From Mytilus edulis (Eukaryota): DNA of 64,000 bases. The notes below the pieces were generated by a model. That model was given only the letters and a program-made list of their open reading frames with translations. It was not told the DNA's origin and searched no databases. This document shows, one piece after another, positions 1 to 64,000 of this stretch. The translations under genes were made by a program, and so were the position numbers. Each line of letters opens with the position of its first letter. Position 1 is the stretch's first letter. The DNA is taken from assembly GCF_963676685.1 (NCBI RefSeq), contig NC_092349.1, positions 33,728,001 to 33,792,000 of the forward strand. Reading direction: 5' to 3'.

Positions 1-45
1 TAAATAACTATTTACTTCGTCGTTTCTGTCCGTATTATCATTTAA

Positions 46-433
46 GGAAGTTTGCTGCTCAGTTTCAAAATAAATAGCTTTCCATAACACTAGTATATAT
101 TGATAGGGGATTAATTGAGGAATAAAAAAGCCAAAAAAATAGAAGTCAATGTGCTTGTTTTCGAGATATAAGCCATTGGAAATTTGGCGGGAAAATGTTC
201 TTTCTTAAATTTTCGTAGCGTTATCATTGACAAGTTAAATTTCTCAAAAACTATTGAAAAAATAAATAAGATTTTATAAGACTTTTACAAATGGCTTATA
301 ATTATAAATGTTTAAGATTTATTAAAAGAAAAATTTGGGTCCATGGGCAAAATTTTTTAAGACATTCAAATGGATAAAACCAGAGGATTTCGAAAATCTG
401 ACAAAATTTCCAAAACATGACAAGCAAACATCC
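46..433. mobile_element. TTAA-flanked MITE (Kolobok-like)
   Basis: TTAA at 42-45 and 434-437. Imperfect TIR GGAAGTTTGCT / AGCAAACATCC. A related copy in reverse orientation lies at 44509-44791. Confidence 0.6.
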
Positions 434-789
434 TTAAAATAGAAAGTTTCCCACGAAAATGGTATCATTCAATTTTATCATGATCATATATTTAAGAAAG
501 TTCACAACATTTTTTTTTTCAAGAACAGACTTTCAAATATGCGGTCAGCAAATGGTCAGATAACGCATAAAAACCGCATAAAAACTTCGTTGTTAAAAAA
601 AGTATAACACATTTAACAAATAATTATGTTTTGCAGTCAAACGACAGAACGTACACTTCATGAGGTACAAGATAGTTACACAAGTAAACCGATAACAAGA
701 GAAAAAGGTACATTTAACAAACCGACAAGTAGTTGTAGATTCGATAGTTGGATTACCCTGTTTTTTTTATTGTAACAAAATATTAGTCT

Positions 790-1285
790 AAGATGCATGA
801 TTTTTTTATTAGTTGTTAGGAGCTTTGAACTAGTTGTCATGTATCTGCAAATACTTTCAGATCATTACTTGGTGTCTTTTGGTGGTTGGGATACACAAGT
901 ACTCAGTCACGTTCACTCTGCGTTTTTGTTATATTAGATGTATTTCTATTTGTATCCATCTGATCATAATAAGCTAAGCCTTTTTCAACTGATTTTTGTA
1001 CTGTTACACCCCTGTCCCAGATTGAGGGAGATTTGAGTCCCGCTTACATGTTTAACACCGCCACATTATGTATGTATGTGCCTGTCCCAAGTCAAGAGCC
1101 TGTAAATCATTTTTTGGTGGTTACATATTAGTTTTTTTTTTAATTTTTTGTACATCAACTAGGCCGTTATGTTTTTTCGTTTGAATTGTTTTACATTTGT
1201 CATTTCGGGGCCTTTAATAGATGATTATGCGGTATGGGCTTTGTTCATTATTGATGGCCGTACGGTAACCTATAATTGTTATCAT
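790..1285 (+). repeat. Penelope-type 3' tail repeat, inverted copy of 5140-5680
   Basis: Reverse complement matches 5140-5680 (e.g. CCTGTCCCAAGTCA, ATGTTTAACACCGCCACATTATG). Confidence 0.7.
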
Positions 1286-2024
1286 TATTTCGATTTTAGT
1301 TATTCGGAAAGGAAGGATTGACAAATGAACAAATTTTCTTTTTTAATATGAAAATATAAAGTACTTTCAATTGTACCAAATAGTATTTACTACTTAAGAA
1401 ACTATGAAACAATGTCTTACATTATTTAAAAACTTGTTTATATCTCAAATGTTGCATTCTTTCAACTATTTTGCATTTTATTTCTTTATTCACTAGACAT
1501 TATTTTCTTTTTACTAATATACATGTATACATATGTTTTTTATCAAATAAAATAGTTTTTAGTCTTTGTGTCAACCAAATACATAAAGAAAGATAAAAAA
1601 CGTACAAATAAACAATGTTCTTTAAGTTTTTCTTTCATTAAGTTAAAAACTGCCTTATACATGATATGGATTTGTACATTACACTATTTCAATATTTGTG
1701 TTTGATGGGTATGTTTTATATTTAGTTTATTAAAATCATAAATGTTTATATTTTTTATTTGTGTGCTCGCTACTCTTATTATTCATCCATCGGAATGTAA
1801 ATTGCGTTTTACAACAACGTGAAAGCGAAACCTTTTTGTTTTCAATTTTACTTCTTCTAGTTATTGATGGATTCAAAGAGGATTTGCGTCAATTTAACTC
1901 GCTCATCAACTACCATCGATAAATAATGTGTACTATATATCTTTCAAAATGAAATTGCTGTTGAAGCAAATAACTTTTTTTCTAAATAATTTCGTATAAT
2001 ATTAATTTAGATATAGAAAAAAGT

Positions 2025-2320
2025 CCACTTTTTGTGCTGACATGAATTATCATTGATATGGTTATATTTATAAATTAACTGTTTATAAAATTTTGAATTG
2101 TTTTAAATATTAAGGCTTTTCTACCTCAAGAATAGATTACCTCAGCTGCATATGGCAAAACTTTTAGGAATTTTGGTCCTCAATGCTCTTCAACATCGTA
2201 CTTTATTTGGCCTTTTTAATTTTTTTTGGATTCGAGAGTCACTGATGAGTCTTTTGTAGACGAAACGCGCGTCTGGCGTATATACAAAATTTAGTCCTGG
2301 TATCTATTATAAGTTTATTT
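2025..2320 (+). repeat. Partial retrozyme-like unit
   Basis: Similar to the 32673-33285 unit (AGATTACCT, TTTTGG.TCCTCAATGCTCTTCAAC, hammerhead, CCTGGTA). Confidence 0.75.
2234..2281 (+). ncRNA. Minimal type I hammerhead ribozyme
   Basis: GTCA-CTGATGA-GTCT(TTTGT)AGAC-GAAA-CGCGCG-TC-TGGC: intact core, helix II and palindromic helix III. Confidence 0.8.
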
Positions 2321-3589
2321 ATCCATATGAAGGTACATGTACAGATAGTTTTTTTTATCGCTGCAAAAATTCGTAGTTAAATACTTTTTTAAAAATCTTT
2401 TGTTTGAAGTCCTTTATATGTAAAAAAAACCATTCGAGATATAAAGCAGTCTTTCGTGTTGAAGTGGTATTTTTAATCCTGTTTAATGGATGCAATTGAC
2501 GATTTTAAAGGTGTAATAATTTCTACCTAATTGACCCTTATGGCTAATATTTCACTTCACAAGACCAATAGACAATGATAGATGTGGTCCAAGAGTACAA
2601 AAAACTGTAATTAAAACATTATAAATGACGACCGACCAATATCGATCTATAAACGAAAGAAGGATTCGAAGTTTGATATCAAGTTCACATTTTTTAGTTC
2701 GACATTCTTAATAATGATTTTTACATTCAATAGCATTATTGTTTGATGCCGTGTCTCCTGGAGCAACACCATATTTCTCTCAAATGAAAAACTAAGTATC
2801 GGGCGTCTACAACGTATAAAATTACCATGTGCTAATGATATATTGACGTGTTTGGTTGCGCTTGTCGTCATTTATTTAATACCTGTACTGTCTTATGATC
2901 TGTAATTACACCGATCGTAACCTTATCCCGATTCATAAATTTTCAAGACATTCGCATAGCTGGTGATGCATGCATATCAGTAGTCGCTTATTCTGTAGAA
3001 ACATCCGGTCTCACTCATTTTGGAGTTCCTTAAGTTTTTATTTGTAATCTTATGTAGTATCGTATTGGTCTGTGTACAAGATTTAAGAATCGGTAAACCA
3101 TGTCCATTAATGTTGTATATGGTTAAATAGACTATATTTGTATAAAACCAATGAGCTTTAGCTGGAAGTTTAAATTAAACTTCATTAAGTGTGAAGGTCT
3201 CTAAATATATTTCAGCTATATCTATGTTGAATACCCGAACTGTTGGAGAAAGAAGATTTCTTCAGAAAGCACTTGATTGAAACAAAACATGATCAGATAA
3301 AAATTGACTTGACCCTCAGTTGCAGATAATTTGCCATATATATGGATAACAGAAAATCAGCCATTGATTATGAACAAGACAAAATTTAACGGATAAAGAT
3401 TCGTAAAATTCTTCCATAGATTAGTGATGGCACGACGTAAAATTTACCATATATTAGAAATCTGCTATATATTTTGAACCCACCATTTATGTGATTCCTT
3501 CTTTTATGTTCTTAATTCCAGTAATAGAAAATCTAAAAATACGTGAATAAACAAATGTATTTTTGTTTCTGATTATCCATTTTTTAACA

Positions 3590-3596
3590 ATGAAAG
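3590..3596 (+). CDS. Candidate first coding exon of an unknown host gene (ATG AAA G)
   Basis: ACAATGAAAG|gtaac donor. Joins in frame to 3891-3941 to give MKEILIKIALFILTAIFIFG. Confidence 0.4.
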
Positions 3597-3621
3597 GTAA
3601 CGATTTAAATGTTGTCTTCTA

Positions 3622-3803
3622 CTGTGGATCTTTATTATTCGTTGGATACCAATTCTCGTGGGTTTCGTGGGTAGAGATGAACCACACTTTCAAATGTTGA
3701 TGGAATAACATATTTTCAATAGGCTTTGTATACAGATATTGGCAAAACCATGAAATCAAATATCAACGAAAATGATACCCATAAAAAATAAATAAATCCA
3801 CAG
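3622..3803. mobile_element. TA-flanked MITE (Tc1/mariner-pogo type)
   Basis: TA|CTGTGGAT ... ATCCACAG|TA termini. A related copy lies at 37923-38111. Confidence 0.7.
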
Positions 3804-3890
3804 TACTTTTATATCTTAAAACCTATGTTTGGAAATACACGTATTGTACATACAATGTAATCATTATTATTTATTTCTATTTCTAAACAG

Positions 3891-3941
3891 AGATACTGAT
3901 AAAAATAGCTTTGTTTATTTTAACTGCAATTTTTATATTTG
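3891..3941 (+). CDS. Candidate exon encoding a signal-peptide-like hydrophobic segment
   Basis: Acceptor tttctatttctaaacag|, donor |gtaagt. 51 bp, phase 1-1, reads ILIKIALFILTAIFIF. Confidence 0.55.
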
Positions 3942-4096
3942 GTAAGTACATGTTACTGTTAAACATGTTAAATGAAGAATTTGTAAATGTACTTTATACA
4001 TGAACGAATGTTCGCCGAAATAAACACTCCTTTTTGGGAAATGTGATTTCTTTGCTTAAAACTATCTTTTCAAATAACATGAATAAAGATTATTAA

Positions 4097-4336
4097 GGTA
4101 ATACCTAACACTACAAGGAGATATAGTATAGTTAAGTAAATAGTAAGCTTCCCAATGATCAAAATAACTGTTTGTCAAACTGCTTAAAACTTTTGAAATT
4201 TTTCTGATGAAATGGTTGGTTCAAATTTTCTTAAAAATTATATTTTTGTCCAAGGGTCTAAGTAAATATTTTGTAAAAAAAAGATGGCAAAATTCAACGA
4301 GCCAAATTAGTTTTAGTCAAGGAGTTGGGAACTACC
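4097..4336. mobile_element. TTAA-flanked MITE (Kolobok-like)
   Basis: TTAA|GGTAATACCTAAC ... GTTGGGAACTACC|TTAA. Confidence 0.6.
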
Positions 4337-4455
4337 TTAAGTTCTCATACAAAATATAGTTATGATAATTGCAGAATAGACGTATGATCCAGATCATATA
4401 GTTTTAATTTGTTACATGTTTTTTTTAATTATTATCCGTATTTTGTCTTCCTCAG

Positions 4456-4470
4456 GCAAATACAAATGTT
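4456..4470 (+). CDS. Candidate 15-bp microexon (GKYKC)
   Basis: ttttgtcttcctcag| and |gtaaga. Phase 1-1, open in frame with the previous exon. Confidence 0.4.
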
Positions 4471-5134
4471 GTAAGATTAAACATATTTCATTCTTACTAC
4501 ACAACATTTTGTTAATATCTTATTTCAATAGTGAGTATAAATGATTTCGCACAGCCTTATATTTGCAAACATCCTCTTTCGTACCAATGTTATTAATACC
4601 AATATGTCATAACTATTATCCGAATCAATGTGGTAATTGGTAATTTCCATTGAAAAACATTTCTAATTCATTGAGTCTTGACTCTAAGCAGTAATACTAA
4701 CGGTAAAGATAATTTTATGCTATTGTGAGCACAATCTATCGTCTAATTTTGAGGTTATCACAATTATGTGTATCTTAATCCTACAGCTCGAATGGTTGGA
4801 CGACGTTATCACCAATGTTAGCTCAGTAATCACTGATTTGATATTGAAATTACATTTAACATATTTTTAATTATATCTCTCAGACATACATACAGATTTT
4901 AATACGACATTACGGTTCCAACTGCTTCAGGTCATGTTAACCTTTTGATATTCTTTTTTATGTCTCTTTCTGTCATATAGCTCTCAAAGGTCCATGTATT
5001 CATAAATCAATGACTTTCAAATGTTTGGGTTTGAGCTTTCCTACTTACTGTTGTCACAGAAAAGCACTTTAAACGTGCAGTCATTTTAAAGTGTTACTTT
5101 CATTTCGTGGTTAATACATAATCAATAATGGAAA

Positions 5135-6685
5135 ATAAAAAAGAAGATGTGGTATGATTACCAATGAGACAACTATCCACAAAAGACCAAAATGACACAG
5201 ACATTAACAACTATAGGTCACCGTACGGTCTTCAACAATGAGCAAAGCCCATCCCGCATAATCAGCTGTAAAAGGTCCCGATAAGACAATGTTAAACAAC
5301 TTGAACGAGAAAACTAATGGCCTTAATTATGTAAAAAAAAAAATGAACGAAAAACAGACGACAACCACTGAATTACAGGCTTCTGACTTGGGACAGGCAC
5401 ATACATAATGTGGCGGGGTTTAACATGTTAGCGGGATCCCAACCTCCCCTAGCCTTCGACAGTGGTATAAAAGTACAACATAAGAACGAACTATACAAAT
5501 CAGTTGAAAGAGGCTTAACTTGTCAGATGGACAAAAATTCAAGTGGACGTGGCCCGGTACTTATACATCCCCACACAAAAAGACAAAATAAACAGATCTG
5601 AGAGTACTCGCAGTTATCTGATAGCTAGTTCAAAGCCACTAACAACTAATAAGAAAATCATGCAACTAAGACTAAACTATCAATCCGTACACATCCAACA
5701 TCCAATGGATTTAGTGTAAAGACGTCATAAACAGCCAGAGAAAAACATGACCTTGTGCAATGCCAAGTTACAGGTATCGACAGATTGTAGATCCATGAAT
5801 ATGTATATGCATATAACATACTAGTAATATTTAGTTAGGTTTTACTGATAACAAAATCAATATTTATACCAATAAAAACAATATTCAATGATCTTATTAC
5901 AGTGTTGAATAGGTAACCTTTTAGAATAAGTTTATTCAAAGGAGCGACAAGTTTACATGGATCATTTCTAAATTTTCGGGCACGGTTAACAACATTTCCG
6001 TCAAAATGAGGATGTGCTAATCCGTTTGAAATAAGTTTTCTACAGGTACAATCAAACTTCAAAATCTTTATATCTATGGAAAAATTAAGTAAAAGGTTTT
6101 AAGTAATTTATGGTGACGATATCCTTGGTTTAATAATTTACCAGTAATACGTTCGTTAAAATCAAACACGTCACAACAGACACGGGCATAGCGAACGAGT
6201 TGTGAAATATAAACACCAAAGGAACATCGCCATCTAAAAATGGAAAATTAACCATAAATCGTCTCTTTTGTCGCAAATTTTAGTGTGGAGTTTCCCGTTT
6301 AAAACCGAAATATCTAAATCTAGGAAAGGACAGTTATTACCGAATAAATTTGATTTATTTTAAGTAAGTTCCTTGGGGTAAATTTCCGCAGTATATTGAG
6401 AAAATCTTTATTATTTAACGAAAAAATATCATCAAGATAACGGTAATTGAATTTATCAATTAAATGCAATTTCGACGGGTCTTTACTGAGTTTAGTCATG
6501 AACTGTGATTCGTAACAGTACAAAAACATGTCTGCTATTAAAGGGGCACAATTAGTGCCCATGGGGATACCTACAACCTGTCGATAAACTTTGTTGCCGA
6601 AACGTACATAAATAGTATCAAGGAGAAAATAAACAGCTTCAATCATCTCATCACACCTCCAGTAAAGTTGTTTTTCCTTCATCAT
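5135..6685 (-). mobile_element. 5'-truncated, frameshifted Penelope-like retroelement (RT C-terminal half plus 3' tail); probably Naiad/Chlamys or Hydra type
   Basis: RT motifs RQVVGIPMGTNCAPLIADMFL and YRYLDDIF (6320-6685), then broken DKRDD and GVYISQLVRYARVC segments. The ORF ends at 5835 with no C-terminal GIY-YIG. The 3' tail (5135-5700) is repeated elsewhere in the window. Confidence 0.75.
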
Positions 6686-9600
6686 ATATTTTTACAATAA
6701 TCTCTTCTCTTTCCTATGTAAAAAAAGGTCAATTGGAATATTAATAGCCGTGTGGAATTTAAACGTGTTCGAATGACTGACTTAAACTTTCAGCGTTTTC
6801 TTTCGGAAATTTGGTAAACGTTGGACACGTTAATCAATTAACCTATTTCAAGGATTTATTTTAAATGCGTTTTATTAATTAATTGTTTTATTTTACATTT
6901 CATATTTCAGTTTTCATTATTTGGTTCCTTGTGCATGGCAAACCACAAAAGATTGAAAAATTGTTAAACAGAGGTATTTGTTTTGTTTTTTTAAACAAAT
7001 TGTCAATTATCATGATTATAACATCTTTTTTTTTAAATTTTTTCTGAATATGTTTAGCTTCAAGATTATTACTACTAACCAGGATAAACCAAACTCAATT
7101 GGGAATTAATATAATTTCATCATCAATCTTCAGAAGACTTATGAGTTTCGCAGCGCGTTTCCTACATTAAAGACAAAGACGTAATTATCTATGTACTCAA
7201 ACTCCATAAAACTTTGAATTTGTATGTTGATCACACTATTTCAGCTTTTAATATCCATAATTTACCTGAAAATCTAATATATTCCCTCGAACTGTCACAA
7301 GAAATAGTCCCGAAAAATAACAGGCCCGTTTTATGTTTCTTTGAAATTTACACCAAATTGAAGGGCTAGATTATTTTTCCCTTTTTTGAATAACTAAAGT
7401 ACATCAGTACCATTATCAACAAGTTAAATGTCTGTTGAAAGTAGACCTCGTGACAAAAAATATATTCTCACATCGTTAACTTTAAATGTTTGCTAAGCAA
7501 GTGATTGTTTATCAAGCCCTAATAGTTCTCCAAAAATAAAAATAAAACTTAAACGCATGCGTTTACCATCATAACTTTATATATACAAGCAAGATGCTGT
7601 ATCATGAGTCCCGAATGGATTAGTCCAGCGGATATCAGAATAATTGATCACTTTATGGTAAAAGCATGAAACTTGGCATAGTGAAAAATTAAAGGGTATA
7701 GACAAAATTAAGATAAGGAGCCACGACAAAAAAATCCAATATGGCCGCCAAATTCAAGAGCGCCGACATAAGTATAACATCATTCACTTGATGAAGTCTT
7801 CCAATTCTAATGTGTTTCGTTCGAAGATGTCAGAAACTTAAGGAAATACAATTAAGATATGTGATTTATTATTTTTTAAACCTTATAGTACAGAAATCAT
7901 CAAAATGGCGTCCAAATTCAAAATGGCGCGTTAAAATGTCTAAGTTTAACAGTATTTGAATGTATACACCATCATTGTGTGATAGAAAGTTACCAAAGCC
8001 GTGTAACTGATCATTTGATATCGACAAAGGCCGTCAATGTACCATTAATACCTGGGTACATAGATAATATTTTCAAAATGTCGGCAATATTCAAAATGGC
8101 GCCGTTTAACATGTCAAATTTTTTTTAATATGGTATTAAATGATGAAAACTTATGGATCCAAATGAAGGAAAATCAAAATAACGCACAGTCTCAATCAGT
8201 TTCTCTTTCACAGTCAGGTGAGCAGTTGCATAATGCTGTGCATTTTAATGCTGCTTTCGAGCATTTACATGCTCTTCGACATCCTTTCTTCCAGCCACAG
8301 TGGATGAGCTCTAGGCATGACATTGAAGCTTCAGCAAGCATAGACCAGAATGGTACCCAAGTACCATCAAGTTTTTGCCAACCAAATAAATCTGGTGATG
8401 GCATATACTTGGATTTGCAACTAAACCATTTTCCCAAATAACACTACCTTGGTAAACTGCACGTTTCGTATGTTGAAGAAGTGCATCTTTTATTGGAGGA
8501 ATATTGTCAATTGTTCTTGTCTTCTGTGTGAATAACATTTTTCTTAACTCATTCACCGTATTAGCTGTACTAGACCGATCATACAAAAGAACAACATACC
8601 GTTCCATTACTTTCAACAATTTCCACTTCATTGGGATTCTCAATAACCTGCAGAAATGCTTCTGACAACTCCTCATATACGGACCATGTGTCCCAAGATA
8701 ATTTCTTACCTTTCCCAGAAAAAACTGAGACTGTCACAACCGAAAAAGGCATAGAAAAGTGGAAAGACTTTCGATTTCAATGGTCCTATATATATAGCTA
8801 GAGCAAGGCACAATCCATGAACTGAAATATATCGAAAGTTCTTTTCAGTGCCAAAACCTATTCACAGCTGTTCAGTTTGCAGTCTGTTGAAACAAGAGAC
8901 AGACAAGACAACAACATCTGTGTCAACTGTTTTGATCAGTATTCTGCTGTGGCCTTTCTGGGAAGCATCTAAGGAATGCAACAACATTCTAGTATCAGCT
9001 TCCACGTGTGAACATGGGCTTAACAATTCATAGCTGTGTTCTGCAGTATTTCCAAGGGCGTTGTTCTTGTCAGTTACTACGATCTCATTGTCGATACCAG
9101 AACTGGTTATTTTATCAGCGATAAAATGAAAAAACTCAATTTTATTTTCGTCTAGGCGCACGAATTCCTGCAAATTTCCTGGTACATTCGTTTTCACCTT
9201 TCTCACGTTTTCCTCGAGTAGACGCTTTTAAGCTATTGTCATTGTAGGTGTCAAATACAATGTCAATGCTTTGTACATCTTTTCAAATATTCTGAATATA
9301 CGGTATAAACACTTTTTAAGTGTACTCATTAAATGATTTGATATTAACAGGCTTGAGCATATAAACAACTGCAGTTCCATCAAGAATAATAGAAGACACT
9401 ACAGGTTTAACATATTTTGGAGGGGATAACCTCTCCAGACACTTCGACAGAATGTCAGCTTTTGTTCCTAGACGTATAGTACCATTTTGACTAAGCGATG
9501 GAGGGAAAGCATGATTCTCATGTCTGAAGAAGTCGTCAAGGTTTCCATCTCTTGATTGACAAGCAATATACAATCTTGAAAATAAAGAACAATTACTTTT

Positions 9601-9941
9601 CAAAGCCATTAGCTTGTGATCTGTCGCAGACGTTTTCTTTGCAGGAGGTGGTGTTTGAAAAATAGGTAACTTATTCCTCTTTATTTTATAAAAGACAGAC
9701 GTTGTTCTATCAACAAGGTGTTCTTTCATATACTTTTCAAACTGTTCTTGTTCCAATGATTCTATTGTGTTAAAGGTTTTAACAACTGATATGTCAACAA
9801 TGTTCTTCGAATCTAAAACTAGCAAATCCTTACTTGTCTCTAAAAACGGATTTCCAAGATCATCAATTACATCATACAAAGACACAATGTCATTTCGAAA
9901 AGATTCTTGAAAGGATATTGTTTGTTCATGGTGAAGTTTAT

Positions 9942-10295
9942 ATAGTTAGTTTCTGTGTGTGTTACATTTTAATGTTGTGTTTCCGTTGTGTCGTTTGTTT
10001 TCTCTTATTTTTGAATGTGAATTCACATTACTATAAGACGTGTCATGGTACTTATCTATCATTTCATGTATTTGGTTTTGATGTTATATTTGTTATTCTC
10101 ATGAGATTTTAATAAATGCTTAGTCCGTTCCTGTGTGTGTGTGTGTGTGTTACATTTTAATGTTGTGCCGTTGTTCTTCTCTTATATTTAATGCGTTTCC
10201 CTCAGTTTTATATTTAGTTTGTTACCCCGATTTTGTTTTTTGTCCATGGATTTATGAGTTTTTAACAGCGGTATACTACTGTTGCCTTTATTTAT
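9942..10295 (+). repeat. Truncated repeat insertion (same family as 33451-34363, opposite orientation) interrupting the Academ ORF
   Basis: Reverse complement of 33451-33790. TTTAT duplicated at 9937-9941 and 10291-10295. Removing it restores ...NETNKLHHEQ. Confidence 0.8.
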
Positions 10296-12199
10296 TAGTT
10301 TCGTTAGTGTTCACAAAGCATTCAGTGATATTTTCAAATTCTCTTACCAACCTAGCCATTTCAGGCCCAGCAACCATCCATCTACGAAGCGCTCCTGGAT
10401 TTTCAGTCAATCCAACAGCACCACCATCTGCTTTAACACACGCATTATTTTGTTCGTGAGTTTGATCAATAGTTATACAGGAAAAATTCTTCTCGGTCTT
10501 CTTGACAACAAAGTTGCCGGCAAGGAATGCTTTTGGTTTCTGAATTCGTTTTTGGTAACTGAAGCATATCACGCAGATGAATTGGCAGCGATCGTAAATG
10601 GTTATTGTGATCATCCAAGGCAAAGAACCAAGGAATGGTCTTTGAGAGAGCTTCAATATACACATTTATAATAAAAAGTTAGCCTCACGTATAGACCTTA
10701 TAAATATTAATACTGTCAATTCAAATCGGAGAGGTATATACCAAAATTTAAAATGAGGAGATTCTTTAGATCGTCCCAAACATCATTCTTCAAATTTTAA
10801 GATAACCTCATCATCCCTCAAAACATGTGTGTATTGTCATCAAGCGTTTGACAAAAGACGGTAAAGTGCACATGCTGTAACTTGGTGTACTCTACGTGTT
10901 TTTTTGTAACATGAGAAAAGCCTTTAGGAATGAATCAGCTGTACCTGGTGATGTAACCTGTGCATTTATTAACACACTAGTCCATCCACTATCTTCAATC
11001 AACTACCAAGTGCTTTGAACGCATCCATTTCTATGTGCAGGCCACCGAACATCATTACAGTTTCACTGTATTAGTTTTGCTACTGTGAAAAGGGGTTGGT
11101 CAAAAGCAACAACTGGAGTTTGGCCTGGATGTAGCTTTCTTACAGCGCTACGAATAATGTTCAATGAGTGTCGTATCATTTCATTTTGCTTGCTCAAGAA
11201 ACAGAGGTAGAAGGGCAGACACTGCTGGTAATTTATTCCCATCTGACAGTACTGCAGCATGATAGGCGGACCATGAATATTTGTACCCACTTCTGCCCTA
11301 ACTCTTAAATTGTCTGCAACATGTTTCAGCCATTTGAATTCCCCTTTTAATGCAACTGGGAATGAGGACATATCAATTGAAAGTTCTCCTTCAACTATTG
11401 GAATATCTGGTTCGTTGACTCTTAGTACAGCTGGTGGTAGATTTGAATAACTCACTGGTAAAAGAGAAACTATATCAACATAGTTTCAGATTGGTCAAAT
11501 GCTTGAACAACGCCTTGAACATCCTCTGAAATATGTTGGAATAAAGATATACCTGAACCATGGAATGAATCTTTTGACGATATACTGCTTGGATTGTGAT
11601 CAATGTTGTCTACAGCAGATGAAGTGAATACATTTTACAAGATTGGTAGGGCAAACAATTCCGTCTTAAACTTAACGACGACAAGCATCATTGACCATTG
11701 AAGTAGAAATTTCTAACACTCGGTCGTAGGAGACATAGAGTCCGAGTTTGAAGAAAGTATCTACTAGATCACGTTTTCTAGTCTTACAGTGGATCATGAC
11801 TCCAACTGGAGGTTCATGATCTTTCATGTGACGGTTGGATAGTTTCTTTGTACAACTATACATCAGAAGCTGTGCTATTGTTAATGTCGACTGAAAATAG
11901 GAACGGTCCTGAATGTTGAGTCCAAACTGAATCATACTGATTAAAGAAAGCAATGACTAGGGTACAGACGCTTCCTGACATCCCTTTGGGAAGGTTCCTT
12001 TGAATTCTGAATTTGATGCGAAAAATATGTTTACGAACAAACGTAGCTGCTTTTGATATGTTGACAAACTCATTATCAAAGTCTTCTTAGCAGACTCTCT
12101 TCAATGCAGGACCAATGCCATCTTTGAAAGCAAGAATGTGTTCACGGCCTTGTTTGTAAGCTTCTAAGTCAGGGAAATGATATACAATTCTGACTTTAA

Positions 12200-12775
12200 G
12201 GTAGCACAATACAAAGATTTTTCATCCCCAATCAGACATCTTTAAACTGATGTAATTCCACTCATCCTTCTTTAAATTTAAAAAATGAGGAACCAAAAGA
12301 AAGAAGAATGATTAATCTTTTTAATTGTGATAATTTCATTATGACATAATTATTACATAATTAATTGTTATGTAATAAGTTGCTATCTTGTGATGTCCAT
12401 ACTTGAATGAATTTAGCTTCTTTGTTATGCATAGAATCCCGAAATATTTATAGATTCTTGCACAGCACAGTTTGACCTCCAAAACTGTGTCTCAGATTTT
12501 TCCTATTGTATTTCATTCTCTCATAAATCTTCAATGAAGTTTGCAACACCAATTCATAAGAGATCACTAAATTCAATGTGGTATAAAATTTGTTCTACTG
12601 ATGTTTTTGGAAATCTGAGACACAGTTTTGGAGGTCAAGCTGTGTTGTACAAGAATCTATAAAATATTTTGGGATGCTATAAATAACAAAGAAGCTAAAT
12701 TCATTCAAGTATGGACATCACAATATAGCAACTAATTACATAACAATTGATTATGTAATAATTATGTCATGAACT
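12200..12775. mobile_element. Foldback/MITE insertion in the Academ ORF with ~160-bp inverted arms
   Basis: 12341-12500 is the near reverse complement of 12612-12770. The left boundary begins TTAA|GGTAGCAC. Confidence 0.7.
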
Positions 12776-13482
12776 ATTAACTCGAGATGAAACATTTGCA
12801 CCTAGACACGTTATTCTTTCCGTATAAAGTTTACATAGATCTGAAAATTTGTAAACACTATAATTATGATCTCACCGCACGACCTTGTTTCATTCATATA
12901 AGAGACTAGTTCTGAAAATGCAAGCCATGGATTTGCCTTTCTTTCTTAGATTCGATACTATCATTTTTCATTTCAATTCGAGATGCACGATTATATAAGG
13001 AAACTAAACATTTAAATCACCAGCACTTAACTTTGCAAGCAATATTGTGTCATTTAATTTTACTGCACATTCTCTTACACATGTATCTTGTCTAAACTTG
13101 GAGGACTCGTGAAGGCCTTCTTGGCCATTTTCATTAAAGAAAAAGTACACAGACGGGTTACTGTTGGACTGAACGGAAAAGCTATGATAATGTCTAGTTT
13201 TCTTTTTAGGTGTGGTGGCTTCATCTATTCTCTCATGTGATGTTCGTTTTTCTGCTCTATTCAACTTTGTCTTGTTCAGTTTTAAGTTGCAAGATTTGTG
13301 CCAACAGGCCTTGTGATCAAGGAAAGACTGTGCTATTCCAGATACCTCATCTAATTTTTCAATACACACATTAATGCCTTCGGGCATCAATCGTAATGCA
13401 TGAAACTTCTTAATAATCTCAGCTAAAGATTGATAACCAGCCCCAACATTGAGACGTTTAGAATCAAATGGGCAGATCAGTT

Positions 13483-14454
13483 TGTCACGTACCGGGGGAA
13501 CGCAACTGCGTTACTCTGGGTTTCGTACCAGAGTCGTTTCTCTGGATACAGTCAAGGCTCAAGAATTGGTAGCGTTATTTTATCAACTGAATATTCGGAT
13601 TCTCTTTCTATTGATGCTGGGCGTCAAAATTAAGTAGGCTTTGGTATCAGACGAATAAAGCCAAGGATGATAATTATATTGACATCCCGGTATAATGCTT
13701 TATTTAATATCTGGATATACTTTTGCTTAGCCAGTGCTTTCTAAAAGCAACGAATTATTAATTATATACTGAGCCAGTGCTTTACTTGAAGCCACTGCTT
13801 TATATCTACTTTATTTGGGCCAGTGCGTGTGTTGGACTGTTTAATTGGTCTGAGTTACTTCTTTGCTCTTATTCAATGCTTCCCCGTCTGGAAATGCTTT
13901 ACCTTGTATACCGCCAATGCTTCTCTCTGAAGCCACTGCTTCTTCAGCAGCTATACTTAATTAATCACTTGGCTCCTTATTCAGGACCACTGCTTATAAT
14001 TCTAATTCAGAACTATAGATTAATCTCACCTTTCTTCTGTCTCTTCTTAACAATTCAACTGCTCAGCTTGAATTCCAAACCCAGAACAAACTGAACTGTG
14101 AAAACCTTGGTATATATAGTAAATTGTAGACTCGTCCATACAATAGACTATTCCAAAAACGACTTTATCACTAAAACGTTTTACAACACCTAATCATATA
14201 TGATATAACAAAGCACTATTGTGACGGTTATATACTTTGTAACAACTGATCATGATCGTGGGAATTCCGGATTTGTAGGTCAATTCCTGACCCCAAAACA
14301 TTTACTACTCACCCAGTAAAATGTAAACAAATCAAAAGTGAAAGTAAAACAATGTGTAAATAAATGAAGGGAATGAATGATATTTCTTTCTGTTGGACTT
14401 TACAATTGAATTATAAAATAAGCAAGAACCAGGTAAGTTTGCAAATTCATCACA
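13483..14454 (-). repeat. 3' LTR
   Basis: TGTCACGTACC ... TTCATCACA. About 98% identical by eye to the other LTR. Confidence 0.95.
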
Positions 14455-14470
14455 TTACCCACGCCTCTAA
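14455..14470 (-). promoter_or_regulatory. Polypurine tract (imperfect)
   Basis: - strand TAGAGGCGTGGGTAA directly before the 3' LTR. Confidence 0.6.
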
Positions 14471-15272
14471 GAAATGCGTCCCGGCATTTAACAAAATCAA
14501 TTGAGCACGTCTACACCAAGTGGACATTTTTCAGTCCCAAACTCTATCCGGGTATTGCCTCGAGCCATGTCATTCAAAAACCACAATTCTAAATATCATT
14601 AAACAACTGTTACTTCTTCAGTAACTTATCACTTAAACAACTGTTACTTATTCAGTAACTAACCACTAGAACAACTCGTAGATGTATAATCTACCCGACA
14701 TGACAAGATTCCCACTCAACTGTTTACTATTACTTAACATGGGCATCAACTTTAGAAGTTAACTTTATCCTAAGAACCCTTAAATCTGTATTTCAAATAT
14801 GCATGCTGACAGATTTTTGAACAAGTTATTTTGACCATGAAAACCAACAAGCCAAATAGTACATTTGAAAACCACCGAAAACATCACAAAGCCAAAACAT
14901 GGTATGAAATAATTTTGCCTAACAACCGGCCACTTATGGACCACTCAAAGAGCTTGTTGAAAGGGACCTTTTACGTGGACCTCGGATTTAACGTCCCCAT
15001 CCGACGGACATCATTATTATATATAATGTATACAAAGAAACAAGGCATTATATATCAACAACAAAACACACAAGTTTTCATAATTCTTGGAAATCTTTTT
15101 CCTTCAACAAGTAACAAAATATCTGTATTGTCTGTTCTTCACGAACCTTCACTTGTATATAAATCACACTATAAAGCTATCATAGTACGTATCTCGTCGT
15201 ACTGATCACTGAATAATTCTTTCAAGCCTACCTGGCTATGGTATTTGTATGCTTATTATTTCAAATGTCACT

Positions 15273-16053
15273 TCATCTTTTCCAGATTTCAGTTTCCTCT
15301 ACATCTTTTCCGTTTTCCTTGTATCTTCTAACCACTCTTCTTTCAACCAGCATCAATCCAGAGGTAGCTACTGGCCTGACAACCTGTGCTGGTACAAGGC
15401 TTGGGATGGTTCCAGTCGTAGTTGTCGTAACAGTTCTTAAGTCCATAGGCGGGGACGAGAACAACGGTGGTGATGGGTTTGACACGGAACTGTCATCTGA
15501 ATCAGTATCCATTATTCTCGGTATTAGAAACGAGCTTGACACAGGAGGTACCACTATAGTTGCAGTTGTGGTTTGTAACCTAGGCAATGCAAATCTCTTG
15601 GCTAATGGCTGTGGCCCTAACGAACTCTTTAGGGTATCTAGTAGTCTCTTCTTTGAAGAATTAGCCACCGGTATAGGAGACGTGCTCTTCCTGACTACTC
15701 TGCCTTTGATTAGTGATCCTGTAACCATCACTGATGTACCTGTTGTGCTTTTCGTGGATTTTGTAGGTTCTCCAAGGACATCCGATAGGGTGCCTGGATT
15801 TTGTTTCTCCCATTCACTATCGGTATCATCAATGGTTGACAAGGAGGCTGCATGTCTCCTCCTCTGGTGCCTCGTAAAATCACTCTCTCTGCTTGTTGCA
15901 TACGGACACCAATCACATAAGTACTCTTCTTCTGAAGACCTTTTCTTTGCACATCCTTTAACATGACCCTCCAATTCCTTCTCTGTTTGGAACCGTATTT
16001 TGGCAAACAGGGCACCTCCATCTTTCCCGTGGTGTCTTCTTTGTATTAGCCAT
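15273..16053 (-). pseudogene. Accessory ORF3 of the Gypsy element: C2HC + C2H2 zinc-finger protein with Ser/Thr/Pro-rich tail (~259 aa), one +1 frameshift near 15980
   Basis: ATG at 16053 gives MANTKKTPRERWRCPVCQNTVPNRE and continues ELEGHVKGC..YLCDWCPYATSRESDFTRHQRRRH (ORF 15273-15974). The span is 781 nt = 3n+1. Acceptor ttctcttatattacag lies directly before the ATG. Confidence 0.8.
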
Positions 16054-16124
16054 CTGTAATATAAGAGAACTCATTGTAAATATATACATGTATATACAAA
16101 ATTAAGTGTTATGTACAGTTATAC

Positions 16125-16660
16125 TTTCTATAAAATTGAGAATGAAAATGGGGAATGTGTCAAAGAGACAACAACCCGTCCAAATAAAAAACAACAGCAG
16201 AGGGTCACCAACAGTCTTCAATGTAGCGAGAAATTCCCGCACCCGGAGGCGTCCTTCAGCTGGCCCCTAAACAAATATATACTAGTCCAGTGATAATGAA
16301 CGCCATACTAATTTCCAAATGGTACACAAGAAACTAAAATTAAAATAATACAAGACTAACAAAGGCCAGAGGCTCCTGACTTGGGACAGGCGCAAAAATG
16401 CGGCGGGGTTAAACATGTTTGTGAGATCTCAACCCTCCCCCTATACCTCTAACCAATGTAGAAAAGTAAACGCATAACAATACGCACATTAAAATTCAGT
16501 TCAAGAGAAGTCCGAGTCTGATGTCAGAAGATGTAACTAAAGAAAATAAACAAAATGACAATAATACATAAATAACAACAGACTACTAGCAGTTAACTGA
16601 CATGCCAGCTCCAGACTTCAATTAAACTGACTGAAAGATTATGAACATCAGGCACTCGTT
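16125..16660. repeat. Dispersed repeat (Penelope-type tail) inserted between pol and ORF3
   Basis: Nearly the same sequence at 31610-32150 and 52415-52750. Shares the GACTTGGGACAGGC..GGCGGGGTT.AACATGTT block with 5385-5430. Confidence 0.8.
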
Positions 16661-16698
16661 TCATTCATTCATCATTTTTATTTATATTTTCTTTTACT

Positions 16699-19600
16699 TT
16701 AATCTTGAACATAATCATTTAACCAAGTGGGAGGCTTCCTTTCCCTTCTTAATCTTGGTAAATTAATGTGTTCGTCTTGTTCAATGGTCTCATATCTATT
16801 CTCAAAATCAAATTCAATTGGGGCACTTTCGTCAACAACTTGGGCTTGATCGTTCATTTCGGATACCTGATTTGACGGCTCGAGCCCTTGTAAACGCTCA
16901 CCTAATAATGGTTCACCTAACAACCGTTGATCCTTGCATCGTCTCATGCGATCAACATGAATCACTTGTGGTCGGCCCTTTCGGCCACAATATACTAGAT
17001 AGGTTACATCTGAGTATTGTTTTAGCACTTTAAAGGGACCCCGCCAATAACTTGTAAACTTAGGGGATTGGCCAAGCTTACGTACAGGAAAGAAAACAAA
17101 CACTTTATCATTTTTATTAAATTTATTCCAACTTAAATGTTTGTCATGATATTGCTTCTGTCGAAGCATTTCTCTGTTAACATGATTCTGTACAAACTGG
17201 TGGGCGTCTTCTATTCTTTCCTGTAACTCCAATACCCACTTGTTAGCTGGAATAGACTTCACTTCCCTTGGGAGTTCGTACATAATATCTACAGGAGTAG
17301 CTACTTCTCTTCCCATCATAATACGGTTCGGAGTGCTGCCGGTTGTTTCGTGTACAGATGTTCTGTAAGCCATCATCACATAAGGTAGAAGCTGATCCCA
17401 GTTTGTTTGATGTTCGTCCACGTACGCACTTAGCATTTTTACTAGAGTACTGTTGAACCTCTCAACCATACCATCGGATTGTGGGTGATATGGTGTTGTA
17501 CGGGTTTTGCTGATTTGTAGGAGGTTACACATTTCAGAGAAAAGCTCACTCTCAAACTGCGTTCCTTGATCTGAATGAATCAATGTAGGTACCCCGAATC
17601 TGCAAATAATTTCTGTTACTATGATATTTAGAACCGTTGATGCTTCCATGTTCTCCATGGGAAAGCTTTCTGTTCATTTTGTATAGTAATCAGCTGTCAC
17701 CAGTATGTATTTATTGTCGTTGGCGGTTTTTGGCAACTCGCCCAAAATGTCGACGGCTATCCTTTCCATAGGAAAGCCTGACCTTTGAATCTGCATTGGC
17801 GCTCTCTTTCGTTTTTGTAGGCCTTTCCTTCTTACACAGGTCTCACATCCTGTTATGTAGGCCACCACATCACGACGCATTCCAGGCCAATAAAACCTGT
17901 CTTTTAATCTTCCTAATGTTTTTCTTATCCCGAGATGTCCCGATGTCTTATTGCCATGGCATTGCTGTAAAATGACGCGCCTTTCTTTAATGGGTACGAT
18001 GACGCGTAGTTTGCCTCCCGTGCATTGCTCTTTGCACAATAAACCGTTATCAACTTTCAATGTTTCGTATTGCGACCATAAACTCTTAACTGCATAATTA
18101 CATTCCCCAATTTCTTTGAAAAGCGGTTTCTTGCCATTTATTACCCAAGTCTTTATCAAGGATATGTTTTCATCTTCTTGTTGTAGCACCAACAGCGTCT
18201 TATTTTCATCACTCCCATCATTTATACAGATAGCTATATAGCTGCTTCAGTCACCTCTATAGGGGGTGCTTGTGTAACAACATTAACACGTACTAGTTTC
18301 TTCTCCCAGTCTTGTTCGAAGCCACATTGTTTACATGGCATTCTGCTAAGGGCATCAGCATTTCTGTGTTGATTTCCAGGTCGGTGCTTAATTTTCATGT
18401 TATACGAACTAAGGACTTCCAGCCACCTCGCAAGCTGTCCTTCTGCGTTCTTAAAATTCATTAACCACTGCAGAGAGCTATGGTCGGTTCTGACAACAAA
18501 CGTTCTTCCATACAGAAAATGCCTAAAATGCTTAACAAAATGAACTACGGCGAGTAACTCTTTTCGTGTTACGCAATATTTACGCTCGGTCTTCGAAAGT
18601 GTACGGCTACCATAAGCAATAACCGTTTCTTTTCCGTCTATTTCCTGGGACAGGACTGCTCCAATTGCAGACTGACTTGCGTCTGTATCGAGTATAAAAG
18701 GTCTCGAAAAATCTGGATGTGACAGTTATTGCGCTTCGAGGAGCTTGGATCTCTGAAACGCATCTTGACACTTCTCAGTCCACAAGTATTCGCGACCCTT
18801 TTCCGTTAATTTGTGCAAACATTTTGCAATGCCTGCAAAATTTCCAATGTATCTCCTATAATATCCGCACAGGCCGAGAAAAGAGCGCAACTCGCTTATA
18901 TCTTTCGGTTCTGACCATTGCTTAATAACCTCCACTTTTTGTGGATCCGTTGCTACACCATCCTCACTTATTACATGTCCAAGGAAGGACACTGATTTTG
19001 CAAACAACGAACACTTTTTGAGTTTTAACTTTAACCCGGCGTCAATCAATCTATCAAAAACCTGTCTCTTCAAAATTTCTGCCAACTACAATAATGTCAT
19101 CCAAATATACTAAGCAAATGTTCCACTGTAGTCCAGCCATAAGTCTTTCCATTAACCGCTCAAATGTTGCCGGAGCACAGGCGACCCCAAACGGCATTTT
19201 ACGAAATTGGAAAAGTTCCAGCCGTGTCGCGAACGCAATTTTAGGGCGGTCACTCTCTTCTACCTCTACCTGCCAATAACCTGAGCAAAGGTCTAAAGTT
19301 GAGAACCACTTGTTGCCAGCTAGCTGCTCCAATGAATCGTCTATTCGAGGTAACGGATACGCGTCTTTTACCGTAAGGTCATTGAGTCGACGATAATCGA
19401 CACAGAAGCGAGTCGATCCGTCCTTCTTTTTCACAAGTACGATCCCTGATGACCAAGGCCCTTCAGACGGCTCGATCACGCCTCGTTCTAACATATTGTC
19501 AATATGTTTGTCAATTTCGTCGCGCATGGCTACCGGTGTCCGCCGAGGTGGTTGTTTGACAGGATAATTTGTTCCGATGTTGATGCGATGACGTACAATA

Positions 19601-19704
19601 CTAGTACATCCGAGATCGTTATCAGACAGCGCAAAAAGCGACTTGTATTGCTGCAAACAGTTAGTAACTTGATGTCTCTGCTTCTCAGTCAAATGGGAAC
19701 TTGC
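16699..19704 (-). pseudogene. pol: pol: reverse transcriptase, RNase H, integrase (frameshifts and stops)
   Basis: RFCVDYRRLN, YPLPRID, LDLCSGYWQ, MPFG, YLDD. RNase H TDAS..IGAVL and RTDH. Integrase H..GHLG..C..C, SDQG.QFES, YHPQSDGMVERFN and WRGPF. Confidence 0.95.
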
Positions 19705-21762
19705 TTAATTGACCAGCTTCTGCAGTTCGTTGTCAAGTTTTGGATTTTTGTGTTCTTTACTGGTGTTTCCAGTCATGGTGATGACATCTTTTACTGGGCT
19801 TATTTCTCCAACAATGGTTCCGGCTCGTATTGTTGTAACATTATTTGAAACATTTAGCAATCTAATTGGCACATGTTCTCGTGCTTCAACTAGGGTCTTT
19901 GCCAGTAAAGCGTTGTCCCTTTTTACAGACCTCTCGCATGGCTCAATAATGCCTATCTGTAGTTTACTGGTTAACGTATCATAGTCATTAATCCTACCAC
20001 GTGAAAAAGCTTCTGTTCCTGGTGGTATACTGATATCCTCTAAGGCTGAAATTCTGTAACAGCCTATTTTTCCAGAAAACGCCATAGGATATGTGTTACT
20101 TTTGCATTGAAGGGTTTCTTGTTGTAAATCTATTTTGCAATTATTCTTTTTCATAAAATCTAAACCCAGTATCCCGTCAATAGATATGTCGGCAACCAAA
20201 GCTTCAACTATAAACTTGTCTTGTCCAATCTCTATACAGAACATTCCCTTACCAGCTATGCTTAGCTCTGTTCCATTTGCCGAAATAATGACTTGGGTTA
20301 TTGGTTCAAGTTCCGGTCGTTCCTTTTTCTGTATTCTGTAAAACAAAGCGTGCGAAACTAAAGTTACTATGGCACCAGTGTCTATTAAAAACTTGATAAG
20401 CTGGTTATGAACGGCGACGTCAATGTACGCACCAGCTTCCATGTTTGAAGCATCTGCTCCCACGTTAATTTTTCTTCTTTCCATCCTCCTGTGCCGACTG
20501 TTGTAGTGTAAAGGCCGCACTGCTCCGTTTCCTCTACCATTGTTTCCATTGTAAGGCTTCTTAGGAGCTCTACATTCATTTCTAAAATGTCCAAATCTTC
20601 CACAATTGTAGCACTGTATCTTGTCTTTCCGTCCAGGCATATGAGTATCAGAGTCTTTCCTTGTCATATCGCTTTTAAAATTATCAAGGTCCTTTTGGAG
20701 GGATTCAATTTTTGTTGAAAAGTCATCCATCATTTTTGCCATTTTATCGTAAGACTCATTTGGTTCTGTGCATGTGGCGCGCAAATGACCTCTGCCAGTG
20801 TCGTATTTTCTTTCAGCCTTGTAAAAAGCTTCTAATTCTACGGCAAGACATATTGTTTGATTGAGGTTTTCCGGCCTAGATTGTTTTATCCTTATTCTCA
20901 TCTGTGAATCCACAAGAGAATCTAAAAATTGTTCCCTTGCTAAAGTTTCTTTAACCTCGCTTGGTGCGTTGGGATAAGCCTTGTTTACCAATCTTCTTAT
21001 GGCCTGACCAAGCTCCGGCAAACTTTCACTTGCTTTTTGTCTTCTTTCTTTTAATTGTACTCGGTACAACTCAGTCTGGTTTGGAGGCGAAAATCTTTCT
21101 TGCAATGCCTTTATTAAGGTATTATAATCCATTCTTTTCTCAGTAGGTAGATCACTAAACACTCCCTGTGCTTGTCCTCTTAAAGCTGTTGCAAAGTACA
21201 GACCCTTCTCTTGGTCATCCCAGTTGTTGATCACCGCACAGGCATCAAAATGTGACTTAAAATCGCTCCATTCACTCGTTCCATCATAGTTGGCAAGCTT
21301 AATTTCGCGCCGTGTCTTCCCGTGGCTAGGTTTGTCAGCGGAATTAGTGTTGCGGACTTGCTTGTTTTGGCGTAATTCTTCCCTCAGTATCGGTGATACA
21401 TCTGGCATCGGCATTGCTTCGGTTCCTGTTTCTTTCTTTGTGGTGTGTGTCTTCTGCGTTGTCTGTTCTTTTGGCCGCGCTCCTTTATAGTCCGTCTTTA
21501 TAGTGGTAAATGGCCCATATAAACGTGGCACTTCGGGTGTTGGAACATTCCGATCTGTACCGACACTGGCACGCTGCGTATTTTGCATGAAATCGCCGTG
21601 ACGCGTTTGAATTATACCAGAGTCACTTAAACCTTTTACTGGGATTTTTGGGGTAGAATGTAAATTTGCACTTGGTCCCTGGCTCATTACAGTCTGCATT
21701 CTATCGCTTGATTCTTCTTCTAACAAACTTATTTGCTGCTCTAACTCATTATACTTGTCCAT
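19705..21762 (-). CDS. gag: gag-protease (N-terminal part of a single gag-pol frame; in-frame stop at 19705-19707)
   Basis: 685 aa. Capsid-like RRQKASESL, zinc knuckle CYNCGRFGHFRNEC, aspartic protease FLIDTGA..GILGLDF. The RT frame continues in phase after the TAA. Confidence 0.93.
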   Translation of the reverse strand: MDKYNELEQQISLLEEESSDRMQTVMSQGPSANLHSTPKIPVKGLSDSGIIQTRHGDFMQNTQRASVGTDRNVPTPEVPRLYGPFTTIKTDYKGARPKEQTTQKTHTTKKETGTEAMPMPDVSPILREELRQNKQVRNTNSADKPSHGKTRREIKLANYDGTSEWSDFKSHFDACAVINNWDDQEKGLYFATALRGQAQGVFSDLPTEKRMDYNTLIKALQERFSPPNQTELYRVQLKERRQKASESLPELGQAIRRLVNKAYPNAPSEVKETLAREQFLDSLVDSQMRIRIKQSRPENLNQTICLAVELEAFYKAERKYDTGRGHLRATCTEPNESYDKMAKMMDDFSTKIESLQKDLDNFKSDMTRKDSDTHMPGRKDKIQCYNCGRFGHFRNECRAPKKPYNGNNGRGNGAVRPLHYNSRHRRMERRKINVGADASNMEAGAYIDVAVHNQLIKFLIDTGAIVTLVSHALFYRIQKKERPELEPITQVIISANGTELSIAGKGMFCIEIGQDKFIVEALVADISIDGILGLDFMKKNNCKIDLQQETLQCKSNTYPMAFSGKIGCYRISALEDISIPPGTEAFSRGRINDYDTLTSKLQIGIIEPCERSVKRDNALLAKTLVEAREHVPIRLLNVSNNVTTIRAGTIVGEISPVKDVITMTGNTSKEHKNPKLDNELQKLVN

Positions 21763-21802
21763 TTTTAATATTTTATTTAAAATATATCCAGAGCCTTGCT
21801 GT

Positions 21803-21820
21803 ATCCCACCGCTGCCACCA
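21803..21820 (-). promoter_or_regulatory. Primer-binding site complementary to tRNA-Leu 3' end
   Basis: - strand TGGTGGCAGCGGTGGGAT. The + strand ATCCCACCGCTGCCACCA equals the 3' end (with CCA) of metazoan tRNA-Leu(AAG/TAG type) as recalled. It lies 7 nt from the LTR. Confidence 0.85.
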
Positions 21821-22449
21821 CAAACTGTGTCACGTACCGGGGTTACGCAACTGCGTTACTCTGGGTTTCGTACCAGAGTCGTTTCTCTGCATACTGTCAA
21901 GGCTCAAAAATTGGTAGCGTTATTTTATCAACTGAATATTCGGATTCTCTTTATATTGATGCTGGGCGTCAAAATTAAGTAGGCTTAGGTATCAGACGAA
22001 TAATGCCAATGATGATAATTATATTGACATCCCGGTATAATGCTTTATTTAATATCTGGATATACTTTTGCTTAGCCAGTGCTTTCTAAAAGCAACGAAT
22101 TATTAATTATATACTAAGCCAGTGCTTTACTTGAAGCCAGTGCTTTACTTGAAGCCATTGCTTTATATCTATTTTATTTGGGCCAGTGCGTGTGTTGGAC
22201 TGTTTAATTGGTCTGAGGGTACTTCTTTGCTCTTATTCAATGCTTCCCCGTCTGGAAATGCTTTACCTTGTATACCGCCAATGCTTCTCTCTGAAGCCAC
22301 TGCTTCTTCAGCAGCTATACTTAATTAATCACTTGGCTCCTTATTCAGGACCACTGCTTATAATTCTTATTCAGAACTATAGATTAATCTCACCTTTCTT
22401 CTGTCTCTTGTTAACAATTCAACTGCTCAGCTTGAATTCCAAACCCAGA

Positions 22450-22482
22450 ACAAACTGAACTGTGAATACCTTGGTATATATA
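22450..22482 (-). promoter_or_regulatory. Candidate LTR core promoter (TATA plus TCAGTT initiator)
   Basis: - strand TATATATA (22475-22482) followed about 20-25 nt later by TCAGTT (22453-22458). The same arrangement is present in the other LTR. Confidence 0.45.
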
Positions 22483-22683
22483 GTAAATTGTAGACTCGTC
22501 CATACAATAGACTATTCCAAAAACGACTTTATCACTAAAACGTTTTACAACACCTAATCATATATGATATAACAAAGCACTATTGTGACGGTTATATACT
22601 TTGTAACAACTGATCATGATCGTGGAAATTCCGGATTTGTAGGTCAATTCCTGACCACAAAACATTTACTACTCATCCAGTAA

Positions 22684-24210
22684 CAGTTGGACGGCAAACG
22701 TTTTAATGGCTTCTAAGGTCAAGACATTGGTCACGTGATAAAAGGTCGGAGTTTACGATTTTTTGGTAAACGTGCATGCCTCGTGGTTTTTGGACTCGTA
22801 TTGACTTATTTGTACACGTACATTAATAAAACCAAAGTGGTCAATTCTAGATTGAATTAGCTTCCTTATTTTATATAATTATTATTAAAAAGTGTTGTTA
22901 AAATGTTATAAATTCACGAGTGAAGAGTAACTTTTTTTCTGAAAATTAGCGTAGGTCCACGGAAAATCCTTAATTATACCTTAAATAGTTTTGGTAACGT
23001 GTTGAGGGGTATAAAATATGAAGTAAAACCAGGACTAAGCCACTGGACTATATGTAAAGTATTCCCTTACTAATCCTTATAGGAGCTGCTGTATACTTAG
23101 AAAAAATGATGTTGAGGACTTGGCCCCATCAATCAGCATTTTAGACATTACATTATTGTCAATTGCAATCTGCTCTATTTGTTCCAACCTATAATGAGTA
23201 TCAAAATTTATACCTAGGGTGGAAATTAAACCCATGTATGTTCATTTACTCTATTGTTCTTTGTGTACATAAAATGTACATGTATATGAAATATATCAAA
23301 TGCAAAAAAAAAAAAATTTGCTGTAATGTAAATATGGTAATTTGTAAACATCATTACACCCTCATTATTTAAAGTCCTAGTAAAGGAAGTCCTTGCACCT
23401 AGCTAGACGTGTTTCTTAGGCAAGATGTCTTATATAACAATTGAAAGTATAACACGATAAAGGTTGCAAGTATATAGTAACATCAACGTGCACACTATCA
23501 AACATAAACAATCTACCACGTGTTTGTCTGCTGTGCTTGAATTCAAAACGACCCATCAGGCTTATTTACACGGTTTTTTGCTAAAGCAGACAGTTAAATA
23601 TGTCTGTTTACCTTATGAGGTCTGTTAAGAATGGATTTGCTGTTATGACTTGTGAATTGCATGGAAATTTAATGAAGAAACCATTGATTTTTACCGTAAC
23701 TTTTGAATACACAACATTCTCAAGGTATCCCCGCAAAACACATGGCTACTTTGTAACGATGGCTGGTAACTTGTAGCCACTTTCTAACGGTAAATGTGAT
23801 TGGATGATCTTCAAAGATCAATAATAAAATTGCTAATAAATGATTGGATACGAAATTGTGTCAGATTATAAATAGAGGGAAAAATGTAAACATTGAAATC
23901 CGCCATTTTGACGTAGGAAACAAACTAATTTTCAATCTTGGATTAAAGGACATTGCGCACATTGCCAGCGTATCATACATAACCAGTCATCTGCAAATAT
24001 ATCTTTCAATTAGTTTTTTACACTTACTTTTCTATGTTTTAGTTAATTTAATGTTTTAATTTACTACAGAACGGGACATCGTTCTCAAAGATGCCGTAGA
24101 AAAAAATATAGGGGGCGCTGTTTGTGGGCGTAAACATTTTACATACGGGTCCTTTTTGTGTCGACAAGTTGACCTTTGTCTGTCAGATTCAGGCGTTTGC
24201 CGTCCAACTG
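22684..24210. mobile_element. 1527-bp non-autonomous TIR DNA transposon in the 5' LTR, superfamily unassigned
   Basis: Perfect 17-bp TIR CAGTTGGACGGCAAACG. 4-bp TSD GTAA (22680-22683 and 24211-24214). The empty site is visible in the 3' LTR. Confidence 0.92.
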
Positions 24211-24349
24211 GTAAAATGTAAACAAATCAAAAGTGAAAGTAAAACAATGTGTAAATAAATGAAGGGAATGAATGATATTTCTTTCTGTTGGACTTTACAA
24301 TTGGATTATAAAATAAGCAAGAACCAGGTAAGTTTGCAAATTCATCACA

Positions 24350-24465
24350 AGTTTTTCATCTATAATTTCTTGGCATAGGATGCAATTTGCCCAATCAATA
24401 TTATTTGATTTATTCGGTTTGTCATATTCTACACTTAATACCCTGAATGTCTTTCCAGTAGCCAT
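24350..24465 (-). pseudogene. N-terminus of the Academ-type transposase
   Basis: MATGKTFRVLSVEYDKPNKSNNIDWANCILCQEIIDEK. Joins in frame to LICPFDSKR (left of 13479) once the Gypsy and one TSD copy are removed. Confidence 0.85.
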
Positions 24466-24523
24466 GTTGTATAAAGAACTATGAGCATAAATTGGTTCAT
24501 ATATTCCTCGTGGATAACTTGTG

Positions 24524-24572
24524 TATGCCAGACGCGTGTTTCGTCTACAAATGACGTATCAGTGACGCTTGA
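24524..24572 (-). ncRNA. Degenerate hammerhead motif (core CTGATAC)
   Basis: - strand GCGTCA-CTGATAC-GTCATTTGTAGAC-GAAA-CACGCG-TC-TGGCAT. The core is mutated, so probably inactive. Confidence 0.55.
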
Positions 24573-24714
24573 ATCGAAAAAGTCAACAAGACAAACAAAA
24601 TGTATGTAATTCAAGATTTGATGACCTGAAATCCTGAAATTTTCACATAGCGCAAATATTTGTTGATTGTTAATAGCTTTCTAGATATACATGATATAGT
24701 GTTTGAAAAAAAGA

Positions 24715-25310
24715 CTTGGCGGGCATTTTGAATTTGTCGGCCATTATCGAATTATTTTTAATTGTTCCATATTTAGAAAAGATAAATTAGCATCATAACT
24801 AGCAATATGCAAAGTGTTGTGCTTTTATTTTCAATTGATAAATTATACCTTATTTTGGGACTCAGCCTCATCATTTGCTCATGAATGTGGGACGGCTATT
24901 TTGAAATTGGCGGCCATTATGGAATTATTTTTTTATTTTTCTATATTCGTAAAAGATTAATATGCACCATAACTAGCAATATGCAAAGTGTTGTACTTTT
25001 ATTTTCAAATGTTCAATTATATCATTTTTTTTAACCTGCCAAGTGACTGTTGGCCGCCATTTTGAATTTGTCGGCCATTATGGGATTATTTTTATTTTTC
25101 CATATTCAGAAAATATTAATTACCATCATAACCAGCAATATGCAATGTTTTGTGCTTTTATTTTCAAATGATAAATTATACTATAGTTTTGCTTTCTGAC
25201 TGTTGGCAGCCATTTTCAAATTGATGGCCATTCTGGATTTATTTTTGAAGGCTCCATATCCAAAAATGTTTATAAGCATCATAATTAACACTGTACAAAG
25301 TTTCATGTTT
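24715..25310. repeat. Subterminal tandem repeats (~150-175 bp x ~4) of the Academ element
   Basis: Units begin near 24718, 24893, 25053 and 25205 with GCCATTTTGAA.TTG.CGGCCATTAT. Confidence 0.85.
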
Positions 25311-25424
25311 TTACAATAAAGTGATCATGATCAATTGTCCCAAAATATTGGACAGAGATGCTGGACTAGAAATGTTGGAGCCATATATTTGTAGGTTCAA
25401 AGAAGACTGTCATTGTTTGAGTTG

Positions 25425-25695
25425 ACAGATTTTACCTATTTTGTCTGTCTGTTTGTTTTGTTTATGATTCGTAATGAAATTTGATGCAACTGTCATACAA
25501 GTAAGAGGTTTAGCGAGCTAAAAAAGCAGGTTCAATCCATCATTTTCTACATTACAAAATGTCTGTACCATGTCAGGAATACGACAGTTGTTATCTCTTC
25601 GTTTGATGTATTTGAGCTTTTGATTTTGCTAATTGATTAGGGACTTTTCGTTATGTATTTTCCTCGGAGTTCAGTATTTTTGAGATTTTACTTTT
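25425..25695. repeat. Dispersed repeat, with an inverted relative at 28968-29195
   Basis: TGCAACTGTCATACAAGTAAGAGGTTTAGC here versus GCTAAACCTCTCACTTGTATGACAGTCGCA at ~29150-29182. Confidence 0.6.
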
Positions 25696-26454
25696 ACTTT
25701 TGCTGTAACCACACTTCGATTATTTATTCCTCTTTTATGACATTTCAGAATGAGCTTGTTTTTTTTCATTAGCCAAATTATTAACTACTTACTCCTACGC
25801 AGTACATGCATATTTTGACTGGTTTATGGTGGATCTCATTTTGCTAAATACTTTGTTATTCTAAGTGTTTTTTGTTGTTGTTAATCTGTCTTTTGTCTGC
25901 TAGTTATTTTTTTGTCTTTTGAGCAATGACACTGCTTTCTTTTCAACATGATATTGGCTGATGTCTGCTATTTTTCAATTCATTGTTTTGAGTTTAATTC
26001 AGGCTGTTAGTTTCCTATATTTTTTTTTACATTGTATAATCCGGAGCGTGCAGTATAGTTTTCATAGTTGCGTGGTTCATCGTAGGAGTTATACGCCGAC
26101 CACTATTTTTCTAATTCAGGACGTTTCTTTTGTAGGTGTTTTAGACCCTTCGGAATAGTTGCCGAATACCTTCTATTTTTCCACAAGATTGTATATTAAG
26201 CAAAAATAGCATAAAATAAATTCAGGTTTCCATATTTCTAAATTATTTGATTTACATGAATATAAGTTATCGCTGTCATCGTCATATAAAACAAACTCTT
26301 TATATAGATATAACAGTTAATATTTGCCATTTACCTTTTTTATGCATAATTATGTACGTAAAAATTTAACGTATAATACTTATTGTCACTACACGACATA
26401 AGAAATAGATACTATGTATGCTTTTTTATCGCCATTAATTTATATCTTATTAAG

Positions 26455-26622
26455 ATAAAAAGTCTATCCTGGCTTCTGACCAACTTTCAAACTTTGGAAG
26501 CGCTGAAACCTTCCAGAGTGCGCAAGAAACCCTAAATGAATGGAAAACTGACATTTTACGAACAAACACCCAAAATGTTAAAGTCGGCGATGGAAATGAA
26601 AACAAGAAGAACCACCTAAAAG
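26455..26622 (+). CDS. Candidate internal host exon (56 codons)
   Basis: Acceptor tatcttattaag|, donor AAG|gttagt. 168 bp, phase 1-1, open: KKSILASDQLSNFGSAETFQSAQETLNEWKTDILRTNTQNVKVGDGNENKKNHLK. Confidence 0.55.
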
Positions 26623-29239
26623 GTTAGTACAAATGTATTAAAAATAACACACAAATTCATCATGTTTATATTATATATGAATTGATAGAAATTACAAAAC
26701 GATTTTTTTTTCTCTCATTTGAACATAAGTTTATTATGCAATGATAGACCTGGCGAAAATATTTCTAAATAAGAGAATTGGTTTCAAATTGGTATGCAAT
26801 AGTTTAACGCCAGAGAATACTTAAAACTTATTACATGTAGATAACACGCCAAATATACTGACCTATCCTATTTGACGGGAAATAAGGAAATCGTAAATAA
26901 ACAGGAAAAAAGATAAAAAGGTCAAAGTAATGTATGTGACAATAAAATAAATGATATCAAGATATGATTTTACAATGTAGTTATAACATACAAAATGTAT
27001 ATATGAACATGATGAACCCCGGTCGAGTTCTAGGGTTTAAGGTTACTTATGGTTTAATTGTACATCCATGATACATGTAAGTATAACTAGATTTGAAAAG
27101 CCATCTTACAACTTTTTTTATTTACAAAAACCAGAGATATAGGATGTACATCATTGACCTAATCATAAGAGTCAGGATGGAAGTTTCCACTGGCAAAAAA
27201 TATAATAATTGTGGCGATTAAAATTCATCATTTGCGAAAGGATTTGGCGAAAGAAATATTTTAAACTATATTGTTTATTTGTTTTGTTTCGGAGTTTTCT
27301 GACATTACCCGATCAGCAATATTAGGAATTTACCTTGAACTCGTGAATATTTTGACAGAAAATCAATAATCAGCTGATTGCATTTTATAGCTGTAAGCAA
27401 CAAAGGACTCATTAATAAAGATATTGATTGTGTTTTTTCACAAAATGGTATGGTCACATGTCACATAAAGTATTTATTAATCACCTTGCGACGCACGTGT
27501 TTGAAGCAAACTTTTGACGTACTCCCGTCTTCTTTTATTACGATGGTCCGAAAAGAAAAACTAACCGAAATGTTCGAAGGCAAGAAAAATCTCCGACATT
27601 CTCCTTTGACTTTGATAATTCATTTGAGAGGGTTCCTGAAAGTCGTTCTGGCGACGCACGAGTTTCATCTGTCTCAATTTTGAATTAACGATGGTCCAGA
27701 AAAGAAAACAGTCGTTATGAAGCAACATTTTTTTTTATTATACAAAACACTTCTTTGTACAAAAGGGCAAATGTTTATATTATTTGAGGAAACTTTTTCC
27801 TAAGAACTAAACATCTATCTGTTATTATTTTGTCAAAATGTGTCCAAAAATTTTGTTATATTCATGGACTTTTTTATTATAAAAATTAGGTGGGTCGAAA
27901 GAAAGAAAAATTTCAAAGGAAAAATATTTTTCTGTAACTTTGCGAAAAACATATAAAGTTGCGAAAAGTATATTGTTTTGGCGGAAGAGGTGGTTAAAAA
28001 AACAATTGACCGAGGTGAAACCCTGATTAGACCATAACAATGGAACAAAAACTATCAGAGATTTACAAAAGTACTTAATGCTAGTCTTTGCAATATTTTA
28101 GACTCTATATCTCCCAAGAATCACGGGAAACATTTTACATCCAGCGACGTCTATCTGCAATTTTTTCATTTGATTGGTTTAAAAACACAATTCAGGGTGA
28201 TAGATATTTTTTGTTTATGAATTAATTATTGTTATTGTCCAAAGCCGGTAATTTGCTCACCGAAAATACTATGCTAGCCTTAATGTCGTTTATTTCATCA
28301 GGACTATTTCATGTCAATATCCAAACACTTTGTTGATTTTCTTATCTAATCTGTTGAGCTTAATCTGTGAATTATTACCGCACTTAGAAAACCTGTTGTA
28401 TTGCAATTTCTTTAAAAAGGCAATTTATTACTTTTTTTCTTAATAATTACATAACAAAAAGACTTAGTTTGGCTATAACATTAATCATTTTATATCTCGT
28501 ATAGTCATCATCAAATGGTTACAATTTATCCAGGTCATTAACTATGAGCTGGTGATCAATCTAATCTTATTCTTATATTACTTAGTAAGATGCTGTAATT
28601 TAAATTTGATATTGATCACATTTTGACAATGGTTTTTCTCCACCACAACCGCACATGCACATGTAACTTGTTCTTGGTCCTTATCAATTATATAATTACC
28701 TGATGGTTTTTGTTTCATGATCGAAGTAGAGTTTTATTAGATATATTTTCATTCAGTATGTATTCATCTACACATCAGTAAAATTTAGTTTTTTTCGGTT
28801 GTGTAGATGTTATACTTATCCTATAATTTTAATTTTTATTTAATGCAAAGTAATTTCTAATTCTCAAGAAGTGTCAAAACTGTTCAGTATTATCGCAAAG
28901 CCTTTTGTATCTTTTGAAATGTTCTGCATGTGGAAATGTCTGTACTCAGGCAGGAATATGACTAAAAAATAAGTAAATAATAAAAGTATCGAAATCCTTG
29001 GAAAATCCATAACGAAAAGTCCGTTATCAAATACATTTTAGCAAAATCAAAAGCTGATTTTTTCAAACGAAGGGATAGGGACTGTTATATTTCTTACTTT
29101 GTACGGCATAATCTTATGTAAAAAAGGGTATATAAACTTGATTTTATAGCTAGCTAAACCTCTCACTTGTATGACAGTCGCAATAAATTCCAATTGTTCA
29201 CTATTAGTTTGATATGTTTCAGATTTTGATTTACCATTC

Positions 29240-30145
29240 GACTGACGACAATGGACTACGGACGACGAATGTCCTTATTCCGTCTTCGTCGTTGTCAGTC
29301 GTCGTCTGTTAAATTTTTACAAATATCTTCTCTTTTGAAAATATTTGGACAACTTTAAATAAACTTGGCAAGAATCATCATTAGGATATTTGGTTGTAAA
29401 TTTGTGTCCGCTGATCCAGTTTGTCAACAACGGTCGCCGATATGGCTAAACATAGAACAAAGGAATATATCTTTTATTTTGAAAATTCATAGATTCATTC
29501 AGAAAAAATTTGCAAGAGAAGAAATGTTCAGAATGTTGTGCTTTACAAATTGTCTTAATGCGTCATAAATGTCAGACAAGTTTTAATAGGAGTGATTGCC
29601 CTTAAATAAAAAAAAATCATTGTTTTTCTTTTTTCTTGAAACAATAAGAGATAGAGAGAAACTTTAAAATACAAAAATGAACAGTTCTTTATTTGAGTCA
29701 TTGTCCTTTGATGACCCTTTTGCCAATTTTTTTTAGTTCTGCTATTTATCTTAAAAACTATATAATAAAATAGATAGAAACTAAAATAAGCTAAAACACT
29801 TATGAACTAGATAAGATATATTACAGTAAAGAAAATATCGAAGAAATGGTCCGACGACTACTTTTTGGAGTTTTAATCTAAAATGACAATTTGTACCTTT
29901 TTTTTGCTATTTGCCATGTATGATAAAAATTACCATAAATAAAATGACAGTTCTAAATACAAATATACCAAATCTTAAAATCACAAAAAAAGAAATCTGC
30001 AAGGCAAGATTTACTAAGAACTAAAAACAAGTCAAATGTTGCCGATATAATAAGTAGGTTGGCACTCTGAAATGTTGCATATCCTTTTTTGAATATTCAC
30101 AAAGACCAAGGTGAGAGAGAGCGCGGCCTTTTACCTCCTCTAACT
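29240..30145. repeat. Decayed non-autonomous element with GTC-rich start (Helentron/HINE-like, tentative)
   Basis: GTCGTC-rich tract at ~29280-29310. CAAGGTGAG..GGCCT..CCTCTA-like terminus at ~30108-30142. Confidence 0.35.
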
Positions 30146-31607
30146 TCTTTTACTTTTACATGAAAAAAAAATACAAAATCAATCTTGTACCCTTGCAACA
30201 ATTTTGTGATGGGCCAGGAGTTGGTCAGTTGCAAGGCATAATTTCTGTTACAATTCAATGTACCGTTAGTTTACAGTGGCAGCAAAATAAACTAACCGAC
30301 CTTCATTCCTAATGGCTTCCACTACATGACCTATTTATGATATTTTGTTCTCGTCATTAAAAGGAATGAAACATTTATCACTAGATGTTAAGCAAAGAAC
30401 AATCAGGTAAAAGGGGACAAATTCTATATGAAAAAAAAAGATTATTTTTTTTTATTGAAAAGTCGTGTACATTGATCTTTATGATTGTCATAATAAATAT
30501 TATCCATCATTGATCATTCAATGGATAAATGGAGCACAGGGAAGTCAATATTTCAACAAGCCTGATTTTTAAACAACCATATGATTTTTATACCTTTGTA
30601 CAATACATTTTGTTTTCTGATTTGTCCAGTGTATTATTATTTAAGCAAAATACAAATATATTTTGAAACTGAATTCGCTGCTAATCATAAAAAGTAGTGT
30701 TGTCAAATCGTTTAGTTTTTTACTAACCAGTTACTCGGATAAGCATTCGATCGGTTAACCGGTAGTCTAAGTTGATGTCTGGCGTACTAAATGATAATCC
30801 TGGTACCTTTGATAACTATTATCTATTGTACTCTTTATAATAAGATTAATGAAAGTTTGTTCTTTCGCATTATAAGGCTTGTCTGTGAGGATTCCTGGTG
30901 AAAATGAACAATATTTACATCGTGTCTATACTTTGGCGTTTGTAATTACTCCATATTGAAAATAAAAATGAAGCCTATGTTACTCGAACCATCAAGTATA
31001 CATTAATTTCATCCACATTTCATATTTTAGAGTTGGCTTTTCGTTTAAAGTATGACAAAGCTTTATGATGGAGGTTGCACATTCAGATGCAGGTCTTTTA
31101 AATATTAGATCAAAAGTAAAATAATGAAGTAAATCGTAAAGTTTAATCGGATTACTGATTTAAAGTTACTGTTTAAAAAAACATATATAATTATGTTTAC
31201 TTACGGTCTTGTCCCAAGCTGATCGACAAGTTGCTTAAGTTAGTTCTCGTTCATTTTATGTTTATTGAATAAACAAAAGCAATCAATGTACTTGACAATT
31301 GATCTGTCAAATTTATTACCAAGTTGATAATTTTTAAATAAAACAAAGTTATTAATTATTTCAATACACATTTATATAATATCTACTAAAAATTACAAAA
31401 AGTCCTGTTATCGTGGGGTCTGACTAATTTTGCCTGAAATCTTTACTATACTGTCGATGTGAATTTATGTATACATTTATTGAATATATTCAATATTTGC
31501 TATAATGAAAAGGAAAATTTACAATGTTAAAGTGAAAACATAAAAAGTTACTTTCTCCAAAACGTTTTTTTTTTTTTATCAAAATAACAAAGTAAAGCAT
31601 TATTTGA

Positions 31608-32535
31608 TTAATAAAATTGAGAATGGAAATGGGGAATGTATCAAAGAGACAACAACCCGACCATAGTAAAAACAACAGCAAAAGGTCACCAACAGGTCTT
31701 CAATGTAACGAGAAATTCCCGCACCTGGAGTCGTCCTTCCGCTGGCCCCTACACAAATATATACTAGTTCAGTGATATATTTCCAAATTTCGAAATTGTA
31801 CACAAGAAACTAAAATTAAAACAATACAAGACTAACAAAGACCAGAGGCTCTTGACTTAGGACAGGCGTAAAAATGCGGCGGGGTTAAACATGTTTATGA
31901 GATCTCAACCCTCCCCCTATACCTCTAGCCAATGTCGAAAAGTAAACTCATGACAATGCTTACATTTAAAATTCAATTCAAGAGAAGTCCGAGTCTGATG
32001 TCAGAAGATGTAACCAAAGAAAATAAACAAAAAGACAATTATACATAAATAACAACAGACTACTAGCAGTTAACTGACATGTCAGCTCCAGACTTCAATT
32101 AAACTGATTGAAAGATTATGATTTCATCATATGAATATCAGACACAATCCTTCCCGTTAGGGGTTTAGTATCATACCATCATAACATATATATGAGAAGA
32201 ACATAACCCGTGTCATGCCAACAACTGGTTTTTGAATAAATGTTTTTAGTTCCGATGCAAAGACCCTATAAGTCAATCAATATTAACGCCAAAATATGCA
32301 ATCTTTAATGACCTGACACCAGTATCATAACTATATCCCTTCTTAATGAGTCTATTTAAAGGTTATGTTATTATTTTCTGCGGTGAATACTGACATGTTT
32401 GTGCTTTATAAAAAATATTTCCATAAGCAAAGTGGATGTGAAATATTTAAACGTAAAAGAAGTCTGCATGTTGAGCTATATTTACGAATGATGTCCTTAT
32501 ACCGATGATAAAATTTAGTAAATACTTTGCTAGAA
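31608..32535. repeat. Longer copy of the 16125-16660 repeat family
   Basis: Starts ATAAAATTGAGAATGGAAATGGGGAATG like 16129. The shared end is fixed and the other end variable. The right boundary is approximate. Confidence 0.75.
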
Positions 32536-32849
32536 TTAAAATGTATTATTATTTAGTTTTCCGACATTAATTGGTATATTAATTTAGTGAATAATGTTGA
32601 ATATTTGCACACTTTAAGCTTATTTTGTGAGTATAAATTGATTCTGTTGTGTAAAAAAAAAACGAAAAGCTCAATGTGGTCATTTTTATAAATTTCCTGT
32701 TTACAAAACTTAGAATTTTTCGAAAAACTAAGGATTTTCTTATCCCAGGCATAGATTACCTTAGCCGTATTTGGCACAACTTTTTGGAATTTTGGATCCT
32801 CAATGCTCTTCAACTTTGTACTTGTTTGGCTTTATAAATATTTTGATTT

Positions 32850-32897
32850 GAGCGTCACTGATGAGTCTTATGTAGACGAAACGCGCGTCTGGCGTAC
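32850..32897 (+). ncRNA. Minimal type I hammerhead ribozyme (predicted cleavage after 32889)
   Basis: CGTCA-CTGATGA-GTCT(TATGT)AGAC-GAAA-CGCGCG-TC^TGGCG. Helix I CGTCA/TGGCG. Confidence 0.9.
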
Positions 32898-33204
32898 TAA
32901 ATTATAATCCTGGTACCTTTGATAACTTTTTACACCACTGGGTCGATGTCACTGCTGGTGGACGTTTCGTCCCCGAGGGTATCACCAGCCCAGTAGTCAA
33001 CACTTCGGTGTTGACATGAATATCAATAATGTGGTCATTTTTATAAATTTCCTGTTTACAAAACTTTGAATTTTTCGAAAAACTAAGGATTTTCTTATCC
33101 CAGGCATAGATTACCTTAGCCGTATTTGGCACAACTTTTTGGAATTTTGGATCCTCAATGCTCTTCAACTTTGTACTTGTTTGGCTTTATAAATATTTTG
33201 ATTT

Positions 33205-33252
33205 GAGCGTCACTGATGAGTCTTATGTAGACGAAACGCGCGTCTGGCGTAC
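33205..33252 (+). ncRNA. Minimal type I hammerhead ribozyme (predicted cleavage after 33244)
   Basis: Identical motif 355 bp downstream of the first. Confidence 0.9.
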
Positions 33253-33293
33253 TCAATTATAATCCTGGTACCTTTGCTAACTTTTTTCATCAG

Positions 33294-33450
33294 ATAAGTT
33301 TAACAAGGTACCAGAAATTGGAACTGAAATGTCGCCATCAGATGAAACGGCAGCCCCAGATAAATTCATATCTAATGAAACCGAAATTCTGTCAAAAAGG
33401 TGTACGGATCAAGGAAATTCTCTAGAAACAAAAACGTTCCAATTGCATAC
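33294..33450 (+). CDS. Candidate host exon, 5' part (interrupted)
   Basis: gctaacttttttcatcag| acceptor. Phase 1 matches the 26455-26622 exon. Reads DKFNKVPEIGTEMSPSDETAAPDKFISNETEILSKRCTDQGNSLETKTFQLH. Confidence 0.55.
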
Positions 33451-34363
33451 AAATAAAGGCAACAGTAGTATACCGCTGTTCAAAACTCATAAATCCATGG
33501 ACAGAAAAACAAAATCGGGTTAACAAACTAAAACCGAGGGAAACGCATTAAATATAAGAGGAGAACAACGACACAACATTTAAATGTAACATACACAGAA
33601 ACGGACCAAGCATCAGACAGAATCCCACGATAATAACAAATATAATATCAAAACCAAATATTTGAAATTGGGATAGACAAGTACCGTGACACGTCTTATC
33701 GTAATGTGAATTTACACTAAAAAATAAGAGAAAACAAACGATGCAACGTTAAAATGTAACACACACAGAAACGAACAATAATATAACAATGGCCATGTTC
33801 CTGACTTGGTACAGGAGATTTTTAAAGGAAAAAATGGTGGGTTGAACCTGGTTTTGTGGCATGCCAAGCCTCGCACTTTAATGGCAATGTTAAATATAAC
33901 ATTGAAATGACAACATGATATTACAGGACTTCAATACAAATAAATAGGAGAACGTATTAGACAAAGAAACACATGATTAATAGGTAACAAAAAGCATCAG
34001 GTTTAAAATTCAATCCTTATTATTTAGAACAATTACTGCTATTGCAAACAGTTAATTTTATCAAATGAATATAACAGATATACATAATGAAACTGAAGTA
34101 TTAACTATTTACAGAAAACAAAACCCGAATACATAATCCAAAGACCAACACAGAATAGACACACCCGACTCAGTCCAGGCCTCTTAGCAATAAATCATAA
34201 AAATGACGTCACATACGAAGTGGTGAAACCGCACAAAAATTACGTCACATTTGAATTTATGAAATTTTTGAAACAGCACAAAAATGACGTCACATATGAA
34301 AAACTATATCTCAAAAGTAAGATAGAATTAGGATTGATTTAAGATTATAATAGAACTAAATAC
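33451..34363 (-). mobile_element. ~910-bp repeat insertion splitting the exon
   Basis: Same family as 9942-10295. ATAC occurs at both junctions (33447-33450 and 34360-34363). Confidence 0.75.
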
Positions 34364-34543
34364 TGATATTACATCATATGAATGCCTAAACAATATAAAA
34401 TCGGACAATATTGCAGAAGCGTCTGTGGAACATAACTCACTAAGTGTTACCAAAAGTGTTGATGACGATATAAATGATAAGCAAACAATACAACTCGAAA
34501 AGGCCAATGGTCGTACCATAGTTGCTGCAGAATCATCGAAAAG
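34364..34543 (+). CDS. Candidate host exon, 3' part
   Basis: In frame with the 5' part: TDITSYECLNNIKSDNIAEASVEHNSLSVTKSVDDDINDKQTIQLEKANGRTIVAAESSK. Donor AAG|gtaaga. Confidence 0.55.
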
Positions 34544-36559
34544 GTAAGACTCTTGTGTTGATCTGCTATTAATTACCATAGATGCTCGACTAAACATTTT
34601 ATTGTATTTAAAAAAAAAAAAAAATGGAAAATTATGAAATCAATAGCAATGATTACACAACTGTAACATTATTTACATCCAGGCTGGAATGTCAATTGCA
34701 TTAATAGCAAAGCGACCGTAAACCATTATTATGACGGCACAATCGCAAAATGATTTTTTTTGCCTTACAATAAACGCAACTATTTCAATTCTGAAGTCGA
34801 ATGGACAATTTCGTCGCATATAGGTAAATTGTACATGTATTTTGCCTTCTTTCCGTTTACATACAACTGTATAAATATTGTCTTCTTTGACAGCTTATGG
34901 TCTTTTCAGTTTGAAAATTGGAAACAAACACATAGTTTAACCCTTTACCTTTAGGGCATTTTAGAACTTTCATATCAAAAAGACACTATCACAATTAAAA
35001 AAAAAATACTCCATTCATACCAATGGTCATGTGATCTTTCCTCCTTGTGTTTCTTCAGCATATCCCTGTACCACTCGCATCGTCAAGAATATATTAAAAT
35101 TTGAAAGGATTTTTCTTAAAAAGCAAGATTCAAAATAAAAATAAAGATTCAAGAATGAATTGATCATGATTCGTCCGCAAATAGGGAATCACCTTTTCTC
35201 CAAAACGGAAAAAAGACCGGATTATCTGCAATTTTGACATAATATATTTTTTAAATCTACAAGGAAAGTAATTTGAATCGAAAGGGACAAAGTAGTGTGG
35301 TCCAAATCTTATTTCTAAAGTACCTATATTATTACCATTTACATGATATACTACTTACCAAAAAAGCATGTGTCTATTTCTTTTAACTTGTTATCTCATA
35401 TCCCAACCTAATATATTACGTATAAACAAATAAACTATGGTCTTGTTTAGAGATTCCTCATGTCTGTTTACTTGCTTGTAAGGTCAATTTTCTTTACGGA
35501 AATTACCATTTAACTTCAAAGGGGATATGTTCTGATCCACAATTTTAAAACAAATATAATGATCAAGCACATAAATGTATTTGGAATGTTTATGAGACAG
35601 TTAGGCAAGTTATTCACTGCCAACACTAGGGCCTTAAAGGAGGATAACTGTGCCCAGACCAGATAGGTGCTTTTATCTATCGCAATTCAAGCGTTCAGTT
35701 AAAAGAATGGAATATATTATGTGATTTCTTCTATTGCATCAATACACAACCATCCATACAATTCTTACCTTAATGTGTTCATATGATAGTTAATACGCTT
35801 ATTAATGTTTGAATTAGAAATATTGCACGTTAGATTATGTATAATTAGTATACCCTTCATAAACAGAGTTATATCCCTTCAAGTATTATTATTATTTGCA
35901 ATCACAAAGTTTCTCGTAGAATTTTGACATCACAATAGAAAATGTCTGACACCACAAAGAAAACAGATTGACGTCGAAAGTTCAAGTGTCCTAGACACTA
36001 AACAAATAAATCAAGATGTATACCTTATTTTGTTTTCCATTAACATTTTGTATGAAGAATTAAAGGATATAGCCAATATAAGTATTTTTTTTCATATTTT
36101 CTGACACCCCTTCTTTGAGTTAATTTTGAAATGCAACTCATGATATTTCCTTTGCATACAAATCTGTGTCAAATTTTAAATATTCAATGTATATTAGTAA
36201 TGCGATTATGATTGATAAGTGTTCGTTGTTTGATGAAACGAAGATATAATATGATCATCAATGACAACATCAAAAGATACATTTAGTTAAAAAATAAAAT
36301 GTCCATTCCTTTTGACGAAAAAATAATATATTAAGTGAAATTAAACCCGCTTTCTTAGGCTTTAAGTCGGAAAACCTTCAAAGTGACTTATTTCTATACA
36401 GTTTGTCGTGCAATATAATAAACAATCGATTTTTCGAGCAATTGAATCTGATTACATAAAAAATGAGAATGCTAAGACATGCGAAGGTGCATATATTCTT
36501 TTTAAAAAGTACTGGTGTAATGACAAATAAAACATTCATGCATTTAGTAAAACAGAAAT

Positions 36560-39385
36560 AATTGTCGGGATCTCATCAGGTAGCACTAGTTGAAGATATC
36601 AGCAAGCAAAATCAAGGGAAGTGTGCAAATGATGATACAAGCACAAAAATTGTCACGAAGCATCATTATTATATTCTTTAAAGAAAAAACTGCTGACCAT
36701 AAGAAAATTTCATGGCCATCACCTTTTCTTAAATGGCTGTTTTTTCCAGATTAAAATACTTATTTTCCTGGAAAACGTTTCTTTGACTTTCTTTGAGTAA
36801 AACCAATTATCAGGTTTGGTGGATACCTTCTTCACATGTGACGTATATACTAGAAATGAATATTTGACATGTTCTGACTTTGCGCATGCGTGAAAATGTA
36901 ACAAAATTCACACACAAAAATTGGAACTATTTGTAACATGATTAGCGCTTTTGAACTTTTATTGATGTTATGAATTTGTTTGATGACATTTATTAAGGTT
37001 ATGATACACATGCGTTAAACAATTTCTAACATGAGCAAACTTTTTATATAAAGAACGAATTACACTCACTACAATGCCACAATAATGTAAATCGTAGTTC
37101 ATCTAACAGATGAGGATTTGAATTCTTAAACATATTTTGGTCGTCATTCGTTCCTCTAAGCACCAAGGCTCTAATGTTCGAGTATTTAGTATAACTTCTT
37201 TGATGCCCCTGTTTGAAAACACACCCTTTCAGTTGCTATGATCAACCATTCGACTGATAAGGTGAAAAGGGTGGTTAACTTTCTAAATATCGGACAAACA
37301 TCAATTATAGCTGCAGATAAACCCTACAGTATTGGCTAGGCAATTTCAATCGGAATGTCTAGATTGTACGGAGAACATAAGCTTATTGTCATGTTTGATG
37401 GATTGTACATTAAAATGGCTTTTTAAAAATTCTGAGTGATATATTGCTTGATAGTGGATAGACATGTGTCCTTACTGAAGCCGATATTGCAACACCTAGA
37501 ATGGCAAATGCTTTTCATGTATGTTCAAATGTAATTAGGAATAGACAAGTGCATCAGATAACTGCATTTGGGTGGCTTGAATTGATTATGCCAGCCGTTA
37601 TGAAAGCGTTAACACACAATATATAGTTCATGACTCTGTGACGTTCAAGTATGTGATCAACGGGTGTAAGGAAAGAGAGTCATATCGACCACAGTATAAT
37701 TTCTGGCGTTCAATTAAGAACTTCTTGTGCCTTTGGTAGTATACTCATATCACGAGTCAGATATCGTACTTTACAAACTGTCCATTTTAAGCTGATACCA
37801 ATTTTGGTGTTGATTGTGTAAAACCAAATCCAAGCTATGGCTACCCTTCACATGCCATGTCAATGAAATTTGAAAGTGATTATTTTTACTGTACGTAAGG
37901 CCAGCAAGTTGATTTTTTTATACTGTAAATTCATTTATTTTCGTGGGTACCAATTTTGCATGTAAGTGGATATTTTATTTCGTGGTTTTGCTGAAGTTTG
38001 CATATAAGCATATATGAAATTTGTTATTCGTTGAACACTTAATTTCGTGGTTCACCTGTACCCACGAAAGCAACGAAAATAAGTATCAAACGAATAATAA
38101 TGAATCTACAGTATTACAATTTATCAGGCACAAACAAAAAATAATGAGTCGTGAACGGCGATGTTGGTACCATACGTTTAATTTGAAGACCCCTTAGAGA
38201 CAAGAGATGGTAGCTGGAACAGTAGTCAGTGGTCTGATAGATGAATTTGAAAGATTTAGTGGTTTGAGTCATTCTACAAGACGTCATGAAGACTTTACGA
38301 AAACACAAAAGGATTTTTCGAAAAAATTTCTAAAATGAAAAACGTCAGAACGAGTTTGGAAATCAATTTCTAGAAGAGTCGTCAGATTTGTACACAATTA
38401 AGTCTTTTAAGGAAATCGTTAATTCAGAGGAAGCAAAGATATGTATATTAACTCCAAGATATTTGGTCCAAACAGTATGATCTTTTGAAGAAAGTGCGAT
38501 ACAAAGGAGAATCTGCGTTTTTTTTTAACCAGATGAAAATAAAGTTTTGCAGCGGCCTTATGATGCTATTCCGCCTACCACAAATCATTATCATTACCTG
38601 TGGTAAGCGGGATAGCATCATAAGACCACTGATTCCTTGCAAACACATTTTAATCTTCTAGAGCACACCAAAAGAGAAGCATATCAAGGTGGACATATTT
38701 TGGCTCGCCCCGAATTATGCATTCGACATGTTCATGTACAAAGTCATGAACACAACAGTTGGGTTAAAGAAAAAACCCAAATGATAATTGGAAAACAAAA
38801 TGAACTACTTTTGTGACCGCTGATCCTCTTGTCATGATTTTTTGAAATGCAAATGCAAGAAATTAAGCTGTGCTGATAACTGTAAATGCTACCGTTCTGG
38901 CCTTCCGTGTACAGGTTTGTGTATTTGTAACTGTCAGATAATTATAAGATAAGCAACCTGTCTTGCCAAATAAATTATATATGAATTTGAACATAACAAA
39001 GTCAGTGATATCTCTTGTTAAGTTGATACATTATAAGAAATGATAAAATTTACATTTTTCACGTTTTGTCGCCATTTGGGGACCGGAAGTAACTTTTTTT
39101 CTTCATGTAGGTATTGTTTTTTTTCGTACTTTAGGAACTTTAATTTAAGTTTTATCAAAACTTACATTGGACTATACCTAATACACAGCTTTCAAAAGAT
39201 TTACGAGATGTAACCAGTTGGATATGACGCCATTTGCAAAATGAGTGACGGCCATCTTGAAAAAATAAAAACCTTTTATGGCCAGCAGCTGATTTTTATT
39301 AATTATCATTTATTCCACCCACATACCAAATTTCATGCTTGTATCACGATTTGCACAATTATGTTCATAATATCTCCCACAAATT
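36560..39385 (+). mobile_element. Second, more decayed Academ-like element
   Basis: Remnant motifs GQTSIIAADKP, VMFDGLYIKMA, RNRQVHQITA, EHTKREAYQGGH and a terminal KCKCKKLSCADNCKCYRSGLPCTGLCICNC (~38845-38940). TIR-like end AAATTTCATGCTTGTATCAC at ~39330-39385. The left boundary is uncertain. Confidence 0.65.
37923..38111. mobile_element. TA-flanked MITE related to 3622-3803
   Basis: TA|CTGTAAATTCATT ... AATGAATCTACAG|TA. Confidence 0.7.
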
Positions 39386-40148
39386 TGTAATATATCTTCT
39401 TTATGCTTTGTGTTCAATTAATGTAAGTCAATCTAAGAATTTAAGGCTTTCGGGTGGTTTTTTTTTAAATCTTAACATCTATATTTTTTGTTCATAATCG
39501 GGTCTGATACGCTCTATAGTGGAGCTGATATGATATCAAATACAATTTTTAAATTGCTAAAAATTTACTTATTGTTTGCAAGATACACATAGAAATATGA
39601 ATATCTATAATTGCCTCTGAACAAAAATCCCGACAGCACACGGTTCGATATACAAAAAAAAAGAAGAAAACTCTGTATAAAGAATACAAACAACCTGCAA
39701 CGAAAACCATTTAAAATCTATGTAATGTTCACTCGCCGGGAATTGACCTCATGCTATTTTGATATCGTGACAATACGGCCAGGTCTGACACCTAGACTGA
39801 ACTTACAATTCTTTAATCGTTGTGCTAGTGCTACCTTTCCTCGTATTTAGAATCAAGAGTTGTGAGATAGTGCATGTTATAATATGCACGAAGAAAGAAT
39901 TTATTGCATTTTAGTTAAAATATCTGTCCTTAATTATCCTAAGATGCAGTAATAGAATGAATAAAACGTATATATTAAAAAAAATAAATATTTCCATTAT
40001 TTCATACCAACATGACTACTTTAAAGGTATACGTAGTGAAAAGATATGAAACCTTTTCCTGTGTTTTTTTGCACTATCTATTCATGTTTGATCGTGTCAA
40101 CATTCTGTATAAAACAATTTAGTCAAAATAATATTGTTTGCAATGCAG

Positions 40149-40195
40149 GGAAATCGAAGAAGATTAATAAATCTGAAGAACTGAAATATCTCTAT
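40149..40195 (+). CDS. Candidate short host exon
   Basis: ttgtttgcaatgcag| and |gtaagt. Open as KSKKINKSEELKYLY (phase 1-0). The phase does not match the 34543 donor (phase 2). Confidence 0.35.
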
Positions 40196-40635
40196 GTAAG
40201 TTTAAAATAACATTCACTGCAAACAATGTATTGATTATAGTCATTGTATATATTCATGTTTTAACGCGGTCAACTGTTTTTCTAGTAAATTTTGACCTCC
40301 AAGGATAGACTGATTGCTATATGGTAAACATCTAAATGCCATATAATCCTAACGCCACATTTTGAGATTTTACACCATAGTTTATAGCAGGTTCCATATT
40401 ACCGTCGAAATTCAGACTTTGATGCTTTCAATATACTCACCAATCGTTAATTCATTTAGTAAGAGAACATAATTTATGAAGCGCAAAAGTGAAGATAAAG
40501 GTTATGGCTAGGTTTTTTTTCATTCTACCTAATAATCCCTTGAATGTAGTCAGTCTCTTATTGATAAAAGAACCAGTCGGAAAGAAGAGGATCAAAGTTT
40601 GGGTTCACGGGAATGCCAATTTTGTGTTTGGTCTC

Positions 40636-41184
40636 AAAACGTTACAAATATGTTGTCAATTAAGAAATCAATCATTCTGATAATGTCAGTTTCAGAGAAT
40701 GTGTTTGAATCAGAGTAATTTTTATACGAGTTCGATTTATTCGTCCATAAGAAAAAATCCTTTTTTTTTTATTATTTTTAAAAAAATACTTGTATTTCCG
40801 CTGGCTATCTTAAAAAGACATAAAAAAGGACAAACTCTTTTAATTTGTGTTGGAATTGGAAATACTTTTGTAAAGTATAGAAAATTTCATTGATTTTTAT
40901 ACTATTGTCTGAAAACGTTACAAATATGTTGTCAATTAAGAAATCAATCATTCTGATAATGTCAGTTTCAGAGAATGTGTTTGAATCAGAGTAATTTCTA
41001 TACGAGTTCGTTTATTCGTCCCTAAGAAAAAATACTTTTTTTTAATTATTTCTAAAAAAAAATACTTGTATTTCCGCTGGCTATCTTAAAAAGATATAAA
41101 GAAGGACAAACTCTTTTAATTTGTGTTGGAATTGGAAATACTTTTGTAAAGTATATAAAATTTCATTGATTTTTATACTATTGT
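40636..41184. repeat. Tandem duplication, ~276-bp unit x 2
   Basis: AAAACGTTACAAATATGTTGTC at 40636 and 40912. A few substitutions and indels between copies. Confidence 0.9.
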
Positions 41185-41345
41185 AAAATGAAAATGCCAT
41201 AGATTGTCTGTAATCTAACAAATCTATTGAATTGTTGAGCATCCACACAAAATGAGAGGTACCTTTTAATCACTAATTCTTCAATTTTGTAAAACTATAC
41301 AAGCTTTAAAATGAGAAGTAACTTTTAATCACTATTTTTTCACAG

Positions 41346-41555
41346 CTGCAAATTTCAACGAAAACAGAAAAGGAATTTTCGCAAGATACAGAAAAGAAGC
41401 AGCCGAAAATCGATGAAGAAGTGAAGGCAAAACGCGCAGAAGTTATGAAGGAGTTATTAATAGGCTACAGCGAATCATTAAAAGTTGTATTTGGGAAAAC
41501 GGTGTCCAGTTTTTATCAATATTTTTTTAGGTTAACTGAGGAGCGTAAATACTAG
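41346..41555 (+). CDS. Candidate terminal coding exon of the host gene
   Basis: tatttttttcacag-type acceptor at 41344-41345. 70 codons to TAG: LQISTKTEKEFSQDTEKKQPKIDEEVKAKRAEVMKELLIGYSESLKVVFGKTVSSFYQYFFRLTEERKY*. Confidence 0.55.
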   Translation: MQISTKTEKEFSQDTEKKQPKIDEEVKAKRAEVMKELLIGYSESLKVVFGKTVSSFYQYFFRLTEERKY

Positions 41556-44508
41556 TTATGTGTGAAACGACAGTAGTAGTTATAAAGTGTGTATATAGTT
41601 AACGAAACAACAAAATTGTGTATATGATTAACGGAAAAAAAATGAAAGATTGTAAGTTTTGCGTTTTTTTTAGATAATAGATTTAATTGTATATTTTGTT
41701 ATAGTTATGTTATAACATATATAAATCTCTGATATTGCCTCAATCTTAAATAATACACATCAAAACACAGGCAATTGGGCTTTAAAAATTATACATAACT
41801 GTCCATGGGAATAAAAATTGTTCGTTAAAAATCATGTCATCGAAACGTTACAGATCTTGACAATATCAGTTTCATAGAATTTTTCATTTGAATCAGAGTG
41901 TATAGTTGGAGTATATTTTTAATTCAACCCTACAACTGCCTTCTCATTTTTTACATACATGTATATCGTTTTGAAATTAAGATTGATAATTACATAGTTA
42001 TCTGTTTTACGGAGTGTTAAAATGGCAAATAGTCCTGAATCATGTTCATCATTGTGTTACACCTTTGTTAATGGTCAGTGTGATAAGTAGTTGTGTACTA
42101 GTATGTCAATGTTTGAATACTTTGTTTCATCTATAAATGAATACTGGACTTAGATTGTCTGAAATTACGTTCCTTTTTCATTTTGGTTAAATCGTCTTAA
42201 CAAACTGTAGGCATATGCTCTTTTGTGAAGGTTGTATAGTGAACTGTCATAGTTAAGATCTTTTTCAATTGGACTTTTTGATAGTTTTCTGATTTGCATT
42301 CATACCATATTTTATACTTTAATTTACTATAAATAAAAAAAAAACTTTGATGTCATAAGAGTTCTGATTTAAGATATTATCAAATATTTTACCCTATCAG
42401 AAGACTTAATCCTGTAATCAAAGTATTTTTTGTAACCAACAACCATATATCGACTGACACAGTCTCCAATAGAGTACCGGTGGAAGATAACTCAGGGACA
42501 CTCAAGTCGAAAATAAACTGGCAAAGAAAAAAAAAAGACCAACAGACAAATAGACAAACGAAAGAAAACACCCTCCCCCCACTGGATTTGGATGCAAAAT
42601 TATATTTTGATGCCTACAAATGGCAAAGATCAAGATGCTAAATGCTCAAATCTAAAGTGAATTTCAACATCTGATAATTAACACATTACATTTAGTTGGT
42701 AATAAAAAAATAAACAAAAAAGGATGGTTTCACGAAGAAATATACATAACGGAACTGGTCAATTCCTGCATGTCTTAATTGCAATGATCAAAATTCACAT
42801 ACAAGTATAAAACCCAGTTCTATTTCCTTCATCACCTCTTGTTTTATCAAACATTTTAAACAGGATTCATATTTTGATTGGGTAGAATGTTAATATGGAA
42901 TCAAAGATGTATTGGTTTATTAAAAAAAACATTTATTTGCTTTTTTATAATCTTTTAATCTGAAAAATTGTATTTATTACTTCATCTGACTTCAATTACT
43001 TTTTGACAACATTAACAGCAACATATGACTGTTCATATTTATGCATCAAAGCTTTTTTTCAAATTTTAAGGGGGAAAAGATTCGAGTAGAAGTTATTGAA
43101 AAGGAATCAAATAATTCTTGATTGAAAAGGTCATCATACCAGGAAACAAAGAAGTAAACATCTTCGTCCCTACAGGTTTTTAAACTTCTCACATGACCTT
43201 GCTGTTGAAGTTTATACAATACAAAATACATTTCTACAAAAAGCCAATGTACCAACTTATAGAAAGAGAAGACTAAGAAGTATTTTTTTCTCTATCAACG
43301 AGGAAGAGGGAGAATATGCATCAACAATCGACAAGTGTTTTAAAATCCATTTCAAATGAAAAATTAAGAATTTACTCTAAAAAAAGTCTTTTCTAAGGTT
43401 GTTTTCAAATTTGACATATCCAAGCTGAAACTCTATAAAAAATGACGTATGATGTGACAGTTATAACTTCTTCTGTTGTTTTCGATAAAAACATAATTAT
43501 ATAACAAATTTTCACATTCATAATAAACATACTTCCAAACCCTAGTTATATTAATTAAGTTCAAAATGTGAACGTTAAAAATGAACGTTTACTTTATTAC
43601 AACTTTATGAATTCCGTGCGCAAAAAGCAGTACATTTCAGGATTTTCCTATAAGTCCATTTGTCGAATCATGTCTTTCACCGGAAAATAAGGTCAATTTA
43701 GCTCTCCTTTATGACGTAATATGCCAGATAGAACGTGCCGGTATTCTTGCTCTATTTAAGTTCCAAGCACTATCAGAATTGTCATTAGAAATAATTAATG
43801 AACATAAAAATATAAAACCATGGGTAACCAAAGGCCTCATCAGGCGGATATCCAAACACAGCCTATATTCCGTAAGTACGTTATTAAAGTTTCCGTACCA
43901 ATTGATGGGGTGACCAACTTATTAGATTTTAACTTTCCAAACATTTTGTGCATTATAAGATCAATTGTTGGTAGTGACGATGCGTAAATTTTGTTTAAAT
44001 GGACATGACAGATTGAACTTTCTCATTTTTGCTACAGTATATCAGAACTGACCTTTTATGGGACGCTAAGACCCGAAATTTAATAGCAAAAGATGTATAA
44101 AAAGTGAAAAATTATAGTAAAAAAGTGTTGAAATTAACATTCATACATGAAATACTATTGAAAAATATCTATTTACTGAGGTGTGACTCTTAATATTGTT
44201 CAGATAAAATCTACAACGTTTGGAAAATATCAAAGTGATTGATAATGAACACGATAAAGTTATAAGGCTTTTACACTGAATAATGAGTTGATAGGCTGTA
44301 CTTAACTGTATATGTTTTTGGTCTTTAAATTCAAACGGCAAACTTTTAGAATATAATGATCTGAAAATTTATCCTATAGCAGTCCAATGCTAACAAATAA
44401 CCTACATCAACACAAAGAAGTTAGAAAGCGTCTTATAATGCATTAAAGACATTAGAAGGTTTCGTAAGGAAAAAACTAGCTTTAATTTGTTCCTCCGTTT
44501 TGTAATAA

Positions 44509-44791
44509 GGATGTTGTTTTTTTGTCAGATTTTCGTAATCCTCTGATTTTATCCATTTGAATGCCTCTTTTTAAATCTGTTGAATGTACAATATAAGAAC
44601 TCTGTAAAAGTCTTATAAAATCTTTGCTAATTTTTTAATAGTATTTTAGAACTTAAACTTGTCAATGATAAAGCTATGAAAAGTCAAGAGAGAACATTTT
44701 CCCGCCAATATTTCAATGGCCAATATCTCGAAACCAAGCACATTGACATTGATATTATTTTTTTGGTCTTTTACATGTGTAGCAAACCTCC
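44509..44791. mobile_element. MITE related to 46-433, reverse orientation, internally deleted
   Basis: GGATGTT ... AGCAAACCTCC|TTAA. The body is the reverse complement of 140-420. Confidence 0.65.
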
Positions 44792-47069
44792 TTAAAAGTA
44801 GTGTGTCAGATAAAAAAAGATAAATAGATATTGTGTAATTCTACGGTAAAATTATTAAAATTTGATTTATTACGAGATGATAAAGCTGAAATCATGTATT
44901 CAAACCAATTTGGCCGAAAACTAAAATAAGTAGGTAAGATTTAAGTTATTTAACCTGAACCTATTCAAATATTTATATTATTAATTTTGTATTTTCTCTA
45001 AAAAGAAATTACAGCAATTAAACTACGGTTATGTTTTAGATTTGCAAACTTAAAAAGTCGCATGTTTTTATAGTAGGCATTGTTTCTTTCTACATGAACA
45101 GAAGGCAAAAAAAAAAAAACAAGTACAATTCACTTATTTGGCGGAAAAATTGTTGATTCGATTAAGGATTTTGCAAAGTTGCATTTCTATTTTAGGTGCA
45201 AGTATAATCTGATTGTAACGTCTGTCGTCGTGATATGAGAGTATGGACGCTCTGAAATTAGCATTGTTTGCCAAAGTGTGCCATATGAATTAATTGGAAA
45301 TTTCAATAAATGTTCGCTATTTTTGAGATTAACAAAACAATGATAGTTGCAGCGGGTTTTTTTTTTCAGGATATAAACTTCATAAAAAACCTTCATTTTT
45401 CTTTTTCTTTAAATAAATATTAACTGAATTGACAAGAATGTTAGGCTTTATTTACATTTAGGGAACAAATATTACCTTGACCTTTAAAATTTACACTTAA
45501 ATATGTTTCTTCTTCTTCGTCACATTTTAACAGTAATGGATATTCAAAATGTGTACTTGTGCAAAAAACAAAAATATAATGGAGTATCAAAATCGGTATG
45601 AAATCAATATATACCATGCACATAAAATGCTACTGTGAATTTTAAAAAGATTTTGGCAGATGATGCAAGGACCCCTACCCTTTCACTGGTTTACAAATTA
45701 AAAAAAAAACGACAGGGAAATTATAGGGTTATCAGAGCTTACCCTTAAATTTATTTTAAATATAGTTCTTTTAAACAGAAATCTTTTACTGCAGTAATCT
45801 TTTAAATTTGCGTTTCATACTTTTTGTTATGAAACAATATTGTCCCATTTAAACCTGTTAAACAAATATCTTCAAGTTAGATGTTTGTGTTGTGTAGTTG
45901 TAGATATATTGATGTACAAATTATCTGATAAAAACCATACAGTAATTATTACGAACATACAAAGATGAAAATCTGAGGTCATTATGGACTGATATCCAAA
46001 AGTAAGTTATCTTGAAAATGCAAACAATACTTCATCATACAAGCTACATGACGCACACACGTATCCTGTCGGTAAGTTATTCATGACAGAATGAAAATAA
46101 GAACTTTTAAAGTTCTAATGCAAAGAGCACTTATTTAAACAAGATGTTGGTGTTTTGTGCTTACAAGTACATATCGTTGTGGACAATGTAATTTCAGTTT
46201 TTATTTTTATGCCTTATCATTAGAGTTACTTTACAAAAACTTTTATTTGTGATAAATAGTTTAGCATAACTATGTCTTTTGATTTTCACGTTTAAATGCA
46301 ATACCCTTTGTCAAGTTACTTATGAAGATTAAAGAGTGAACAAAAGACATTTTTGAAAAGTCGTTTTCACAGACGGTGCTATATTGCCTAAAAACTAGAT
46401 CGTATCAAAATGTAGAAATGTACCTAATAAATGAACTCATAAAACTTGGTTTGACTCAGAAAAAGTAATTTAGTTCTGTAAGTTTATTTTTTTTTAGATA
46501 ATTTTGTATTCGGATTGGAGCTAGAAACACCGAGTTCTCCCATTAGCGTGATTTGCTTATTTATAAATATCTTTTTTTCTGTGTTCTCAACCAACAGATT
46601 TGTTCAAACGGTTACAACATATACAGAAATATAAAAGATATCAAAGATATATGCAAACTCATCAGTTGTGAAAATAAACTTATAGCGTCATGGCAAAAAA
46701 ATGAAGAAAACAAAATTGTCAAACTGCATCATACAAAACACAACATACAATGTAGAATACCTAAGGCCGTGTTCACATTGACCTAAATTCGGTGTTGTGT
46801 TAGTGTAACTCACACGTAAACTTTACACAATTGCGTTCCCATTGATAAAACTCAATGTTTACATGTAGTTTAAATCATGTTTTGTCTACACACAGTCGAT
46901 AGTCAATGTAGGCCTTGTGTAGGTTAAGTGTACACAAAACTAGGCATTTAGGACATTAGTTTTACCGTGTACATATTTAAGGAGGAACCTATTTTTGAAA
47001 ATTATTAATAAAGTTTTTTACAGAAATTGTTGTCTAGAATTTATATGTTTATTTTGTTTAAAAAAAAAA

Positions 47070-49011
47070 CATGTACATTTTATTATTTTGTACAGGTTAT
47101 TACTTGTACAAACAGTTTATACAAGTAATTACTTGTATGAAGCCATCATAAATGTTATTACTTGTACAAAAAACAATTGTACAAGTAATTACTAGTACAT
47201 TTTGTATTGAGAAAAAGATAATAACTTGTACAAATCATTATTCTACCTTAGCCTATGTCAAATTATCAACAAATCGTTTTGTATATTACAAATAATTTAT
47301 GAATAAAACCTAAAGGTATAAACATTCAACATGTGTGTACTTTTTGTTTATCAAATATATGAGCAAAACTTTTTAAAAAAAAGTCAAAAGTAAATTGTAA
47401 GATGGAAAACATTGTAGAAACAAAATAGTATGATGCAATGGTTAATTTTGGCATGACATTAAACTCTTCTAATAATTAGACATTCACTCACGTAAGAATA
47501 TTATTTATGTAAAGGAAGTAAACTTAAGTTCCAAAAAGACAGCACATCAAATATATTTTTACGGCAGTATGTTGTTTTGAATGTAGCAGAAATAAAAAAA
47601 AACTAATTCGCAAAGGAAACGAACTTTTTTTTTGTACAGTAGAAATATCAAAATAGTTGTGCTGAATATTGCCTAAAAGGGATACAAAAAAGAAACAAAA
47701 GTTGGATTAATGATTGGTTTAATGAGTCTAAATCAATCGCAACCACTGCTTTTAAATTGTCTTAATTGTTCAGAGATCAGAACAACCTATTCTCCCCCCT
47801 TTTCTTGCCCCTAATTCCAAAACATTTTGAGCCATAACCCCCTAAATTCAAAACTAACCATCCCTTCATGGTATTGAAACTTGTGGTATAATTTCGGAGA
47901 GATTCATACACTTAAACACAAGTTATTGTTCGAAAACTGCAAAAATGCGCATTGGGGGCCCCCTTATTGGCCCCTTTTTACTAAACTTTTATGGAACATT
48001 ACCCCCACAATTAATCCCAACCTTCTTTTAGTGGTATTGAACCTTCTGGTGAAAATTTATAGAGATCCATTCACTAAAACTAAAGTTATTGTCTGGAAAT
48101 TAAATGCGTCTTCTGACGACGACTACGCAGACGACGACGCAGACGACGACAACGACATGATACCATTATACGACGCAAAAAAACAATTGGACATACCCGA
48201 ACACACTGAGTTTAACGTCATGAAAGTAGTAAAATTGCTTACTTTAAGTGGTGACCATGGCCATGTTCACTGCAGCTGTAAAAGTGGTTGTTAGACAGTT
48301 ACATGTAAATGCAAAAGGTTGAGCTTATTGTGAAGTTGATGTCATGCGTCCTTGTCTTGTGCTAACCGATAGATTAATTTATTTATAAAGCTTTATTTTT
48401 GTTTGCAATATATGATATTACATATGCAACTTTTAATCGTGATTCATGTTTGAAAATAAATGGTAGAAGGGTTTTATTTTATTCTAGATTTTAACGACTT
48501 TGTAACTATGCACCAGTAGTCTGTATGTGGCAACAAGCTGTTTCACTCAAGGTGTCATGTTACCTTATGCTGCTACTTCGCGTCCGTTGTTTTCTTTAGG
48601 AATCTTCTAACATTTGAAAAACAAATTATCATTGATACTCAGTTGATAAAAAAGAAAAGAAAAAACAATCCCAATGTAGATTTAAAAAAAACATACGCTG
48701 AATGATAAGAATAAATAAAAATAAAACGAATAAATAAATACTCAACAATTCACAAATATTCCCAGATTTACATACCCAAAGAAAGGAGTTTTTGAATTAA
48801 AGATTAAAAACAAAAGAAGAAACAAATATAACCCAAATATATTGTGTTGTACAAGTAATAATCTTTTTCTCACCAAATTTGTACAAGTAATTACTGGTAC
48901 AATTATATTTGTACCAGTAATAACTTGTATGATGGCATCATACAGGTAATAACTGATACAAAGTTTTTGTACAAGTAACAACCTGTACAAAATAATAAAA
49001 TGTACACGACA
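47070..49011 (+). mobile_element. Ginger-like DNA transposon remnant with ~165-bp TIRs
   Basis: 47070-47235 is inverted at 48846-49008, and the right end is ...GTACACGACA. Internal Cys-rich tail HGHVHCSCKSGC*TVTCKCKR....CHASLSCAN (48255-48370) resembles C-termini of KRBA2/Ginger-type integrases. Confidence 0.55.
47785..48180. repeat. Dispersed repeat with GAC microsatellite nested in the Ginger-like element
   Basis: GGGGCCCCTTATTGGCCCC hairpin and a (GAC)n tract at 48114-48156. Confidence 0.45.
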
Positions 49012-50293
49012 TATATATATATATAAAACGTCTGAATAATAGTCAACAATTTTTCCCACGAGGGCGATGGATCGTTACAAGTAACGATACATGTACACAA
49101 TACAATAAATTATATAAACGCCTAAAAAGTGTACATAACAACACCAATAACAGAAAAAAGAACTATAAATGTAATTATTTATAAATATTTCGGATAACAG
49201 ATATCCTTCATCAGTATATATGATTGTGATGTTGAATGAATCAAGTATCAGTCTAATTAGATGAGCAGCAGCAGCAGCAAATTTATTTCAGCATTTACAA
49301 AAGTGAAGATAGAAACGTAGGTGATAAAAAAGGATGACTGATTATATTTACAACATCCAACAAAATTTTCTAACAAATAAAACTAACGTAATGAACAATA
49401 TAGACTAACGACATTTTGAACTTATTTAAACATATATTGTATGCACTTTGTACAATGATATGTATTATGCACATTTTTTGAAAGGAATCGCATGAACTTT
49501 ATGTGTAATTAAATATCTCTAACTTCGACAACGTAAAATTTTAAAGTTTAAACTTCATGCGTTCTTTCTTACTCATAATATGGGAGAAGCACGTTTTGTT
49601 TTAGAAGAATATCAGATTAAAATTTCAATGGTCATATCTTATATATATAAAAGTCTATTTAAAGGACCAACCAGCTAATGAAATATGTACGTATCGTCTA
49701 AATTACTAAAGTGGAAGATAATGCGTAGATAAGGAAAAGTTATTACCATCTGTTATTGATTATTGTTATCTTATCATTATTTCGTAATGTAATATATCTT
49801 AAAAATTACTGTATTATTAGAACTACAATTTATATGTACAAAATATATATGTATATGTATATGTGCTTTGATAAGGAGCATGTAATTGAATTTCATGAAT
49901 ATTCGTATTCTTATTCTTCATAAGATTTGCAAAACGGTACTTATAAAAGATGGTAATTTACGGAAATTATTTTATACAATCGTGTTGATAAATAGTTTAG
50001 CTTTACCAATAGACGTCGTAATTGTCAATAACGTAAAGAAAATAAAAGTAATTGACACCGACGAAGACGATTCGTTAAACCAAAATATTTTTCAACACGA
50101 TATCATAACATTCACCTTAGAATATTCTATTGTTTATAAGTACCGTTGTGCAAATCCTTGGACTAATATATATATATATGATAACTACATGTGATTATTC
50201 ATATTTATATTATATAATGAAAATATCAGCACACAGTTCTTACTGATGTCCTAACAAATGATTAACATTTTTAACATAAAGGCATATAATTTA

Positions 50294-50368
50294 CACTGAT
50301 GATTATTATGTAGACGAAACGCACGTCTAGCGTATAATTTTTATGCCTGGTATCTTTGATAACTATTT
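50294..50368 (+). ncRNA. Degenerate hammerhead plus retrozyme tail
   Basis: CA-CTGATGA-TTATTATGTAGAC-GAAA-CGCACG-TC-TAGCGTA...CCTGGTATCTTTGATAACTATT. Helix II is disrupted. Confidence 0.55.
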
Positions 50369-52099
50369 ACACCTATTGTTTAAAGATCTTTATGAAATTG
50401 CAATCCATTACTTTCTTTAGCTTTGCGTTAATTTATAGAACTTTATACGGAAACAGGAAAGTGGAAAGAAACTTTATACCTTAATACACAACATATAAAT
50501 AAACGTAGGAACATGCGTTCCGTACTTTATACTACGTGTGACGTAATACACAAGTTATTCATAAACAAGAACACGTAACGTTACATTTGGCGCGCTATAC
50601 TGAAACTAAGTATAAACAAATACAAAATGAATAATTACACATATAAATAGAGTCGATATATAGATTTAAAGAAGTCAGCATATAATATAAGGTCAAAGTA
50701 AGCTATTTCTTCTGTAAAATACGAATCCGAACACAACAACGGACATCTGCGTGTATCGATCAAGTGTGGAACGGAGACAACAGTAAAAATATCAGCTTTC
50801 AAATCACCGGAGCGAAACAATATATCAGAAAATATAATAAAAATATTGTATTTAACATCTGTTGAAAACATCATTTATTTAGTCAGGGGCGTTACTTACA
50901 CAAACCATCTATTTTATTTACTCATATAGGTAATTTTTGCTTTTAAAAATTATAAGATTACTCAATATCACCCTAAAAAATATAGAGATGAAATGTTACT
51001 TTAAGACTAATGACAAATATAGGACTTGCATAAATTATTTTATACATATTTGAAAGAAAATTACAAACTATTACATACGTTATCTATTTGGGTTACAAAT
51101 TATAGATAACTTCGAGTCTTTATTTAATCAGCAGTTAATATCTGTTTATATCTGTCGACCTTCAAATTTTAGGAAAATTATATTTTAAAGTCTCAGGAGA
51201 CAAATGTTTTACATAGAAGCGTCGATGTGAAGACAAGTGCGTGAGCGAAGCAGTAGGTGTTTCGTGAGGATAAATCTTGTTTTATATTTTAAGGGGAAAT
51301 GTACCATATGTGACTGTGAAACTTTGTTGATGATTTTAAAAACTGATGATTAGACACCTTTAAAAATAATATTAAGAAAACTTTGAAAAATACAGAATAT
51401 TTGTCCGTTGTAAAAGGAATTTCCCGCGCAAATCGGAAAACGTCACGTGTTACATGTATTACGCGTATATTTATGGTATCTTCGCTTGGTGTACAATTGG
51501 TTTGGTAAATAATTGTCATATTATTCCTTGTCTTTTTCTCAATACGGAATAAATTCATGTCTTGGTTTCAGTGCATATATGGTTTAGTCGACTTTAAAAG
51601 AAATGATATTCACTTTGACCCTTTGGCCGTTGGCTATAGTCCTCAGTGAATATCTATTTTTCAAAAATCAATTAAACTGTTTTTTCACTTGATCAAAAGA
51701 CAGTATTATTATGTTATTCGATAATACTGAACTATGAGAATAATCTTCAATTTATAGAATACACGGCGTTGTTAAGAAATGCGGATTTATGCATAGAGTA
51801 GAAGATTATTCGTCCAGCTTGTAAAATTTTTTGTTAACATAACAATCCACCATCGTTACCTAAGCTCTAATGATAGAGTTATCATGCATAGAGGACTGTG
51901 TTGTGTTAACAGTATACAGACAATTTCTGTTTTTCCTGACCAACAACAAACATTGTTAGAGATTAAGACAAAAAACATAACTTTTGATTTCATCTTTTTA
52001 TGTTTACATCTACAAACTTATGTATAAAGAGTAGTCTAAAGCATTTAACAGATAAGTATTCCAACCTCCCTTTTGAAAAGGAACAGTTCCATGAATTTA

Positions 52100-52352
52100 G
52101 TAATCAAAGGTACCAGGCTTATGATTAGAAGCGCGTTATGTCTACACCATAGTCATCAATGACGCACAGTTAAAAATAATAGTTAGAAAGCCAATTAATT
52201 ATGAAGTTGAAGACCAAAAATTCAAAAAAATTATTCACAAATACGGCTCCAGTAAGCTCTGTCTGGGATAACAAAATCCTTAGTATTTCGAATAATTTTT
52301 GCTTCTGTAAACAGTCAATTTATAAATTTCCCATATAATTGATGTTCATGTC
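52100..52352 (-). repeat. Decayed retrozyme-like unit
   Basis: Reverse complement resembles the 355-bp unit (ATCAAAGGTACCAGG, GCGCGTT..GTCTAC, TCATCA.TGACGC, AAAATCCTTAGT). Confidence 0.6.
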
Positions 52353-52414
52353 AGACGGCTTAGACAATTCTTAAAATTTAATGTACACAAATATGTACAA
52401 ATTAGTTTTAAACC

Positions 52415-52750
52415 AAGAGGCTCCTAACTTCGGAAAAGCGCAAACATACGGCGGGGCTAAACATGATTTTTGGGATCTCAACACTCTCCCTATACCTCTA
52501 GCTAATGTATAAAAGTAAACGCATAACAATGCGCACAGTAAAATTCAGTTCAAGAGAAGCCCGAGTCCGATGTCAGAAGAGGTAACAAAAGAAAATAAAC
52601 AAAATGGCAAAAATATATAAATGACAACAGATTACTAGCAGTTACTGACATTCCAGCTTCAGACCTCAATTAAACTGCTTGAAAGATTATGTTTCCATCA
52701 TATGAATATCAAACACAATCCCTCCCGTTAGGTGTTTAGTATTATACCAT
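52415..52750. repeat. Partial copy of the 16125/31608 repeat family
   Basis: AAATTCAGTTCAAGAGAAG.CCGAGTC.GATGTCAGAAGA block. Confidence 0.75.
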
Positions 52751-53589
52751 TTGTTGATATAACGTAACGAGTAGGAACACTTTTTGCTTTTATAGAACGT
52801 ATTACATTGATGAAACCGATCAATCTCAAGTGGCACCCACTGTGTTACTAGAAAAAAGAAAGTTGGAGTGCTTAAACTAATAGTACAAGTCAAACGTACC
52901 GTTGTGCGATCTACAATGGTGGACTTATCCTGGTATTACCCAAACCTAAACAATAACAACATCCAATCGGTACAACTTTAACCCACCTAGATATCCGCCC
53001 GTTATTATCAGTTATACGAATCTGTTTGGGAACTATAGAAATGGAGATGTTAAGATCGCGTCTTTAAAGAAGTAGCAGTTTGACCCGTGATGTCATGTGT
53101 ATATCCATGTGCTGTGTTGTGACATTTTATAAAAAACTAGACATTTATCATGTAATGTTGTGTCAAATGTTATTTAATGAATATTTTTCCGAAGGTGGGG
53201 CTCGTGTTGTTTATTGTTTAGTTTTCTATGTTGTGTCATGCGTGCTATTGTTTGTCTGTTTGTCCTTTTCATTTCTTGCCATGGCGTTGTCAGTTTATTT
53301 TTGATATACGAGTTTGAGTGTTCCTCTGGTATCTTTCTTCCCTCTTTTCAAACTATTCGTACAAACTATTGTTTTCTGCCTGGACTAACAAAAGCCACAA
53401 AGTCACTTACCAATAGCAGAAAAAATTGGTACCGTTAATGTTATTCCACTAACATCAGACTTAAACATGGGCTTAAACCACTTTATAAGGACATATTGCT
53501 CGTACATGACCAATTTGACTACATTTGAAACACTTTTGTTAACGTTTTCACACACACTTCCAAGTACTTCTTGACAAATTTAGACAAAA

Positions 53590-54574
53590 CTTTAAACCAG
53601 GAAATTTTCGCGCCGTCTTTATTTCGCGATTAATCAAGTCAACCTAGATTCGCACCGTTTCGAATCATTATAGCAATACTGACACTATGATGCTTGATAT
53701 AGATCATTTGCTTGTTCAATATGTAACGGATAAACGTGATGTACTTGATTTACCCTTAAATAAGTCTGCTTTGATGATATTTAATGTTTTAGTGCTCATA
53801 GACATGCATCCGTTTAAGATGCGCTGCACAGAGCCAACATTAAAGTAGTGCATTATCAAGCTGGATGTACAGACCAGTAACACCCGCTTGATTTACGTGT
53901 CATCAACGTGTATAAAGATATTTTAATAACACACTTTCAAGATTGGTATGCAGACGAAGTTGGAACATTTTTACAAAAAGAAAAAAACTTTGAAATTGAC
54001 ATAAGACTAAGTGTTATTAAATCAATTCACGCCCGCTGGCCAATGATAACACGAAACGATTAGAAATAAGCAAAGACCTTATTCGTAGCTCTTTTGAAGC
54101 GGCAGGAATAAAAGTTAATCAATAAATCCTTTGATCTGCGTGACAGTTAAAATGTACAATGTGCTAATCGGTATTTAATCGATTTACAGCTGTACCCAAC
54201 TGTTATGTGTGTTGTTTTTATATCAATTTTATCAGTGTCGTAATTAGACTTGAGATAAATTTTGATCCATTTGTCTTTAATATCTAATATTTGTTTCTTT
54301 ATCAAATGTCTGTGTATATAGACTTTTAGAATCGAGAGTCAGGTAGTGTCATTTAAAAAGTTGTTTTTATATTTGTCGTCGACACGTTCTATTTTTTTAA
54401 CACGTGCTTTGAGTAGATTTTGTTTATGACTATGCTTAAAAATAGGTACGAAAAACATCTTTTCAATTTTAATATTCGCGGTATTTTTTTATTTTTTATT
54501 TTTTTTGACGTACCAACTGCTACCGCAAAAAGAGCGAAAATAAAACTACCGCAAAATTTGGCCAGTTAACAGTA
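53590..54574 (+). mobile_element. pogo/Tigger-like DNA transposon remnant
   Basis: AGCTDQ*HPLDL..INVYK..L..HFQDWYADEV..IDIRLSVIKSIHARW (53860-54045) resembles the QPLD region of pogo DDE transposases. Ends ...TTAACAG|TA. Confidence 0.55.
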
Positions 54575-54893
54575 CTTCAAAGCATGAACTAACAAAATCA
54601 GAATATTTCAAACCTTTTCATCAGTTTCACTTTCAATACTTTCAATAACTGTCCCAATGGTATCTTTCGTCCCTCTTTTTCAAACCTGAAATTGCCAGTT
54701 GTATGACAAACTGTTTCGTAATCAAGTGCCAAAAATATTGCATCATTCAAACAATTTGATTTTTTCAAAGCGACATGTTTCCCTTTTTCACTATTCACGA
54801 TTCGATTTTATAATCACTAAACCAACTAAAAAAAATACAATTCAAATCAAAATTAAAAACTAATTGTTCTTTAATCAATTGTTCAGAGAACAA

Positions 54894-55294
54894 TGAATGG
54901 TCTTTCCACCCGAAACTAGATATTTATTGATACAAAAATATTCAAATCCGGTTTGAAATGCAATTTCCAGTGTCATATGATAGCTTATTTTATGCCAATT
55001 AAAAAAATATATGGTTTCTATACTTAAAAAAAAAAGGATATAATTTGTTACTTGCGGTTTGCAGAATGTCATTTTAAGTATAATTGGATAGTTGAATGGT
55101 CTTTCCACCCGAAACTAGATATATATTGATACAAAAATATTCAAATCCGGTTTGAAATGCAATTTCCAGTATCATATGATAGCTTATTTTATGCCAATTT
55201 AAAAAATATATGGTTTCTATACTTTAAAAAAAAAGGATATAATTTGTTACTTGCGGTTTGCAGAATGTCATTTTAAGTATAATTGGATAGTTGA
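54894..55294. repeat. Tandem duplication, 199-bp unit x 2
   Basis: TGAATGGTCTTTCCACCCGAAACTAG at 54894 and 55093. Near identical. Confidence 0.9.
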
Positions 55295-57984
55295 CACTGA
55301 TTCCAAAAATTCATGGATCTATATACCTTTATATTCAATATGTCAAAGAAAGCTTCATTCTGGTTTTCACATGGTCACATATTGTACATGTTTGATTTTT
55401 CAGGTTTATATGGCTTACAAACTAATCTTAAAAGTCTTATGACTTTATCACGTATGAATAAGAAGTAAAAGCAAAGGTTAGAAAATAGAACGTCAAATCA
55501 GCTTTGACCTTTGATCCTAACTTCACTGTCATAAATTTAACCGCACAATACTAGGAATAAAATTTAAAAAAAAAGAATAAACAAATGACAACAAAGCAAC
55601 AAGCAAACCTAAACACGTTGAATAAAGCTTCTATTCAAAATAAGAAAAGAACAAGCAATTACACAAAAGATGAACGAAACAAGTAGGAATAAAGAACTGT
55701 ACAAAGAAAAAAAAATTAAAATATAACAATAAACAGAACAAAAAGTTTAATATCAAAACCATTTCATACATTGGTTTTAACAACTTCTATGGTTTATATT
55801 ATAGAAAACAGAAACTGCGAGCCGCAAAATGAAAATATTTCTTTGATATGTTGGAGATGGACAAGGAGGACATAAATAAGGTAAAACGTATTATTTGTTT
55901 ATATACTAGTATATGTATATATATATTATAAAACATGTAGTAAAAATATTCCTTTTGATTAATCGATTTTCGACTATAGGAAGATGTGGTATGGGTGCCA
56001 ATGAGACAACTCTCAATACAAGTAAAAATTTATAAATGTAAACAATTTTAGATCAAGGTACGGTCTTCAACACGAACCATTGACTCACACCGAACAGCAA
56101 GGCCCCACAAACTATTAGGGTAACTGTACCAGTGGTTTGATTCCACCAGTGTACTTTATCCGGAGGATGGAAATACGTGGTGTTTTTAGCCACCAACACA
56201 ATTTCACTAGGGGTTTTAATCCGAGTCAAGTGTAAAATATCAACCACTCTTAATAACTTTATAAAGAGAGTTTTATGAAGGCGAAATATTTTTAAAAAAA
56301 TGGGGCTTGGTTGTGTTTTTTTTTTTTTTTGGGGGGGGGGGGGGGGTGGGTGGCGGTAATTTTAATAAACTTTAACTTGCATAGCTGATTTATGTTTCCA
56401 ATGGACAAAGTAAACTAGTGTTTTTCATCCACGAAATGCTCCCACAAATGTTTTGATTCAGAAATGATTACACTAGTGATTTTGTACCTGTAATGATTGC
56501 ACTAGTTACTTTAAACCGGGATTTATTACACAAGTATTTTAGATTCATATATAAGTTTTTTAGCACTGACCTTAAACACAATATAATGCTTTATTTACGA
56601 ATTCAATTATGATAATTTTTCTAATCAAATCCATCAAATCATATGATAGTAAACAGTCACTAATTGTAATATTCATATATACTGGATTGTCGAAGTTTTT
56701 CTGTGCATTTGCGTTTTGGTTAAATTCGAAATAAAATCATATATTCTATGTCAGTATCTTTATTAATCAAACTGATTCCTTGAAAACTGTTCTAATTCAG
56801 GGAACAATAAACTGGTTATATATAAAATAAGACCATGATATCAAGATCAAACCTTTCACACTATTTACATCCAATATGTTCTATTGAAAAACAGTCACTA
56901 AGAATAAAAACTGGGTGGAATGAAATTACGCTATTATAACGACATTCAAACGGGAAAACCATATTAAGATGTCACAATAAACCATTATGCTAATATATTG
57001 TCGTATTGTCTGATGCATGTCCGAAGCAATTAAGCAGGCTTATCTCATAAACCTTGATAATAGTATGCTTATTTTTTTTATATATTGTTGTTGATTGAGT
57101 TTGCAGCAAACAAAATGAGATTAATCGTCATCTTGTAGACCATAACTTTTAAGTATTTGTGTTAGACTAAAAGGGCTACATACCATAGTGATGTCAAATC
57201 AAAAAAATCTAATAACAAGTAATTTACAGAAGGTTCATAACTTTTGATGGTCGTATATGATTAAGACTCAATCTCAAGCTGGCATATTTAGTAACAGACT
57301 AATTAGTAATAGTAAAAAAAATGTGTTTATCTTTAATCATTGAGCTAGACGCAAGGCAACGATACAATAATTTCATCATTTACACTTTCTTTTATTCTTT
57401 GTCAAGCTGGGCCTAGATTAAGGATACTAATCATGCTTATAGATGAAAATGTCATTGAGAGGATTGTATGGAAATTTTGTGTTTTCGATTTGTACAAGGG
57501 GCTAAAAGTGAACACTCAGGAAAGGAACCAAATATGTTGTTTAGATCTTAGAAAAATATCATGAGTTAGTAAAGATGTAGATGCATATAATTTAAGAATA
57601 AGCTTAATATTATGTTTTGTATTTCTTTACTTATGACAGTTTTAAAGCATCGAAAGGGCCGCTGGGAGTATAATTAGTATTGCTGCCAGTAATTCCGTAG
57701 TGACATTAATTAACGGAGCAATTTTTTTACTCAAATGTAATTAAATTTTGATTTCATTATAAAGAAAGGAATGTATTTTACTCACACACAGCTCTGCTTC
57801 CTTGTCCGTTATTCTTTGTACAGAAAATCATTTTCATATTTTCATCTCTTCCACGTGTCTATTAGATTTTTGTTTTTCAAAGGTTTAGGCCTCGAACATC
57901 ACTGAAGAGACAGTATAACTCGAAATACCTAACTAGTACAATGAAAATTATATATGTTATTACTTCCACCACTGGTTGATTGTA

Positions 57985-59495
57985 AGTCAGTCAAAGGGGG
58001 CATCATGGGAACCAATAGTGCCTCTCTTTTGGCCAACTTGTTCCTCACTTGTTATTTTGAGGCTTAATACATAGAGGAACTGCATAGGAAGAAAGATGAG
58101 GAGTTGGCAATAGCCTTTAACTTTCCATTCCGCTGAATAGACCATGTTCTCTCACTAAAAATCAAAATTCAGTGACTCTGTTAAATGCATCTATCCCTTC
58201 GAGCTAGAGATAAAGAATGCAACAGATACAGTTGATTTTGCCTCATATCTTGACTTACATCTAAAAAATGAAAACAAAAGAGATGATTTTAGCTTCCCAG
58301 TTTCCATTTCTATGAAGCGACAATCCAGCAGCACCTGCAAACGAAGTTTGTATCTCCCAATTGATACAATATTCCTAGGCTTGTATTTTATGATCATGAT
58401 TTCCTTAGAAGAAGGATGCTGCTCACAAAAAAGCTATCAAACCAAGAGTTCCAAATGGTGGATTTTAAATCATTCCTTCGTAAATATTAAGGACGTCATT
58501 ACGAGTTTTTTTACCCTTATGAATCATCAGTTTCACAGATGAAATGTTTCTAATGTTGTAAAAACTATCCTGTTCTCTTTTCGCGAACGTAACGTAACGG
58601 TACCCAAATTGCACCGAGTACCCAAATTGCCCCTATTTAGCAAAAATAGCCGCGGAAATCTTACAAGATTTTCTAGAGAATAAACAATTTGTATTTTTAT
58701 GATTTGATACTATGCACTTCTTTCAACATAGGTAAACATAAGTAGATATACAGAAAACGTTCACAGTATTTATCAACAGATGGAGTGTTTACCGAAAAAG
58801 CAAAATGTACCGAAACGTCACCATGCGACGTCATCAAAACGTCATCTTTTTAAAATTAGCAAATACAAATTGTTTTAAATATTCATTTTTTTAAATGAAG
58901 AGTAAGCATGAACAAATATCCAATTGTTCAAAATATTTGAAAAAAATAAACAAAAGCTCTGTTATTCGACTTTTGACGATGCGAATTTAAGCATGGATGC
59001 AATGAGGGTACTCCTCATTACAGAATCATTGATGGTTTGGAGGTTAGTTCAGACCATTTTTTCAACGATTCCATATGGATTAAAAATCAAATTGGTGTAC
59101 CTATATATTAAAGAAGGATACGGCTACAAAATAAACACAAAATAATTGTGTTGTCTTGATCATAAAAAACGTAGCTGAAAAAACTGTCAAAATAGGTGCA
59201 ATTTGGGTACCGTCATGTTAACCTTCCAACTTAGACTATTAACTGATTTTTGTTATAACATGAGCAACACGATGGATGCCACTAGTGGCTCATGATTTGC
59301 CTACCCTATGGGAGCACCTGAGATCACCTTCAGCTTTCAGTGGGGTTCGTATTGCCGAGTCTTAGTTTTTCTATATTGTGTCTTTTGTGCTATAATTTGT
59401 TTACTTGTCTTTTTTCTATTTAAGCCATAGTATTGTCAGTTTATCTTCGATAAAAAGAGTGTAACTGTACCTCATGTATCTTTCAGCCCTCTTTT
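57985..59495 (+). mobile_element. Decayed Penelope-like RT fragment plus 3' tail, split by a MITE
   Basis: MGTNSASLLANLFL, SYLDLHL, KRDDFSFP and VSPN/SQLI-like remnants. The tail GAGCAACACGA..GGAGCACCTGAGATCACC also occurs at 61700-61935, with parts at 53190-53350 and 42470-42590. Confidence 0.65.
58592..59218. mobile_element. TA-flanked MITE (Tc1/mariner type)
   Basis: TA|ACGTAACGGTACCCAAATTGCACC ... GGTGCAATTTGGGTACCGTCATGT|TA. Confidence 0.8.
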
Positions 59496-60839
59496 ATTAT
59501 TGTTTACTGTTTAAAAAAAAATTTTCAATATGGAATGTTTTTTCCTTACACATTGATAATTTTCCCAACCAAGATTTGACCTTATTTCTTTTATCCCGTT
59601 ATAGTTTAAATATCTCTTCTTTGTATAAGGTTACCTCGAAAAAGACATCATTTGCATAAATGTGCATCGTGTGTTGTAAAATGTGTACTGTTTATGTTAT
59701 ATCACATTATATTTATGTTATCTATATTGCAAGAAGATCAATTATCTTCAAATATGGTAAGATATTATACATATAACACGTATTACCTACAGGGATATAC
59801 ATGACTTATTTAGTTATTTCCATATTGTATAGATATAGTTATATATAAAAAAAAAAATTCAAAAGACGGCTGAGTTTTGTTTTTTTTACAGAGTCTTCTA
59901 AATGCTGTTATAACCGGGAATTTGAAAAGAATCAGACAGTGTCTTGACCAAGGCGGCACGTTTGTAGCTTCAAAGGTAGAGATTATATAATGATTTTTTT
60001 GGCCAGAAATGTACAAATAAACTCTCCATAGATACCAGGGTTACCATTTTGTATGTCAGCCAATAGTTTAGTTTACAAAAAGACTATCAGTGACGCTCGA
60101 ACACAAAATGTTAAAACAATACAAAGATGAAGGGGATATAACAGTCTTTGATGAATATTTTATAGATAGTTTTCACAGCGTACGAAATGAAAATATTTCA
60201 TTTGAGATATTGACAGATTAACAATTGATTATCAAGCAAACACTGCAGCAAATCAACTTCAGATGCGACAATACATTGCGCTATGACATCACTATCACTT
60301 AATTTTGGCAAAAGCTGTTTATCTTTTAGTACTGTTGCACAGTCGATTAATCATTGGCATTGCCTCTCTTAAAGCGGACAAATGCGGCTCTATATCATAA
60401 ATGAAACATAAAGTTGTTGGTCTTTCATTTAAACGTTTAAAGAACTTACGTCCAATCTTAATTCCTAAAGGCATTGGCGATATTTGACGATTCTGTTCTC
60501 TCTCAAGGTTTCAATTGTTCAGTGGTATTCTGTAAAATTCTGGCCTGATTTTTTCAATTCTCTCTCTAGATGGATATAGAGTATATCTACTTCATGAAAA
60601 AGAGGGATACCTTTGCCCAAAATTTTATATCCTAAATCTAACGAGTAAGTTTGTGATGCTCAATTTGAAACTCTCTACTTTTATTTCCAGTATCAAAGGT
60701 TACATGAACTGATTTAGATTTTCGTATTCTATAATACTTAAATTGTCTTCTTGAGATCATGGTTTTTAATGCCACACTTTTAAACCCGTAGACTACTATG
60801 TGCCTTTTTCATGTTACAGTACAATTATTTTTTTATCAA

Positions 60840-62330
60840 AAATTAAAAGATGTGGTTTGATTGCAAATAAGTATCTCTCCATCAGAAACCAACTGATAGA
60901 ATTAAAGATAACAACTATATGTCACCGTTTGGCCTTTAACAGTATGTTCAACCAATACCGCAATTCCATCGAAATGACAAATATAAAACATTTCAAACTA
61001 GAACATTGACCGTCTTGTTTCTGTTCAAACAATGGATGAAAAACAAATATGAAAACAGCAACAAAACGATAGCCACTTAATTTCAGGGTCCTGACATATG
61101 ACATGTGATATAAAGGATGTTAAAGAATAAAAACGCTTGCTGATGTTATACCCTCCCCCTCACATTGGAATAGGATGTAACAGTAAAATAAAAGAACAAA
61201 TTATAAAAATCATTTACACAGGGCTTAACGTAGCAGATAAATAAAGCACAAACAAAACCATAACAAAAACACATAAGTGACAGTAAAAATAAGGTAGTAC
61301 ACACTGTGACTAAAAGCAAGTTCAGAGCTAATCAGAATATCCAATTAATTAAGTGTAAATACTTCGCTAACAGTGAGAGAAAATCACGACATTGTGCAAT
61401 GCTAAATAATTGATATCGACACAGTCAGTAGAACATAAGAACGTGCGTATGTGTATAACTATAAAATATTATTTTGTTATAAGATTAATGCAAAAAAAAA
61501 AATAACTATATAATTTCCAATATTTCAAGTTATCAGAATCCTTAATTGGTTACCTTTTTGAGAAAGTGTATTGAAAGGATTGAGAAGAATTACTTTGAAC
61601 ATATCTCGGTAAAAAACATCACCGTCAACATCATGATGTGCTATCCTGTTTGTTGTTAGTCTTATACAGGTACAGCCAAACAAACAACGGATTTGTTATC
61701 TCATAAGCAACACGACGGGAGTCACATGTGGAGCAGGATCTGCTTACCATTTCGGAGCACATGAGATCACCCCTAGTTTTTGATGGGCTACGTATTGTTT
61801 ATTCTTTAGTTATCTATGTTGTTTCGTGTGTACTATTGTTTGTCTGTTTCTCCTTTTCATTTTTAGCCATGGCGTTGTCAGTTTATTTTCGATTTATGAG
61901 TTTGACTGTCCCTCTGGTATCTTTCTTCCTTCTCTTACAAACCAATATTTGTATTGATGGAAGAATTTGCTAAATGTTAACGTAATATTGGTAACGAAAA
62001 CCTTGGCTCAATGATATAATACAGTTACATAAAGATAACGTTCGATCAGAAACCTCTCCACAGACAAGGATATACTGAACGAGTTGTGGTAATCTAAAAA
62101 TAAATATACGTTAGAAAAATTAAAGTCCAAAAAGGAAAATTAAACACAGAGAACGAATAATCGTCCTTTTTCTTGTAAATTTTGGGTCAGAGTTTTCTCG
62201 TATAAACCTGAAATGACTTTATCTAGGAAAAGACAGTTAAAAAAGATTACTTGTTAAATTTCGCCTGTATATTTAAGAAATTCTTCATCATATAACTAAC
62301 ATATATCATCAAGATAGGCTGCTGAATTCA
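60840..62330 (-). mobile_element. Older copy of the 5135-6685 Penelope-like family, interrupted by another tail repeat (61690-61935)
   Basis: AAAAGATGTGGT start like 5143. TCTAGGAAA.GACAG and TATCATCAAGATA (YLDDI) remnants at 62220-62320. Confidence 0.55.
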
Positions 62331-64000
62331 TCGAGGATTCATCGAGGATTGAAATCAAAAATTGAAAATAAACTGACAAATCCATACCAAAAATACCAAA
62401 AGATAAGCAACACAACACACTAAAGTATTAGTAGTTAAATCATTAGAGATCGAGATGAAACGATTTTTTTTACGGGTTTAATGCGCAGTATGGGCCTTCA
62501 AATCTTCAGAGGATGTCTTAAGCTGAGATGAAGTGAGCATATGGTTTTAAATCTACTACTATCGCTGGAGCACACAGACCTACATGTAGAAGAATTTATA
62601 ATTTCATCTTTAAGAACTTCATTATAGTATTATTGTTATACTACTGGATGCTTACTCAGACGATACAAGCACAAACTGCCTTTCTAGTACTTGAGATCTC
62701 AGTCGTATCACGGCAATAACGATGTTATTTAAAATATAACAACCACCAGACTCAAGAAATAAGAGATTTATTTTCTACACCGACATCTGATCTAACTGAC
62801 GTTTAAAATTAAAATGAAACTAGTTTTGATGTATGTTTACGAAGTTATCGGTGATTCTGTGTTATCAAAATAGGGAGGTATAAAGTTTTCGATAAAAGAA
62901 CTATTAGATGTACTAGATAATTTGATCAAATCGATACCTCTGTTAATACATTAATTTTAAAAAAGGTGCACAAGATCTTCCTGTTTATCGTTATGCAATC
63001 ACACCTTAGGGTGACAAAAACTGTTATCATACGCAATATATAAATTTTTAATATGAAGTGCTTCATTGGTATGCCGATACCAGTTTTTAAATAGCCAATG
63101 TTTCATTTTTGATTCTTTGTATTGTAGACAGAATATTCTTTTGTGCTCAGTAGTCAAAAATGAATATACGTAAAAGTAGAAAAATTAAATAGTTTAACAA
63201 TGAATAAACTGCAATACTTTTAATTATTAATTATTTTAACAGCATGGAGACTGTGCACTACATCTTGCAGCTTGGAAAGGTCACCTGGATACAGTAAAAT
63301 TTTTAATTTTAGAGCAAAAGTTTAACCCAAATATAAAAGATAGGGTATGTACAAATTTATTTTTAGCCATCTTTCGTCCCTCTTTTATTATCAATCTTTG
63401 AGGGTACGTATTTAGACATATTTCTCGAAATAACGTGTTGACATCTTCGAAACAGATGTGTTTAAAAACATTTCCTGATGTAATCGCTCATTGATGAGGA
63501 AAATCTGATTTTTTAAATGGTAATGATTGGTGTTGTTCAAACTAAGAAAATCAATTCCTTTAAAGTTATCGATAAAATATTTATGCAATGGAGAATGCTC
63601 GATGAAATTAAACATGTTAACGAAAATCAAGGAATTTAACGAAATAAGACCTAGTCGCTAATGTTATCCCATTCTTAAAACTGTCCTCGCTGGTGATACA
63701 TTCGCTTTTTTTACGCAATTGTAATTTGAGCGAAATTTATTCACGTATGAGTTTGTTTGTTTACAATAAATGATTTAGTACGGGCATATAGGTACACTTA
63801 ATTGATATTGCTCATGTCACTCCCATATCATTTTTATGTAGAAAACACATTCGTCTGCCGTTTAGAATTGTAAGGCTTCCCAATTTGTGAGTAAATACAA
63901 CAAAACGGCTTATGTCATTACCGTTGGGTGTTCTACCTCGAATGTTTCACCGACAGAAGTCAAGGATTTGGCGTAAACAATATATATCATTTATGAAGTC

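Follow-up and report, generated by a model that had tools for sequence, protein, structure and literature searches.

Behind the integrase gene of a retrotransposon in the mussel Mytilus edulis lies a third open reading frame, ORF3, which by its substitution pattern is under purifying selection and whose predicted product combines two zinc fingers with an N-terminus resembling the tail of histone H3. In our leading reading, to which we give roughly even odds, this conserved accessory gene, found in a clade of bivalve Gypsy elements, encodes a trans-acting, chromatin-directed activator or anti-silencer of its own family.

The element and its third reading frame

The analyzed stretch of DNA (the window) comprises 64 kb of the Mytilus edulis genome and contains an LTR retrotransposon that extends from 24349 to 13483 on the minus strand and is bordered on each side by the 4-bp target duplication AACT. 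All features of the element described here lie on this strand unless otherwise stated. The 5' LTR (21828..24349, TGTGATG...GTGACA) is interrupted at 22684-24213 by an inserted 1.5-kb inverted-repeat element with inverted ends of 27 nt, and the 3' LTR is located at 13483..14454. Identity between the two LTRs is 95.6% across 855 nt and 99.3% across 139 nt, and the TATA-like box (22473..22482) falls in the same position class across all LTRs examined. The element further contains a primer-binding site (21803..21820), presumably of the tRNA-Leu type, and a polypurine tract (14455..14468). The gag-PR-RT-RH-IN region (16699..21762) contains three stops and two frameshifts in the window copy and forms one frame of 1714 aa in two sister copies. 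Pfam identified gag, protease, RT, RNase H and integrase in Gypsy order, and the named protein matches of the element were from Mytilus. Thus, based on the two LTRs, the primer-binding site, the polypurine tract, the short target duplication and the gene order, the element is a Ty3/Gypsy LTR retrotransposon.

Searches against Rfam gave no matches within 13400-24400, and no tRNA was found in the 64-kb window. A high-copy repeat of 521 bp (16133..16653, no strand assigned) lies between the pol stop and ORF3, upstream of the splice acceptor, in this copy only. A 3' UTR motif at 14970-15010, which we take to resemble a SINE core, is common to families A and D and had no match in Rfam; the family D deletion ends there. 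Outside the element, we observed a Cys-containing frame split by the retrotransposon (24351-24558 and 13004-13482), with no significant Pfam match and presumably resembling a DNA-transposon gene, as well as a near-perfect palindrome of 430 bp (12341-12770) and an array of repeats of about 160 bp (24716-25250).

ORF3 is located at 15273..16053, with the ATG at 16053 and the stop at 15273; the stop-to-stop frame is 15273-16070, and the integrase stop lies upstream at 16699. The frame is broken inside the first finger, where the preliminary description had also placed an error, although the break is near 15998 and not 15980. The copy in the window is therefore a defective representative of its family. 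Searching the genome at the DNA level produced 10 matches, five of which were sisters at 91-96%, and one of these five carries the unbroken frame of 258 aa. The protein analysis was based on natural unbroken copies and not on a corrected window frame. The finger sequence reconstructed earlier mismatches the unbroken sisters, but the arrangement it implied, C-x2-C-x12-H-x3-C followed by C-x2-C-x12-H-x4-H, is present in them.

The expectation of an intact frame with a dN/dS below 1 was borne out by this sister frame and by ratios of 0.08-0.25 in 12 of 12 usable pairs from families A, B and D (P from 6e-5 to 1e-19). In total, 15 pairs were tried; they share a reference copy and are hence not independent, and the rows without a usable ratio had no differences (L042), two differences (L045) or no alignment (L047). 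The window copy compared with sister L041 gave 0.18 (P 3e-10). Shifted frames of ORF3 gave 0.8-2.3, and the ORF3 ratio resembles those of gag, RT-RH and integrase. We conclude from these substitution patterns that ORF3 is a non-chance frame under purifying selection. Within individual pairs (L041, L048 and L052 against sisters, representing three families), dS was higher in ORF3 than in gag-pol by a factor of 1.6-4. Between the A subtypes, the divergence of ORF3, like that of the LTR segment downstream of the donor, is 2-3 times greater than that of gag-pol. The high dS is not explained by CpG decay, with only 7-8 of 42-44 transitions touching CpG; recombination between subtypes is perhaps the source.

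The preliminary description had recognized a third ORF on the sense strand after the integrase and had held that it is not env, and this was confirmed: the highest 19-residue hydropathy among 26 homologues is 1.38, with no transmembrane stretch, and Pfam shows fingers only. A host fragment captured in this copy alone was likewise rejected, since sisters carry ORF3 and its evolution is not neutral. One copy (L045, G000:C378) has an internal deletion of PR, RT and RH, retains ORF3 and has LTRs 99.2% alike, making it a carrier without pol.

Zinc fingers and N-terminus of the ORF3 protein

The first finger (15951..16014), which contains the frame break, is of the C2HC type with an acidic helix, and the second (15852..15917) is of the C2H2 type with basic residues at helix positions -1 and 6. 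The motifs W-x3-(D/N)-P-G (15792..15812) and R-K-x-T-x-P-x-P (15669..15692) follow, and these, together with the start and both fingers, make up the conserved columns in 25 homologues. Helix positions -1, 3 and 6 are the usual DNA contacts of a C2H2 finger. In the second finger, position -1 is K or R in 22 of 23 sequences, position 6 is R or K in all 23 and position 3 is D or N in 17; the first finger is acidic where the second has its contact residues. The second finger carries residues of the DNA-contact type, and DNA binding is predicted.

The AlphaFold model of the ORF3 protein was mostly disordered (mean pLDDT 51). Foldseek searches with this model gave no match at E<=0.001, and a sequence search of the PDB returned generic C2H2 proteins only. 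We rejected a ZNF512-type finger pair, as PF21276/PF21367 matched 0 of 8 proteins, and an internal NuRD-interaction motif, RK(x)xxPxK/R, as position 8 is Pro in 22 of 25 homologues and not basic. Atlas look-alikes of ORF3 (recognition 2028) fall below the Atlas bar and are leads only. A TQT/VQT motif, presumably of the dynein light chain LC8 type, occurs in the C-terminal half of 16 of 26 homologues and is absent from family A.

The preliminary description proposed a nuclear regulator, and features of this kind are present in a real, selected ORF3, but the H3-like N-terminus had been missed. Counted after Met, the ORF3 start aligns in register with residues 1-9 of H3, taken from this genome. 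In the window copy (16024..16050), five of the nine residues are identical to H3 (A1, T3, K4, T6 and R8). The comparison covered 26 divergent homologues with less than 60% identity, nine of 35 proteins having been dropped as over 60% alike. Among these 26, T3 is kept in 23, K4 in 25, T6 in 25, R8 in 20 and K9 in 21, while R2 is kept in none and A7 in three, position 7 being Pro in 17. One protein, P0039, was given the wrong Met and was kept in the 26-row set but left out of the 25-row set; with this row excluded, K4 and T6 are found in 25 of 25, equal to the zinc ligands. Directly after Met, at residue 2, 25 of the 26 homologues have A, V or P, and by the aminopeptidase rule such residues are compatible with removal of the initiator Met.

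Scored on the family matrix, H3 1-9 gave 18 bits and the next H3 window -4.8. A score of 18 bits was reached by 1 of 5,000,000 random 9-mers and by 2 of 144,554 real 9-mers, both of which were ORF3 within fused gene models. The distance from Met to the motif is fixed, with a spacer to the first Cys that ranges from 1 to 16, and the N-terminal codons vary synonymously, which suggests that the constraint acts on the amino acids. As a check for circularity, all 26 homologues matched a profile without the N-terminus (E<=4e-5), and the motif is carried by families F, G and H, found via integrase, and by P0198, found via a hit without its start. Judged by these scores, the H3 likeness exceeds chance; it was noticed after the fact, yet the margin is wide. 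The likeness of the predicted ORF3 N-terminus to the H3 tail is a new observation here.

Splice sites and RNA evidence

A polypyrimidine tract plus CAG (ttctcttatattacag, 16054..16070) ends at 16054 and adjoins the ATG at 16053, as the preliminary description had stated. This acceptor is conserved: a pyrimidine tract with YAG at most 16 nt from the ATG was found in 15 of 20 third ORFs (five rows being family A kin; 6 of 7 when counted by family), as compared to 84 of 2149 and 146 of 3947 other ATGs (3.7-3.9%). The distance from AG to ATG was 0 to 15 nt. For the ORF3 mRNA, we predict the donor AAG/GTGAGA (22388..22397, cut at 22394/22393) within the LTR. The donor comparison covered families A to G. 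At 69-88 nt beyond the TATA box of the LTR, a candidate donor occurs in A, B, C and D and in one of two F copies; family G has one at about 108 nt, by eye, and family E a weaker candidate in 3 of 6. The donor proposed earlier at the end of U5, CCG/GTACGT, exists at 21838/21837, but it is part of the LTR end and its GT is missing in families B, D, E, F and G. The comparison of LTRs makes the donor at 22394/22393 likelier than the one at the U5 end.

Reads from 4 runs were mapped, of which X2 is probably RNA. Contig 10 from X2 covers 15097-16055 and has 28 additional unaligned letters, placed upstream of the acceptor by the numbering of other minus-strand records, and the genome match ends at the acceptor. 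Unspliced contig sequence would have aligned here, because the sisters are near-identical upstream of the acceptor. An upstream exon with AAG as its last letters would account for the contig edge at 16055. The LTR donor would give such an exon and the CCG at the U5 end would not, but a host exon with this ending would fit as well. The depth in X2 was 16-21 over ORF3 versus 0-5 over gag-pol, X1 showed no excess over ORF3 and X24 had no ORF3 reads. Depth in X21 was under 3-fold, and its few first mates map to the minus strand, an orientation that would indicate antisense RNA if the library is of a common stranded type. No junction reads to the ORF3 acceptor were among the joints listed, a list swamped by the inserted repeat. 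Taken together, ORF3 is likely expressed from a spliced RNA. For the spliced subgenomic expression suggested earlier, the acceptor has thus held and is joined by indirect RNA evidence from the contig edge, but the proposed donor has not.

Two observations concern neighboring splice sites. In the RefSeq model P0034 (L043; G000:C3:36639367 and 36652399), a host selenium-binding-protein exon 13 kb upstream is spliced onto the ORF3 acceptor. In L052 (sense, about 2120-2210), the family D leader contains an acceptor and a second strong donor between the primer-binding site and the gag ATG, resembling a cassette exon.

Loss of ORF3, proposed function and known counterparts

The integrase searches scored 123 and 129 of about 1900 candidates, the resulting counts being lower bounds, and copies were surveyed in 60 genome stretches of about 10 kb. 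At least eight families fall in one clade (quick integrase tree, 34 rows, SH-aLRT 100), and an ORF3 homologue was found behind the integrase in 7 of the 8 families of the clade found here. Among the copies examined, ORF3 was absent from 8 of 9 in family C, 4 of 7 in family D and 15 of 15 in family E. The deletion in C and that in D each have a single common breakpoint, and the acceptor was removed along with ORF3. The lineages without ORF3 have long pol frames and LTR pairs that are mostly 99-100% alike, and the LTR pairs of family E, at 99.4-100% in 7 copies, show that it is young. These long frames and near-identical LTR pairs suggest that at least three losses of ORF3 have been survived, and since young lineages without it arose at least three times, that ORF3 is not needed in cis. 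The preliminary description had considered that sister copies might lack ORF3; the family A sisters carry it, but young lineages without it are numerous in C, D and E. The LTRs of C copies and most D copies without ORF3 differ by 0-5% from those of carriers over most windows compared; in L067, also without ORF3, the LTR has diverged as well. The ORF3 tree, with 1 of 14 branches starred, is only loosely like the integrase tree.

In a profile search of 1.8 billion proteins, some 30 of the 150 best entries were short homologues with a single match, and the others were generic multi-finger proteins; among 20 clusters looked up the two named ones were from Pinctada imbricata and Argopecten irradians. 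The viral contigs searched contained 0 ORF3 relatives, and a metagenome search with P0198 gave 6 weak matches confined to the finger region. In public protein sets of mussel, pearl oyster and scallop, ORF3 genes are annotated as ordinary host zinc-finger genes. Among distant outgroup Gypsy elements (L088-L100), 10 of 13 have other long ORFs behind the integrase with Cys/His finger-like starts, and an acceptor was present at the ATG in 6 of 9 tested; the third ORF of L097 adds a BTB domain, and L093 has a GDSL/SGNH hydrolase instead. The H3-like start was found in none of the elements L088-L100. Named mollusc Gypsy clades include MolGy and C-clade, according to the consulted part of PMC6238403.

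Starting from the observed features (position behind the integrase, selection, acceptor at the ATG, C2HC and C2H2 fingers, H3 match and repeated loss), we infer the steps beyond the acceptor as follows. A short LTR exon, provided by the candidate LTR donor, would be spliced to the ORF3 acceptor, and the initiator Met would be removed from the protein, freeing the H3-like tail. The second finger may then bind repeated LTR motifs such as TGAATAAG. Three of these motifs, together with family-specific repeats, lie downstream of the donor at 22232..22373 as candidate cis sites; there are 3-4 per LTR in families A, B and C versus 0.04 expected, and none in the family D LTRs. The tail would engage readers or writers of H3K4/K9, and the protein would keep its family transcribed in trans. 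Lineages without ORF3 but with near-identical LTRs would ride on the protein made by carriers. Against this, we count that one DNA-type finger gives little specificity, that the upstream exon of the contig could be a host exon, that H3 R2 is lost, with Pro7 and alternative roles for T-P-R-K, that family E is young without ORF3, and that ORF3 is present in just 1 of 9 C and 3 of 7 D copies. A more far-reaching version falls somewhat short of even in our estimate: a spliced H3-mimic finger protein docks on its own LTR, decoys or recruits the H3K4/K9 machinery and acts in trans against silencing, with cheater lineages, and accessory regulators are the rule in mussel Gypsy because other clades there fill the slot with unrelated finger proteins.

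The same chromatin contact could instead recruit silencing to the element's own LTRs, so that ORF3 would be a self-repressor controlling copy number and losers would multiply faster. We regard this as unlikely. ORF3-less copies do outnumber carriers in C (8 of 9) and D (4 of 7) and account for all 15 E copies examined, and C2HC plus C2H2 is the arrangement of the repressor ZNF512B (PMC11602157, in part; also an Atlas lead). However, the NuRD motif of ZNF512B requires K/R at position 8 in the portion of PMC11602157 consulted, where ORF3 has Pro, PF21276 matched 0 of 8 proteins, and long purifying selection across seven families is harder to explain for a brake that individual copies may lose.

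Two further alternatives appear less probable still. ORF3 might be an RNA factor of the Rev or CERV type that binds unspliced RNA and aids its export or limits splicing, and lineages in which the acceptor is deleted could then do without it. This agrees with the deletions in C and D, which take the acceptor together with ORF3, with a donor that would lie upstream of the primer-binding site, as in foamy viruses (PMC3694450, in part), and with the CERV protein of Cer1, a spliced Gypsy accessory protein required for gRNA export (PMC10309623, in part). An RNA factor would nevertheless leave the in-register H3 match and the DNA-type finger helix unexplained, and CERV, according to the available text of PMC10309623, is large and has G and M domains; we noticed no likeness to it in ORF3. 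At a similarly low probability, the N-terminus might be a basic DNA-binding arm, a nuclear-import signal or a CDK site that resembles H3 by coincidence. T-P-R-K, present in most rows, is presumably also a CDK-type or DNA-minor-groove motif. R2 is never kept, the Atlas look-alikes include a cluster with 12% GAGA-finger members (at a low recognition score), and the lack of R2 in all 26 homologues, with Pro at position 7 in 17 of them, would not suit many H3 readers. Such roles do not, however, need T3, K4 or a fixed distance from the start Met; conservation is lower at Pro7 (17 of 26) than at K4 and T6 (25 of 26), and P0050 is identical to H3 at 8 of 9 positions.

The activator or anti-silencer that we favor has counterparts in several systems. 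Foamy viruses have a 3' accessory regulator, Tas, and SNAG domains are reportedly mimics of the H3 tail. In foamy viruses, too, the major donor lies within the LTR and precedes the poly(A) signal (PMC3694450, in part); unlike the mussel element, they are Retroviridae with env. In the LTR retrotransposons Vesta and Juno of bdelloid rotifers, non-env ORF3s are typically expressed from spliced messages and are likewise located behind the integrase and gained and lost across lineages, but as far as PMC5408684 was consulted they are GDSL esterases, DEDDy exonucleases and transmembrane or coiled-coil proteins, and 'zinc' has 0 occurrences in its main text. CERV of C. elegans Cer1 is also a nuclear accessory regulator of a Gypsy-class element made from spliced RNA; it is large, acts in RNA export and has a possible C4 finger, in contrast to the approximately 250 aa, C2HC plus C2H2 fingers and H3-like start of ORF3 (PMC10309623, in part). 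ZNF512 and ZNF512B share an atypical C2HC followed by C2H2 and an internal R-K-x-x-x-P stretch, but have four finger pairs versus one in ORF3, which lacks a ZNF512 Pfam match and the essential last basic residue of the NuRD motif (consulted sections of PMC11602157).

VANC of the Arabidopsis VANDAL elements resembles our working model in being family-specific, trans-acting and tied to short repeated motifs; it is an unrelated protein from a plant DNA transposon, with DNA demethylation shown (PMC6719617, in part). The ARSK motif of influenza H3N2 NS1 also resembles the H3 N-terminus over a short stretch and is directed at host chromatin factors, but it comprises four residues at the C-terminus of a protein from an infectious virus (PMC7958646, in part). 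In ORF3, the likeness extends over nine residues, lacks R2 and is located at the actual N-terminus of a protein encoded by a retrotransposon. The ORF3 family was not found in the consulted portions of the full-text literature on architecture or transposon histone mimicry (including PMC2774666, PMC7998251, PMC10611923 and PMC6238403); Repbase, Dfam, subscription papers and supplements lie outside this scope and could annotate it. Non-env ORF3s, a spliced regulator, anti-silencing in trans and viral H3 mimicry are thus already known in kind, each in other systems. Few publications describe counters to silencing that are encoded by the element itself, and most of these concern plants; known cases of histone mimicry come mainly from infectious viruses. 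In an animal retrotransposon protein, an H3-like tail whose conservation equals that of the zinc ligands raises the question of whether retrotransposons themselves manipulate host chromatin. Cooperation versus cheating among elements also becomes measurable, since natural pairs, one with ORF3 and one lacking it, occur in the same genome.

Follow-up and report, generated by a model that had tools for sequence, protein, structure and literature searches.

The locus and its hammerhead ribozymes

The window, a 64,000-nt stretch of Mytilus edulis contig NC_092349.1, carries a tandem retrozyme insertion on its forward strand (Table 1). Comparing the window sequence with itself uncovered a 265-nt direct repeat (32673-32937 and 33028-33292) with a period of 355 nt and five differences between its copies, two of which fall beyond the end of the element. 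The 5' end of the insertion lies at an arbitrary phase, unit position 139, and its 3' end, at about 33283-33287, is the fixed end of its family. Because the array comprises only 1.75 units, it holds a single full monomer between cut sites. The GUC triplets end at 32889 and 33244, which bears out the 355-nt monomer that a preliminary description, made from the letters alone, had placed at 32890-33244. The same description had reported two identical type I hammerheads 355 nt apart and a cUUCGg hairpin at 32996-33015. Positions 32852-32895 do equal 33207-33250 at a period of 355 nt, the hairpin was found as stated, and all coordinates given there proved right.

Table 1. Retrozyme features and related elements in the 64,000-nt window.
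Feature	Position	Strand	Remarks
Retrozyme insertion	32673..33287	+	1.75 units of 355 nt
Type I hammerhead 1	32852..32895	+	predicted cut after C32889
Self-complementary ACGCGCGU	32881..32888, again 33236-33243	+	could give 8-bp helix III between two hammerheads
Predicted released monomer / circle	32890..33244	+	355 nt, 38.6% GC
Position where most family copies end; putative RT start	32927..32932	+	+38 to +43 after cut site
Bulged stem-loop common to 5' end of one Naiad family (L291 type); putative RT-recruitment signal	32937..32994	+	58 nt
8-bp hairpin, cUUCGg loop	32996..33015	+	GTCAACAC-TTCG-GTGTTGAC
Type I hammerhead 2, identical to hammerhead 1	33207..33250	+	predicted cut after C33244
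Tail after last cut site	33245..33287	+	~40 nt, ends in A/T-rich flank, without target-site duplication
5'-truncated Naiad 3' end (RT C-terminus + 3' UTR)	31735..32535	-	head to head with array, ~140 nt away
Subfamily B copy, shorter than one unit	2034..2323	+	one intact hammerhead at 2236, without hairpin, without second hammerhead
Decayed or short retrozyme fragment	24514..24598	-	
Tail-only retrozyme copy	30777..30820	+	~45 nt
Decayed or short retrozyme fragment	50294..50373	+	
Decayed or short retrozyme fragment	52091..52353	-	
Decayed or short retrozyme fragment	60027..60132	-	

The unit is non-coding and lacks an LTR, PBS or tRNA part; its longest sense open frame, read on the 355-nt circle, is 50 codons, and no tRNA was found within 32000-34000. 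A 94-codon antisense frame (32902-33186) is disfavoured as coding because 1-nt indels are frequent among copies. In the circular fold, the hairpin at 32996-33015 has pair probabilities of 0.99-1.0. Its stem is kept in the sister subfamily by one two-sided change, but the UUCG loop is not kept. The element's tail and the right flank together form a 19-nt imperfect inverted repeat (33265-33314) with GGTACC in both arms, which may be chance or target-site microhomology.

All core bases of the hammerhead are present in both motifs: CUGAUGA, a helix II with a 5-nt loop, GAAA, and a helix III made of the conserved A-U pair plus C-G under a 4-nt GCGC loop. In the covariance search that the preliminary description had put forward as a check, both motifs matched Rfam RF00163 (Hammerhead_1) at 33 bits (E 2.9e-6), one bit below the gathering score of 34; an Rfam scan of the window at gathering level gave no match. 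Helix III had been described as a palindromic CGCGCG. The palindrome exists, but it extends over 8 nt, ACGCGCGT, at 32881-32888. The reading as a minimal hammerhead that cleaves as a dimer did not hold. In the available part of PMC4209133, the minimal hammerhead of Penelope-like elements (PLEs) has a helix III of conserved bases only, a helix II of 7-8 bp and a helix I of 4-5 bp. With a helix III of 2 bp plus 4-nt loop, a helix II of 4 bp and a helix I of 6 bp, the motif here is ruled out as the minimal type (min-HHR). It is the canonical invertebrate form of the same source, for which a dimer is possible and not required.

When two juxtaposed hammerheads were folded, the palindrome paired, both cores stayed open and the energy reached -29.5 kcal/mol, compared to -9.2 kcal/mol for each alone; by prediction, a palindrome-paired dimer is stable. 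For a single motif the active fold was predicted at -5.7 kcal/mol, that is 3.5 kcal/mol above the minimum of -9.2, and the predicted probability of helix I was near 0 both in the circle and in local context. This disfavoured active fold agrees with the slow published rate of a cloned mussel repeat, which self-cleaved at ~0.1 per min, and with the remark in the same partly available source that in some mussel circles the predicted structure would block the ribozyme (PMC7229834). The fold of the whole monomer was no better than that of shuffles (z -0.25 linear, -0.48 circular).

Other elements surround the insertion in the window. A Ty3/Gypsy LTR retrotransposon (15273-21855, reverse strand) has gag, protease, RT and integrase in broken frames; behind it comes a frame of 265 aa that weakly matches a C2H2 zinc finger. 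Several broken frames at 8300-13500, also on the reverse strand, belong to a long protein resembling that of a DNA transposon; three of these frames were scanned against Pfam without a match. Young tandem duplications of two copies each lie at 40631-41184 (276 nt, overlapping weak RT similarity) and 54894-55294 (199 nt).

The family in the genome and in RNA

We searched the 1.37-Gb assembly with its 14 large contigs for relatives of the 355-nt unit. With 40 out of 1,495 candidates scored, each of the 14 large contigs carried copies 96-98% identical to it. One exact 30-mer of this unit, which we call subfamily A, occurred 5,073 times, with 0 occurrences of a control. A sister subfamily, B, gave 2,369 matches to an internal 43-nt pattern with up to 2 mismatches; its units are mostly 348-374 nt long and 85-87% identical to the subfamily A unit (6 of 6 compared). 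Aligned by eye, subfamily B copies differ at 2 of ~100 nt from the M. galloprovincialis retrozyme of 375 nt published as Additional file 11 of PMC4918200. Judged by this likeness, the printed retrozyme is a member of subfamily B, sister to the unit at the locus. The locus itself belongs to the non-LTR retrozyme family already published from Mytilus, and the preliminary description had recognised a retrozyme-like unit of the kind known from mussels. The RF00163 matches, unit size, GC content, copy number and kinship to the printed sequence all support this assignment. A tandem unit of 355 nt falls in the 150-450 bp range of retrozymes, and 38.6% GC is below their 50%.

Both subfamilies retain hammerheads. 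A pair of intact hammerheads spaced by one unit was seen in 2 of 29 arrays of an unbiased sample, from which two-hammerhead copies probably number several hundred genome-wide. Four further loci (L138:6307, L140:2605, L150:123 and L063:589) hold a third hammerhead repeat family with the core CUGAAGAGACAU...GUCGAAA and a different tail.

The ends of family copies are strongly patterned. Of 30 tails taken in sequence along C1, 26 end between +33 and +47 from the cut site, whereas the other four continue into a further unit; upstream extents in these matches range from 17 to 530 nt, and most copies are shorter than one unit. In a second count, 42 of 56 segments end at +33 to +48, with split arrays included and responsible for several of the misses; segments under 60 nt, below 85% identity, at locus edges or duplicated were dropped from this count. 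The 5' ends are scattered, and the cut site is not a preferred position among them (17 at +1 versus 28 at -2, of about 5,000). The lack of a pile-up there implies that the template runs through the cut site. An apparent excess of 5' ends at the cut site in a best-match sample was traced mostly to short undetected extensions, with no genome-wide excess. Target-site duplications were not consistent in 26 arrays, where the candidates were 3-10 nt in A/T-rich DNA.

On all chromosomes the copies share one 3' end and differ in their 5' ends, the pattern left by target-primed reverse transcription that begins at a fixed internal position. Such a reaction from an internal start has been demonstrated in vitro for Poseidon in the available part of PMC11167929. 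It is very improbable that the family is instead a satellite-like repeat that grew at the DNA level, through unequal exchange or extrachromosomal circles, with incidental ribozymes. Local tandem growth has been proposed for retrozymes in the available part of a preprint (bioRxiv 10.64898/2026.07.22.740005), and units inside an array are alike, yet the distribution of ends, with most copies shorter than one unit, largely refutes this explanation, and the RNA is strand-biased.

That bias came from four RNA-seq runs, chosen by species label and mapped to 32500-33700. Within the unit's unique middle part, sense reads outnumbered antisense reads about 5-11 to 1 in all three stranded runs, a family-level ratio that assumes the usual dUTP direction. 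Sense depth was flat across the unit, with the middle similar to the cut site; antisense and unstranded reads peaked at the hammerhead, a profile that read-through of truncated copies would give. Loose read ends numbered 352-422 at 32927 in each run, with further ones at 32931-32932, and give the same end as the genomic copies. Among the read ends listed, there was no pile-up at the cut site. Since the flanks of 32673-33287 had no read cover and nearly all reads carry C where the locus has T32949, the RNA can be assigned to the family only and not to the locus. Two candidate readings were discarded: T32949 as a locus-private marker was wrong, as it is present at other loci, and the element's 3' end as the branch point for an exon from 33294 found 0 reads on 33320-33442 in all four runs.

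The sense reads fit a full-unit RNA, either circular or uncut tandem, and short reads do not separate these. In one rival reading the element and helper are the same but uncut linear multimeric RNA serves as template; hammerheads and circles would then be dispensable for copying, a side effect by which the RNA is stabilised or parasitised. For Poseidon, the available part of PMC11167929 reports normal insertion by ribozyme mutants and uncut RNA as the main substrate, and the genomic ends, like the reads, do not separate circle from tandem. Unit distance is 2.4% within an array (48 pairs) versus 5.0% between arrays (813 pairs), and in nine of nine multi-unit arrays between 2 and 14 rare variants are common to units of the same array. 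Two of these nine, L015 and L025, have units 5-6% apart, nearly as diverse inside as outside, which suits an uncut template. Against it stands L030, with 8.7 units at 0.8% internal distance and 14 shared rare variants, as do the retention of hammerheads in both subfamilies and the dominance of circles in mussel tissue (PMC7229834, available part). On balance we regard an uncut template as unlikely and a circular one as the better reading.

Two loci preserve insertions within other elements. At L291:1590-1618 (reverse strand), a 28-nt retrozyme tail lies inside one of two duplicated stretches of Naiad 3' UTR, so that a filled and an empty site stand side by side without target duplication. At L103:1127-1846 and 6692-7423 (reverse strand), a retrozyme dimer stands in antisense inside an EN-less PLE, within its repeat unit, whose duplication copied the dimer as well.

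A stem-loop in common with a Naiad family

Naiads are the dominant retroelements of bivalves. One locus, L291, holds an intact 1053-aa frame with YVGET at 192 (N-terminal GIY-YIG), CDC at 484 (CxC), GPKF at 519, DKA at 611 and YIDD at 898 (C-terminal RT), and no CUGANGA-GAAA core in sense. By its predicted protein sequence this ORF has the features that define Naiads in the available part of PMC8557442, which describes the clade as lacking canonical hammerheads. Read depth over the ORF was low and unstranded. The labels "family 1", "family 2" and "L291-type" used for Naiads are our own.

The 58-nt stem-loop of the retrozyme starts 5-10 nt past the family's fixed end and is kept between subfamilies A and B by two two-sided changes. 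A model of this hairpin built from retrozymes only and applied to 22 Naiad loci recovered one inserted retrozyme and one Naiad site, L291:5416-5501 (E 0.012), with no match in 10 control loci of other PLEs. In the converse search, a model from 16 Naiad copies alone had a single significant site in the 64-kb window, at 32928-32999 (35.6 bits, E 1.3e-7), and matched subfamily A and B units at E 1e-7 to 1e-9, with no match in 7 loci of other PLE clades or at two other Naiad junctions.

The L291 hairpin has GTCGATGTCA, CTGCTGGTGGA and TCCCCGAGGG in common with the retrozyme unit and carries an extra 24-nt arm. Its outer stem is kept by three two-sided (compensatory) changes between retrozyme and L291 Naiad, with 99% of cells paired; these represent three events between two lineages, and a pair-count control for them was not significant (213 of 500 shuffles). 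The two-part hairpin motif occurred in 0 of 200 shuffles of L291. Outside the hairpin, unit and L291 have nothing in common except one short inserted retrozyme tail.

Position provides a second line of evidence. Thirty loci conserve the Naiad hairpin, and in 27 of them the sequence runs on into the GIY-YIG ORF. Copies of the L291 family end 5-7 nt before the hairpin, loose read ends lie at L291:5499-5502, and 12 of 19 genomic matches of the family end within 14 nt of the hairpin. Relative to the fixed end, the hairpin's position agrees between the retrozyme and the L291 family within a few bases; an RNA element at equal distance from the fixed end, the mark of a non-autonomous Naiad partner, is thus present for this family. 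Two further young Naiad families (~40% RT identity) carry, in the corresponding place, a looser stem-loop whose core is similar, and family 1 ends just before its own. Neither model detects the stem-loops of these two families, and their own model misses the retrozyme. At the level of sequence, the link between retrozyme and Naiad hairpin shows common origin without showing present-day use.

The young family 1 frame at L054:2000-5000 is interrupted by TGA at conserved cysteine positions. TGA at such positions has been described for selenocysteine Naiads of clams.

The preliminary description had proposed mobilisation by Penelope-like RTs such as those whose remnants lie in the window. A PLE helper does look likely. 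The remnants themselves, at 6080-6664, 32249-32528, 57984-58482 and 62130-63022, are Naiad-type rather than hammerhead-bearing Penelopes and belong to Naiad families other than the one matching the hairpin. The truncated Naiad at 31735-32535 is probably a separate, older insertion.

Could the helper be another PLE, either a different Naiad or a C-terminal-EN Neptune or Penelope with a pLTR ancestral to the unit, and the hairpin a relic? In the available part of the Xenopus study, 24 of 57 retrozyme families match known TEs, nearly all of them PLE pLTRs (bioRxiv 10.64898/2026.07.22.740005). Several C-terminal-EN PLE families, intact and equipped with hammerheads of their own, are present in the mussel genome, our PLE searches scored 150 candidates each, and the hairpin may have been taken long ago by an element that now uses another RT. 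Nevertheless, no pLTR-like match to the unit appeared in 50 GIY-YIG loci (30 + 20 C-terminal-EN PLE loci), 20 EN-less PLE loci or 36 Naiad RT loci; none of 30 unbiased arrays follows a C-terminal-EN ORF; and the placement of the hairpin next to the fixed end is that of the L291 family. A comparison of Naiad 3' UTR with the unit gave no homology. EN-less (20 loci) and C-terminal-EN PLEs (30 + 20) were accordingly set aside as helpers, as they showed only inserted copies, mostly antisense or isolated. We judge a helper outside the L291 family to be unlikely.

EN-less PLEs have been described as mostly telomeric. At L087-L106 we observed many young tandem PLE families with intact 550-730-aa RT frames from which the endonuclease is absent, at internal chromosome positions.

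Proposed mechanism and comparison with known systems

Taken together, we assign a probability of roughly 0.6 to the reading that the locus is an intact 1.75-unit retrozyme copy of a family that likely spreads as a 355-nt circle copied by the RT of the hairpin-sharing Naiad. Read-through or internal transcription would yield RNA with two hammerheads, in line with the sense RNA observed at family level. Both hammerheads would then cut after GUC, as monomers or as a palindrome dimer; such cleavage is in print for a mussel relative and is expected here by analogy. A host ligase of the RtcB type could close the monomer, as it does with the 353-nt Mg353 monomer in vitro (PMC7229834, available part). 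The fixed ends and the Poseidon precedent suggest that a Naiad protein would bind the stem-loop at 32937-32994, nick A/T-rich DNA and start cDNA 5-10 nt 5' of the stem-loop. From there the RT would presumably copy the circle in the 5' direction, crossing the joined cut site and continuing round until it falls off. Insertions made in this way would have one fixed 3' end and variable 5' ends, and some would be partial tandems. With the signal located 3' of the point where cDNA begins, a copy would have to span nearly a full turn or more to inherit it. Release of a new circle would be possible only from copies with two hammerheads, like 32673-33287.

We find it reasonably probable that the full chain operates, with a Naiad of the L291 family binding the hairpin, starting cDNA just 5' of it and copying round the circle. 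We also lean towards a broader view in which mussel retrozymes are parasites of one Naiad family, whose RT start signal they copied and joined to a hammerhead that Naiads lack. If this is true, the ribozyme makes so small an element heritable by closing its RNA into a circle, for a signal located 3' of the start is retained only when the RT goes round. Enzyme, signal and start base would then be named for the rolling-circle retrotransposition of an animal circular RNA.

The element itself is already known, and 32673-33287 is an ordinary intact copy of a published family. Its interest lies at the family level, where the enzyme that mobilises animal retrozymes has been an open question since 2020. 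With the hairpin and an intact Naiad ORF in one genome, an in vitro test could be built on a specific protein, an RNA signal of 58 nt and a predicted start base, and the hairpin would be the first candidate cis signal for Naiads.

Known systems are compared here from the available parts of the works cited. For the mussel retrozyme, Cervera and de la Pena (2020, PMC7229834) reported about 5,000 hammerheads in two families with 350-390-bp repeats. The family was cloned, cleaved, circularised and blotted in M. galloprovincialis, and its circles were abundant in gonad and mantle. The copies studied here agree with it in the 350-390-bp tandem unit with one type I hammerhead each, low GC, ~5,000 copies and two subfamilies, as well as in a hammerhead without the usual loop-loop contacts (PMC7229834; Cervera et al. 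2016, PMC4918200). A difference is that the unit at the locus is subfamily A, of 355 nt, a comparison made with the printed 375-nt sequence rather than the Mg353 clones. Within their available parts, PMC7229834 and PMC4918200 name no helper and do not describe the fixed end or the hairpin, and a 2020 review states that the repeats show no conserved motif indicating a helper (PMC7761336). Literature searches for the Naiad-retrozyme link returned no work that states it in its accessible portions.

Naiad PLEs (Craig et al. 2021, PMC8557442) share with the retrozyme 5' truncation, partial tandems, A/T-rich targets and no clear target-site duplication, and one Naiad family has the retrozyme's 58-nt stem-loop just past its fixed end. 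Unlike the retrozyme, Naiads are autonomous (GIY-YIG + RT) and without canonical hammerheads. Poseidon of Anolis (Frangieh et al. 2024, PMC11167929) is alike in mechanism: its RT begins within the RNA at a point downstream of the hammerhead cut site, requires RNA 3' of that point, and thereby sets the genomic end. However, Poseidon is autonomous, with a C-terminal EN, a minimal protein-assisted hammerhead and two start sites. For vertebrate retrozymes, PLEs have likewise been argued to be the mobilising elements (Li, Clavereau, Pollet 2026, bioRxiv 10.64898/2026.07.22.740005), in a study that sampled no mollusc, as far as its available part extends. There the link is pLTR homology to hammerhead-bearing PLEs, whereas in the mussel it is one short RNA structure in common with a hammerhead-free clade.
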